Shown: piece after piece, positions 1 through 64,000 of the stretch | Numbering within the stretch: the first letter of the stretch is position 1 | How the letters are laid out: each line of letters opens with the position of its first letter | Origin: Paramoeba atlantica | Lineage: Eukaryota; Protista; Discosea | Length of the DNA: 64,000 bases | Assembly: GCA_977017575.1 (NCBI GenBank) | Contig: CDRNVI010000080.1 | Span: 1-64,000, forward strand | Direction: 5' to 3' | Translations under genes and position numbers: made by a program | Notes under the pieces: model-generated | What the model saw: the letters and a program-made list of their open reading frames with translations, nothing else | Databases searched by the model: none | What the model was told of the DNA's origin: nothing

Positions 1-2470
1 CTCTTTCTTCCTCTTTCTTCCTCTTTCTTCCTCTTTCTTCCTCTTTCTTCCTCTTTCTTCCTCTTTCTTCCTCTTTCTTCCTCTTTCTTCCTCTTTCTTC
101 CTCTTTCTTCCTCTTTCTTCCTCTTTCTTCCTCTTTCTTCCTCTTTCTTCTCTTTCTTCCTCTTTCTTCCTCTTTCTTCCTCTTTCTTCCTCTTTCTTCC
201 TCTTTCTTCCTCTTTCTTCCTCTTTCTTCCTCTTTCTTCCTCTTTCTTCCTCTTTCTTCCTCTTTCTTCCTCTTTCTTCCTCTTTCTTCCTCTTTCTTCC
301 TCTTTCTTCCTCTTTCTTCCTCTTTCTTCCTCTTTCTTCCTCTTTCTTCCTCTTTCTTCCTCTTTCTTCCTCTTTCTTCCTCTTTCTTCCTCTTTCTTCC
401 TCTTTCTTCCTCTTTCTTCCTCTTTCTTCCTCTTTCTTCCTCTTTCTTCCTCTTTCTTCCTCTTTCTTCCTCTTTCTTCCTCTTTCTTCCTCTTTCTTCC
501 TCTTTCTTCCTCTTTCTTCCTCTTTCTTCCTCTTTCTTCCTCTTTCTTCCTCTTTCTTCCTCTTTCTTCCTCTTTCTTCCTCTTTCTTCCTCTTTCTTCC
601 TCTTTCTTCCTCTTTCTTCTCTTTCTTCCTCTTTCTTCCTCTTTCTTCCTCTTTCTTCCTCTTTCTTCCTCTTTCTTCCTCTTTCTTCCTCTTTCTTCCT
701 CTTTCTTCCTCTTTCTTCTCTTTCTTCCTCTTTCTTCCTCTTTCTTCCTCTTTCTTCCTCTTTCTTCCTCTTTCTTCCTCTTTCTTCTCTTTCTTCCTCT
801 TTCTTCCTCTTTCTTCCTCTTTCTTCCTCTTTCTTCCTCTTTCTTCCTCTTTCTTCCTCTTTCTTCCTCTTTCTTCCTCTTTCTTCCTCTTTCTTCCTCT
901 TTCTTCCTCTTTCTTCCTCTTTCTTCCTCTTTCTTCCTCTTTCTTCCTCTTTCTTCCTCTTTCTTCCTCTTTCTTCCTCTTTCTTCCTCTTTCTTCCTCT
1001 TTCTTCCTCTTTCTTCCTCTTTCTTCCTCTTTCTTCCTCTTTCTTCCTCTTTCTTCTCTTTCTTCCTCTTTCTTCCTCTTTCTTCCTCTTCTTCCTCTTT
1101 CTTCCTCTTTCTTCCTCTTTCTTCCTCTTTCTTCCTCTTTCTTCCTCTTTCTTCCTCTTTCTTCCTCTTTCTTCCTCTTTCTTCCTCTTTCTTCCTCTTT
1201 CTTCCTCTTTCTTCCTCTTTCTTCCTCTTTCTTCCTCTTTCTTCCTCTTTCTTCCTCTTTCTTCCTCTTTCTTCCTCTTTCTTCCTCTTTCTTCCTCTTT
1301 CTTCCTCTTTCTTCCTCTTTCTTCCTCTTTCTTCCTCTTTCTTCCTCTTTCCCTCTTTCTTCCTCTTTCTTCCTCTTTCTTCCTCTTTCTTCCTCTTTCT
1401 TCCTCTTTCTTCCTCTTTCTTCCTCTTTCTTCCTCTTTCTTCCTCTTTCTTCCTCTTCTTCCTCTTTCTTCCTCTTTCTTCCTCTTTTCTTCCTCTTTCT
1501 TCCTCTTTCTTCCTCTTTCTTCCTCTTTCTTCCTCTTTCTTCCTCTTTCTTCCTCTTTCTTCCTCTTTCTTCCTCTTTCTTCCTCTTTCTTCCTCTTTCT
1601 TCCTCTTTCTTCCTCTTTCTTCCTCTTTCTTCCTCTTTCTTCCTCTTTCTTCCTCTTTCTTCCTCTTTCTTCCTCTTTCTTCCTCTTTCTTCCTCTTTCT
1701 TCCTCTTTCTTCCTCTTTCTTCCTCTTTCTTCCTCTTTCTTCCTCTTTCTTCCTCTTTCTTCCTCTTTCTTCCTCTTTCTTCCTCTTTCTTCCTCTTTCT
1801 TCCTCTTTCTTCCTCTTTCTTCCTCTTTCTTCCTCTTTTCTTCCTCTTTCTTCCTCTTTCTTCCTCTTTCTTCCTCTTTCTTCCTCTTTCTTCCTCTTTC
1901 TTCCTCTTTCTTCCTCTTTCTTCCTCTTTCTTCCTCTTTCTTCCTCTTTCTTCCTCTTTCTTCCTCTTTCTTCCTCTTTCTTCCTCTTTCTTCCTCTTTC
2001 TTCCTCTTTCTTCCTCTTTCTTCCTCTTTCTTCCTCTTTCTTCCTCTTTCTTCCTCTTTCTTCCTCTTTCTTCCTCTTTCTTCCTCTTTCTTCCTCTTTC
2101 TTCCTCTTTCTTCCTCTTTCTTCCTCTTTCTTCCTCTTTCTTCCTCTTTCTTCCTCTTTCTTCCTCTTTCTTCCTCTTTCTTCCTCTTTCTTCCTCTTTC
2201 TTCCTCTTTCTTCCTCTTTCTTCCTCTTTCTTCCTCTTTCTTCCTCTTTCTTCCTCTTTCTTCCTCTTTCTTCCTCTTTCTTCCTCTTTCTTCCTCTTTC
2301 TTCCTCTTTCTTCCTCTTTCTTCCTCTTTCTTCCTCTTTCTTCCTCTTTCTTCCTCTTTCTTCCTCTTTCTTCCTCTTTCTTCCTCTTTCTTCCTCTTTC
2401 TTCCTCTTTCTTCCTCTTTCTTCCTCTTTCTTCCTCTTTCTTCCTCTTTCTTCCTCTTTCTTCCTCTTTC
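1..2470 (-). repeat. Homogeneous 10-bp tandem array (CTCTTTCTTC)n; candidate non-canonical telomere, purine strand (GAAGAAAGAG)n pointing to the window start
   Basis: ~247 near-perfect units with occasional 1-nt indels. Runs to position 1 and has a sharp junction at 2470/2471. Array is certain; telomere role is inferred. Confidence 0.95.
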
Positions 2471-3410
2471 ATTCGTGTAGGCCCCTTCTATAACTACCAT
2501 TGTGTCCGGGCGAAAAGGATGAGCTTTGGTTGTTTTCGTCTTGTGCCCCCAGTACAGGATGATGCAGTCCGGTCGTGCCACTATGAAATCCCTTCGTTTC
2601 AAAAGCGCGACTTCCCCCGCACGAGATGCGGTTTTGTAGGCAATCAGTACTGTAGCTGCCATTTCTGACGTCATAAATGGTAGCAACTTGTTCAGTTGTG
2701 CCTTGGTCAAAGGCTGGGCTTGTTGAAATGGAATTTGCGATCCGCGTCGAATTAGTGACTTTAGCAGAAGACGGGAATGCGTTGCTAGCTTCCCGGACTG
2801 TACCATCAATGCTATAAGGTGCTTCAGATACGTTTCTTTCGTTTGGAGTGACAAGGACATGTCGTTTATTAGTTTTACGACATCGTCGTCGAATAATTTG
2901 AGACGGCGGGAATGCAACATTCGTAGCAGGCGGGCACGCGTTAACCATGTTGTCTGACACCACATTGGAACTAATGCTTGTTGTGTCGTCCATTTTCTTA
3001 TGCCCATGACTTCCATTACAAATTGAACTTCCTCGCTGTAAGATCTTCTTTGGAATGCTGCTCTTGCTAGGGTGCGACGTTGCGGTAAAGAAACTAGCTT
3101 GCTTTTTTGACTTAATGAAATTGTCTTCAATTGTCCGTGAACCGGAGTTATCCTCTTTTCGCTCTGGAGTTTTATTGGTTGAGATGGATTTGTACTTATT
3201 TTGATCGTTTTTACCGAACGGGTGCGACGTTGCGGTAGAGAAACTAACTTGCTTTTTTGACTTAATGTAATTTGATGGTCGGAATGAAACTTGCTGGACT
3301 GTGATTGTTTTAAAACTTTTTTCATATTCTGGTTTTGATTTATTGTAGAAAGAACTTTTAAACCTATTTTTGACTGGCTTTTGCCACGGGGGCGGACTTC
3401 GGAGAGTCAA
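2469..3410 (-). pseudogene. Overlapping -1 frame ORF, probably the N-terminal extension of the lost RT/RNaseH ORF
   Basis: Same -1 phase relative to YR as the RT ORF of the element at 28.6-31.5 kb. Open from ~3590 to the repeat junction. No domain of its own recognised. Confidence 0.55.
2471..3325 (-). pseudogene. Tyrosine recombinase of a TATE/VIPER-like retroelement, truncated by the repeat array (missing from ORF track)
   Basis: Manual translation in the gag frame gives PMWCQTTWLTRARL...AYKTASRAGEVALLKRRDF...IILYWGHKTKTTKAHPFRP, matching PMWATATWATRERL...CWKAAARWTETADLRREQF...VIIYWGRGTKTTRLNPYRP of the YR at 30321-31505. First ATG at 3325. The frame runs without a stop into the purine repeat; the C-terminal HxxR and catalytic Tyr are lost. 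Confidence 0.9.
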
Positions 3411-4786
3411 CTTCGCGGGCCAGACCCCCTCCCGCGAAAACCCGCTCTTCCATAGCTTCCTGCTGTAGTGCTCAACGTGGCGCCGTATCCTCCACGAAAC
3501 GATCCTCGATAAGAAACATGTCCACCACGCCCTCGACCTCGTCCGCGCGAACCATAGGAAATGCTCTGACGTATCGTATTTCCCAATGTATCATCGCTGC
3601 GTTGAGTTTCGTAGCGAGTCCTTACGTACGTTGAATCAGCCCCACGAAGGACGCCTTGTGTTATACGCACTTTGTCAAGTAACTTTTGTCCTATGCTTGC
3701 TTGATGTGGATCCTCCAAGTCAATACCTCCCCGACGGAACGCATCGCGCATCCATTCTCGCAATAGGCTCCAATGAAAGGCCGAATCTTCCGTCATTATT
3801 GCTGGCAATTCTAGGTCGATACGAATACGATGCTCTAGTAAATCGACACTGTGCTGATCGACCGATCGGAGGTACTCATTCCACGTCCGAACATCGTGAA
3901 ACACAAACTTCCCAGGCACTTCTTCGCACGGTTCAAATTCTGATGCGTCCTCAATCTTCCCAGGCATTATTGGAATCTGGTTAACGACGTGAACTCTTGT
4001 GTAGGTGACACCATCCTTTGGGAAAGGAAAGTCCCCTTTTTCGTATTTAACAATCAAATTGGGATTTCCATCATCATCGTTACCCGCCTTTGGGTTGCCT
4101 CGCCATGTTATTGCGGTAAGTGGGCCGTTTTTCTCGAGGTACCAGGTTACTTCGATTTCAACCTCATTTTCTTCCAGTAGTGCTGTAATGCGTAAAACCT
4201 TCTCTTGCACTTCGTCCTCTGAAAGAGGTTGCGCGGACATCGCTGGGTTTCGGGTTATGTTTCTCACCGAAGTCTGAGAGGTGGGTACCGGAGTGGAACG
4301 GTCGTTCCCAGAAGCTAAAGGGCTGACGCGTAGGTTTTGAATAAGCGCCTCTAATCGTTCATCTGACTGTGTAGTACGGCGCTCCCAAAATGACTGCTGC
4401 TCCTGTTGGGCTTTCAGAAGTGTCTCAAGTTGTCTTGATAGTCCACCAAATACTTCCAGCATCTGGTTGGCAGATTGGACTCGCGGATCAACAGCACCAT
4501 TTTGTGCGCTTGCCGCAGTTTGCGAACTCGTTTCTTCTTCTACTACACGGCTAAAGGGGTTCGCGAGTCTCGGTACAGAACGGGATCGTTGACGCGTCGC
4601 TCTGCGCTTGTTCAGATTTGGATAAATTGGAATTGGCTCCTCTGTGTCCTCTTCAGGAGAAATAGCATGCTCTGGGCGTATTGCGGCTTGCGCAGCGGCC
4701 TGAGATCGAGTTGTCGGCATAAAACTTTTTCTTTTCAAATAGCGGAAATATTCTAACACGTACAACAATAATGATAATAATGCCAT
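3407..4786 (-). CDS. Gag-like ORF1 of YR retroelement (probable true start MPTTRSQ at 4720), RGG-rich C-terminus
   Basis: 459-aa ORF directly upstream of and in frame with YR. Has a coiled-coil-like segment and the W..W.G...V.Y...FP module also seen in the gag at 35256-36680. Confidence 0.75.
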   Translation of the reverse strand: MALLSLLLYVLEYFRYLKRKSFMPTTRSQAAAQAAIRPEHAISPEEDTEEPIPIYPNLNKRRATRQRSRSVPRLANPFSRVVEEETSSQTAASAQNGAVDPRVQSANQMLEVFGGLSRQLETLLKAQQEQQSFWERRTTQSDERLEALIQNLRVSPLASGNDRSTPVPTSQTSVRNITRNPAMSAQPLSEDEVQEKVLRITALLEENEVEIEVTWYLEKNGPLTAITWRGNPKAGNDDDGNPNLIVKYEKGDFPFPKDGVTYTRVHVVNQIPIMPGKIEDASEFEPCEEVPGKFVFHDVRTWNEYLRSVDQHSVDLLEHRIRIDLELPAIMTEDSAFHWSLLREWMRDAFRRGGIDLEDPHQASIGQKLLDKVRITQGVLRGADSTYVRTRYETQRSDDTLGNTIRQSISYGSRGRGRGRGGHVSYRGSFRGGYGATLSTTAGSYGRAGFRGRGSGPRS

Positions 4787-4824
4787 ATGTTTTCGATATA
4801 AGACGTAATCAAAATTACTTTCTC

Positions 4825-5130
4825 AAGTTTACAAAATTTAGGCGAGGGCTATTTACGTTTAATAACCTGGCCCTTCGGGGCACATAAATATATGAACTTA
4901 TGATATGGCCCTTCGGGGCACATGTATTATAAGTTTCTTCTTTCTCATATTCTTCAGTTTATGACTTTCAAACATCAACATATTTAGTAGACTTTATTTC
5001 CTTTTTGTAGCTGTACTACGAGTTTCGAGGCCCACCCACCAACACCCAGCCTCGGCTGCGGGGTGTGGGGGTCTGAGCCCCTTCACTTCGTACTACTAGT
5101 ATTTAATATTTACGTTATAGCACGCAAGGC
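4825..5130 (+). repeat. Diverged relative of the A-B terminal-repeat unit
   Basis: Shares AAATTTAG.CGAGGG, CTGGCCCTTCGGGGCACATA (twice) and GCCCACCCACC..C.CCCAGCC with the units at 11124-11558 and 13333-13751. Confidence 0.6.
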
Positions 5131-5132
5131 CT

Positions 5133-5502
5133 TTTTTCATTCATTTGCCTCCAGAAGTGGGCTACGCTCACAGTTGGGCCTTGCTTGCAAACGGGGGCTT
5201 TTGCCTCCAGAAGTGGGCTACGCTCACAGTTGGGCCTTGCCTCTGGACAATCCTGCGGAAGGGGTAGACACAGGTTCTCAGTGCGCGACCCGCGCGCTGG
5301 AGCGCACGGGTCGCCAAAAAATATTATTATGTCCCAGGACTACGCTCACAGTTCGGCCTTCGCAAAAATTTAGTAAAATATGAAAAAGTGAAAAAGTCAA
5401 AAACACCTTCGATGAGTACTCATCGAAAGTCTACAACTTTCCGTGAGACTCATCGAAAGTCTACAACTTACGATGAGTACTCATCGAAGGTCCCCCCTAG
5501 CC
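5133..5502 (-). mobile_element. Isolated arm of the TIR element family (inverted copy of 9533-9737 and internal parts)
   Basis: 5403-5502 is the reverse complement of 9533-9632 and ends in CCCCCCTAGCC. Confidence 0.85.
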
Positions 5503-6937
5503 GATGATTCTTTTAGCAAAATGTGCCAATGTTCGTCAACAATACCTGATTCGTGTCCACCCGCCCGAAACAACAGAGAAAGCATCATCACAATTCGATC
5601 AAGCGGTTGAAAATGTGGTAGAGTCTTGGATTGGTCCACTCTCTCCCGATCAAATGAAAATTGTACGATTACCCGTTAAGAAGGGATGAATGGGTTTGAC
5701 AGCGAGCAGTCCCCTTAGGGAGACGGCATATGTGGCATCCCGCTACTCGGTTCTTGAGCGCCGAAACTCTTTTTCAGCTCGGATCGACAACGCGGTGCCA
5801 TCACACCCGTCTATTCCTAAGAACTCGACAATGAAAGTCATACCAGTGGACGAAAAAGCTTCCACCAGCATTCATCATGTCGAAGTATTGAAAGAGTTGC
5901 AAACGGATCCCGACATTAAGCCCATTCTACAAGCCACATCCTTCAAAGGAAACAGCGACTGGATCCTTTCCAACGCGAAGTACATCCCTTCCCATCTCTT
6001 CAAACTCGCGATTATGCCACGACTAAATGCCCAACACCCAGATCTACCTACCAGTCTATTGTGTCCAGGGTGCGGTATTCTCCTCAATAACCGAAACGCC
6101 CTCACCCATATCCCAGGCTGTGCTCAATGTTCAGGTATAAATACGACCGTGAAACATAACTCACTTGTCGGATTTTTACATCGTCTATGCGTGAAAGCAG
6201 GCATCCCATGTGAAACGGAACCTAGAAACTTTTCTACGTGGAAGTGCATCGCTTGCCGATCTACAATCAGTCCGGAAAACCAGTTGGTACATCAGAAGAC
6301 TTGTGCAGGAAAAAAACTTTATCGTTCTGGCCCCGATCTCGTGATCTATTGGAACACGGGTGCGGTCTTCTATGATCTGACAGTTATTCACGAACTCTCA
6401 ATGTCTAATCGTGGAAAGAAATGCACACAGCTCATGAATGACGCGCTGCAGCGAAAGTCCAACACATATGTACGTACGAACTTAATTCGTGAAGACTCAT
6501 TTCAATGTTTACCCGTACTGGCAGGAGGCGCTTTGCACCGCAATACGCAGAACTTGGTACACTCGCTAGCAGACGCGGCCATGCTAAACAGGAAACAGGT
6601 CGAACTCGAAATGAAGCTGACGATTCAGGAGCTTAATGGATTAGGGATTTATGCGCAGCTAAAGAAATACTTAGACGGCTGCACGCAAACTCAAGAATAT
6701 AGTATATAAGTTCTAAACACAATATCACTATAAGCTGAGTCAGCTTATAAAATTATATAGATTTCATTTTCGGGATAGTTTCTCTTTGAAAATTGAGAGA
6801 AGGGGGGAAGGTGAACATGTCTCATAAAGATTTCACACTTGTGGAAGTTTATTCTTCTAAAGCCTGCAGTCAGGATAGATTTTTCAGAACTATTTGGAAG
6901 TGTGATTATACCAAAAAAAAAAAAAAAAAAAAAAAAA
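5503..6937 (+). pseudogene. 3' part of a family-B CRE-like RLE non-LTR element with in-frame stop and poly(A) tail
   Basis: 5504-5689 and 5690-6709 are one frame broken by TGA (KKG*MGL vs KMGGLG in the 6793 ORF). Shows CPGC..H..GC..C knuckle, KHN, EP, GPD..YD RLE motifs. A-tract at 6913-6937. Confidence 0.85.
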
Positions 6938-9532
6938 GTACGAAGTCAACAAAGCGGAGGCGAGGGCCGTTCGTCGTACGAAATGGATGTCCCCAAAAAA
7001 AAAAAAAACGCAAAAACGAAGAATTTCCGAAGGCTCCAGATCACATCAACACCATTATCCATGAATGGGGCAAAGGAACGACGTGCGAACTGAGATGGGG
7101 ATTCAAAAAAGAGCAGAAATATGCCTCAAAAGGAGTAGTGGTGAAGAGGACTGTCCGAAAAGGTATTGTAAAGCTGAAGGTGGAATACAAGCCAAGCGAC
7201 GGAGACAATGGACCCTCTGGTTTTATCTACCTTCCTCCATCTGCAAAAGTGAAAATTTGGTCCATTAAGGCACTGTGTCTAAATAAAGTAAAAAGCGTCG
7301 ATGTGTCAATGGAAAACACTGGAAATTCAGAGAACAAGGAGGAGCGAGGCATTGAGGGAACATCTGATTTGGAACCGCTGCCAAAGATGGCACAAATTGA
7401 TCCAACGTTTGCCGTCCATGTAATCGCGATTTTTCGTTCCATTATTAAAGCGTACCCGAAGGCTCAGACAGAAGCAGAAAGAACTGTTATCTGGCACAAA
7501 CTCCTCGATACACCACGGGACTCTTTGGCCACAATCCGTCTAAACTACCTACGGCGCCAGAGCTCCGTACAGCGTCGAGGGAGACGTGAGTGGGAAACTA
7601 TCGATACGAACATTACCGAGGAAGAACGACTTGTACAAGAAGTAGACAAACGATCAATTCGAAATGCATTGCAAGCAGCAAAGGAAGGAAATCTTGGAAA
7701 AGCTACCCGCATACTCGACAATGTTTACAAGGACTCTGCTCTTCCACTCTGGGAAAAGGTTGACAAACTTCGAGATCTACACCCCAAAGGCCCTACACCT
7801 CAAACTTCTGATCGAGACTTCCCGCGAATTGCGATATTGGAACCTTCTGAACTTCGTCTAGCGACTGAAAAATTGTCAAAAGGTGCAGCTCCTGGCCCGA
7901 CAGGTCTGAGTGAAAGCATGATGCGAATTTTAGTGGAGGACGAAGAATCCTGCCTTTCACTCTGCCACATGCTGAGAGACGTCATAAATGGGGAAGTTGC
8001 GAAAAGTGTCCGAGTAAGATTAACACGATGCAGAATGATAGCCCTTGCAAAACCGAACAATGGAATACGACCGGTTGCAATGGGGGAAACGCTGCTAAAA
8101 ATTTGCGGTTGTATCCTCCTTGAGCGCCATGCGAACTCCTTGTCAGACATATTCCAACCGATCCAAAGAGGCATATTACAAAAGAATGCATGTGAGTCCA
8201 TTGTACATGAACTTTTGGAAGAGCATGAAGCTGGAGCCACAATTTTGACGATTGACTTCAAGAATGCATACAATACGCCACAACGTACGGCAATAGAAGA
8301 AGCGCTCCTTCAATACCCAGTATTCAAACACTTTATGCGAATGTTCTATTTTGAATATGGTCAACCATCGGAACTTTTATTTTTCGCCAACGACTCATTA
8401 CATTCCGTGATCGAAAGCTCGTCTGGGGTCCGTCAAGGATCAGCACTCTCTTCGGTTTATTTTTGCGCACTGCTACAAGGTCCTTTGAAAGAAATTGCGA
8501 AGCTCTATCCAGAGGTTACTATCAGAGCCTACCAGGACGATGTGACGATGAGCTCCAAAAATGAGTCGTCTTTGGAAGTTGCGTTCCTTCACCTCAAAGA
8601 ACTAGCAAGTGGTCTGAATCTTGAAATTAATTCCCGTAAATGCGAAGTATTCCAAGGCAACAGTTCAACGAATAATCGAGGGATGGATCTCAAGGAACTT
8701 GGGGTGGAAGACTGTGTGGATTCCATCAAGGTCCTAGGAGCATACATCGGGCATAATAAAGCCGTTGAACGAAAGCTCTTGGAGAAGTTAGGGAAACATA
8801 AATGTTTATTTCGAAGACTTCGCGCTATGGGTCCCAGCAACTTGTCACTAGCGATTCTCAAGCGATGTACCATACCCCGTCATGATTACCACCTTCGAGT
8901 CCACAAACCTGGAGCTTCGTTTCTTCTTGCCCAGGTGTTCGACGAGGAAATCCATGAGATCTTAAAGAAATGGTGTGGTGCAGATAGTGAAGCACTTAAA
9001 CTCTCTGCCCTCCCATGTAAAATGGGAGGTCTAGGAATCACCTCAACCGTTCTAAAGCAACGCTACTTTTTCGAAGCGTCCCTAAAATCTATTGATGAGC
9101 GATCGAAACCCATTAATGCTCCGGTAGATAAGGGAGGCAAGAAACAAGCCGACAGCACACGAACGAATTCACAAGCTGCACGCACCCAGCTAAGAAAGAG
9201 CATGAAGAATGAACACGAGAAGACAGCAGCAGAATTGAATGCAATACCGAGATTCCAAAATATCATAAAGCGAACGAAGGAGGCGAACAATCACTTAGAT
9301 TCAACGTGCAACTACGTAAATCCATATCTTTTTCGTTACACTCTAATGATGCGCCTAGGAATTGCTCTAACTAATGTGTCAGGCGAGATTACATGCCCTG
9401 GATGTGGAACAATCGAAACATCAAGCAAAATCATTCCTCACGTAGCGGGATGTTCACGATGTGCTGGCATGAATTGCACGAGAAAACATTCTCATTTGGT
9501 ACGCTATATTGCCGAAATGTGTTCCAAAGCTG

Positions 9533-10849
9533 GGCTAGGGGGGACCTTCGATGAGTACTCATCGTAAGTTGTAGACTTTCGATGAGTCTCACGGAAAGTT
9601 GTAGACTTTCGATGAGTACTCATCGAAGGTGTTTTTGACTTTTTCAATTTTTCGTATTTTATCAATTTTTTGCGAAGGGCCAACTGTGAGCGTAGCCCTG
9701 GGACATAATAATATTTTTTGGCGACCCGTGCGCTCCATGCGGAGGTGGTGGATATTGGCACGGCGGGCGGAGGAGGAGTTGGCATCACGGCCTTCTTTTT
9801 CCGGCGGGCAGGAGGGAGCGGCAAAATCTCAGGACTACTCCTGATTCTTTTGCTTGGGAGCGTGTGAAAACTCCCATGAAAGGTAAAAAAAAGTAAATAA
9901 TCAACAAGGTACAGAAACTGTATCTTTATCGTTAAAGATTATTGTACGTGTGCTTCTCTCTAGATTCGTGGGAAGCAATTTGCGAAGCTCAACTACCTTG
10001 ATAACAAATTTTAGTACCCATTTTGGCCGCGCGGGGGCCCCCGCGTGAGCGGGGGTGCGCGCGGCCGCGAAACGGCGAGGGCCCGCGTGAGCGGGCCTGA
10101 GCCGTACCCCGCGTAGGATTCCCCTGTGCGTCGTTAGTGGGAAGCAATTTGCGAAGCTCACTGAATTTCGTAGTTTTCGCTACTGCGGCGTTGGCAACGT
10201 ATGTAGCGAAGTGTAGGATACTGAACGCACGGAAAAGGAAAATCAAAAAAAAATCTTGGGTGTTCCACAAAAGTCCTTGACTTCCACCGTAAATTTCCGT
10301 TCGTTGAGAACTCAACGAACGTACCCCCAACCCGTCTACCCCTTCCGCAGGATTGTCCTGAGGCAAGGCCCAACTGTGAGCGTATCCCTGTTGTTTTTTG
10401 TAAGACGGATTCTTCAGCTATTTTGCCGGTTTTAACGTAGGTATCATGTTTCCGTTACGTTGATGGCCATCAGACTATGAGTAGATCATATGTTTTCTTT
10501 TTGTAAATTATGCAGTCTGACTTAGCTTCTATTATCGATTAGGAGTTCGGATTCTCTTTTGACCATGGGACATAATAATATCTTTTGGCGCCCCGCGCGC
10601 TCCAGCACGCGGGTAGCGCACTGGGAACCTGTGTCTACCCCTTCCGAAGGATTGTGAATTTGTTTTATACAAACGCTTCAGTTTGTTTGCCACAAACGCT
10701 TCGGTGAGTAATAAAAAAACCTCGAAAATCTCTATTAGGGTCGCTCAAAAACGCTTCGATGAGTACTCATCGAAAGTTGTAGACTCTCGATGAGACTCAC
10801 GGAAAGTTGTAGACTTTCGATGAGTACTCATCGAAGGTCCCCCCTACCC
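9533..10849. mobile_element. Non-autonomous TIR DNA transposon with 8-bp TSD CAAAGCTG (hAT/Merlin/P-type TSD length)
   Basis: TSD at 9525-9532 and 10850-10857. Ends read GGCTAGGGGGGACCTTCGATGAGTACTCATCG and (rc) GGGTAGGGGGGACCTTCGATGAGTACTCATCG. No transposase inside. Confidence 0.85.
9902..9937 (-). other. SL-like 36-mer heading a short gag-like 5' fragment (MGVFTRSQA..., 9738-9901)
   Basis: CTTTAACGATAAAGATACAGTTTCTGTACCTTGTTG, followed by a U-rich UTR and ATG; no GT donor follows. Confidence 0.8.
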
Positions 10850-11123
10850 CAAAGCTGGTCTTCCATGTGCGATCGAACCTCGTATTCATGCGTCCTTTTT
10901 TTGCACCAAATGCAAGTGCTCAATTTCCCCAGAAGCGGCGGAATACCATCCTTGCCGAGCGCGTCGAATTAGATCTGGCCCAGACCTAGCGATTATGTGG
11001 CCAGATGTTGGAGAAATTTTATACGACGTTACCGTGGTACATACGTGCTGCAGCAGCTATGCAAAGCAGAGCAGCAATGCCCTGCTGCAGAGTGCGGAAG
11101 AGCGGAAGATAGCAAAATATGTC

Positions 11124-11558
11124 TAATAGTCCACGTTTTGAAATTTAGCCGAGGGGCTGTTATGTATTTGCCTGCTGGCCCTTCGGGGCACATAGTTTCT
11201 TCGAATTATGATTTGTATTCAGAATTTTACATGGGATGGGTATTTACTATTATCTTATATATCCTTGTTAGGTTGTTATTTTACTTTGCTTTAAGTTTTT
11301 GGGGGGCAAGTTTTTTTAGGGCAGGTTGGCAGAGGGTTCCGGTGGGGGGGAATCCCGTTAACAACGTGACACATTATTATTTGTTTTATGCAGGCTTTCT
11401 TTTGAACTATGTTTGTGCATGTGAATTCTATCTATATATCGTATTATGTGTTCTTTGATTTTGGGACGATTTGGAAGTGTGATTATATTAGTCATAGGTA
11501 TTTACTTATATTTCTTTGTTACTTATAAGTTTCATGGAGCCCCCTCGGCGTGGATTTC
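11124..11558 (+). mobile_element. Solo A-B unit (SIRE-like derivative of YR retroelement), inserted without TSD
   Basis: Starts TAATAGTCCACG and ends CCCCTCGGCGTGGATTTC. Excision restores TATGTC|AAAGAA in frame. Confidence 0.85.
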
Positions 11559-11814
11559 AAAGAAAAAGGTCTTGATCCAGAATGCTTTCGCTGCATAGCT
11601 GTGACAGATTGTGGAGTACTACATGAAGAGACAAAGGTTTTGCTGAAAACATTGGCGAAAAGAAATGATGTTGATTACAAGATTGTACGAGAAGCTTTTC
11701 AACTTGAACTGGAAAAATATTCAGCCTATGCAGTCGTCTCTCAATTGCGCCAATATATAGAAACCGAGAAATGGGTAGGAGGACTCCGTCTTTAAACACT
11801 CCTCTGAATATTAC

Positions 11815-12045
11815 ATTTTCGCTGCTTTTAACATTTCGTTAATAATGTTTCGTTGCTTTCAGCCTTTGGTGATTAATAATGTTTCGTTGCTTTCAGCCTT
11901 TGGTGATTACTGTTTCGCTGCTTGGTTAGGTTTCAGCCTTTGGTTATTTTTGTTTTGCTGCTTGGTGATTATTGTTCCGCAGCTTTCAGCTCTTGGTTGT
12001 TACTGTTTCGCTGCTTTGGGTTATCACCGTTTCGCTGCTTTGAGT
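11815..12045 (+). repeat. Degenerate short repeats (TTTCGYTGCTTTCAGC-like) in the 3' flank of the family-B element
   Basis: Motif recurs ~6 times and again near 12590. Confidence 0.55.
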
Positions 12046-12864
12046 CGTCCATAATGGACGCGAGCAGTCTTGGCAGAGTCGCTTTGTTAATATAATGAAG
12101 TGTATAAAAGACAACTACGGTTTTCCCGTTCCCGAAGAATTTGAGGAACTTTTGCTTCAATTACTTTCACAAGTTCTCATTATCGTATGATGATGATGTA
12201 TATTTATACGAAGATTTTTTTTTTGGGGGGTGTGCACCCCCCTAGGCCCACCGGAAGCCTACCCACTTTTCATATGGATTTTCATCATATAAAAATCCAT
12301 TTCTAAAGAAAATACCTTTCTTTCTTAAGCAAAAAGGAAATTTGTCCATTTAATAGCCCTCAGAGTTTAGTGTCCTGTATCTGTGCCCATGTTGTCGTTG
12401 TTGGGTCTTGTATTTGTGCCCATGTTGAATAATACGAGATAGACTTGACTTTGGAGACTAGAAGATTATTTGGCTTCAAAGGCTTATGCCACCTAGCCAT
12501 TTTTCACCCTGTATGTGGTTCCGCAATTGCGATACGATAGTGTAAGCCGCAAACTTTTCATTTTCCAATTGAAAAGCTTCAGTCGTCACTTTTTCGCTGC
12601 TTTCAGCATTCGGCTATTACTGTTTTGCTTTTTTGAGTAACATGTGAATAAATAAAGGAACGGAAAACACGTGAAACTATTATTTTGAGTATACAGCAAC
12701 ATTGTATACTGCCATTGTATACTACAACAAGACGTTAAAGTCGTAAAAAAAAAGGGATGCTTGTCGGGCGTGGTACTGTCGTCTGGCGGCTCTACATTTT
12801 CGGGAGTAACGTTCAAGGATATAGGCAAAGAACCGATGCAACAGTACGTTTTTAATGGAATAGA

Positions 12865-13332
12865 ATCGCCTCGATTGAAGTCGTGAAGTCGCAAAACTTT
12901 GATATGCCTTTTTCTGAAAACCGAAAGCTGAGACCACGCGCAGCACGCAGCGGTGCGCCAAATAAGATTTATGCACTCGTGAGTGCGCGCTCCGAATGTT
13001 GATGGATTTGCGTTGCGCGATCCGAGACAACGCACACGCGAATCGCCGCGATTGAAGTCGTGAAGTCACAAAATTTTGATATGCCTTTTTCTGAGAACCG
13101 AAAGCTGAGACCACGCGCAGCACGCAGCGGTGCGCCAAAGTGGATTTATGCACTATTGAGTGCGCGCTCCGAATGTTGATGGATTTGCGTTGCGTGATCC
13201 GAGGCACCGCACACGCAAATCGCCGCGATTGAAGTCATGAAGTCGCAAAACTTTGATATGCCTTTTTCTGAGAACCGAAAGCTGAGACCACGCGCAGCAC
13301 GCAGCGGTGCGCCAAATAAGATTTATGCACTC
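12865..13332. repeat. 177-bp satellite, ~2.6 units
   Basis: Same unit as the arrays from 37533 onward; cut at GATTTATGCACTC|. Confidence 0.95.
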
Positions 13333-13968
13333 GAAATCCACGCCGAGGGGCTCCCTGGAAACATATACACTGATAACATATATGAATAAATGAACAACTA
13401 TGAATAGCTCAATCGTAATTCAAAATGACACAACATATCATTCATTCATTTCACACGCACAAAGATGGAAAAGAAACAAGCCTGCATAAAACAACACAAT
13501 CAATGTCACTCTGTTAACGGGGTTCCCCCCCACCGGAACCCTCGGCCAAATGGCTGGGGGCTCGGTGGGTGGGCACAAAACTTTAAACGTAACAAAATAA
13601 CAACCTAACAAGAATATAACAAACGAGTAAACACCCCCCTCCATGCAATTAGAGAATACTACATCATAATTTGAGAAAATTATGTGCCCCGAAGGGCCAG
13701 AAGGCAAATATATAGCCGCCCCTCGGCTAAATTTCAAAACGTGAACTATTAGAAATCCACGCCGAGGGGCTCCCTGGAAACATATACACTGATAACATAT
13801 ATGAATAAATGAACAACTATGAATAGCTCAATCGTAATTCAAAATGACACAACATATCATTCATTCATTTCACACGCACAAAGATGGAAAAGAAACAAGC
13901 CTGCATAAAACAACACAATCAATGTCACTCTGTTAACGGGGTTCCCCCCCACCGGAACCCTCGGCCAA
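13333..13968 (-). repeat. B1-A2-B2 split direct repeat block
   Basis: 419-bp period. Junction GGATTTC/TAATAG at 13752/13751. Contains a GCCC-TTCG-GGGC hairpin. Confidence 0.9.
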
Positions 13969-14400
13969 CCTGCCCACACACACGTCACAATAAACGCAAA
14001 ATGCCCAATCACGTAGTCAAATATTAATAGATAGAAAATATCAAAATATGCAGAGCTCACAAAAGGATAACGATAGCAATAGATGACCAGTCCATTACCA
14101 CGCCCTTTACAAGCTCACACGAGCTACACAGGTTACGCTTTCAACCTCTGCCCATATACCAACTTGGGACCTAGAAGTGTGGAGCAACTAGGCGTGGTGT
14201 ACGGCCGTGTCAACAATGACGCGGTTAAAAACATTAAGGCGCTAATCGCAGAGTAAAGAAAACTTTACTCACCTTTATCTCACATTGGGGAACCTTGTTT
14301 TCGAAAACCAAGGCGTGAGGATAAAGTTTGTCAACCGATTAACATCCATAACCTTCCAAAATTATAGGGACAACCTCCAAACCCCAGGACCCCGTCCGCT

Positions 14401-14431
<31 letters not shown>

Positions 14432-14644
14432 GCAATTAATAAGGGGGGAGAAGTATGAATCGCGGCATTGCCTCTATATTTTGACCCAGTAGACGAACCA
14501 AGTAGGTCCATTGGGGGGGAGTATATGATTTTAAAACAAGCAATCAAATTAGCAATTTCATATTTTGGAGCCCAAAACTAGCAATTCGATCTCCCGTAAG
14601 TATAAGAACAATAAAAACAATAACAATAAAAACAAGCAATCTAT

Positions 14645-14890
14645 GCCCAATCCATTCGCGCGTTCCGGACCGGGTCTTTCGACCTCTCCACGGCCTGACT
14701 TGTGAACCCTTCCCTTGTTATATGGGAGGGCGCAGGCGCGGGCCTGTGTCGACAGCGACACGGTCGCGAAACAGGATGCTGGCCGACGGGGAGGAGATTC
14801 ACTGCCCGTGTACTACCTCACTTGGGGTACCTAGCCCTCGCGGGCTAGGCGTGAGCATAGACTCTGTCGACCCGACCAGCACCCGTCCTG
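14645..14890 (-). ncRNA. Structured RNA element in the family-A 3' UTR
   Basis: Nested stems conserved at 19700-19945, 33128-33372 and, with compensatory changes, 33950-34065. Confidence 0.6.
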
Positions 14891-14961
14891 GATACCATGG
14901 CGTCTTCGTGCTGAAATAGGACTGTCAGTCCGAATCCCTACCTATTTCACCTTGGGGTACC

Positions 14962-17900
14962 TCACTCACGAAGGCGAGGCGTGAGAATAGGCACTGTAGG
15001 CTCGATCGCTCCTGCCGGTCCGCAGCTGGCACGATTTGGTGTGGTGTCAGAGGGTGCCTCGTGCAGTAAAGCGAGACTGGCATGGATATCCACGTCTGCC
15101 ATGCGTCTTACAAGCATTCGTGCCTGAGACCGCATGAGCGTAACGTTCATATCCTGGAGAAGAAAAAACATTGACGCTTGCTCGGACATATCACCCTTAC
15201 ATGCTGCGGCTCTTTTTCCCGCGATCTTCTTCAGCATATGGAGGGACGTCGGACTCCATGATCCGTACGATTCCACTACCATGGCGGTGAAATCATGTCC
15301 GGCCTCTATAGCCTCTTGCCTTTGTCCACGCTTGTGGTTCGTTGCATATTTCTCTGCGAAGGCCCCTGCAGCTACCATGCCAGCAGAACGGACCAGGTCC
15401 GTATATTTCTGTTGCTGGACGTGGGTCACCGCAAAATCAAAGACAAGGCCTTTACCGAGCGTGTAGCTCGGAAGGAACACATCCCCTGGTCTTGTGAGTG
15501 CTCCCCCTGGACCTCTATTGCCGAGGCTGTGCTCCCTTTTCGGAGACAAATTGGCCTTTTGACAAACGTCAAAGAACTGGAGGGCCAAGGCATTATGCCT
15601 CGCAGAGATCCCGTAGTCGTGTTTACAGACCAATGCGTGGTCTCCTTGTGGTCCCATCGGAAGCGTGCAGCCTGAGACGGGACAGGGGTTTGTTTCTGGA
15701 TATACTTTTTGTCCTAGCCACCAGGTGCACAGGGTGCGGAACTCCGTTTTAGTAAAGGCGTGCCCCTTTTCCCTGGAGGGCGTGACAAACAGCCAGTCAC
15801 CTGCCCCTTTTCCAGATTGAGATATCCAACGTGCCCTCGTTTGAGGATCAGCTTTCTGATATGCATCAGTGTACTCGCGGGAAGAAATTGCACGGCTGAG
15901 CACCTTTTGGCGTGCGACTCGGTCGTTGGAAGATGAAAACTCGTGGTCGAGTTTCGTTTGTTCAAAGTAAGGGGTCGTCGTGTCTCCGGGTGGTGCTATG
16001 GGAAGATTCGCTGGGAGAGGTCGTTTTGATCCACGGAGACCCAGTACTTTTTTGAGGTGAGAGAGAGAGGAAGCGTGCTGAGGGGAAATTAGACCGGTTT
16101 TCTCTTCCAGGACGCTGGTGCCCGCTCGTGAATTGACGTCCAGTACTGCATCAGCAAAATCTTTTGCGTCGAGGGAGTTCCAGTTGTCCTTATCCGCTGC
16201 GAAAGAGACTGAGGAAACGTACGCCGATGAGGCGTGCATCGCTGAAGAGCGCAGCCCGAATCCACCGTAAGATTTTGGACGTTGTACTTGTGCGGCAGCA
16301 TCTTCATTTAAAGGACATATAGAGCGTTCCGTGGTGTGTAGTATTGCTGTGTCAAGTTCTTCGCATAGCTCATGGACGGAATTGGTGGGTGTGGTTCTAA
16401 GAGAATATGCCATTTGGCTGAAACCAGCACATTGTCGGATGAGTGCGAGGGAAACTTGCGGGTCTTCCATGTATTCGATCGCGGCTAGGGATTCTTCAGC
16501 AGGCAACAGGGTGTGTTCACGGAGAAATTCTGTGCAGAAACCAGTCGTTCCTACAGGGCTACCTAAAATTGAAAAATTTCCCTCGCTTGTCTTTTTAGTC
16601 GTCGGGATGTTGCCGAAGCTGTCCAGGTGTTCGGCGGATTCAGGATGTGTGATCGCCTCGCACTTGTTGGTGTTTAGGAAGATGCCCCACTGTGGGCCGA
16701 CTCGTTCGATGATGTCTAAGGCTCGTCTGACGTCTTGAGCCTTCCCCCCGAGAATGCCGTCATCCAAATACCACAGATTAAGCTTAAGAAGACCAGGAAG
16801 TTGTCGATCTATCTCGGTAGTAACCAGTTGCATGACGAGGGAAAAAAGTAAAGGACCCAACGGATCCCCTTGTTGCACACCCTCCTTTGAAGAAATCTGA
16901 CGGAAACCGTAAGTGAGAATACTCTCGGTGGTGTAACACCATTCAACCCACGGGGAGAGCTCCGGGAAGTGCTCCCTCGTAAGTGCAGCAAAGGCAGTTC
17001 TTGAGATGTTGTTAAAGGCATTTCGCAGATCCACTTTACATAGCGTGAAATCAGAACTTCCCGCCTGAGAGGCCATCACGTGCCTACACAGTTGGATCAG
17101 GCGTTCGGCCCCTGCAGGTGTTGCGACTCCGTATTGATGAGGCCAGAGTAGTTTGCTTGCCTTTTCCTTTACTGCGGAGCAGGCCGCTTTGCTCACAAGT
17201 CGCCTTATTGTTTCGCCGGCAGCAATAGGACGGACATCATTTTCTCCTTTTTCTAAGGCACATAGTCTGGCGCCGCCGAAGAACTTCTGGACTTGGAGAC
17301 AACCTTTCCCGGACAGCAAGAGGTTCATGACTTCCTTGAGATAGAAAAGCGGCTGTACCTTGTCATCAGGGTGTGCTGCTAAGGCGCTCTGGAGATGCTC
17401 AGGGCGGAGGCCCATGGTGCCAGCCGATGTTCCGCGCCGGAAACTGCGTAGTGCCTTTTCAACTTCGCCTTCGGATAGATGTAAAGGCTCTCCTTCTATG
17501 GGTCGGAATGTGACGGAAGATGATAAAGGCAATCTACCTGGGTGCTTCGATTGGAGTTTTTCGTAAGTTTCTTCGGATTCAGGTGCCATCGGTGCTGCTG
17601 TAAGAGCTGCCATCGCACGGGAAAACTCCCCTTGTCTGGCCAGCAACTCGGCTCGTTTCGCCGCCTTGCCGGACTCGTCCACTTCCTCATCGTCGTTCCT
17701 CTCCCGCTTCTTTACCATTTGCGCAACAGATTCGTTCCACAGTGCCGCGTATTCCCTGGATTCCCAGCGATCCATGCGTTGGCTCGTTTTCGTGGTATAG
17801 GACGAATTTCCTTTTCGTCCCCCTCTTTTGGGCGCGGGCAGGACACATTTTGGGAGCATCGCTAAGCGTGTCCAGGCCTCAACAGAATTCTCTCTAACCA

Positions 17901-18801
17901 CTGCAGCCATTGTTTGGGTCAAAACGGAGGCCCACTGTTGTCTGCATCGGAATGGTACATCTTTGCATGTGTTGATGGCGTAAGAGCAGACACAATCAAG
18001 AGACGGGAGCGAATCCTTGTAAATTTGGGAAATGGAAGCCTCTTCGGTTTCTGGCTCACAGGATAGCGACGAGGTGTAAGAGCCCAAGGAGTCTTGACAT
18101 TTTTCCTCATGGGAAGCTTTTTTATTGTGATCATAGTGCTTGCCGCATGAGGGGCATAAGAAACGTCCTTCTTTTTCCCACCATTCCGAAGGCACAGTAT
18201 CGCTATGTTGGCTTGCGACGTGATGGTAGTAGGCCTGCCACTTCCCTCCGTGTGATGCGGTGCTCCAGTTGCACACTTCGACTGGACAGGTGCGACGTCT
18301 CATTGTATCTCGTCTAGCTGGTTGGCGAGTCTTGGAATCTTTACTAACCCCTCTCTCGAAAATTTTGGGCGTCGACTTTTGGCTAGAAAGAGGGCTTTTT
18401 CGTGGGAGAAGCCTCGCTGTGGCCATGGAATGTGCTTCGTACCGCTCTGGGGTTTGGCTTGTTACTTCTTGACCTTTGCCAGACGTATTGGGGGCACAGT
18501 CTCTTGATACGCTGGAATGATTTCTCTCTTCGTCTGCCGATAAAATCATCCCCGTGTCAGGTGTCTGCTTCTCTCGGTGCAAAGATTGTAGTGCCGTTTC
18601 CATTTTGTCTTGCCAGGCCGGTGTAATATTTTCTGGTATGGGCGTCGTGTAGAGGGATTCATCGTATGTACTAGTTGCAGCGATAAGATGCTGATTACCC
18701 TCAAACTGGTCCCAGGAGCCTGGCGTGTGTGTTTTCTCCTCTTGGGCAAAAAGGTCATCTTCTCGTATCGTCGTCGAGCCGTATGAATCAGCCTCCCTCA
18801 T
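14962..18801 (-). CDS. LsmAD-like / 2 Zn fingers / RT / CCHC / restriction-like endonuclease polyprotein
   Basis: CPVEVC..H..H and CPSC..H..C fingers; RPIAAGE, DLRNAFN, QQGDPLGP, WYLDDG; CPVSGC..DHALVC, RHN, RPGDV..FD..K. ATG at 18801 (the track starts at TTG 18843). Confidence 0.95.
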   Translation of the reverse strand: MREADSYGSTTIREDDLFAQEEKTHTPGSWDQFEGNQHLIAATSTYDESLYTTPIPENITPAWQDKMETALQSLHREKQTPDTGMILSADEERNHSSVSRDCAPNTSGKGQEVTSQTPERYEAHSMATARLLPRKSPLSSQKSTPKIFERGVSKDSKTRQPARRDTMRRRTCPVEVCNWSTASHGGKWQAYYHHVASQHSDTVPSEWWEKEGRFLCPSCGKHYDHNKKASHEEKCQDSLGSYTSSLSCEPETEEASISQIYKDSLPSLDCVCSYAINTCKDVPFRCRQQWASVLTQTMAAVVRENSVEAWTRLAMLPKCVLPAPKRGGRKGNSSYTTKTSQRMDRWESREYAALWNESVAQMVKKRERNDDEEVDESGKAAKRAELLARQGEFSRAMAALTAAPMAPESEETYEKLQSKHPGRLPLSSSVTFRPIEGEPLHLSEGEVEKALRSFRRGTSAGTMGLRPEHLQSALAAHPDDKVQPLFYLKEVMNLLLSGKGCLQVQKFFGGARLCALEKGENDVRPIAAGETIRRLVSKAACSAVKEKASKLLWPHQYGVATPAGAERLIQLCRHVMASQAGSSDFTLCKVDLRNAFNNISRTAFAALTREHFPELSPWVEWCYTTESILTYGFRQISSKEGVQQGDPLGPLLFSLVMQLVTTEIDRQLPGLLKLNLWYLDDGILGGKAQDVRRALDIIERVGPQWGIFLNTNKCEAITHPESAEHLDSFGNIPTTKKTSEGNFSILGSPVGTTGFCTEFLREHTLLPAEESLAAIEYMEDPQVSLALIRQCAGFSQMAYSLRTTPTNSVHELCEELDTAILHTTERSICPLNEDAAAQVQRPKSYGGFGLRSSAMHASSAYVSSVSFAADKDNWNSLDAKDFADAVLDVNSRAGTSVLEEKTGLISPQHASSLSHLKKVLGLRGSKRPLPANLPIAPPGDTTTPYFEQTKLDHEFSSSNDRVARQKVLSRAISSREYTDAYQKADPQTRARWISQSGKGAGDWLFVTPSREKGHAFTKTEFRTLCTWWLGQKVYPETNPCPVSGCTLPMGPQGDHALVCKHDYGISARHNALALQFFDVCQKANLSPKREHSLGNRGPGGALTRPGDVFLPSYTLGKGLVFDFAVTHVQQQKYTDLVRSAGMVAAGAFAEKYATNHKRGQRQEAIEAGHDFTAMVVESYGSWSPTSLHMLKKIAGKRAAACKGDMSEQASMFFLLQDMNVTLMRSQARMLVRRMADVDIHASLALLHEAPSDTTPNRASCGPAGAIEPTVPILTPRLRE

Positions 18802-18837
18802 TGTCCGGATAAAAGAAATAGGGAAAGAAAAATAATT

Positions 18838-18871
18838 CAACAAGGTACAGAAACTGTATCTTTATCGTTAA
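18838..18871 (-). other. SL-like sequence (5'-trimmed) at the 5' end of A1
   Basis: TTAACGATAAAGATACAGTTTCTGTACCTTGTTG followed by AATTATTTTT...ATG. Confidence 0.8.
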
Positions 18872-19437
18872 TTCAAAATGACACAACATATCATTCATTC
18901 ATTTCACACGCACAAAGATGGAAAAGAAACAAGCCTGAATAAAACAACACAATCAATGTCACTCTGTTAACGGGGTTCCCCCCCACCGGAACCCTCGGCC
19001 AACCTGCCCACACACACGTCACAATAAACGCAAAATGCCCAATCACGTAGTCAAATATTAATAGATAGAAAATATCAAAATATGCAGAGCTCACAAAAGG
19101 ATAACGATAGCAATAGATGACCAGTCCATTACCACGCCCTTTACAAGCTCACACGAGCTACACAGGTTACGCTTTCAACCTCTGCCCATATACCAACTTG
19201 GGACCTAGAAGTGTGGAGCAACTAGGCGTGGTGTACGGCCGTGTCAACAATGACGCGGTTAAAAACATTAAGGCGCTAATCGCAGAGTAAAGAAAACTTT
19301 ACTCACCTTTATCTCACATTGGGGAACCTTGTTTTCGAAAACCAAGGCGTGAGGATAAAGTTTGTCAACCGATTAACATCCATAACCTTCCAAAATTATA
19401 GGGACAACCTCCAAACCCCAGGACCCCGTCCGCTCTC
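18869..19437 (-). repeat. 569-bp direct duplication of 13835-14403 flanking element A1
   Basis: Constant offset 5034; one substitution noticed (GCCTGCATAA vs GCCTGAATAA). Confidence 0.9.
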
Positions 19438-21349
19438 TTTTTTTTTTTTTTTTGCAATTAATAAGGGGGGAGAAGTATGAATCGCGGCATTGCCTCTATA
19501 TTTTGACCCAGTAGACGAACCAAGTAGGTCCATTGGGGGGGGTATACGAGTTGAAAATAAGCAATCAATCAAATTAGCAAATCTTTTTGTTTCCACAGAT
19601 GTACCTTTTGTTTTTTCTCTCAGCCCAAAACTAGCAATTTAATCTCCCCTAAGTATATACTACAAACAAGAAACAGTAAAAACTAAAACAAGCAATACAG
19701 ACCCAATCCATTCGCGCGTCCCGGACCGGGTCTTTCGACCTCACCAGGGCCTGACTTGTGAACCCTTCCCTTGTTATATGGGAGGGCGCAGGCGCGGGCC
19801 TGTGTCGACAGCGACACGGTCGCGAAACAGGATGCTGGTCGACGGGGAGGAGATTCACTACCCGTGTACTACCTCACTTGGGGTACCTAGCCCTCGCGGG
19901 CTAGGCGTGAGCATAGACTCTGTCGACCCGACAAGCATCCCGACCAGATGTTCATGGGCGCAAACGACCAGTTCGGAATGAATCCAGCCGGTCGTCATGT
20001 GTGACGAGTTGGCCAGTGGGATCTTCATCCGGGAGACGTCGGACCAACATCCGTGCCTGTGAACGCATGAGGGCTATGTTCATACCCCTTATGAGTTGTG
20101 CTGTGGCCTGTGCATGGCTCAAAGTCCCATTAGAGGTTGAAGCTCGGTGTTTCCCGACGCTTTTTATGATGGTCAGGGCACTTTTGGACCAGGATCCAAA
20201 AGATTCTACAACCATCGCTTCAAAACGGTGACCAGCAGCGACAGCTTCTGCTCTCTCCGATATTTTATGTTCCGAGGCGTAGCGCTCGGCGAATGACCCC
20301 GCCTTTACCCATGTAGCAGTTCGGACTAAGTCCGTATATTTGTTTTGCTGGACATGTGTAACTGCGAAGTCAAGGACGAGAGCTGTGCCAAGGTCATAGT
20401 TTGGCAAGTAAACGTCACCTGGTCGTGTCAAGCCGCCTCCCGGACCATGATTTCCTAGCGTCTTTTCCCTCTGAGGAGCCAGCTGCGCCTTACTACACTC
20501 TTGCGCAAACTGTAGACAAAGAGAGTTATGTCGTGCCATGATGCCATGTCCAGATTTGCACACTAGAGCGTGGTCCCCATCGAGTCCGATAGACATTTTA
20601 CATTTTTCCATGGGACATGGTTGGACGCTGGGTACAAGTTGTGCTCCGAGCCACCACCTTACCAGTGCGCGGAATTCAGCTGGTGTGAAAGCAAAACCAA
20701 GGTCTTTGGATGGAGTGGAAAATGCCCAGTCCCCAGCTCCCTTGCCAGACTGTGAAATCCAGCGAGTTCGGGTCTTAATGTCTGCGTTGTAAAATGCTTG
20801 CCCGAATTCGTGTTCTGAAATAATGTGGCTTAACTGTTTTTGCCGTGGTACTGTGTATTTCTCCGAGGCATAGGTTCCTTCCGGTAAATCCGCCTCGATG
20901 TCGTTACTCGTTGGGCGATTATCTTGTTGGCTGTTGGTGATAGATCCTGTGGTCCGGTCAAGTACCGTGATGCCTAGTGCGTTGTTGAAGTCATGAACTG
21001 CATCTTCGAAACCTTCTGCTTCTTGCGGTTCCCAGGAGTCTTGCTTGGCGCCGAATGTCACTGAAGAAATATAAGCCCCGGAGGCATGTAGCTCGGATGA
21101 ACGAATGCCAAATCCCCCATGTTTCTTCAGTCGCTGTGCCTGGGACCTGGAAACATCATCCAAAGGACAGAAAATCCATTCGAGAGTTTTCATTGTTGCT
21201 GAGTCAAGGCGAGTGCATAAGTCCATGAGTTTACGAAAAGGTGTTGTACGCAGCGCATACGTCATTTGGCAAAATCCGGCACATTGACGAAGTAGCGAAA
21301 GGGCAACTTGCGGGTCTTCTAGGCTTTGTATTGCCAGGAGAGTGTCTAC
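19438..21349 (-). pseudogene. 3' half of family-A element A2 (RT thumb, RLE, 3' UTR, poly(A))
   Basis: ORF 19952-21265 is homologous to the A1 C-terminus and continues ...AVDT|LLAIQSLEDPQVAL from the half at 26047. Poly(A) at 19438-19453. Confidence 0.92.
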
Positions 21350-21380
21350 CTTGAGTGTCTACCTTGCCAGGAGAGTGTCT

Positions 21381-21700
21381 ATCTTTTTGTTAAGACCATC
21401 TTTTTGTTAAGACCATCTTTTTGTTAAGACCATCTTTTTGTTAAGACCATCTTTTTGTTAAGACCATCTTTTTGTTAAGACCATCTTTTTGTTAAGACCA
21501 TCTTTTTGTTAAGACCATCTTTTTGTTAAGACCATCTTTTTGTTAAGACCATCTTTTTGTTAAGACCATCTTTTTGTTAAGACCATCTTTTTGTTAAGAC
21601 CATCTTTTTGTTAAGACCATCTTTTTGTTAAGACCATCTTTTTGTTAAGACCATCTTTTTGTTAAGACCATCTTTTTGTTAAGACCATCTTTTTGTTAAG
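21381..21700 (+). repeat. 17-bp tandem repeat (TTTTTGTTAAGACCATC) x~19 immediately 5' of the LINE1 ATG
   Basis: Direct reading; 17-nt period. Confidence 0.95.
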
Positions 21701-21711
21701 ATTTTAACAAA

Positions 21712-24700
21712 ATGACGACGGATGCGTCCGGTGCGGTCGAGGTGCGCGTTGTTCGCGAATGTCTCGATCGTTCCACGCTTGGTCGGGGCTCTCTTTTTCT
21801 GCCGCCTATTCCGGTTGAAAATAAGGGTGCTAAACTCCGTCGCAGTGCGTTATCAAGTCTCATGCGCTGGATGCGTAGAGGTTGCCATATTGCAGTCGTA
21901 TGGCGGTATGATGGTTCTCGGAAATACCGACTATGGGAGGGAGATGTTATGGGAAACTTTGAGGATACTGATCGCTTCAGCGTGAAGTATCATCAAAGAG
22001 CTGACCTGGTGTTTCCCTTCCCCCCCATTTCCGCAAGAGTTATCATATGCGCTGTTCGAATGAGATCGGCTCCCTCCCGGCGTAAGAGGCGATGGCGTCG
22101 CTGCGCTACCAAATCGACGTCGCCCGGCGAGCATGTCGATCGCGCTTTGGAGAACCAAAATGGTTCGGCTGTGAAGGAGAAGTTGTCGATAGCGACCCTG
22201 AATGTGACCTCATTAAAATTAGAGGGGGGGGATTTGTTTTCTATTCGATCGTGTGTCCGATTGAAGGAAATATTGAACCTTATGAGTAGCAAGAGGATTC
22301 ACATACTGGGGTTGCAGGAAACGAGGTTCCGTTTTGATTCTCGTCTCTTTGGTGAGATTCTACGTCAGCAAACGGAGGACACCGGCGTTACGTATTACTT
22401 ATATTTTTCCTCAGCAACGTCCGACCGTTCTTACAACGGAATGGCGCTCGTTAGTACTTTTCCATTGGAAAAGGTGCGGGTTATCTCAGAACGGATTATG
22501 ACTGCACAGTTTCCTTGGGAAAACGGGAACGCTACACTATTCAATGTGTACGGTCCCATTAGGGATTCTTCTAAGGAAATGAAATCTACCTTCGACGCTT
22601 CTTTAAGAAAGGCCGTTCGCGATCTTGAATCCACGAACCCCCAACGACCTACGATCTTAATTGGAGATTTTAATTCCCCTTTAACGCTGGTCAACAAAAC
22701 TGCTGAAGACAAAGCAGCTGTAGCACGATTTCGCGCCTTACTTGTAGACGTTGGTTGCAAGTCTGCCCACACTCTCTCACCAAGCTCTCGAAAGTGGACT
22801 TGTAAACTTCCCAATGGCGCTGAGAGACAATTAGATCATATTATAATTTCCAATCGATACGCGTCAGCAATACAACATCATAAAGTTTTACTTGCTCCTT
22901 TCCCAACGCAGCACTGCTCGGTTGTCACCCGTCTCAAGATTAAGTGGAAAGCGCATGAAACACAACCTGGCAATTATTTGCCATGGTACAACCTAAAATC
23001 AGAAAATATTTGCAAGGAATTCAATAAATGTACCCAACAAGCTGTTTTCAAAGTAATCGGAGAGGGAAGACCCGACCCGTGGGAGGTTTTATCAGAGGGG
23101 ATACTATATGCGGCACAGAAAACACTTCCGGATTTCGAGGCACCAAGTGACTTAAGTAAATCCAATGGGCAACGAGAAGAAACAAACAAACAAGAGGAAA
23201 TATTATCACTCAGCGCCCTGTACAAATCTAGTCGAAATGCGCATACATTCAAAGGTCTTGTAGACAAGAGTCGTGAGCAAATTGAGGAAACAATTGAAGC
23301 TGAATGTGCAATTCTCCAAGAAAAACTACGGAAAAACCATTCCAGCCCTTGGAGATTCATTCGCGAAATATGCGGAATGAGGAAAACAGTTTTTAATTAT
23401 GGCGCAGGTCAATCAAACCGGAAACGACTAGCAGCCGTTAAGGACTTCTTCTCTAAAATTGCTAACCGAGGTGTTGGAGACACAAAAGTTGAATTTGATG
23501 AGGCCAAAAACTTTGATGGAGAAATCATGGATTCACCTTTCACAGAAGATGAACTTGCATGCGCTGCGCGTAGACTTAAACGAGGAAAAGCTCCAGGACT
23601 CGACGAGATACCAGCGGAAGCGTACATATCCATACTCGAAGAAAATTCTTTACGCCATCTCCTTCTTGGAATCATCAACAAAGCCCTTGAAACGGGAAAG
23701 ACGCACCATCTCTGGAAAACCGTTCTGCAAGTCCCCGTACCGAAAAAAGGTGATCTTTCCGAGCTGCGGAATTGGCGCCCAATATGTCTTGTCAACGTTA
23801 TCCTCAAGCTAATTAACGGTATGATTTTGAATCGTATTCGGCCCTCGACCGAGCGAGTTCTACGCGAAAATCAATATGGTTTCCGCCCGGAGAGGTCCAC
23901 CTGTGGAGCCCAAATTATTCTCAATGAAATCCTCACGAAATCAAGACGGAATCGAAGTCACGAAAATGTCATGATTGCTTTCATCGACTTCGCGAGTGCC
24001 TTTCCATCGCTTTCACACTCATCTATCAGGGCAGCGTTACATTCGTTCCACGTAGGACCTCGAATGACAACCCTTGCAATGTCGGCCTACGAGGGCTTAG
24101 AGGCCATTGTACGTACCCCGTTTGGGAAAACCAGCTCCTTTCCTATTACCTCGGGTATTTTGCAAGGGGATGTGCTGGCTCCGTATTTATTTATCATGGT
24201 TCTCGATCGCATCCTTCACGCGGCATTGAAAAATAAAGATGATGGACTAACGCTGAACTCCGCCGGAACCAGAAAACGTGGATATAAATCAACACGAGTG
24301 ACTGATATTGATTACGCTGATGATTTGATCCTGTTTTCCGACTCCAAACGTTCATTAGAAAGGATGGTCGACAGCGTCGCTACTGAAGCATCCAAAGCTA
24401 ATTTGAGTATAGCCGCTGGTGTCAACAAAACGGCATGGATGTCCATCTCGAAGAATGAGAATAAGGATGGCGATCTCCTTTCATCAACTTGTGGGAACAT
24501 TCCGAAAGTAAAATCGTACCGCCATCTGGGGCATGTTCAGCATGAAACCGAGCCTAAATTAACATTAACCGACAGATTACGTTTGACGTGGGCGTGTTTT
24601 AGCAAACTACGAGGTATTTGGATCTCGCCTCTTCGCGTAAAGGCTAAGCTTCGAATTTTTGACACCCTTGTCTATCCCATACTAAACTACGGTACGTCAT

Positions 24701-25872
24701 CCATGGTGATATCGGCATCGCAGGTGAGAAACGTTGAAGTACAGGTAAACAACATGAGGCGCATCGTGTGTGACGCCGTAGGAGTTGATGAGAATGGGCA
24801 TTGTTATCCTATTGAATCTCTGTACCACAACACGCTACATTTCAATACAATACATCGTATTAATCGGGCGCGCCTTGTGGGTCACCAAATTAGGCACTCT
24901 GAGATCTACCGCTCTTTAGTAGGATGGGGCTCCCGGGAAAAGGCGAGATTTCCATCGCCTTCCGAAGCATGCGCACAAGACCTTGGGATTGAGATGGAAG
25001 AAATGCTTGTATATGCCTCTGATCGCGCACACTGGGCCAAATTAATTGAAAACCTCTCAGAGAGACTCGAGCCCTCAGAGTCTTATATTGGCTACAAAAG
25101 TCCTAAATGGAAACTAGCATACAAAAACGCTTTAAAAGAAACAGTGTGTAATAAATTAGAATTTATCGAAGAAGGGGAAACCCCTTTTCCTGTAAAACCA
25201 GAGGAAATGCATGCGTACGTGGATGCTTCTATCTCCGATGATACGGACACAAGGGTAAAGGTAGCAGTTGGATGTGTAATAGTAAACGCAGAGAAGCATG
25301 AAAGTTTTTCGTCCTCCCTATCCTACCTGGAAACCAAATCTCCTGAAAGAGCCGAAATTCACGCTGCCCTATTTGGTTTGAGTAAACTAAAAGAAGTTGA
25401 AAATGTTGTTGTACACACAGATTCGTATTATGTGTGGAATTTTGTAAATATGCGCCGAAGGAAAGATCGACTGGTTGGTTTTGAAGGCTCGAATTCCGAT
25501 CTGCTTAGTTTTCTGGATAGTTTTATTCGATCAGCGCATTGTCAGGGGAGAACCATCACCTTTATTAAGGTCCGAGGCCATTCAGGGAATAAATGGAATG
25601 AAGAAGCGGATACCTTAAGTAAAAAGCTCGTTAGTTCGGAACCTATTTCTAAACGAAGAAAAAACCTGAACCGAGGAAATGAATCGGCCCACTCCGAATA
25701 TGAGTGGATAGCGTGCCTTAAAACAATAGAAAAGAAAACCACGAACCCAACCCGTGAGGAGCGTCGGATGCGGCGTAAGAGAAAAGGTAAGTTACTAGAC
25801 ACCGCGTCTTCGCTTGCTAACGCAGAATTTGAACAAAGCGAAAAGAAACATTTCCGAATATCCAACCTGTAA
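21712..25872 (+). CDS. Intact 1386-aa APE endonuclease - RT - RNase H polyprotein
   Basis: TLNV, LQET, NVYGP, GDFN, LDHI; K.PG.D.I, QYGFR, QGD.L.P.LF, YADD; YVDAS, EIHA, HTDS, KVRGHSG..WNE.AD. Confidence 0.96.
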   Translation: MTTDASGAVEVRVVRECLDRSTLGRGSLFLPPIPVENKGAKLRRSALSSLMRWMRRGCHIAVVWRYDGSRKYRLWEGDVMGNFEDTDRFSVKYHQRADLVFPFPPISARVIICAVRMRSAPSRRKRRWRRCATKSTSPGEHVDRALENQNGSAVKEKLSIATLNVTSLKLEGGDLFSIRSCVRLKEILNLMSSKRIHILGLQETRFRFDSRLFGEILRQQTEDTGVTYYLYFSSATSDRSYNGMALVSTFPLEKVRVISERIMTAQFPWENGNATLFNVYGPIRDSSKEMKSTFDASLRKAVRDLESTNPQRPTILIGDFNSPLTLVNKTAEDKAAVARFRALLVDVGCKSAHTLSPSSRKWTCKLPNGAERQLDHIIISNRYASAIQHHKVLLAPFPTQHCSVVTRLKIKWKAHETQPGNYLPWYNLKSENICKEFNKCTQQAVFKVIGEGRPDPWEVLSEGILYAAQKTLPDFEAPSDLSKSNGQREETNKQEEILSLSALYKSSRNAHTFKGLVDKSREQIEETIEAECAILQEKLRKNHSSPWRFIREICGMRKTVFNYGAGQSNRKRLAAVKDFFSKIANRGVGDTKVEFDEAKNFDGEIMDSPFTEDELACAARRLKRGKAPGLDEIPAEAYISILEENSLRHLLLGIINKALETGKTHHLWKTVLQVPVPKKGDLSELRNWRPICLVNVILKLINGMILNRIRPSTERVLRENQYGFRPERSTCGAQIILNEILTKSRRNRSHENVMIAFIDFASAFPSLSHSSIRAALHSFHVGPRMTTLAMSAYEGLEAIVRTPFGKTSSFPITSGILQGDVLAPYLFIMVLDRILHAALKNKDDGLTLNSAGTRKRGYKSTRVTDIDYADDLILFSDSKRSLERMVDSVATEASKANLSIAAGVNKTAWMSISKNENKDGDLLSSTCGNIPKVKSYRHLGHVQHETEPKLTLTDRLRLTWACFSKLRGIWISPLRVKAKLRIFDTLVYPILNYGTSSMVISASQVRNVEVQVNNMRRIVCDAVGVDENGHCYPIESLYHNTLHFNTIHRINRARLVGHQIRHSEIYRSLVGWGSREKARFPSPSEACAQDLGIEMEEMLVYASDRAHWAKLIENLSERLEPSESYIGYKSPKWKLAYKNALKETVCNKLEFIEEGETPFPVKPEEMHAYVDASISDDTDTRVKVAVGCVIVNAEKHESFSSSLSYLETKSPERAEIHAALFGLSKLKEVENVVVHTDSYYVWNFVNMRRRKDRLVGFEGSNSDLLSFLDSFIRSAHCQGRTITFIKVRGHSGNKWNEEADTLSKKLVSSEPISKRRKNLNRGNESAHSEYEWIACLKTIEKKTTNPTREERRMRRKRKGKLLDTASSLANAEFEQSEKKHFRISNL

Positions 25873-26046
25873 ACTCAGGGGTGTACTCAAAACGAAAGTA
25901 ATGGAAAAATATATCTACCAATAGGGCGCACGATGGTGTGGGAATCAAATTCTATTAGTTCTAGTTTTAGGAGCATATATTTAGTGAAGCTTGAACAGTT
26001 TCTCAACTGAAGGGTAATGCCTTCAGTGTTGTGTGTGTGTGTGTGT

Positions 26047-28526
26047 GAGTGTCTACAGCGGGGTCGATTGCATGTTCCTCTAGGTAGGTACGACAAAATT
26101 CGGAAGAACCTATGGGGCTCCCAAGAATAGAAAAATTGCCTTGGAAATTCTTTTGTTCGCGAGGGATTTGATAAAAAATGTCTGTCTGCATTGCTGAAGC
26201 AGGGTGGGTGATAATTTCGCACTTCTCCGGGTTGAGAAACATACCCCACTTAGGCCCCACTTCCGCTATCACGCGCAGAGCATTTTGTACTTCGTATGAT
26301 GGACCTGCCAAGACTCCGTCGTCAAGGTACCACATGTGGAGCTGAAGTCCTCCGGACGAAATTTTAATTTCTTCCGAAACTTGGAGCATGACGAGGGAAA
26401 AAAGTAGTGGCCCTAAGGGGTCGCCTTGTTGCGCGCCTTCCTCGGATGAAATTCGGATTTGGCCATAGGTCAGAGCACTTGTAGTACCGTAGCACCACTC
26501 CACCCAGCGTGAAAGCTCTGGAAAGTAATGTCGTGTCAACGCAATGAAGGCGGCACGAGAAACATTGTTGAACGCGTTCTTCAGATCTACTTTACAGAGG
26601 ACGAAATCGGAGTTCTCAGAATTTTCGTGCATTGTTTTTCGACAAAGGTGAATTAGACGCTCAGCTCCAGCAGGTGTGGCTACCCCAAATTGTGTTCCGG
26701 CGAAAAGTTCACGTGCCTTCGTTCGTACTGCTAGACATGCTGCTTTGCTAGTCAAACGGCGTAATGTCTCCCCGGCAGCTATCGGTCGTACACCACTCTC
26801 CCCTTTTCTGAGTGCACACAGTCGCGCGCCAGCAAACGCTTCTTGCACGTCCAACGGTGCTTTGCCTTCGAGGAGGTGATTCGTGAGAGCTGTTAGTGCA
26901 GAGAGCGGTGTGACGTCGAGATCTTCATTGACGAGTAGTGCAGCTTGAAGGTGTTCTGCCCGCAGCCCCATAGCCCCGCTGGATGACCCTCGGTGAAAAC
27001 CTTTTAGTGCGTTTCGTACATCCGTTTCTCCTAGTGTAAGCACCCTCGGGCCTAGGGGAGGCATATCTACGGGCGGCTCAGTGGTGTGACGGGTGGGGTG
27101 TTTAAGCAGGAGCTGGGAAAGAGTGTCGTCGTTATCTGGTGCGAGAGGATCCGCAGTAAGTGCTGCCAATCCCCGTGAAAATTCGCCTTGTCGAACTAAA
27201 AGCTCGGCGCGTAGGTTGGCCTTTCGCATCTCTTCCTCAAGTGAATGCTCGTCAGGTTCTTTGCGAGGCGACCTTTTCTCTTGTTCAACAATTAGTTTTT
27301 TCCAGAGGCCGGAGACGTCTCCCTTCTCCCAGCGTTCGAGGCAGTTACTTACATGTGACGCGTAAGACATGTGCCCTTTGCGCCCGCCCCTTCGGGGTGC
27401 TGCTAGGGTGCACTTTGGGAGCATTGCGAGCTTAGCCCATCCTCCTACACCAGTGCTACCCAGGGCCTCCTTAAGGGTAGTCGTGAGGACACGTGCCCAC
27501 TGTAGCCGACACCGGTGAGGAATATCCTTGCAAGTTGCGCGAGGGAGAGCACTAATCTCGGCCAATGTTGGAAGATATTCGATGGCGTCGTTCTCTTGTG
27601 TCGGGTTTACAGCTTGTGGGTTCACCTCCTCTTGGCAAGGGATGTGAGGTGCGATTTTACAGCTCTTCGAGTGTGAGTGTTCTTTCCCTAAGTCGTAGTG
27701 GCGATTGCATGCGTGGCATCGGAAACGGCCTTCTTCTCTCCACCATGAATCCGGAACACTGTCTCCATGTTGCGAGGCAATGTGGTTGAAGTATGCTTGC
27801 CAACTTCCACCGTGTGATGGCGCGTCCCAATTGCAGCCGGGTGCTGGGCAGGCTCTTCGTTGTTGTGATGATTGGAAATAAGGTACAGTTTCATCGTGAG
27901 AGGGAGAGTGATTCGGTGGTTCGGCGGCGGCTGATTGTGTTTGAGTTGCGGATGGCTGTGTCAAACATGCTTCATCAAGATCCATTGCAGGTAGAACTTC
28001 CTTATCAGGTGCCGGTTTTCTACCCTTAGAGGTATGTTTCTCGGGGGCTCGTCGGCCAACTGGCGTTTTTCTGTATCCTTTCAGCTCCCCTCGGAGAACG
28101 ATGGAGTCCTGTGACATACTATTCGTTTTTCTGGGTGTCGTTGGAAAACGGCGAACTGAGGAACTATCGGGAGGTTGTCGCTGAACGCTGGCGTGGTTTG
28201 ACTCTTCACACTCCCCTAATTCGATTCCCATGTCGGGCGTCCCCCCCTCGACAACCAACGTGGCACATGCTGCTTCCGTTCGTCTGGTCCATTCGGATGG
28301 AACGTGCGCAGGGATCTCGGTGGTGTAGGCAAGTTCGTTGTAGGTGCTGGGGCCGGATATTAAATGTTTGTTACCCTCGAATTGATCCCAGGAACCAAGT
28401 GTGTGCCTTTTTTCTTCTTCAAGGAAAGACTTTTGGCTTGTCATGGAAGGAACCGCGTACCTGGAAAAAGATGAAATAAGGAAAATAATTCAACAAGGTA
28501 CAGAAACTGTATCTTTATCGTTAAAG
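26047..28526 (-). pseudogene. 5' half of family-A element A2 (SL, LsmAD-like, Zn fingers, RT)
   Basis: ORF from ATG 28444 parallels A1 (WDQFEGN, CPAPGC, RPIAAGE, QQGDPLGP, WYLDDG). SL-like at 28491-28526. Confidence 0.93.
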
Positions 28527-28614
28527 TTTTTTTTTTTTTTTTTCTTTTTTTTCTTGTCTTTGTTTTTTTTCTTTTTTTCTTGTCTTTTTTTTTTGTATTT
28601 GGTGATCCTGTCCC

Positions 28615-31128
28615 CTAGGGTTTTCCTTCAATATGACTGTCTAGCTTACCAATATGATGATGCTGATTATCGCTGTATTTGTCGATGTTGCCTTTATATT
28701 TCTCAACCTTCTCTCTCTCAATCTCCTTCCCGCGACTGACAGCATCCGCCGGGTTCTCATCCGTGGATATGTACGCTGCCTTGACACAAATACCTTTCTC
28801 CTCTGTCAGTCGCAGGACTTCGCGCAATTCCATTGAAACCCCCTCTGACTTGGAGATCCTCCTGTTCAGTGCAGCCTGACAGGAGGTGTTATCAACAAAA
28901 ACATCCAAGCAGGTTCCACGGGGGCAATGCGCGGAAAACTTCTCGAGGGCGAAGCGGACTGCTGCAGCTTCCGCACGATTCACCTCATACGAGGATGACT
29001 CAGGCCACGCCTCTCCCGTAATCAAAACCTCTCCGCTGTCTAAATACATAATCGCTCCCCACCCTTTCACCGAGGCATCGGTGTAGAGACGATGCTTGTG
29101 TGGAACAACATCGGGATGGGGAGGTGGAGACCGTGGAACATTCTCCAGCAACTCGTTTCTCCATTCTGCTAGCATGGAGCGAGTGACGACAGGGAGTGCG
29201 ACCGGACGGTCACATAACTTCGGGCAACGGTTCAACAAGTTGATACGCCGTTGCGCCACCTTCAAAGCGAAATAAAATCGCGGCATATTGAGCCGGAGAA
29301 CTGCGGAGCCATAAATGAGGCGCCCCACCACCGCCTCTAGGTCAACAAAGGAAATGTTGAAGAAAGAGTCGGCTCGCAGTTTCCTGATCACTCGCGGTCC
29401 CAGGCAGACCGTATGCGCGTTATGGTCGAACGCCACCCCATTGAACACGTACTGTGCTACAGGGGGCTGACCCCGATCTTTGAAAAGACCGTTCGCCTTG
29501 TCGCAACGCTCGTCAATGAACTGAGCGTACGTGGTGGCCTCGGAGTGGGTTCCTGCAAACCGAACTCCGTCAACATAAACGTCGATAGCGCCTCGGTGAA
29601 ACGAGTAGCGCTGAGAACAAATCGACGCCTCGCCAGCAATCGCGGCGGTAACCGTGTGCATAACCTCCGGTGCACACCTATGGCCCATCGGGAGGACGTT
29701 CATCTCATACACGTCTCCACTGTTCGTTCTAAGGCGGAATTTGGGCCGCGCCCTCTTCGGGATACCAATCTGGTAAAACCCGCATGTGAAGTCCCGCTTC
29801 ACAGCCATCGGCTCGTGCGCCTTATGAAGGTACTTGGAGGGATGATATAAAGGGACCTGTGGTTCATATCCTTTAAGTCTATCATTATCGTCCCGTGTCC
29901 ACGAAATAAACCTTCTGCGCTGATTGCCCTGATCATCGATCTCCACAACCGTGAAGGGAATCATGAACTGCATCGATGGGCGCTTTCTCAACTCCTGCGC
30001 CGGGACCTTAGAGATTATGCCTGCGTCCTCCAACAATCGGACGTCCGCCTCAGGCAATGAACCTTTCACACTAGGTTCGGGGTACGGGGCTTTAGGTACC
30101 CATAATAATTCATCCACTACCTTGCGAAAACGAGTGGCAGCTGACATACTCATCCACTCCTTAACCTGATCCAAATGGATAACAGGTATCGACTTCTTAA
30201 CGTGCAAAGGTAGGTGAGCGTCGTGTGCCTTGGCTAGCCGTGAAGAGCGGCGTGCACAAACAACGGAGTGCCTGCGAAGGTAAGGCACTTCCTCGAAGCA
30301 CTTTGCCACGTGCTCCGAGGTTATAGCACTGGGAGACGCGCTGAGACTCTCTGCGTTCCGAGAGCCCTTGCCGTTGTAATACTGCTTGCGTTGTAGCGCA
30401 ACAGTGATTCGACGTTGAGGTGTTTCGTGAGGTTCTGGACGTCCTCCATCCTGAGATTCCCGAGGGAGATCTCGTGGAATAGGTAAGTAATTGCACCTCT
30501 TTTTATGGAATGTGTTCCATACCCCGGACCGAGAAGTTGATTCATCCTGTGGTCCATCTCCCGGACCGTCGTGTAACACAGGCGCTGGCCTGGTCTCAAA
30601 CTTCCCACAAACTGAGCCAGTTCGGGTGTCCCCGGTCCAGTCACTATCGCGTAGAGGTACGGCCGGTAAGGATTCAGACGGGTTGTCTTGGTCCCCCTGC
30701 CCCAATAGATGATTACCTCGTGACTGGCCACACTCACGAACTGCTCCCGCCTCAGGTCGGCGGTCTCGGTCCATCTCGCAGCGGCTTTCCAACACAGGAG
30801 GCAACACATGCTCTCCTTTACGTCGAGATGACGTCTCAGCTTCTTTAGAAGAAGTGGCGTGATTGGTAGCATCTGCCGCGTGGGTTCTAGCCCCCCCTGC
30901 GCCTGCAGGGCCTTTACGTAGAAACTCAATGGGGTACCTTCGATTCCCATGAGCTCGAACAGAGTCCTCAATGCCCCTGCGTACCCCATGCGCGTCGAGG
31001 TAGCGAGAGGCAGAGTCTCCAGGAAGAGCACCGCGTTTGCAGGATTCGCGGTGATTCCCTTCGCCTGGCAATACTCGCGCAGGCGGAACCACAGTCGCTC
31101 CCTTGTGGCCCACGTGGCCGTTGCCCAC
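28615..31128 (-). CDS. DIRS-class RT / RNase H ORF (frame open from 31731)
   Basis: RD...FYQI, VLPMG, YVDG; YTDAS..GWG, EAAAV, FVDN, NPADAVSR. Manual check found no stop in this frame from 31731 to 28615. Confidence 0.92.
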   Translation of the reverse strand: MGNGHVGHKGATVVPPARVLPGEGNHRESCKRGALPGDSASRYLDAHGVRRGIEDSVRAHGNRRYPIEFLRKGPAGAGGARTHAADATNHATSSKEAETSSRRKGEHVLPPVLESRCEMDRDRRPEAGAVRECGQSRGNHLLGQGDQDNPSESLPAVPLRDSDWTGDTRTGSVCGKFETRPAPVLHDGPGDGPQDESTSRSGVWNTFHKKRCNYLPIPRDLPRESQDGGRPEPHETPQRRITVALQRKQYYNGKGSRNAESLSASPSAITSEHVAKCFEEVPYLRRHSVVCARRSSRLAKAHDAHLPLHVKKSIPVIHLDQVKEWMSMSAATRFRKVVDELLWVPKAPYPEPSVKGSLPEADVRLLEDAGIISKVPAQELRKRPSMQFMIPFTVVEIDDQGNQRRRFISWTRDDNDRLKGYEPQVPLYHPSKYLHKAHEPMAVKRDFTCGFYQIGIPKRARPKFRLRTNSGDVYEMNVLPMGHRCAPEVMHTVTAAIAGEASICSQRYSFHRGAIDVYVDGVRFAGTHSEATTYAQFIDERCDKANGLFKDRGQPPVAQYVFNGVAFDHNAHTVCLGPRVIRKLRADSFFNISFVDLEAVVGRLIYGSAVLRLNMPRFYFALKVAQRRINLLNRCPKLCDRPVALPVVTRSMLAEWRNELLENVPRSPPPHPDVVPHKHRLYTDASVKGWGAIMYLDSGEVLITGEAWPESSSYEVNRAEAAAVRFALEKFSAHCPRGTCLDVFVDNTSCQAALNRRISKSEGVSMELREVLRLTEEKGICVKAAYISTDENPADAVSRGKEIEREKVEKYKGNIDKYSDNQHHHIGKLDSHIEGKP

Positions 31129-31505
31129 ATGGGCTGGAGCGCCTCGCCCAACTGAGTGGCGCGCGGGTCCTCGGGGGGCATTCGAAGAATCGCCCTCAGC
31201 AGCTCCTGGCGGCGTCCTCCTGGAGGCTGTGCGGCGTCGGCGGTTACGACGGCAGCGGTTTTGGCGGCGGCGGTCTTGGCGGCGGTGTAAACGGGAACGG
31301 GAAGCCGGGGTAGAGGACGGATTGGGAGGGAGACGCTTCTGCGCCTTAGACGTAACGGGGAGAGAGGGCGGGGAGGAGGAGTAGTGCCACGCACGCGTGG
31401 CCGTCTTTCGCGCTGGCGGAGAGACGGGGAGGAAACAGGGGTAAGAATATCCACCCGTCGTCGCCTGGGACGACGGGCACGAGCAGTAATTGGGGTGGGG
31501 GGCAT
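30321..31505 (-). CDS. Tyrosine recombinase of YR retroelement
   Basis: AAR (Arg I), TKT, HSIKRG (HxxR), TKH...LLRY. Overlaps the RT ORF. Confidence 0.92.
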   Translation of the reverse strand: MPPTPITARARRPRRRRVDILTPVSSPSLRQRERRPRVRGTTPPPRPLSPLRLRRRSVSLPIRPLPRLPVPVYTAAKTAAAKTAAVVTADAAQPPGGRRQELLRAILRMPPEDPRATQLGEALQPMWATATWATRERLWFRLREYCQAKGITANPANAVLFLETLPLATSTRMGYAGALRTLFELMGIEGTPLSFYVKALQAQGGLEPTRQMLPITPLLLKKLRRHLDVKESMCCLLCWKAAARWTETADLRREQFVSVASHEVIIYWGRGTKTTRLNPYRPYLYAIVTGPGTPELAQFVGSLRPGQRLCYTTVREMDHRMNQLLGPGYGTHSIKRGAITYLFHEISLGNLRMEDVQNLTKHLNVESLLRYNASSITTARALGTQRVSARLPVL

Positions 31506-31508
31506 TTC

Positions 31509-31795
31509 CTAGTGGAAAGCCCGTGTTGCGCCGTAACGGTTGGCGCCGCCCACCACCCCGCCGCGAAAATCCTGTTGCGGGGTGCGTGTGGTACGGAACT
31601 GCCCCCCCTGCTGTTGGGACGATTGGGGGCAGTTCGATCGGAGGTGGCCTGGCTGATGACAGCCAAAACAGAAAGGTCCTTGGCTGCGTCGACGAGGAGC
31701 ACGCTGCGCAGTCCGGCCCCTCAGTTGCTCGTCAACCACAAGCTGACCGTAGCGGTCCTGAGGGTCGTCGTCACGGTGCAACCGCTGTCGCACTC
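31509..31795 (-). pseudogene. Gag C-terminus with CCHC zinc knuckle
   Basis: CFGCHQPGHLRSNC; continues the gag piece broken at 34311. Confidence 0.88.
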
Positions 31796-34310
31796 TCGTG
31801 CGAGAAGCTATACAGCGGAAAAATGAAACATATGTCAATAGTGGCATGATTCCGGCGGAAGCTTTTGAGTGCCTTCCTGTCTTGTCCTGCGGGTCTTTAC
31901 ATAAGAGCACACGGGGCCTAATTAAATCACTGACGGATGTCTGCCTGTTGGATACCCAAAAAACCGAACAGGCATTCAAGTTGCTACTCCAAGAGCTGAA
32001 CGGATCCGAAGTATACGCACAGCTCCGACATTTTTTGGAGCCTCAAGACTATCAGAAAAGCACTATTCTTTAAGAAATCAAAAGTACAGAAAAGATACAA
32101 ATTGGAATTATAAAGTCTGCGAAGAGATAGACAAAAATCAGTACTAAAAGTTTATGTAAACTTGAGAAAGTAAAAAAAAAAAAGTATATAAGTTTACGAT
32201 AAGAAATTTAGGAGACTTTATTTTGTAATAGGCAAAGCGTCGCAAAAAAAAAAAAAAAAAAAAAAAAAGGGGAAAGCATTTTACAACGCAGACATTAAGA
32301 CCCGAACTCGCTGGATTTCACAGTCTGGCAAGGGAGCTGGGGACTGGGCATTTTCCACTCCATCCAAAGACCTTGGTTTTGCTTTCACACCAGCTGAATT
32401 CCGCGCACTGGTAAGGTGGTGGCTCGGAGCACAACTTGTACCCAGCGTCCAACCATGTCCCATGGAAAAATGTAAAATGTCTATCGGACTCGATGGGGAC
32501 CACGCTCTAGTGTGCAAATCTGGACATGGCATCATGGCACGACATAACTCTCTTTGTCTACAGTTTGCGCAAGAGTGTAGTAAGGCGCAGCTGGCTCCTC
32601 AGAGGGAAAAGACGCTAGGAAATCATGGTCCGGGAGGCGGCTTGACACGACCAGGTGACGTTTACTTGCCAAACTATGACCTTGGCACAGCTCTCGTCCT
32701 TGACTTCGCAGTTACACATGTCCAGCAAAACAAATATACGGACTTAGTCCGAACTGCTACATGGGTAAAGGCGGGGTCATTCGCCGAGCGCTACGCCTCG
32801 GAACATAAAATATCGGAGAGAGCAGAAGCTGTCGCTGCTGGTCACCGTTTTGAAGCGATGGTTGTAGAATCTTTTGGATCCTGGTCCAAAAGTGCCCTGA
32901 CCATCATAAAAAGCGTCGGGAAACACCGAGCTTCAACCTCTAATGGGACTTTGAGCCATGCACAGGCCACAGCACAACTCATAAGGGGTATGAACATAGC
33001 CCTCATGCGTTCACAGGCACGGATGTTGGTCCGACGTCTCCCGGATGAAGATCCCACTGGCCAACTCGTCACACATGACGACCGGCTGGATTCATTCCGA
33101 ACTGGTCGTTTGCGCCCATGAACATCTGGTCGGGATGCTGGTCGGGTCGACAGAGTCTATGCTCACGCCTAGCCCGCGAGGGCTAGGTACCCCAAGTGAG
33201 GTAGTACACGGGTAGTGAATCTCCTCCCCGTCGACCAGCATCCTGTTTCGCGACCGTGTCGCTGTCGACACAGGCCCGCGCCTGCGCCCTCCCATATAAC
33301 AAGGGAAGGGTTCACAAGTCAGGCCGTGGTGAGGTCGAAAGACCCGGTCCGGGACGCGCGAATGGATTGGGTCTGTATTGCTTGTTTTAGTTTTTACTGT
33401 TTCTTGTTTGTAGTATATACTTAGGGGAGATTAAATTGCTAGTTTTGGGCTGAGAGAAAAAACAAAAGGTACATCTGTGGAAACAAAAAGATTTGCTAAT
33501 TTGATTGCTTATTTTCAACTCGTATACCCCCCCCAATGGACCTACTTGGTTCGTCTACTGGGTCAAAATATAGAGGCAATGCCGCGATTCATACTTCTCC
33601 CCCCTTATTAATTGCAAAAGGGGAAGCAAAAAAAATCTTACAATAAGGAAAGGTCTTACAATAAGGAAAGGTCTTACAATAAGGAAAGGTCTTACAATAA
33701 GGAAAGGTCTTACAATAAGGAAAGGTCTTACAATAAGGAAAGGTCTTACAATAAAAAAAAAAAAAAAAAAAAAAGATTGCTTGTTTTTGATTGCTTGTTT
33801 TAAATTCATATACCCCCCTAATGGACCTACTATGTACTTGGTTCGTCTACTGGGTCAAAATATAGAGGCAATGCCGCGATTCATACTTCTCCCCCCTTAA
33901 AAAAAAAAAAGGATTCGGAACATTCATCCGAATCCGGCGATCAAAACCCAACTTCGTGACCGTGCCGCTGTCGGCACATGCCCGCGCCTGCGCCCTCCCG
34001 CATAACAAGGGAAGGGTTCCCAAGCCAGGCCGTGGAGAGGTCGAGAGACCCGGTCCGAAGCGCGCACTGCTGGAAGAAGGGGTGGAGCACGCGCGGATTG
34101 ATTTCTGGGGGGAAGTGAGGGAAAGAGGAGGGCAAAGTTTGGAAGGCGCGGATGGATGCTCGGGGGGGGGGGAAGTGAGGGAAAGAAGCGGGTGAAGTCG
34201 GAAAGTCGCGGATGGTTTCTTTGAGGGGTGGAGATAAGGGAGAGAAGCGGGCGAAGTTGATAAGGGCGAAGTAAAGTAAGTAGGAAAGTAAAAAAAAAAA
34301 AAAAAAAAAA
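31796..34310 (+). mobile_element. Concatemer of five A-tailed fragments inserted antisense into gag
   Basis: Family-B RLE end + A(32244-32268); A2 3' copy 32274-33619 (rc of 19455-20799); 18-mer array + A(33753-33774); family-A 3' end + A(33899-33910); structured-RNA variant and G-rich tract + A(34290-34310). Confidence 0.8.
33636..33752 (+). repeat. 18-bp tandem repeat (AATAAGGAAAGGTCTTAC) x~6
   Basis: Direct reading; its reverse complement resembles the LINE1 17-mer. Confidence 0.9.
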
Positions 34311-35252
34311 TTGCACACGCTCGACAGCAACGCCCGCCGCAGCCCAATAATGGTTGCGAAGCTCTTCGATGATGAGAAGGGCTACGGCGAGGTTGTGCTT
34401 CTCTAGCCATCCCTCCGTATTGCACGCAGCGTACACCCATTCAGTTAACATCTTGAACAGGCGCTCACGCTGCGGCGGAGGGTTGAAGCGTACCCCAAGC
34501 TGCGGAGCTTCGCGCAGCTCACGGATGAGTTCACGTGGCTTGAACAAATCATCCGTGTCGATCCACGGTTGCCAAGTAACCGGATCGTAGGGGGAGAAGC
34601 CTTTCGGGTCCGTAATACGGACGCGTTCAAACGTGGGGATCAGATCTTCAAATGGTTTCCCACCCGGCATCTGCGCCCGAACATGGGCCAGTTCCAAAGA
34701 GTGGTAGTTGATCTCGGGATGGGGAAAACGATAGGCAGTGTTCTTGTCCCCATCCCACTCGGCGAACAACTCAGTTGAGTTAGGGTCCTTAGGATGCGTC
34801 ATATGCACCAACCCTATAACCGTCTGCCGTAGGCCGTCACGGGGAAGGGACCATACAGCCTCGACGGTGACCTCGTAGTCCTTGTGCAGAAGCTCAATCA
34901 CTTTCGTGATGAACTCTTCGCGAGGATCGTCGGCGGGCATCCTCAGAATGGCCTCGAGCAGCTGCTTGCGGTGTTTTCCTGGCGGCTGTGCGGCGTCGGC
35001 GGTTACGACGGCGGCGGGTTTGGCGGCGGCGGGTTTGGGAGGAACGGTGAGCCGGGGGAGAGGAAGTGCCGGAAGTGAGACGCTGCGACGTCGTAGCCGT
35101 AACGGGGAGAGAGGGCGTGGAGGAGGAGTATTGCCACGCACGCGTGGCCGTCTTTCGCGCTGGCGGAGGGACGGAGAGGGAACAGGTGTATGAAAATCCA
35201 CCCGTCGTCGCCTGGGACGACGGGCACGAGCAGTGATTGGGGTGGGGGGCAT
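34311..35252 (-). pseudogene. Chimeric YR N-terminus fused to gag middle (internal tandem rearrangement)
   Basis: MPPTPITARARRP...RMPADDPR joins EEFITKVIELL near 34918. Confidence 0.85.
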
Positions 35253-35255
35253 TTC

Positions 35256-36659
35256 CTAGTGGAAAGCCCGTGTTGCGCCGTAACGGTTGGCGCCGCCCAC
35301 CACCCCGCCGCGAAAATCCTGTTGCGGGGTGCGCTGGGTACGGAACTGCCCCCCCTGCTGTTGGGACGATTGGGGGCAGTTCGATCGTAGGTGGCCTGGC
35401 TGATGGCAGCCAAAACAGAAAGGTCCTTGGCTGCGTCGTCGGGGAGCACGCGTAGCGGTTCGGCCCCTCAGTTGCTCATCCACAACGAGCTGACCGTAAC
35501 GGTCCTGAGGATCGTCGTCACGGTGCAAACGCTGTTGCACACGCTCGACAGCAACGCCCGCCGCAGCCCAATAATGGTTGCGAAGCTCTTCGATGATGAG
35601 AAGGGCTACGGCGAGGTTGTGCTTCTCTAGCCATCCCTCCGTATTACACGCAGCGTACACCCATTCAGTTAACATTTTGAACAGGCGCTCACGCTGCGGC
35701 GGCGGGTTGAAGCGTACCCCAAGCTGCGGAGCTTCGCGCAGCTCACGGATGAGTTCACGTGGCTTGAACAAATCATCCGTGTCGATCCACGGTTGCCAAG
35801 TAACCGGATCGTAGGGGGAGAAGCCTTTCGGGTCCGTAATACGGACGCGTTCAAACGTGGGGATCAGATCTTCAACTGGTTTCCCACCCGGCATCTGCGC
35901 CCGAACATGGGCCAGTTCCAAAGAGTGGTAGTTGATCTCGGGATGGGGAAAACGGTAGGCAGTGTTCTTGTCCCCATCCCACTCGGCGAACAACTCAGTT
36001 GATTCAGGGTCCTTAGGATGCGTCATATGCACCAACCCTATAACCGTCTGCCGTAGGCCATCCCGGGGAAGAGACCATACAGCTTCAACGGTGACCTCAT
36101 AGTCTTTGCGCAGAAGCTCAATCACTTTCGTGATGAATTCTTCTTTGCTAGATTGTGTCATGATCCCACGCGCATCACAGCGTGAACGCTGAGGCATCCC
36201 GACGTGGTCAAGGTCGAGGGCCTCGTAACGGCGCGGCGAGCGAGAAGCCTCAACCTGGTCGGGGTTAAGGGTTCCTCTTCGTCGCATATGGGGCTCGGGA
36301 GCCTCCAGCGGAAAAGGGTACGGGCTAGGGAGGGAGCTCGCAGGCAAACTGGGAAGGTTGGAAGGGAGAGGGCTAGGCGGTTCGCGGGCGGGGCTGAGTG
36401 CTCTTCCTGAAGGGCGTACCTTTCGGCGCGCTGGGACAGGAGTAGGGGGAATAGGAGGAGGTCGCGCGGATACCTGCGGAGCCGGCTGCGTGGGGAGAGG
36501 GGGGAGAGGGGGGCGCACGGGAGGGCACGAAAGGGACTGACGCTTAGAATGGTCTTGGACGGAGGAGGTCTGAATGGGTGTCGGCGCCCTATTCCGCTTC
36601 GGTGATCTATCGCGCTCCTGGCGTGGCTCCGACGGAGCCCGTAAACGTTGGGATCTCAT
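35256..36659 (-). CDS. Full gag-like ORF1 with CCHC knuckle
   Basis: ATG (MRSQRL) at 36659 directly follows A-repeat sequence (36660-36750). Stop TAG, then GAA ATG of YR in frame. Confidence 0.85.
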   Translation of the reverse strand: MRSQRLRAPSEPRQERDRSPKRNRAPTPIQTSSVQDHSKRQSLSCPPVRPPLPPLPTQPAPQVSARPPPIPPTPVPARRKVRPSGRALSPAREPPSPLPSNLPSLPASSLPSPYPFPLEAPEPHMRRRGTLNPDQVEASRSPRRYEALDLDHVGMPQRSRCDARGIMTQSSKEEFITKVIELLRKDYEVTVEAVWSLPRDGLRQTVIGLVHMTHPKDPESTELFAEWDGDKNTAYRFPHPEINYHSLELAHVRAQMPGGKPVEDLIPTFERVRITDPKGFSPYDPVTWQPWIDTDDLFKPRELIRELREAPQLGVRFNPPPQRERLFKMLTEWVYAACNTEGWLEKHNLAVALLIIEELRNHYWAAAGVAVERVQQRLHRDDDPQDRYGQLVVDEQLRGRTATRAPRRRSQGPFCFGCHQPGHLRSNCPQSSQQQGGQFRTQRTPQQDFRGGVVGGANRYGATRAFH

Positions 36660-36941
36660 ACAAAACTTTAAACGTAACAAAATAACAACCTAACAAGAAT
36701 ATAACAAACGAGTAAACACCCCCCTCCATGCAATTAGAGAATACTACATCAATGGTTTTCCACCAACTCCTCAATAATCTAACGTAAATTGAAGGTATTT
36801 TTTTTTTCATATGAATACGATCTCCATGCGAAGCGATCGAAACATGTTAGAACCCAATAAGTAAAACCTATAAATTTACGATTTTGTATGTTTTTTGTAT
36901 TAAAAAAAAAAAAAAGAAAAAACACTTGCGCCCATCATCGG

Positions 36942-37352
36942 CTAGGGAGGGAGCTCGCAGGCAAACTGGGAAGGTTGGAAGGGAGAGGGCTAGGCGGTTC
37001 GCGGGCGGGGCTGAGTGCTCTACCAGAAGGGCGTACCTTTCGGCGCGCTGGAACAGGAGTAGGGGGAATCGGAGGAGGTCGCGCGGATACCTGCGGAGCC
37101 GGCTGCGTGGGGAGAGGGGGGAGAGGGGGGCGCACGGGAGGGCACGAAAGGGACTGACGCTTAGAATGGTCTTGGACGGAGGAGGTCTGAATGGGTGTCG
37201 GCGCCCTATTCCGCTTCGGTGATCTATCGCGCTCCTGGCGTGGCTCCGACGGAGCCCGTAAACGCTGGGATCTCATACAAAACTTTAAACAACCTAACAA
37301 GAATATAATAAGAATTCAACAAGGTACAGAAACTGTATCTTTATCGTTAAAG
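36942..37352 (-). pseudogene. SL-headed 5' fragment of gag
   Basis: SL-like at 37317-37352, short UTR from the A-repeat end, ATGAGATCCCAG start; truncated near 36942. Confidence 0.8.
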
Positions 37353-37354
37353 AT

Positions 37355-37532
37355 CACAAAACTTTAAACGTAACAAAATAACAACCTAACAAGAATATAA
37401 CAAACGAGTAAACACCCCCCTCCATGCAATTAGAGAATACTACATCATAATTTGAGAAAATTATGTGCCCCGAAGGGCCAGAAGGCAAATATATAGCCGC
37501 CCCTCGGCTAAATTTCAAAACGTGAACTATTA
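37355..37532 (-). repeat. A1 5' terminal repeat of the YR element
   Basis: Matches 13574-13751; abuts satellite at CTATTA|GTGAGT. Confidence 0.9.
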
Positions 37533-40500
37533 GTGAGTGCGCGCTCCGAATGTTGATGGATTTGCGTTGCGCGATCCGAGGCACCGCACACGCGAATCGC
37601 CGCGATTGAAGTCGTGAAGTCACAAAATTTTGATATGCCTTTTTCTGAGAACCGAAAGCTGAGACCACGCGCAGCACGCAGCGGTCCGCCAAAGTGGATT
37701 TATGCACTCGTGATTGAGCGCTCCGAATGTTTATGGATTTGCGTTGCGTGATCCGAGACAACGCACACGCGAATCGCCGCGATTGAAGTCGTGAAGTCAC
37801 AAAATTTTGATATGCCTTTTTCTGAGAACCGAAAGCTGAGACCACGCGCAGCACGCAGCGGTCCGCCAAAGTGGATTTATGCACTCGTGATTGAGCGCTC
37901 CGAATGTTTATGGATTTGCGTTGCGCGATCCGAGACAACGCACACGCGAATCGCCGCGATTGAAGTCGTGAAGTCACAAAACTTTGATATGCCTTCTTCT
38001 GAAAACCGAAAGCTGAGACCACGCGCAGCACGTAGCGGTGCGCCAAAGTGGATTTATGCACTCGTGAGTGTGCGCTCCGAGTGTTGATGGATTTGCGTTG
38101 CGCGATCCGAGACAACGCACACGCGAATCGCCGCGATTGAAGTCGTGAAGTCACAAAACTTTGATATGCCTTCTCCTGAAAACCGAAAGCTGAGACCACG
38201 CGCAGCACGTAGCGGTGCGCCAAAGTGGATTTATGCACTCGTGAGTGGGCGCTCCGAGTGTTGATGGATTTGCGTTGCGCGATCCGAGACAACGCACACG
38301 CGAATCGCCGCGATTGAAGTCGTGAAGTCACAAAACTTTGATATGCCTTTTTCTGAGAACCGAAAGCTGAGACCACGCGCAGCACGCAGCGGTGCGCCAA
38401 AGTGGATTTATGCACTATTGAGTGCGCGCTCCGAATGTTGATGGATTTGCGTTGCGCGATCCGAGGCACCGCACACGCAAATCGCCGCGATTGAAGTCAT
38501 GAAGTCGCAAAACTTTGATATGCCTTTTTCTGAGAACCGAAAGCTGAGACCACGCGCAGCACGCAGCGGTGCGCCAAATAAGATTTATGCACTCGTGAGT
38601 GCGCGCTCGGAATGTTGATGGATTTGCGTTGCGCGATCCGAGACAACGCACTCGCAAATCGCCGCGATTGAAGTCGTGAAGTCACAAAATTTTGATATGC
38701 CTTTTTCTGAGAACCGAAAGCTGAGACCACGCGCAGCACGCAGCGGTCCGCCAAAGTGGATTTATGCACTCGTGATTGAGCGCTCCGAATGTTTATGGAT
38801 TTGCGTTGCGCGATCCGAGACAACGCACACGCGAATCGCCGCGATTGAAGTCGTGAAGTCACAAAACTTTGATATGCCTTCTTCTGAAAACCGAAAGCTG
38901 AGACCACGCGCAGCACGTAGCGGTGCGCCAAAGTGGATTTATGCACTCGTGAGTGTGCGCTCCGAGTGTTGATGGATTTGCGTTGCGCGATCCGAGACAA
39001 CGCACACGCGAATCGCCGCGATTGAAGTCGTGAAGTCACAAAACTTTGATATGCCTTTTTCTGAGAACCGAAAGCTGAGACCACGCGCAGCACGCAGCGG
39101 TGCGCCAAATAAGATTTATGCACTCGTGAGTGCGCGCTCGGAATGTTGATGGATTTGCGTTGCGCGATCCGAGACAACGCACACGCGAATCGCCGCGATT
39201 GAAGTCGTGAAGTCACAAAATTTTGATATGCCTTTTTCTGAGAACCGAAAGCTGAGACCACGCGCAGCACGCAGCGGTCCGCCAAAGTGGATTTATGCAC
39301 TCGTGATTGAGCGCTCCGAATGTTTATGGATTTGCGTTGCGCGATCCGAGGCACCGCACACGCAAATCGCCTCGATTGAAGTCGTGAAGTCACAAAACTT
39401 TGATGTGCCTTTTTCTGAAAACCGAAAGCTGAGACCACGCGAAGCACGTAGCGGTGCGCCAAATAAGATTTATGCACTCGTGATTGCGCGCTCCGAATGT
39501 TGATGGATTTGCGTTGCGCGATCCGAGACAACGCACACGCGAATCGCCGCGATTGAAGTCGTGAAGTCACAAAACTTTGATATGCCTTTTTCTGAGAACC
39601 GAAAGCTGAGACCACGCGCAGCACGCAGCGGTCCGCCAAAGTGGATTTATGCACTCGTGAGTGCGCGCTCCGAATGTTGATGGATTTGCGTTGCGCGATC
39701 CGAGACAACGCACTCGCAAATCGCCGCGATTGAAGTCGTGAAGTCACAAAATTTTGATATGCCTTTTTCTGAGAACCGAAAGCTGAGACCACGCGCAGCA
39801 CGCAGCGGTCCGCCAAAGTGGATTTATGCACTCGTGATTGAGCGCTCCGAATGTTTATGGATTTGCGTTGCGCGATCCGAGGCACCGCACACGCAAATCG
39901 CCTCGATTGAAGTCGTGAAGTCACAAAACTTTGATATGCCTTTTTCTGAAAACCGAAAGCTGAGACCACGCGAAGCACGTAGCGGTGCGCCAAATAAGAT
40001 TTATGCACTCGTGATTGCGCGCTCCGAATGTTGATGGATTTGCGTTGCGCGATCCGAGACAACGCACTCGCAAATCGCCGCGATTGAAGTCGTGAAGTCA
40101 CAAAATTTTGATATGCCTTTTTCTGAGAACCGAAAGCTGAGACCACGCGCAGCACGCAGCGGTCCGCCAAAGTGGATTTATGCACTCGTGAGTGTGCGCT
40201 CCGAATGTTGATGGATTTGCGTTGCGCGATCCGAGACAACGCACACGCGAATCGCCGCGATTGAAGTCGTGAAGTCACAAAACTTTGATATGCCTTTTTC
40301 TGAAAACCAAAAACTGAGACCACGCGCAGCAGCAGCGGTGCGCCAAAGTGGATTTATGCACTCGTGAGTGCGCGCTCGGAATGTTGATGGATTTGCGTTG
40401 CGCGATCCGAGACAACGCACTCGCAAATCGCCGCGATTGAAGTCGTGAAGTCACAAAATTTTGATATGCCTTTTTCTGAGAACCGAAAGCTGAGACCACG

Positions 40501-43429
40501 CGCAGCACGCAGCGGTCCGCCAAAGTGGATTTATGCACTCGTGAGTGTGCGCTCCGAATGTTGATGGATTTGCGTTGCGCGATCCGAGACAACGCACACG
40601 CGAATCGCCGCGATTGAAGTCGTGAAGTCACAAAACTTTGATATGCCTTTTTCTGAGAACCGAAAGCTGAGACCACGCGCAGCACGCAGCGGTGCGCCAA
40701 ATAAGATTTATGCACTCGTGAGTGCGCGCTCGGAATGTTGATGGATTTGCGTTGCGCGATCCGAGACAACGCACTCGCAAATCGCCGCGATTGAAGTCGT
40801 GAAGTCACAAAATTTTGATATGCCTTTTTCTGAGAACCGAAAGCTGAGACCACGCGCAGCACGCAGCGGTCCGCCAAAGTGGATTTATGCACTCGTGATT
40901 GAGCGCTCCGAATGTTTATGGATTTGCGTTGCGCGATCCGAGGCACCGCACACGCAAATCGCCTCGATTGAAGTCGTGAAGTCACAAAACTTTGATATGC
41001 CTTTTTCTGAAAACCGAAAGCTGAGACCACGCGAAGCACGTAGCGGTGCGCCAAATAAGATTTATGCACTCGTGATTGCGCGCTCCGAATGTTGATGGAT
41101 TTGCGTTGCGCGATCCGAGACAACGCACACGCGAATCGCCGCGATTGAAGTCGTGAAGTCACAAAACTTTGATATGCCTTTTTCTGAAAACCAAAAACTG
41201 AGACCACGCGCAGCAGCAGCGGTGCGCCAAAGTGGATTTATGCACTCGTGAGTGCGCGCTCGGAATGTTGATGGATTTGCGTTGCGCGATCCGAGACAAC
41301 GCACTCGCAAATCGCCGCGATTGAAGTCGTGAAGTCACAAAATTTTGATATGCCTTTTTCTGAGAACCGAAAGCTGAGACCACGCGCAGCACGCAGCGGT
41401 CCGCCAAAGTGGATTTATGCACTCGTGAGTGTGCGCTCCGAATGTTGATGGATTTGCGTTGCGCGATCCGAGACAACGCACACGCGAATCGCCGCGATTG
41501 AAGTCGTGAAGTCACAAAACTTTGATATGCCTTTTTCTGAGAACCGAAAGCTGAGACCACGCGCAGCACGCAGCGGTGCGCCAAATAAGATTTATGCACT
41601 CGTGAGTGCGCGCTCGGAATGTTGATGGATTTGCGTTGCGCGATCCGAGACAACGCACTCGCAAATCGCCGCGATTGAAGTCGTGAAGTCACAAAATTTT
41701 GATATGCCTTTTTCTGAGAACCGAAAGCTGAGACCACGCGCAGCACGCAGCGGTCCGCCAAAGTGGATTTATGCACTCGTGATTGAGCGCTCCGAATGTT
41801 TATGGATTTGCGTTGCGCGATCCGAGGCACCGCACACGCAAATCGCCTCGATTGAAGTCGTGAAGTCACAAAACTTTGATATGCCTTTTTCTGAAAACCA
41901 AAAGCTGAGACCACGCGCAGCACGTAGCGGTGCGCCAAAGTGGATTTATGCACTCGTGAGTGTGCGCTCCGAGTGTTGATGGATTTGCGTTGCGCGATCC
42001 GAGACAACGCACACGCGAATCGCCGCGATTGAAGTCGTGAAGTCACAAAATTTTGATATGCCTTTTTCTGAGAACCGAAAGCTGAGACCACGCGCAGCAC
42101 GCAGCGGTCCGCCAAAGTGGATTTATGCACTCGTGATTGAGCGCTCCGAATGTTTATGGATTTGCGTTGCGCGATCCGAGGCACCGCACACGCAAATCGC
42201 CTCGATTGAAGTCGTGAAGTCACAAAACTTTGATATGCCTTTTTCTGAAAACCGAAAGCTGAGACCACGCGCAGCACGTAGCGGTGCGCCAAAGTGGATT
42301 TATGCACTCGTGATTGCGCGCTCCGAATGTTGATGGATTTGCGTTGCGCGATCCGAGACAACGCACACGCGAATCGCCGCGATTGAAGTCATGAAGTCAC
42401 AAAACTTTGATATGCCTTCTTCTGAAAACCGAAAGCTGAGACCACGCGCAGCACGCAGCGGTGCGCCAAAGTGGATTTATGCACTCTTGAGTGTGCGCTG
42501 CGAATGTTGATGGATTTGCGTTGCGCGATCCGAGACAACGCACTCGCAAATCGCCGCGATTGAAGTCGTGAAGTCACAAAATTTTGATATGCCTTTTTCT
42601 GAGAACCGAAAGCTGAGACCACGCGCAGCACGCAGCGGTGCGCCAAAGTGGATTTATGCACTATTGAGTGCGCGCTCCGAATGTTGATGGATTTGCGTTG
42701 CGCGATCCGAGGCACCGCACACGCAAATCGCCGCGATTGAAGTCATGAAGTCGCAAAACTTTGATATGCCTTCTTCTGAAAACCGAAAGCTGAGACCACG
42801 CGCAGCACGTAGCGGTGCGCCAAATAAGATTTATGCACTCGTGATTGCGCGCTCCGAATGTTGATGGATTTGCGTTGCGCGATCCGAGACAACGCACACG
42901 CGAATCGCCGCGATTGAAGTCATGAAGTCGCAAAACTTTGATATGCCTTTTTCTGAGAACCGAAAGCTGAGACCACGCGCAGCACGCAGCGGTCCGCCAA
43001 AGTGGATTTATGCACTCGTGATTGAGCGCTCCGAATGTTTATGGATTTGCGTTGCGCGATCCGAGGCACCGCACACGCAAATCGCCGCGATTGAAGTCGT
43101 GAAGTCACAAAACTTTGATATGCCTTTTTCTGAAAACCGAAAGCTGAGACCACGCGAAGCACGTAGCGGTGCGCCAAATAAGATTTATGCACTCGTGATT
43201 GCGCGCTCCGAATGTTGATGGATTTGCGTTGCGCGATCCGAGACAACGCACACGCGAATCGCCGCGATTGAAGTCATGAAGTCGCAAAACTTTGATATGC
43301 CTTTTTCTGAGAACCGAAAGCTGAGACCACGCGCAGCACGCAGCGGTCCGCCAAAGTGGATTTATGCACTCGTGAGTGTGCGCTCCGAATGTTGATGGAT
43401 TTGCGTTGCGCGATCCGAGGCACCGCACA
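37533..43429. repeat. 177-bp satellite array, ~33 units with higher-order variant patterns
   Basis: Marker variants recur at 354, 531 and ~885 bp. Confidence 0.97.
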
Positions 43430-44472
43430 ACAACAACAACAACAACAAATACACTGAGTCCTTTTTAGTGGACCAGTTAGGGGCTCTCGAGTAGGTACTT
43501 ATAGTGTCGATACATCTCGACTTCTTCGTATGACACACTGGACTTCACAAAGCAGAAAGAATATACAAAATAGTAAAACACTTAAACTTTTGTGTGTACC
43601 TGTTGTGTAACTTGTTGTGTGTACCTGTACCTTGTTGCTTGTTGTTGTTGATCTTTTCAGTCAATTTCCCCCATGCACCCCTTCACCCCTGGGGAAATTA
43701 AGTCCCCCTTCCGCCTCCCACTTCACCCCTAGCGCCGCCCCCTTCGCCGTCCCCTCCACCCTGCTCCGTCGCCCCCCCGCGACCTGTTTCGCCCCCCCTC
43801 TTGGGGAGGGAGCTTGAGCTACCCCATGCGCCGCCGCCGCCGCGCTCCCCGCCGCGCTCCCGCCGCGCCACCATTTCCGCCCCGTTTTCGCCGCCTTCTT
43901 TCGTCACCGCTTCGCCGGCCCTTTCTCCGTCCCCCCAGTCGCCATTCCCCTCCCCGGCCCATTGTGTGGAGCTACCCGGTGTCAGCAAAACAAGGCGCCA
44001 AGAAACTAGGGTAGTCTCCATATGCAAAAATTTAAATTGTGAAGGGCACTGGTCGAGCTCCACTGTGAGCCCCGCTGGTGAGAGAGCCTCGCAAGCTCCA
44101 CACACCCTAGCGTGAGTCATCCCTGGTGGTGGAACAGAATATAACGACTGTTCCACTACTTCTTTGCCCCAGGATGCGAATCCATCGGGCATTGAAGTCA
44201 CGGATGACAAGTCAGACCATGCAACCTGACAGGTATTGCTTGTCTATCTGCGAGTGCGGCATCCCACTGGGAAAGTCTGCGCGCGACTGACAGCGTACCA
44301 CCCACGGAGTACGGTAATACCCGGTGCCGTTTCACACGAGCACTAAATAACTAGGGTGTACTCTGAACCCATAGCCAGTCATGGCCAAACGGGTTAAACA
44401 ACAACAACAACAACAACTTAAACTTTTCAATAAATCCGACGTGGCGGAACGTACGTCGGGTTCATCAAAATA

Positions 44473-44649
44473 TGCTCAACCAGGATTAAATGCTCAACCA
44501 GGATCAAATGCTCAACCAGGATTAAATGCTCAACCAGGATCAAATGCTCAACCAGGATTAAATGCTCAACCAGGATTAAATACTCAACCAGGATCAAATG
44601 CTCAACCAGGATTAAATGCTCAACCAGGATCAAATGCTCAAGCCAGGAT
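44473..44649 (+). repeat. 18-bp minisatellite TGCTCAACCAGGAT(T/C)AAA x~9-10
   Basis: Translates as alternating [12 protein letters not shown]. Confidence 0.92.
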
Positions 44650-44727
44650 GAAAACCTCGACCAGGATTATATATGCTCAACCAGTAATAATTAGGATTCC
44701 GGAACAACAAAATTGTACACATGCAGG

Positions 44728-45064
44728 TTTTTTTTTTTTTTTTTTGCAATTAATGAGGGGGGAGAAGTATGAATCGCGGCATTGCCTCTATATTTTAACC
44801 CAGTAGACGAACCAAGTAGGTCCATTGGGGGGTATACGAGTTGAAAACAAGCAATCAAATTAGCAATTTTATCTCAGTTTTTTTTTTTTTTTTTTTGGTG
44901 AGCCCAAAACTAGCAAATGTAAAGCATGTATGAAAAGCATGTATAGCCCAACCAAAACTAGCAAATGTAAAGCATGTATAAAAGCATGTAAAGCCCAACC
45001 AAACCGAGCAAACCCAAACCAAGCAAACCCGAAACGAGGGTTTTTTTTTTTTTTTTTTTTTTTT
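44728..45064 (-). mobile_element. Short family-A-type 3' end fragment with poly(A)
   Basis: Conserved CCCCAATGGACCTACTTGGTTCGTCTACTGGGT...TTAATTGC-poly(A) terminus. Confidence 0.75.
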
Positions 45065-46046
45065 GCCGCAATCTGACTTCCTAATATCCACCTCGAAAAC
45101 ACCAGCAACTACGTTAACCCATACCTATTCCGATATACGCTCATGATGCGCTTAGGAATTGGCTTGCCTAAGGCACCGGCCAAAGTAACATGCCCCGGCT
45201 GTTCTAATCAAGAATCACCCTCCACCATTATTCCCCACGTTGCTGGATGCTCCCGATGCTCCGGGATGAACTCCACACGCAAACATTCACATATCGTCCG
45301 GTATCTCTCAGAGTTGTGCTCAAAAGCAGGCCTTCCTAGCGTGATCGAACCCCGCATCTACTCCTCGTATCATTGCACTAAATGTAAGTGCACTATCTCA
45401 GCAGATGTCGCCGCGCAACATCCTTGCAAAGCACGCCGTATTCGTTCAGGTCCAGATCTGGCCATCATGTGGCCTCACATGGGTGAGGTACTCTACGACT
45501 TCACAATAGTACATACGTGCTGCTCAAGCTACGCAAAACACACCAGCTCTGCCCTTATGCAGCAGGTCTCCGACAGAAAATATAAGAAATACGTTACTGA
45601 GAAGGGTGTCGATAGCGATTCGTTTAAGTGTCTGGCTGCAACAGATTGCGGCCTTCTACATGACGATACTAAGGCGTTGCTGAAGGCTCTCTCACAAAGA
45701 GCGAAACTTAAATATGAAAGCGTGCGCAATGCTTTCCAGCTCGAAATCGAAAAAATGTCAGCGTACACGGTAGTGTCGCAGCTCCGAGACTACATTCCAG
45801 CAGAGAAGTGGATGAGTGAATTGCGCCTATAAGATATATTTAAAGTCTCTTTAAAGTAAAATTTGTAATCTAAATTTACGGGTATTTGAGAAAACCCAAA
45901 TTCTTAACATATGACGGCAGCTCGTACACGTTCGACTATATGAAGATATTGTTATATAAAACCGAAAGACCATAACATTCCCTTTTCAATAGTAGCCTGA
46001 GATCACCAACTCAGGGAAATTCTAATAGAATAAAAAAAAAAAAAAA
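45065..46046 (+). pseudogene. 5'-truncated family-B element (Zn knuckle + RLE, ORF 45143-45832) with poly(A)
   Basis: YVNPYLFRYTLMMRLGI...SGPDLAIMWP...EKWMSELRL parallels 9.3-11.8 kb; A-tract at 46031-46046. Confidence 0.9.
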
Positions 46047-46264
46047 TACCTTCAATTTACGTTAGATTATTGAGGAGTTGGTGGTTTCATTTCCTGGAAC
46101 GCTTATTTTCAGGAGTGTTATATCAAGACCTTTGTTTTTTTTTTGAAAACTGCTACCGATTTAATGTCACTAACAAATATTGTTAATTGATTTTATTTTG
46201 AATTGGGGGGGGATCGCAGTCGGATAAGACGTTCGCATAAATAGTATATTGTCGGAAGACAGCT

Positions 46265-49200
46265 TCAGTATAGTCTGAAAATCAAGAAGACATTCAATTC
46301 TCTCACTGTAGATTCCTTTTTTATTTGCGGGTTTCGACCAAATTTGGGTGTAAAATGAGATTTTTCATTGAAATCTTGCCCGATGCCACGTTTGTTAGCT
46401 CGTTGTGAAAGCACGTCATCTCGATTTGGACGTTTTCCTATTGTGCTACATGGATATTTCACTTTATCAGCTTTCTTAGGTTCCTTTATAATAGTCCACG
46501 TTTTGAAATTTAGCCGAGGGGCTGTTATGTATTTGCCTGCTGGCCCTTAGGGGCACATAGTTTCTTCGAATTATGATTTGTATTCCGAATTTTACATGGG
46601 CTGGGTATTTACTATTATCTTATATATCCTTGTTAGGTTGTTATTTTTTTTAGGGCAGGTTGGCCGAGGGTTCCGGTGGGGGGGAATCCCGTTAACAACG
46701 TGACACATGATTATTTGTTTTATGCAGGCTTTCTTTTGAACTATGTTTGTGCATGTGAATTCTATCTATATATCGTATTATGTGTTCTTTGATTTTGGGA
46801 CGATTTGGAAGTGTGATTATATTAGTCATAGGTATTTGCTTATATTTGTTTGTTACTTATACGTTTCATGGAGCCCCCTCGGCGTGGATTTCGGAGCACT
46901 AATGTACATCTTTGACTGTTTGCTCTTCCTACCTTGGATTTACTCATATTACTTACTTCTTGAGTTGGATTTCTTTTCCTAGCAATTTTATTGTTCTTAG
47001 ATTTCGGTATGTTTTGTCTGAAACAGAAGGATGATAATGAAACGTCTTGTCTTTCAGCTGCTTGCTTTGCAAGCCAATCAGCCATTTCGTTGTACTGGTT
47101 GCCGCAATGAGCTTTAACTTTAACAACGTATATAGAATTCGTTTCTTCAATCTTACGGAGCTTTGCATCGATAACACGAAGGAGGGAAGGGTTTTCAGCA
47201 TTTTGGTATCCCGTTAATCTAAACTGGTGTCTTAACTTATGAACAAAATCCCAGACATAAGCAGAATCAGTATGAATAACAACAGTGCGCGTTAAGCCAG
47301 ATGCCTGATCAAGTCCTTCACAAAGGGCATACATCTCTGAGTTGGAAGAGGTTCGTTCTATCTCCTCCGGAAGCCTTAAACCTAAATTTGTAGTTGGAAG
47401 CTGATGCCCCAGTGCTAATATGCCGCACCCGCATTGCATTTTCCCTTGTTTTCTTATGAGACAACCGTCAGTATACAGGTGAACTTCGTTGCGATTCAAT
47501 GGGAAAACATTGGGTCCTTCCTCAAGAAATTGAAGGTTCTCGTATGTTGTATCCTTAGAGGTTCTCTTATACTCATTCATCCATTTCGTTGATCCGAATG
47601 TTGTTACACCGTGATTGGGTTCAAGACGTTTACGAAGTTGCCCGATAAGTGACGACCAATGACTTCTATCTTGGGCTTGTACGAATACCTCGCTTACGAG
47701 AAGATTCAAGTCCCTTGCGCATTGTTCAATAGTAGTGGGGAATTTGCTTTCCTCATTATGTCTCCACATAGAAGCATGTGTATAGAGACATGAATGACGA
47801 ACCAGATGACCAACCAATTGTGCTCTCTTAATTCTCGATGTCGTGCTGACTCTGTCGTCACCTTGGTATAGAGAATACAAACGTGTGCCCTTCTTGCCAT
47901 CCCATGAACTTACCCCACAAACCCATCTTCTCATTCGATGAACCTGTGTATCTAAATGCTTGGTTTCTTTATCCGTGAGTGTCCAAGTTCCAGCACTATA
48001 GACCAACACAGGCATTACCAATGTTTTGAAAACTATTAGCTTTGAACTTATGGGCAGTGGGGAGTTCCAGATTCCTTGCAGCTTGTTCATTGCATACCAT
48101 GCTGCCCTTACACGTTCTAGAGCAGGTTTACCTCTTTTGCCCTCTTCGTAAACATTTCCTAGATACCGGTATTGTTTTACTCGTGGAATTTCGCCAATGC
48201 TTGTTACAATTAAAGGGCCATTCGAATCAGGAACTCGCCCAAATGTCATCCATGCTGTTTTTGATGGTCCCACAGAAACTCTAAGGTTAGCTTTCCCGGC
48301 ACAAGAAACCAAGCTTTCAATCATTTTCGAGAGTTCTTGTTTTGACTCTGCAAAAAGGGCAATGTCGTCGGCATAATTGGTATCCGATACACGAATGCGT
48401 TCTTTGCCTCGACTTCTGGTTCCCCGGCTTTGTGTAATCAATCCAAATTGTTTGTTATCTATTGCTGCACACAAAATACGGTCCAGCACCATGACAAAAA
48501 TCGTGGGGGCAAGTACGTCGCCTTGAAGTGTACCATTTCGAACTCGAAAGCTTTCTGTATCCCCGTATGGGGTGCGCACAAAAGATTTTAAGTCACAATA
48601 TAATGCCAAAATTAGCTTTTTGAGGTTCTCAGGTATGTGAAATGCTGATAAGGCTGCTCGAATAGCGCTGTGTGATACGGAAGGAAAGGCTTGTTTGAAA
48701 TCTACAAAACCAACGGCCACACCTCCGGATCCTCGAGATGCCTTTTGAGTTATCTCTTGAAAAATTGCTTGGGCACCTGAGGTTGAGTGATTCGGCCGAA
48801 AGCCAAACTGGTTGGGTCGTAGCATTTCTTCTAATGCAGGTTGAATTCTTTCCAAGGCCATGCGATTCATAACCTTTACAATATGATTGACTAAGCAAAT
48901 AGGTCTCCACTGTAACAAATCGTTGGTGTTTCCCTTTTTAGGCACTGGCACTTGCAGAACAGTCCTCCACGTATCATCTGTAATTCCCGTTTCCTGGATC
49001 TCATTGATAATGTTTAGAAGTGTAGTGGACAGTTCTGCATCTTTCGATAGGGCCTTGTAGGCTTCAACTGGTATGTCGTCACTTCCTGCTGCTTTTCCAT
49101 TATGCATGTTTGACAAAGCTCCATACAATTCTTCAATGGTGAAAGGATCATCGTTTATAGGAACAGTGGGTTTCAATGCATCGATAAACTTCACTACTTC

Positions 49201-50505
49201 ATCCTCCTCGGTGGAAGAATGCCCAATTTTACTGAAATGGTCATAAATTTTTTCGAGACATTGTCGCTCATTATTTCCGAAGAATCCTATCTTAGCTCTA
49301 TTGTCTCCGATTATTTTCCGAATTTTTCGAAATGCTGCTCCAGATCTCTTGCGCAGGTCATCAGCAGGATTGGCACACTCTGTTTCAATAACTTCTTCAA
49401 TTTGCGCCGTATGCTCAATGGAGGCTTTTTCAAATAAATTCCGATTTCTCGAGAGTTTGACAACTTTTTCAAGATCATTTTCGTTATCACTGTATTCCTC
49501 CGGTCTTACTTTAGAAATATCACGCTTCTGTTCTTCGTTTAACGTCAGGTTTTTACACATCTTTGGTAAACTTTTGGATGATGTCTTGATTGCTGACTCC
49601 ATTCGTTTCCATATTGAGACAGTCATGTTGCCGTCTCGTTGTCGCTTCTGTGGAGCATGGAGCACTTCTTTTATGCTTTTGATGAAAACATCTTGAGTCT
49701 TTTCATCCCTCAGTGAACCCCAATACGGTCTCGGTGGGGTCGGAAGTGATGCACGCTTCCATTTTATTCGAAAACCAACCCAGTTAAGGCAGTGTGGAGT
49801 TGGAATGGGTGGCAACAGTACTCTATTTTCACCCATGGAAGAAGCAAATCGCGTGTTGACAACGATGTGGTCCAATTGCTTTTTTGCTCCATTTGGAAAT
49901 GTGTACGTCCACTGCCGTTTAGGCCAACAGCACATGTGTGCTGAACGTGCTTCGAGTGTGCTAAGAAAGAGTTTAAAAGATTTCGTTCGATCAGTGTGCT
50001 CGGTTCCGCGAAAAGGCTTCTGCAGCGGGGAATTAAAGTCTCCACAAATGATTTTAAGGCCATGGTTACTTTTTTGCCACGAGTCAAATAAATTGGCGTT
50101 AAATTCATCCTGCTTGTCTTTATCCGATGCTGCAGTTGGGGAATATATATTAAAAATGCACGTTTGCAATTTACCAATTTTCAAACTACCAGATATAATT
50201 CTGTCACTAACTTTTTCGACTGTAAGCGGCATTTTGCTCAGGAACGCCATACCATTGTATCCTTTGGAAGCGCTCATCAAATAAATATGAATGTTTTCCC
50301 CCGCAATGTGCACACAGTGTCGTAAAATATCTTGCCCACCATTAAAAGTCAATCGCGTCTCCTGCAATGCAACAACGGAAATATTATAGTAGTTCATCAT
50401 AAGTACAATTTGCGATATACGAAACGATTTACGTAAAGCCCAATGTGTCGCATGCCGAAGCTTCAATGTATCAACATTCAAAGTACCTACTCGAAAGCCC
50501 CCTCT
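46265..50505 (-). pseudogene. LINE2 APE-RT-RNase H ORF (5' truncated, interrupted at 46489-46892)
   Basis: TLNV, LQET, GDFN, LDHI; QFGFR, QGDVLAP, YADD; YTDG, HTDS, KVKAHCG..NE.AD. Confidence 0.92.
46489..46892 (+). mobile_element. Solo A-B unit inserted without TSD into the LINE2 ORF
   Basis: TAATAG...GGATTTC. Removal restores the minus-strand frame LVL|LKEPKKADKVKYP to the stop at 46265. Confidence 0.88.
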
Positions 50506-53500
50506 CGAGGCACCGCACACGCGAATCGCCGCGATTGAAGTCGTGAAGTCACAAAACTTTGATATGCCTTCTTCTGAAAACCGAAAGCTGAGACCACGCG
50601 CAGCACGTAGCGGTGCGCCAAAGTGGATTTATGCACTCGTGAGTGTGCGCTCCGAGTGTTGATGGATTTGCGTTGCGCGATCCGAGACAACGCACACGCG
50701 AATCGCCGCGATTGAAGTCGTGAAGTCACAAAACTTTGATATGCCTTTTTCTGAGAACCGAAAGCTGAGACCACGCGCAGCACGCAGCGGTGCGCCAAAG
50801 TGGATTTATGCACTATTGAGTGCGCGCTCCGAATGTTGATGGATTTGCGTTGCGCGATCCGAGGCACCGCACACGCAAATCGCCGCGATTGAAGTCATGA
50901 AGTCGCAAAACTTTGATATGCCTTTTTCTGAGAACCGAAAGCTGAGACCACGCGCAGCACGCAGCGGTGCGCCAAATAAGATTTATGCACTCGTGAGTGC
51001 GCGCTCGGAATGTTGATGGATTTGCGTTGCGCGATCCGAGACAACGCACTCGCAAATCGCCGCGATTGAAGTCGTGAAGTCGCAAAACTTTGATATGCCT
51101 TTTTCTGAGAACCGAAAGCTGAGACCACGCGCAGCACGCAGCGGTCCGCCAAAGTGGATTTATGCACTCGTGATTGAGCGCTCCGAATGTTTATGGATTT
51201 GCGTTGCGCGATCCGAGGCACCGCACACGCAAATCGCCTCGATTGAAGTCGTGAAGTCACAAAACTTTGATATGCCTTTTTCTGAAAACCAAAAACTGAG
51301 ACCACGCGCAGCAGCAGCGGTGCGCCAAAGTGGATTTATGCACTCGTGATTGCGCGCTCCGAATGTTGATGGATTTGCGTTGCGCGATCCGAGGCACCGC
51401 ACACGCAAATCGCCTCGATTGAAGTCATGAAGTCGCAAAACTTTGATATGCCTTTTTCTGAGAACCGAAAGCTGAGACCACGCGCAGCACGCAGCGGTGC
51501 GCCAAATAAGATTTATGCACTCGTGAGTGCGCGCTCGGAATGTTGATGGATTTGCGTTGCGCGATCCGAGACAACGCACACGCGAATCGCCGCGATTGAA
51601 GTCATGAAGTCACAAAACTTTGATATGCCTTCTTCTGAAAACCGAAAGCTGAGACCACGCGCAGCACGTAGCGGTGCGCCAAAGTGGATTTATGCACTCG
51701 TGAGTGTGCGCTCCGAGTGTTGATGGATTTGCGTTGCGCGATCCGAGACAACGCACACGCGAATCGCCGCGATTGAAGTCGTGAAGTCACAAAACTTTGA
51801 TATGCCTTTTTCTGAGAACCGAAAGCTGAGACCACGCGCAGCACGCAGCGGTGCGCCAAAGTGGATTTATGCACTATTGAGTGCGCGCTCCGAATGTTGA
51901 TGGATTTGCGTTGCGCGATCCGAGGCACCGCACACGCAAATCGCCGCGATTGAAGTCATGAAGTCGCAAAACTTTGATATGCCTTTTTCTGAGAACCGAA
52001 AGCTGAGACCACGCGCAGCACGCAGCGGTGCGCCAAATAAGATTTATGCACTCGTGAGTGCGCGCTCGGAATGTTGATGGATTTGCGTTGCGCGATCCGA
52101 GACAACGCACTCGCGAATCGCCGCGATTGAAGTCGTGAAGTCACAAAATTTTGATATGCCTTTTTCTGAGAACCGAAAGCTGAGACCACGCGCAGCACGC
52201 AGCGGTGCGCCAAAGTGGATTTATGCACTATTGAGTGCGCGCTCCGAATGTTGATGGATTTGCGTTGCGCGATCCGAGGCACCGCACACGCAAATCGCCG
52301 CGATTGAAGTCATGAAGTCGCAAAACTTTGATATGCCTTTTTCTGAGAACCGAAAGCTGAGACCACGCGCAGCACGCAGCGGTGCGCCAAATAAGATTTA
52401 TGCACTCGTGAGTGCGCGCTCGGAATGTTGATGGATTTGCGTTGCGCGATCCGAGACAACGCACTCGCGAATCGCCGCGATTGAAGTCGTGAAGTCACAA
52501 AATTTTGATATGCCTTTTTCTGAAAACCGAAAGCTGAGACCACGCGAAGCACGTAGCGGTGCGCCAAATAAGATTTATGCACTCGTGATTGCGCGCTCCG
52601 AATGTTGATGGATTTGCGTTGCGCGATCCGAGACAACGCACACGCGAATCGCCGCGATTGAAGTCATGAAGTCGCAAAACTTTGATATGCCTTTTTCTGA
52701 GAACCGAAAGCTGAGACCACGCGCAGCACGCAGCGGTGCGCCAAATAAGATTTATGCACTCGTGAGTGCGCGCTCGGAATGTTGATGGATTTGCGTTGCG
52801 CGATCCGAGACAACGCACACGCGAATCGCCGCGATTGAAGTCATGAAGTCGCAAAACTTTGATATGCCTTTTTCTGAGAACCGAAAGCTGAGACCACGCG
52901 CAGCACGCAGCGGTCCGCCAAAGTGGATTTATGCACTCGTGAGTGTGCGCTCCGAATGTTGATGGATTTGCGTTGCGCGATCCGAGGCACCGCACACGCG
53001 AATCGCCGCGATTGAAGTCGTGAAGTCACAAAACTTTGATATGCCTTCTTCTGAAAACCGAAAGCTGAGACCACGCGCAGCACGTAGCGGTGCGCCAAAG
53101 TGGATTTATGCACTCGTGAGTGTGCGCTCCGAGTGTTGATGGATTTGCGTTGCGCGATCCGAGACAACGCACACGCGAATCGCCGCGATTGAAGTCGTGA
53201 AGTCACAAAACTTTGATATGCCTTTTTCTGAGAACCGAAAGCTGAGACCACGCGCAGCACGCAGCGGTGCGCCAAAGTGGATTTATGCACTATTGAGTGC
53301 GCGCTCCGAATGTTGATGGATTTGCGTTGCGCGATCCGAGGCACCGCACACGCAAATCGCCGCGATTGAAGTCATGAAGTCGCAAAACTTTGATATGCCT
53401 TTTTCTGAGAACCGAAAGCTGAGACCACGCGCAGCACGCAGCGGTGCGCCAAATAAGATTTATGCACTCGTGAGTGCGCGCTCGGAATGTTGATGGATTT

Positions 53501-53881
53501 GCGTTGCGCGATCCGAGACAACGCACTCGCAAATCGCCGCGATTGAAGTCGTGAAGTCACAAAATTTTGATATGCCTTTTTCTGAAAACCGAAAGCTGAG
53601 ACCACGCGAAGCACGTAGCGGTGCGCCAAATAAGATTTATGCACTCGTGATTGCGCGCTCCGAATGTTGATGGATTTGCGTTGCGCGATCCGAGACAACG
53701 CACACGCGAATCGCCGCGATTGAAGTCATGAAGTCGCAAAACTTTGATATGCCTTTTTCTGAGAACCGAAAGCTGAGACCACGCGCAGCACGCAGCGGTC
53801 CGCCAAAGTGGATTTATGCACTCGTGAGTGTGCGCTCCGAATGTTGATGGATTTGCGTTGCGCGATCCGAGGCACCGCACA
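50506..53881. repeat. 177-bp satellite array, ~19 units
   Basis: Same unit; 354-bp dimer pattern. Confidence 0.97.
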
Positions 53882-56800
53882 ACAACAACAACAACAACAA
53901 ATACACTGAGTCCTTTTTAGTGGACCAGTTAGGGGCTCTCGAGTAGGTACTTATAGTGTCGATACATCTCGACTTCTTCGTATGACACACTGGACTTCAC
54001 AAAGCAGAAAGAATATACAAAATAGTAAAACACTTAAACTTTTGTGTGTACCTGTTGTGTAACTTGTTGTGTGTACCTGTACCTTGTTGCTTGTTGTTGT
54101 TGATCTTTTCAGTCAATTTCCCCCATGCACCCCTTCACCCCTGGGGAAATTAAGTCCCCCTTCCGCCTCCCACTTCACCCCTAGCGCCGCCCCCTTCGCC
54201 GTCCCCTCCACCCTGCTCCGTCGCCCCCCCGCGACCTGTTTCGCCCCCCCTCTTGGGGAGGGAGCTTGAGCTACCCCATGCGCCGCCGCCGCCGCGCTCC
54301 CCGCCGCGCTCCCGCCGCGCCACCATTTCCGCCCCGTTTTCGCCGCCTTCTTTCGTCACCGCTTCGCCGGCCCTTTCTCCGTCCCCCCAGTCGCCATTCC
54401 CCTCCCCGGCCCATTGTGTGGAGCTACCCGGTGTCAGCAAAACAAGGCGCCAAGAAACTAGGGTAGTCTCCATATGCAAAAATTTAAATTGTGAAGGGCA
54501 CTGGTCGAGCTCCACTGTGAGCCCCGCTGGTGAGAGAGCCTCGCAAGCTCCACACACCCTAGCGTGAGTCATCCCTGGTGGTGGAACAGAATATAACGAC
54601 TGTTCCACTACTTCTTTGCCCCAGGATGCGAATCCATCGGGCATTGAAGTCACGGATGACAAGTCAGACCATGCAACCTGACAGGTATTGCTTGTCTATC
54701 TGCGAGTGCGGCATCCCACTGGGAAAGTCTGCGCGCGACTGACAGCGTACCACCCACGGAGTACGGTAATACCCGGTGCCGTTTCACACGAGCACTAAAT
54801 AACTAGGGTGTACTCTGAACCCATAGCCAGTCATGGCCAAACGGGTTAAACAACAACAACAACAACAACTTAAACTTTTCAATAAATCCGACGTGGCGGA
54901 ACGTACGTCGGGTTCATCAAAATATGCTCAACCAGGATTAAATGCTCAACCAGGATCAAATGCTCAACCAGGATTAAATGCTCAACCAGGATCAAATGCT
55001 CAACCAGGATTAAATGCTCAACCAGGATTAAATACTCAACCAGGATCAAATGCTCAACCAGGATTAAATGCTCAACCAGGATCAAATGCTCAAGCCAGGA
55101 TGAAAACCTCGACCAGGATTATATATGCTCAACCAGTAATAATTAGGATTCCGGAACAACAAAATTGTACACATGCAGGTTTTTTTTTTTTTTTTTGCAA
55201 TTAATGAGGGGGGAGAAGTATGAATCGCGGCATTGCCTCTATATTTTAACCCAGTAGACGAACCAAGTAGGTCCATTGGGGGGTATACGAGTTGAAAACA
55301 AGCAATCAAATTAGCAATTTTATCTCAGTTTTTTTTTTTTTTTTTTTGGTGAGCCCAAAACTAGCAAATGTAAAGCATGTATGAAAAGCATGTATAGCCC
55401 AACCAAAACTAGCAAATGTAAAGCATGTATAAAAGCATGTAAAGCCCAACCAAACCGAGCAAACCCAAACCAAGCAAACCCGAAACGAGGGTTTTTTTTT
55501 TTTTTTTTTTTTTTTGCCGCAATCTGACTTCCTAATATCCACCTCGAAAACACCAGCAACTACGTTAACCCATACCTATTCCGATATACGCTCATGATGC
55601 GCTTAGGAATTGGCTTGCCTAAGGCACCGGCCAAAGTAACATGCCCCGGCTGTTCTAATCAAGAATCACCCTCCACCATTATTCCCCACGTTGCTGGATG
55701 CTCCCGATGCTCCGGGATGAACTCCACACGCAAACATTCACATATCGTCCGGTATCTCTCAGAGTTGTGCTCAAAAGCAGGCCTTCCTAGCGTGATCGAA
55801 CCCCGCATCTACTCCTCGTATCATTGCACTAAATGTAAGTGCACTATCTCAGCAGATGTCGCCGCGCAACATCCTTGCAAAGCACGCCGTATTCGTTCAG
55901 GTCCAGATCTGGCCATCATGTGGCCTCACATGGGTGAGGTACTCTACGACTTCACAATAGTACATACGTGCTGCTCAAGCTACGCAAAACACACCAGCTC
56001 TGCCCTTATGCAGCAGGTCTCCGACAGAAAATATAAGAAATACGTTACTGAGAAGGGTGTCGATAGCGATTCGTTTAAGTGTCTGGCTGCAACAGATTGC
56101 GGCCTTCTACATGACGATACTAAGGCGTTGCTGAAGGCTCTCTCACAAAGAGCGAAACTTAAATATGAAAGCGTGCGCAATGCTTTCCAGCTCGAAATCG
56201 AAAAAATGTCAGCGTACACGGTAGTGTCGCAGCTCCGAGACTACATTCCAGCAGAGAAGTGGATGAGTGAATTGCGCCTATAAGATATATTTAAAGTCTC
56301 TTTAAAGTAAAATTTGTAATCTAAATTTACGGGTATTTGAGAAAACCCAAATTCTTAACATATGACGGCAGCTCGTACACGTTCGACTATATGAAGATAT
56401 TGTTATATAAAACCGAAAGACCATAACATTCCCTTTTCAATAGTAGCCTGAGATCACCAACTCAGGGAAATTCTAATAGAATAAAAAAAAAAAAAATACC
56501 TTCAATTTACGTTAGATTATTGAGGAGTTGGTGGTTTCATTTCCTGGAACGCTTATTTTCAGGAGTGTTATATCAAGACCTTTGTTTTTTTTTTGAAAAC
56601 TGCTACCGATTTAATGTCACTAACAAATATTGTTAATTGATTTTATTTTGAATTGGGGGGGGATCGCAGTCGGATAAGACGTTCGCATAAATAGTATATT
56701 GTCGGAAGACAGCTTCAGTATAGTCTGAAAATCAAGAAGACATTCAATTCTCTCACTGTAGATTCCTTTTTTATTTGCGGGTTTCGACCAAATTTGGGTG

Positions 56801-59800
56801 TAAAATGAGATTTTTCATTGAAATCTTGCCCGATGCCACGTTTGTTAGCTCGTTGTGAAAGCACGTCATCTCGATTTGGACGTTTTCCTATTGTGCTACA
56901 TGGATATTTCACTTTATCAGCTTTCTTAGGTTCCTTTATAATAGTCCACGTTTTGAAATTTAGCCGAGGGGCTGTTATGTATTTGCCTGCTGGCCCTTAG
57001 GGGCACATAGTTTCTTCGAATTATGATTTGTATTCCGAATTTTACATGGGCTGGGTATTTACTATTATCTTATATATCCTTGTTAGGTTGTTATTTTTTT
57101 TAGGGCAGGTTGGCCGAGGGTTCCGGTGGGGGGGAATCCCGTTAACAACGTGACACATGATTATTTGTTTTATGCAGGCTTTCTTTTGAACTATGTTTGT
57201 GCATGTGAATTCTATCTATATATCGTATTATGTGTTCTTTGATTTTGGGACGATTTGGAAGTGTGATTATATTAGTCATAGGTATTTGCTTATATTTGTT
57301 TGTTACTTATACGTTTCATGGAGCCCCCTCGGCGTGGATTTCGGAGCACTAATGTACATCTTTGACTGTTTGCTCTTCCTACCTTGGATTTACTCATATT
57401 ACTTACTTCTTGAGTTGGATTTCTTTTCCTAGCAATTTTATTGTTCTTAGATTTCGGTATGTTTTGTCTGAAACAGAAGGATGATAATGAAACGTCTTGT
57501 CTTTCAGCTGCTTGCTTTGCAAGCCAATCAGCCATTTCGTTGTACTGGTTGCCGCAATGAGCTTTAACTTTAACAACGTATATAGAATTCGTTTCTTCAA
57601 TCTTACGGAGCTTTGCATCGATAACACGAAGGAGGGAAGGGTTTTCAGCATTTTGGTATCCCGTTAATCTAAACTGGTGTCTTAACTTATGAACAAAATC
57701 CCAGACATAAGCAGAATCAGTATGAATAACAACAGTGCGCGTTAAGCCAGATGCCTGATCAAGTCCTTCACAAAGGGCATACATCTCTGAGTTGGAAGAG
57801 GTTCGTTCTATCTCCTCCGGAAGCCTTAAACCTAAATTTGTAGTTGGAAGCTGATGCCCCAGTGCTAATATGCCGCACCCGCATTGCATTTTCCCTTGTT
57901 TTCTTATGAGACAACCGTCAGTATACAGGTGAACTTCGTTGCGATTCAATGGGAAAACATTGGGTCCTTCCTCAAGAAATTGAAGGTTCTCGTATGTTGT
58001 ATCCTTAGAGGTTCTCTTATACTCATTCATCCATTTCGTTGATCCGAATGTTGTTACACCGTGATTGGGTTCAAGACGTTTACGAAGTTGCCCGATAAGT
58101 GACGACCAATGACTTCTATCTTGGGCTTGTACGAATACCTCGCTTACGAGAAGATTCAAGTCCCTTGCGCATTGTTCAATAGTAGTGGGGAATTTGCTTT
58201 CCTCATTATGTCTCCACATAGAAGCATGTGTATAGAGACATGAATGACGAACCAGATGACCAACCAATTGTGCTCTCTTAATTCTCGATGTCGTGCTGAC
58301 TCTGTCGTCACCTTGGTATAGAGAATACAAACGTGTGCCCTTCTTGCCATCCCATGAACTTACCCCACAAACCCATCTTCTCATTCGATGAACCTGTGTA
58401 TCTAAATGCTTGGTTTCTTTATCCGTGAGTGTCCAAGTTCCAGCACTATAGACCAACACAGGCATTACCAATGTTTTGAAAACTATTAGCTTTGAACTTA
58501 TGGGCAGTGGGGAGTTCCAGATTCCTTGCAGCTTGTTCATTGCATACCATGCTGCCCTTACACGTTCTAGAGCAGGTTTACCTCTTTTGCCCTCTTCGTA
58601 AACATTTCCTAGATACCGGTATTGTTTTACTCGTGGAATTTCGCCAATGCTTGTTACAATTAAAGGGCCATTCGAATCAGGAACTCGCCCAAATGTCATC
58701 CATGCTGTTTTTGATGGTCCCACAGAAACTCTAAGGTTAGCTTTCCCGGCACAAGAAACCAAGCTTTCAATCATTTTCGAGAGTTCTTGTTTTGACTCTG
58801 CAAAAAGGGCAATGTCGTCGGCATAATTGGTATCCGATACACGAATGCGTTCTTTGCCTCGACTTCTGGTTCCCCGGCTTTGTGTAATCAATCCAAATTG
58901 TTTGTTATCTATTGCTGCACACAAAATACGGTCCAGCACCATGACAAAAATCGTGGGGGCAAGTACGTCGCCTTGAAGTGTACCATTTCGAACTCGAAAG
59001 CTTTCTGTATCCCCGTATGGGGTGCGCACAAAAGATTTTAAGTCACAATATAATGCCAAAATTAGCTTTTTGAGGTTCTCAGGTATGTGAAATGCTGATA
59101 AGGCTGCTCGAATAGCGCTGTGTGATACGGAAGGAAAGGCTTGTTTGAAATCTACAAAACCAACGGCCACACCTCCGGATCCTCGAGATGCCTTTTGAGT
59201 TATCTCTTGAAAAATTGCTTGGGCACCTGAGGTTGAGTGATTCGGCCGAAAGCCAAACTGGTTGGGTCGTAGCATTTCTTCTAATGCAGGTTGAATTCTT
59301 TCCAAGGCCATGCGATTCATAACCTTTACAATATGATTGACTAAGCAAATAGGTCTCCACTGTAACAAATCGTTGGTGTTTCCCTTTTTAGGCACTGGCA
59401 CTTGCAGAACAGTCCTCCACGTATCATCTGTAATTCCCGTTTCCTGGATCTCATTGATAATGTTTAGAAGTGTAGTGGACAGTTCTGCATCTTTCGATAG
59501 GGCCTTGTAGGCTTCAACTGGTATGTCGTCACTTCCTGCTGCTTTTCCATTATGCATGTTTGACAAAGCTCCATACAATTCTTCAATGGTGAAAGGATCA
59601 TCGTTTATAGGAACAGTGGGTTTCAATGCATCGATAAACTTCACTACTTCATCCTCCTCGGTGGAAGAATGCCCAATTTTACTGAAATGGTCATAAATTT
59701 TTTCGAGACATTGTCGCTCATTATTTCCGAAGAATCCTATCTTAGCTCTATTGTCTCCGATTATTTTCCGAATTTTTCGAAATGCTGCTCCAGATCTCTT

Positions 59801-60955
59801 GCGCAGGTCATCAGCAGGATTGGCACACTCTGTTTCAATAACTTCTTCAATTTGCGCCGTATGCTCAATGGAGGCTTTTTCAAATAAATTCCGATTTCTC
59901 GAGAGTTTGACAACTTTTTCAAGATCATTTTCGTTATCACTGTATTCCTCCGGTCTTACTTTAGAAATATCACGCTTCTGTTCTTCGTTTAACGTCAGGT
60001 TTTTACACATCTTTGGTAAACTTTTGGATGATGTCTTGATTGCTGACTCCATTCGTTTCCATATTGAGACAGTCATGTTGCCGTCTCGTTGTCGCTTCTG
60101 TGGAGCATGGAGCACTTCTTTTATGCTTTTGATGAAAACATCTTGAGTCTTTTCATCCCTCAGTGAACCCCAATACGGTCTCGGTGGGGTCGGAAGTGAT
60201 GCACGCTTCCATTTTATTCGAAAACCAACCCAGTTAAGGCAGTGTGGAGTTGGAATGGGTGGCAACAGTACTCTATTTTCACCCATGGAAGAAGCAAATC
60301 GCGTGTTGACAACGATGTGGTCCAATTGCTTTTTTGCTCCATTTGGAAATGTGTACGTCCACTGCCGTTTAGGCCAACAGCACATGTGTGCTGAACGTGC
60401 TTCGAGTGTGCTAAGAAAGAGTTTAAAAGATTTCGTTCGATCAGTGTGCTCGGTTCCGCGAAAAGGCTTCTGCAGCGGGGAATTAAAGTCTCCACAAATG
60501 ATTTTAAGGCCATGGTTACTTTTTTGCCACGAGTCAAATAAATTGGCGTTAAATTCATCCTGCTTGTCTTTATCCGATGCTGCAGTTGGGGAATATATAT
60601 TAAAAATGCACGTTTGCAATTTACCAATTTTCAAACTACCAGATATAATTCTGTCACTAACTTTTTCGACTGTAAGCGGCATTTTGCTCAGGAACGCCAT
60701 ACCATTGTATCCTTTGGAAGCGCTCATCAAATAAATATGAATGTTTTCCCCCGCAATGTGCACACAGTGTCGTAAAATATCTTGCCCACCATTAAAAGTC
60801 AATCGCGTCTCCTGCAATGCAACAACGGAAATATTATAGTAGTTCATCATAAGTACAATTTGCGATATACGAAACGATTTACGTAAAGCCCAATGTGTCG
60901 CATGCCGAAGCTTCAATGTATCAACATTCAAAGTACCTACTCGAAAGCCCCCTCT
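53882..60955 (-). mobile_element. Second, near-identical copy of the LINE2 composite (includes solo A-B 56939-57342, family-B ORF 55594-56283, minisatellite 54925-55100)
   Basis: All ORFs recur at +10450 to +10452 with identical translations apart from homopolymer-length effects; same TSD at 53868-53881 and 60956-60969. Confidence 0.93.
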
Positions 60956-63900
60956 CGAGGCACCGCACACGCGAATCGCCGCGATTGAAGTCGTGAAGTC
61001 ACAAAACTTTGATATGCCTTCTTCTGAAAACCGAAAGCTGAGACCACGCGCAGCACGTAGCGGTGCGCCAAAGTGGATTTATGCACTCGTGAGTGTGCGC
61101 TCCGAGTGTTGATGGATTTGCGTTGCGCGATCCGAGACAACGCACACGCGAATCGCCGCGATTGAAGTCGTGAAGTCACAAAACTTTGATATGCCTTTTT
61201 CTGAGAACCGAAAGCTGAGACCACGCGCAGCACGCAGCGGTGCGCCAAAGTGGATTTATGCACTATTGAGTGCGCGCTCCGAATGTTGATGGATTTGCGT
61301 TGCGCGATCCGAGGCACCGCACACGCAAATCGCCGCGATTGAAGTCATGAAGTCGCAAAACTTTGATATGCCTTTTTCTGAGAACCGAAAGCTGAGACCA
61401 CGCGCAGCACGCAGCGGTGCGCCAAATAAGATTTATGCACTCGTGAGTGCGCGCTCGGAATGTTGATGGATTTGCGTTGCGCGATCCGAGACAACGCACT
61501 CGCAAATCGCCGCGATTGAAGTCGTGAAGTCGCAAAACTTTGATATGCCTTTTTCTGAGAACCGAAAGCTGAGACCACGCGCAGCACGCAGCGGTCCGCC
61601 AAAGTGGATTTATGCACTCGTGATTGAGCGCTCCGAATGTTTATGGATTTGCGTTGCGCGATCCGAGGCACCGCACACGCAAATCGCCTCGATTGAAGTC
61701 GTGAAGTCACAAAACTTTGATATGCCTTTTTCTGAAAACCAAAAACTGAGACCACGCGCAGCAGCAGCGGTGCGCCAAAGTGGATTTATGCACTCGTGAT
61801 TGCGCGCTCCGAATGTTGATGGATTTGCGTTGCGCGATCCGAGGCACCGCACACGCAAATCGCCTCGATTGAAGTCATGAAGTCGCAAAACTTTGATATG
61901 CCTTTTTCTGAAAACCAAAAACTGAGACCACGCGCAGCAGCAGCGGTGCGCCAAAGTGGATTTATGCACTCGTGATTGCGCGCTCCGAATGTTGATGGAT
62001 TTGCGTTGCGCGATCCGAGACAACGCACACGCGAATCGCCGCGATTGAAGTCATGAAGTCACAAAACTTTGATATGCCTTCTTCTGAAAACCGAAAGCTG
62101 AGACCACGCGCAGCACGTAGCGGTGCGCCAAAGTGGATTTATGCACTCGTGAGTGTGCGCTCCGAGTGTTGATGGATTTGCGTTGCGCGATCCGAGACAA
62201 CGCACACGCGAATCGCCGCGATTGAAGTCGTGAAGTCACAAAACTTTGATATGCCTTTTTCTGAGAACCGAAAGCTGAGACCACGCGCAGCACGCAGCGG
62301 TGCGCCAAAGTGGATTTATGCACTCGTGATTGCGCGCTCCGAATGTTGATGGATTTGCGTTGCGCGATCCGAGGCACCGCACACGCAAATCGCCGCGATT
62401 GAAGTCATGAAGTCGCAAAACTTTGATATGCCTTTTTCTGAGAACCGAAAGCTGAGACCACGCGCAGCACGCAGCGGTGCGCCAAATAAGATTTATGCAC
62501 TCGTGAGTGCGCGCTCGGAATGTTGATGGATTTGCGTTGCGCGATCCGAGACAACGCACTCGCGAATCGCCGCGATTGAAGTCGTGAAGTCACAAAATTT
62601 TGATATGCCTTTTTCTGAGAACCGAAAGCTGAGACCACGCGCAGCACGCAGCGGTGCGCCAAAGTGGATTTATGCACTATTGAGTGCGCGCTCCGAATGT
62701 TGATGGATTTGCGTTGCGCGATCCGAGGCACCGCACACGCAAATCGCCGCGATTGAAGTCATGAAGTCGCAAAACTTTGATATGCCTTTTTCTGAGAACC
62801 GAAAGCTGAGACCACGCGCAGCACGCAGCGGTGCGCCAAATAAGATTTATGCACTCGTGAGTGCGCGCTCGGAATGTTGATGGATTTGCGTTGCGCGATC
62901 CGAGACAACGCACTCGCGAATCGCCGCGATTGAAGTCGTGAAGTCACAAAATTTTGATATGCCTTTTTCTGAAAACCGAAAGCTGAGACCACGCGAAGCA
63001 CGTAGCGGTGCGCCAAATAAGATTTATGCACTCGTGATTGCGCGCTCCGAATGTTGATGGATTTGCGTTGCGCGATCCGAGACAACGCACACGCGAATCG
63101 CCGCGATTGAAGTCATGAAGTCGCAAAACTTTGATATGCCTTTTTCTGAGAACCGAAAGCTGAGACCACGCGCAGCACGCAGCGGTGCGCCAAATAAGAT
63201 TTATGCACTCGTGAGTGCGCGCTCGGAATGTTGATGGATTTGCGTTGCGCGATCCGAGACAACGCACACGCGAATCGCCGCGATTGAAGTCATGAAGTCG
63301 CAAAACTTTGATATGCCTTTTTCTGAGAACCGAAAGCTGAGACCACGCGCAGCACGCAGCGGTCCGCCAAAGTGGATTTATGCACTCGTGAGTGTGCGCT
63401 CCGAATGTTGATGGATTTGCGTTGCGCGATCCGAGGCACCGCACACGCGAATCGCCGCGATTGAAGTCGTGAAGTCACAAAACTTTGATATGCCTTCTTC
63501 TGAAAACCGAAAGCTGAGACCACGCGCAGCACGTAGCGGTGCGCCAAAGTGGATTTATGCACTCGTGAGTGTGCGCTCCGAGTGTTGATGGATTTGCGTT
63601 GCGCGATCCGAGACAACGCACACGCGAATCGCCGCGATTGAAGTCGTGAAGTCACAAAACTTTGATATGCCTTTTTCTGAGAACCGAAAGCTGAGACCAC
63701 GCGCAGCACGCAGCGGTGCGCCAAAGTGGATTTATGCACTATTGAGTGCGCGCTCCGAATGTTGATGGATTTGCGTTGCGCGATCCGAGGCACCGCACAC
63801 GCAAATCGCCGCGATTGAAGTCATGAAGTCGCAAAACTTTGATATGCCTTTTTCTGAGAACCGAAAGCTGAGACCACGCGCAGCACGCAGCGGTGCGCCA

Positions 63901-64000
63901 AATAAGATTTATGCACTCGTGAGTGCGCGCTCGGAATGTTGATGGATTTGCGTTGCGCGATCCGAGACAACGCACTCGCAAATCGCCGCGATTGAAGTCG
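60956..64000. repeat. 177-bp satellite array running off the window
   Basis: Same unit. Confidence 0.97.

Follow-up and report, generated by a model that had tools for sequence, protein, structure and literature searches.

We identified a purine-only 10-base repeat, GAAGAAAGAG, that is probably the chromosome-end repeat of a Perkinsela-like relative of trypanosomes, in place of the usual TTAGGG. The 2.47-kb run that begins the analyzed sequence is one of at least 18 such runs in the assembly, all lying at or next to contig ends and all pointing outward. The window analyzed was 64,000 nucleotides long and corresponds to positions 1-64000 of a 126,724-bp contig, C80 (G000:C80; contigs of the assembly are numbered C1 upward). 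Position 1 of the window is thus a true contig end. The features relevant to the analysis were as follows:

1-2470, minus strand: terminal array of about 247 units of GAAGAAAGAG, the purine strand being the minus strand and running 5' to 3' toward the contig end at position 1.
2471-2472, no strand assigned: junction between the array and a broken element, reading on the minus strand ...CACGAAT followed directly by GAAAGAGGAAG...
2472-4834, minus strand: copy of a dispersed two-ORF repeat element, with an intact 5' end at 4834 and its 3' part missing.
5690-9567, plus strand: first RT-bearing retroelement of the subtelomeric retroelement zone (RVT_1, E = 4.6e-19).
12863-64000, no strand assigned: subtelomere-like zone with further RT elements and 177-bp satellite arrays.

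The array was first characterized by tandem repeat analysis and base composition. TRF reported 1-2470 as period 10, 247.7 copies, 99% matches, 0% indels and a score of 4859, with the unit CTCTTTCTTC. GC skew and AT skew were both −1.000 over 1-2000, and the minus strand of 1-2470 contained only G and A. Of 241 parsed units, 237 were GAAGAAAGAG and the remainder were one-base variants in the length of the A run. The zone behind the array was rich in retroelements, with RT-domain ORFs at 6793-9567, 14962-18843, 21712-25872, 26003-28444, 46840-50520 and 57290-60970, and 177-bp satellite arrays at 12863-13331, 37533-43429, 50506-53881 and 60956-64000. No TTAGGG array occurred in the window. These data confirmed what an earlier note had observed from the sequence alone, except that the array ends at 2470/2471 and not at 2480. 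The note's reading of the repeat as a candidate non-TTAGGG telomere was supported by the analyses described below, although the changed telomerase template that it proposed remains an inference and its triplex claim was only partly right.

We next performed a census of the repeat in the whole 45.7-Mb assembly. The note had named an interstitial or single-locus repeat, TTAGGG at other ends and a basecalling artefact as grounds for rejecting its reading, and none of these was found to apply. All 18 arrays longer than 130 bp (0.19-9.7 kb, on 17 contigs) lay at or next to contig ends with the purine strand running 5' to 3' outward. Seven were at left ends in the minus orientation (C13, C16, C29, C42, C43, C47 and C80), and eleven were at right ends in the plus orientation (C14, C25, C41, C43, C45, C46, C56, C60, C77, C92 and C105). 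Fourteen ran to the last bases of the contig. The other four were followed only by a fold-back of the array (C16, C43) or by bacterial DNA (C56, C77). C43, of 799,619 bp, carried an array at both ends. As C42-left and C77-right share one flank, 17 ends were considered independent, for which the chance of uniform polarity is 2^-17 = 7.6e-6. About 160-300 reverse-strand matches to the repeat were not covered by these arrays, so at least one more, unplaced array exists. Interior tracts were all 125 bp or shorter, like interstitial telomere tracts.

This census argues against an ordinary internal GA-rich satellite at which the assembler stopped, which we consider highly unlikely. Such a satellite would give equal numbers of inward-facing ends, and there were none. 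Only tracts of 125 bp or less were flanked by host DNA on both sides, and no long array had eukaryotic DNA on its 3' purine side. Moreover, some contigs stop inside arrays of only 190, 446 or 496 bp (C29, C92 and C13, respectively), which a long-read assembler would have read through if DNA continued. In favor of the satellite, a metagenome scan for four units of the repeat returned ten contigs carrying this very unit, but all were short (50-160 bp) interstitial GA-rich tracts in unrelated DNA without similarity to this genome, and no relatives were found in this way.

To evaluate competing terminal repeats, the assembly was searched for TTAGGG. No array of five or more units was found anywhere, and the only (TTAGGG)3-4 sits inside a TTTAGGG array on C205. 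The opposite ends of the array-bearing contigs were plain unique sequence or bacterial chimeras and not another repeat. In total, 18 of about 272 ends of contigs C1-C136 carried the 10-mer, and 17 other sampled ends of this set were unique sequence or bacterial chimeras, that is, assembly breaks, so the data do not show the repeat at all chromosome ends. A rare (TCCAGGGGGGG)n tract occurred at C46-left in the inward orientation. We also considered whether the 10-mer is a subterminal satellite of fixed orientation, with the real telomere, TTAGGG or other, lying beyond it and lost from the assembly. Contigs cannot show their true ends, and kinetoplastid telomeres carry base J, which can disturb some sequencing chemistries. 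Nevertheless, this explanation appears very unlikely given the absence of TTAGGG arrays from the 45.7 Mb and the arrays as short as 190-500 bp that still end contigs. Where contigs do continue beyond an array, they never continue into another repeat, and the junctions are unique and out of phase, unlike a conserved subtelomeric block.

The junctions were then compared. Their flanks were unrelated to each other, and the repeat started in eight different phases. C42-left and C77-right carried the identical junction on flanks that are 99.4% identical over 878 bp, so this junction is inherited and not a read chimera. In the window, the array takes the place of the 3' part of the two-ORF element, of which at least 10 copies at 99-100% identity occur on other contigs and for which neither ORF matched a Pfam family. 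The missing part is at least 1.5 kb and includes the last ~98 codons of ORF2. The possibility that the array is the natural tail of this element was rejected: other copies continue past the junction into shared sequence, and an apparent common start of the copies at query position 2 reflected where the query began. The unrelated flanks, varied phases and truncated element are the pattern expected for healing of broken ends, as in the de novo telomere addition of Plasmodium, yeast and ciliates, in which repeats are likewise joined directly to unrelated, truncated sequences in varying phase. Healing is inferred here from junction structure only, as no before/after pair for this end was found. 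Chromosome ends of the HeT-A/TART type, built of head-to-tail retrotransposons without a short repeat, did not fit: the terminus is a 10-nt repeat and the adjacent element is 3'-truncated, with its 5' end inward, and is not part of a terminal array of elements.

To test whether the repeat is a basecalling or assembly artefact of another repeat, for example a modified TTAGGG, we examined contigs from other sequencing runs. A 559-nt contig of run X4, which holds Illumina adapter sequence, spanned 2442-2972, bridging the junction exactly and including 30 nt of array without change. Exact repeat unitigs stood at depths of 4486 in run X1 and 14625 in run X2, against 13-270 for the flanking element. 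Strand-specific miscalling does occur in these tracts: at C16:1-824 and C43:1-1035, the strand read after a fold-back is called (GAAGAGGGAG)n, which differs systematically from the main unit at 2 of 10 positions. However, this variant occurred only at those two fold-backs, and an artefact is highly unlikely for the main unit.

Based on these data, we propose with fair confidence that (GAAGAAAGAG)n is the telomeric repeat of the kinetoplastid genome in this mixed assembly, forming the physical ends of chromosomes in tracts of about 0.2-10 kb, with the purine strand as the 3'-outward strand, and being added de novo onto broken ends, as in the window, where it would cap an element cut inside its second ORF. 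In this view, the most likely maker is a telomerase whose RNA template has changed to a permutation of CUCUUUCUUC. The terminal position of the arrays (at the level of contigs, not of molecules), their uniform polarity, the differing junctions, the reality of the sequence and the absence of TTAGGG rest directly on the data, whereas the enzyme, its template, a 3' overhang and the absence of further DNA beyond the arrays are inferred. A profile search for the TERT RNA-binding domain (PF12009, Telomerase_RBD) in a six-frame translation of the assembly returned no match, but it also missed the TERT of the TTTAGGG organism described below and is uninformative. A search of the window against Rfam at the gathering threshold recognized no SL RNA or telomerase RNA gene. 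In T. brucei, the telomerase RNA is SL-trans-spliced and has a C/D box domain.

The repeat has no T and no GGG, unlike almost all telomerase products. It is possible, though unlikely, that the arrays are true chromosome termini maintained without telomerase, by recombination or rolling-circle copying (ALT-like, as for the terminal satellites of some Diptera) or by a retroelement-type reverse transcriptase that copies a short template repeatedly. Consistent with this alternative, LINEs of this genome are headed by long perfect arrays of 17/18-bp units, as at 21381-21701 and 44472-44684 in the window, so a reiterating reverse transcriptase other than telomerase exists here. Array lengths also vary widely, and no TERT RNA-binding-domain match was found, although that search was insensitive. 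On the other hand, a 10-nt unit, strict 3'-outward polarity and addition in many phases onto unrelated unique sequences are typical of telomerase healing, and no element was regularly associated with the junctions.

The repeat was compared with known systems. It shares with the (TTAGGG)n telomeres of trypanosomatids, which are made by telomerase, a short tandem unit at chromosome ends, a G-containing strand that is 3' outward, kilobase-scale tracts and retroelement-rich subtelomeres, within the same class, Kinetoplastea. TTAGGG is treated as the ancestral type for excavates, with derived variants (PMC3622300). The present unit is 10 nt rather than 6 and lacks T and a GGG run on the outward strand. 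Purine-only outward strands occur in the cryptomonad nucleomorph ([AG]7AAG6A) and in Dictyostelium (A(G)1-8), and the nucleomorph is also the nucleus of a eukaryotic endosymbiont, as a Perkinsela-like organism would be. The 'odd telomeres' of the nucleomorph are cited in PMC3622300 as Zauner et al. 2000. Those repeats differ in unit and length and contain long G runs, where the present one has only GG doublets, and the lineages are unrelated. The long derived repeats of plants and insects, such as TTTTTTAGGG of Cestrum and CTCGGTTATGGG of Allium, are also 10-12-nt units that replaced an ancestral 6-7-nt unit through a change in the telomerase RNA template. However, they keep a T-rich part and a GGG block recognizably derived from TTAGGG/TTTAGGG, and GAAGAAAGAG has no evident derivation from TTAGGG.

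The earlier note had further suggested that the repeat favors triplex (H-DNA) over G-quadruplex, implying unusual end protection. The tract is indeed homopurine/homopyrimidine, with perfect strand asymmetry over 2.47 kb, but it is not a mirror repeat: the best match of the array to its own mirror image was 80%. An intramolecular triplex would therefore carry two mismatched triplets per unit, which weakens the suggestion.

Every characterized kinetoplastid telomere is TTAGGG, and much of trypanosome biology is tied to that repeat, including base J, TRF/RAP1 silencing of telomeric expression sites and a telomerase RNA with a CCCUAA template. We found no paper that mentions the present unit as a telomere: a literature search for 12 of its 20 spellings (all ten on the purine strand, two on the pyrimidine strand) returned only primers and unrelated motifs, and the Perkinsela genome paper and the Prokinetoplastina paper say nothing about telomere sequence. 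About as likely as not, a kinetoplastid, probably a Perkinsela-like endosymbiont of an amoeba, has replaced TTAGGG by a T-free, GGG-free 10-nt repeat made by a telomerase with a rewritten template. Its G-strand could then carry no base J, could not form a standard G-quadruplex and could not be read by TTAGGG-specific Myb/TRF proteins. This would imply a rebuilt end-protection system, evolved in parallel with the purine-only telomeres of cryptomonad nucleomorphs, and would provide a natural experiment on how far the telomere sequence and its binding proteins can drift. Extension of a GAAGAAAGAG primer should then need only dATP and dGTP.

Finally, we examined the origin of the contigs. The DNA is kinetoplastid: HSP90 genes were intronless and in tandem arrays, and a permease on C67 had its best named match in Perkinsela sp. 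CCAP 1560/4 at 54% identity. An SL-like TTTCTGTACTTTTG lies in the window at 32091 on the minus strand. A euglenid-type spliced leader, suggested by GAGTGTCTA at 21340-21380, was dropped in favor of this kinetoplastid-type sequence and the Perkinsela protein match. (TTTAGGG)n arrays occurred only on AT-rich contigs from C138 up, which share no repeats with the kinetoplastid contigs and are evidently a second eukaryote. As the proposed telomeric repeat, the 10-mer is a marker for complete chromosome ends of the kinetoplastid in this mixed assembly, and it separates those contigs from the TTTAGGG-ended ones. An apparent 10-mer tract on the TTTAGGG contig C138 (9004-9043) was a (GAAGAG)n tract caught by loose marking.

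Window 1-2470 was resolved by tandem-repeat analysis as an array of period 10, comprising 247.7 copies of the unit CTCTTTCTTC on the plus strand with 99% matches. The minus strand of this stretch contains only G and A: of 241 parsed units, 237 were GAAGAAAGAG and the remainder differed by one A in a run. GC skew and AT skew were both -1.000 over positions 1-2000. The window occupies positions 1-64000 of a 126,724-bp contig, C80, so position 1 is a real contig end. At a left end with the pyrimidine strand on top, the purine strand runs 5'->3' outward, as the earlier note had stated. Thus, the observation made in that note was confirmed, except that the array stops at 2470/2471 and not at 2480. 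The features of the window were as follows:

1-2470, purine strand on the minus strand: the 10-bp array.
2472-4834, minus strand: copy of a dispersed element with two ORFs.
21381-21701, 33636-33754, 44472-44684 and 54924-55136: arrays of 17-18-bp units, perfect or near-perfect (89-100% match); three lie beside LINE ORFs, directly upstream at 21381-21701.
32078-32091, minus strand: TTTCTGTACTTTTG, resembling the 3' end of kinetoplastid spliced leaders (SL).
37533-64000: 177-bp satellite alternating with an APE-RT-RNase H LINE (ORFs 46840-50520 and 57290-60970) in a higher-order tandem repeat of 10,452 bp; features at 43590 and 54042 repeat exactly.

We next examined the sequence behind the array. 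The element at 2472-4834 has ORFs of 459 aa and, in intact copies, 382 aa, and at least ten copies at 99-100% identity lie on other contigs. Its 5' boundary at 4834 is shared with these copies. The latter run on past window 2472 into sequence that they share among themselves, and ORF2 continues there for about 98 more codons. Thus, the copy in the window has lost its 3' part, and the array sits exactly at the break. As retrotransposition truncates 5' ends and not 3' ends, a terminal deletion capped by new repeats is the simplest reading. Further in, the window is full of RT-bearing elements and the 177-bp satellite.

To evaluate whether the repeat is confined to contig ends, we performed a census of the 45.7-Mb assembly, in which the 30-mer made of three units occurs 4111 times. 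Array boundaries were listed using patterns that required a pyrimidine within 9 nt of the array on either side, and the loci were then retrieved and placed relative to the ends of their contigs. Every array longer than 130 bp that was placed is at a contig end. Seven are at left ends in the minus orientation: C13 (496 bp), C16 (1426), C29 (190), C42 (2419), C43 (1443), C47 (3483) and C80 (2470). Eleven are at right ends in the plus orientation: C14 (9746 bp), C25 (2616), C41 (1560), C43 (5896), C45 (2652), C46 (1055), C56 (1697), C60 (1346), C77 (2466), C92 (446) and C105 (1157). The placed arrays account for all forward-strand matches of the 30-mer but leave roughly 160-300 reverse-strand matches unplaced. 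All 18 arrays have the purine strand pointing outward, and fourteen reach the last bases of the contig. C42-left and C77-right share a 99.4% identical flank and the identical junction, and are therefore one end assembled twice or two haplotypes. This leaves 17 independent ends, for which the chance of uniform polarity under random orientation is 2^-17 = 7.6e-6. An internal satellite that breaks assemblies should yield as many contigs that start with the array pointing inward; there are none. Moreover, C43, which is 799,619 bp long, has an array at both ends.

Interior tracts of the repeat are all 125 bp or shorter (C1, C4 x3, C11, C45, C48, C60, C65 x2 and C67). At C1:291543-291848 and C60:481194-481501, three units directly precede a 277-bp fragment of the same element family that is capped in the window. 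This is either an interstitial telomere tract at a 5'-truncated insertion or a relic of an old end, present twice, possibly as two haplotypes.

We then investigated what lies beyond the four arrays that do not reach the contig end. At C16:1-824 and C43:1-1035, distal to the main array, the contig switches to the opposite strand and continues as (GAAGAGGGAG)n, a unit that occurs nowhere else in the genome. The unit differs from the main unit at two positions, and the stretch is shorter than the array it follows. This is probably a fold-back read that ran from one strand of a DNA end onto the other, with strand-specific miscalls (A to G at two positions per unit). At C56:439511-448883 and C77:73844-76309, the array is followed by densely packed bacterial genes: malic enzyme, DtpA-type permease, ZIP and TatD on C56, and SusC/RagA on C77. 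Such joins are not specific to arrays, as C14-left (C14:1-2000; RsmB) and the right end of C29 (MetI plus NlpA) are bacterial too. They look like chimeric joins from co-sampled bacteria and should not be read as gene transfer. In no case is an array followed by eukaryotic DNA or by another telomere-like repeat.

The 17 flanks are unrelated to each other, apart from short shared repeat motifs more than 1 kb from the junctions, and the repeat begins in eight different phases. This is the pattern of de novo addition to many different broken ends rather than that of a conserved subtelomere/array boundary.

To test whether the repeat is a basecalling artefact, we used four public runs of one study that hold the region. 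One run, X4, shows Illumina adapter sequence among its loose ends and has a 559-nt contig that spans 2442-2972, covering the junction plus 30 nt of array with no change in the array part. In two further runs, X1 and X2, perfect-repeat unitigs stand at depths of 4486 and 14625, respectively, against 13-270 for the flanking multi-copy element. The main unit is therefore not a basecalling artefact.

The assembly was also searched for other telomere candidates. No (TTAGGG)5 was found, and the only (TTAGGG)3-4 lies inside a (CCCTAAA)n array at C205:1-~400. By contrast, (TTTAGGG)10 has 4320 matches, but the first contig that carries it is C138 (C138:1-815). The subtelomeric sequence of C138 matches only contigs C137-C225 and shares nothing with C1-C136, whereas the element in the window matches only contigs up to C92 at high identity. 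GC content is 29-35% on C205/C138 against 48% in the window. All HSP90-family genes lie on contigs up to C90, and no junction of the 10-mer lies above C105. Thus, the assembly holds two eukaryotes that share no repeats: an AT-rich organism with TTTAGGG contig ends (C137-C248) and the organism of this window. As no HSP90-family gene was found on C137-C248, the AT-rich genome seems only partly assembled. The opposite ends of the array-bearing contigs are plain sequence. A G/C-homopolymer-rich 12-13-bp repeat, (GTCCAGGGGGGGG)n, occurs at or near contig ends in both orientations (C46:1-65; C25:1-12 and 966-1009); at C46 its G-rich strand points inward, which argues against this repeat as another telomere candidate.

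The organism of this window looks like a kinetoplastid. Its cytosolic HSP90 genes are intronless and occur in tandem arrays with a 2,587-bp period on four contigs (C12, C48, C88 and C90). The two other HSP90-family paralogues, which gave weaker matches and which we read as GRP94- and TRAP1-like, each occur on two contigs (C44/C70; C23/C14), suggesting that haplotypes are assembled separately. An amino-acid permease on C67 has its best named match in Perkinsela sp. CCAP 1560/4 at 54% identity. Finally, the kinetoplastid-type spliced-leader end at window 32091 on the minus strand sits upstream of ORFs on that strand, consistent with SL-headed retroelement copies.

Trypanosomatid telomeres are TTAGGG, and TTAGGG is inferred as ancestral for excavates (PMC3622300). 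Purine-only telomeres occur in the cryptomonad nucleomorph and in Dictyostelium, and derived units of ten to twelve nucleotides occur in Cestrum and Allium. A literature search returned no paper naming the present unit as a telomere, and no statement on telomeres in the Perkinsela or Prokinetoplastina genome papers. The repeat would be the first non-TTAGGG telomere in Kinetoplastea of which we are aware.

Based on the census, the 10-mer is very probably the telomere, and the telomere interpretation of the earlier note is supported. The analysis itself demonstrates, at the level of contigs, that the repeat is terminal and polar, that it is inherited (the C42/C77 pair), that it is joined to unrelated broken sequences, and that it is abundant in independent runs. 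By inference, it would be synthesized onto 3' ends by a telomerase whose template is a permutation of CUCUUUCUUC; the template change and its consequences for end protection likewise remain inferences. We are highly confident that the arrays are chromosome termini, and consider the full statement, including telomerase-type addition, likely but less secure. A search of the assembly with the Pfam TERT RNA-binding-domain model found nothing, but it also found nothing for the TTTAGGG organism and recovered no control, so this says little. A telomerase-free route, either recombination or a reiterating retroelement RT, cannot be excluded: the LINEs of this genome carry long 17/18-bp head arrays.

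With respect to structure, the outward strand has only GG doublets, 10 nt apart, so standard G-quadruplexes are unlikely. The strand has no T, so base J could sit only on the pyrimidine strand. The earlier note had further proposed that the repeat favours H-DNA. The tract is indeed homopurine/homopyrimidine, but its best match to its own mirror image is 80%, and the proposal therefore holds only in weakened form.
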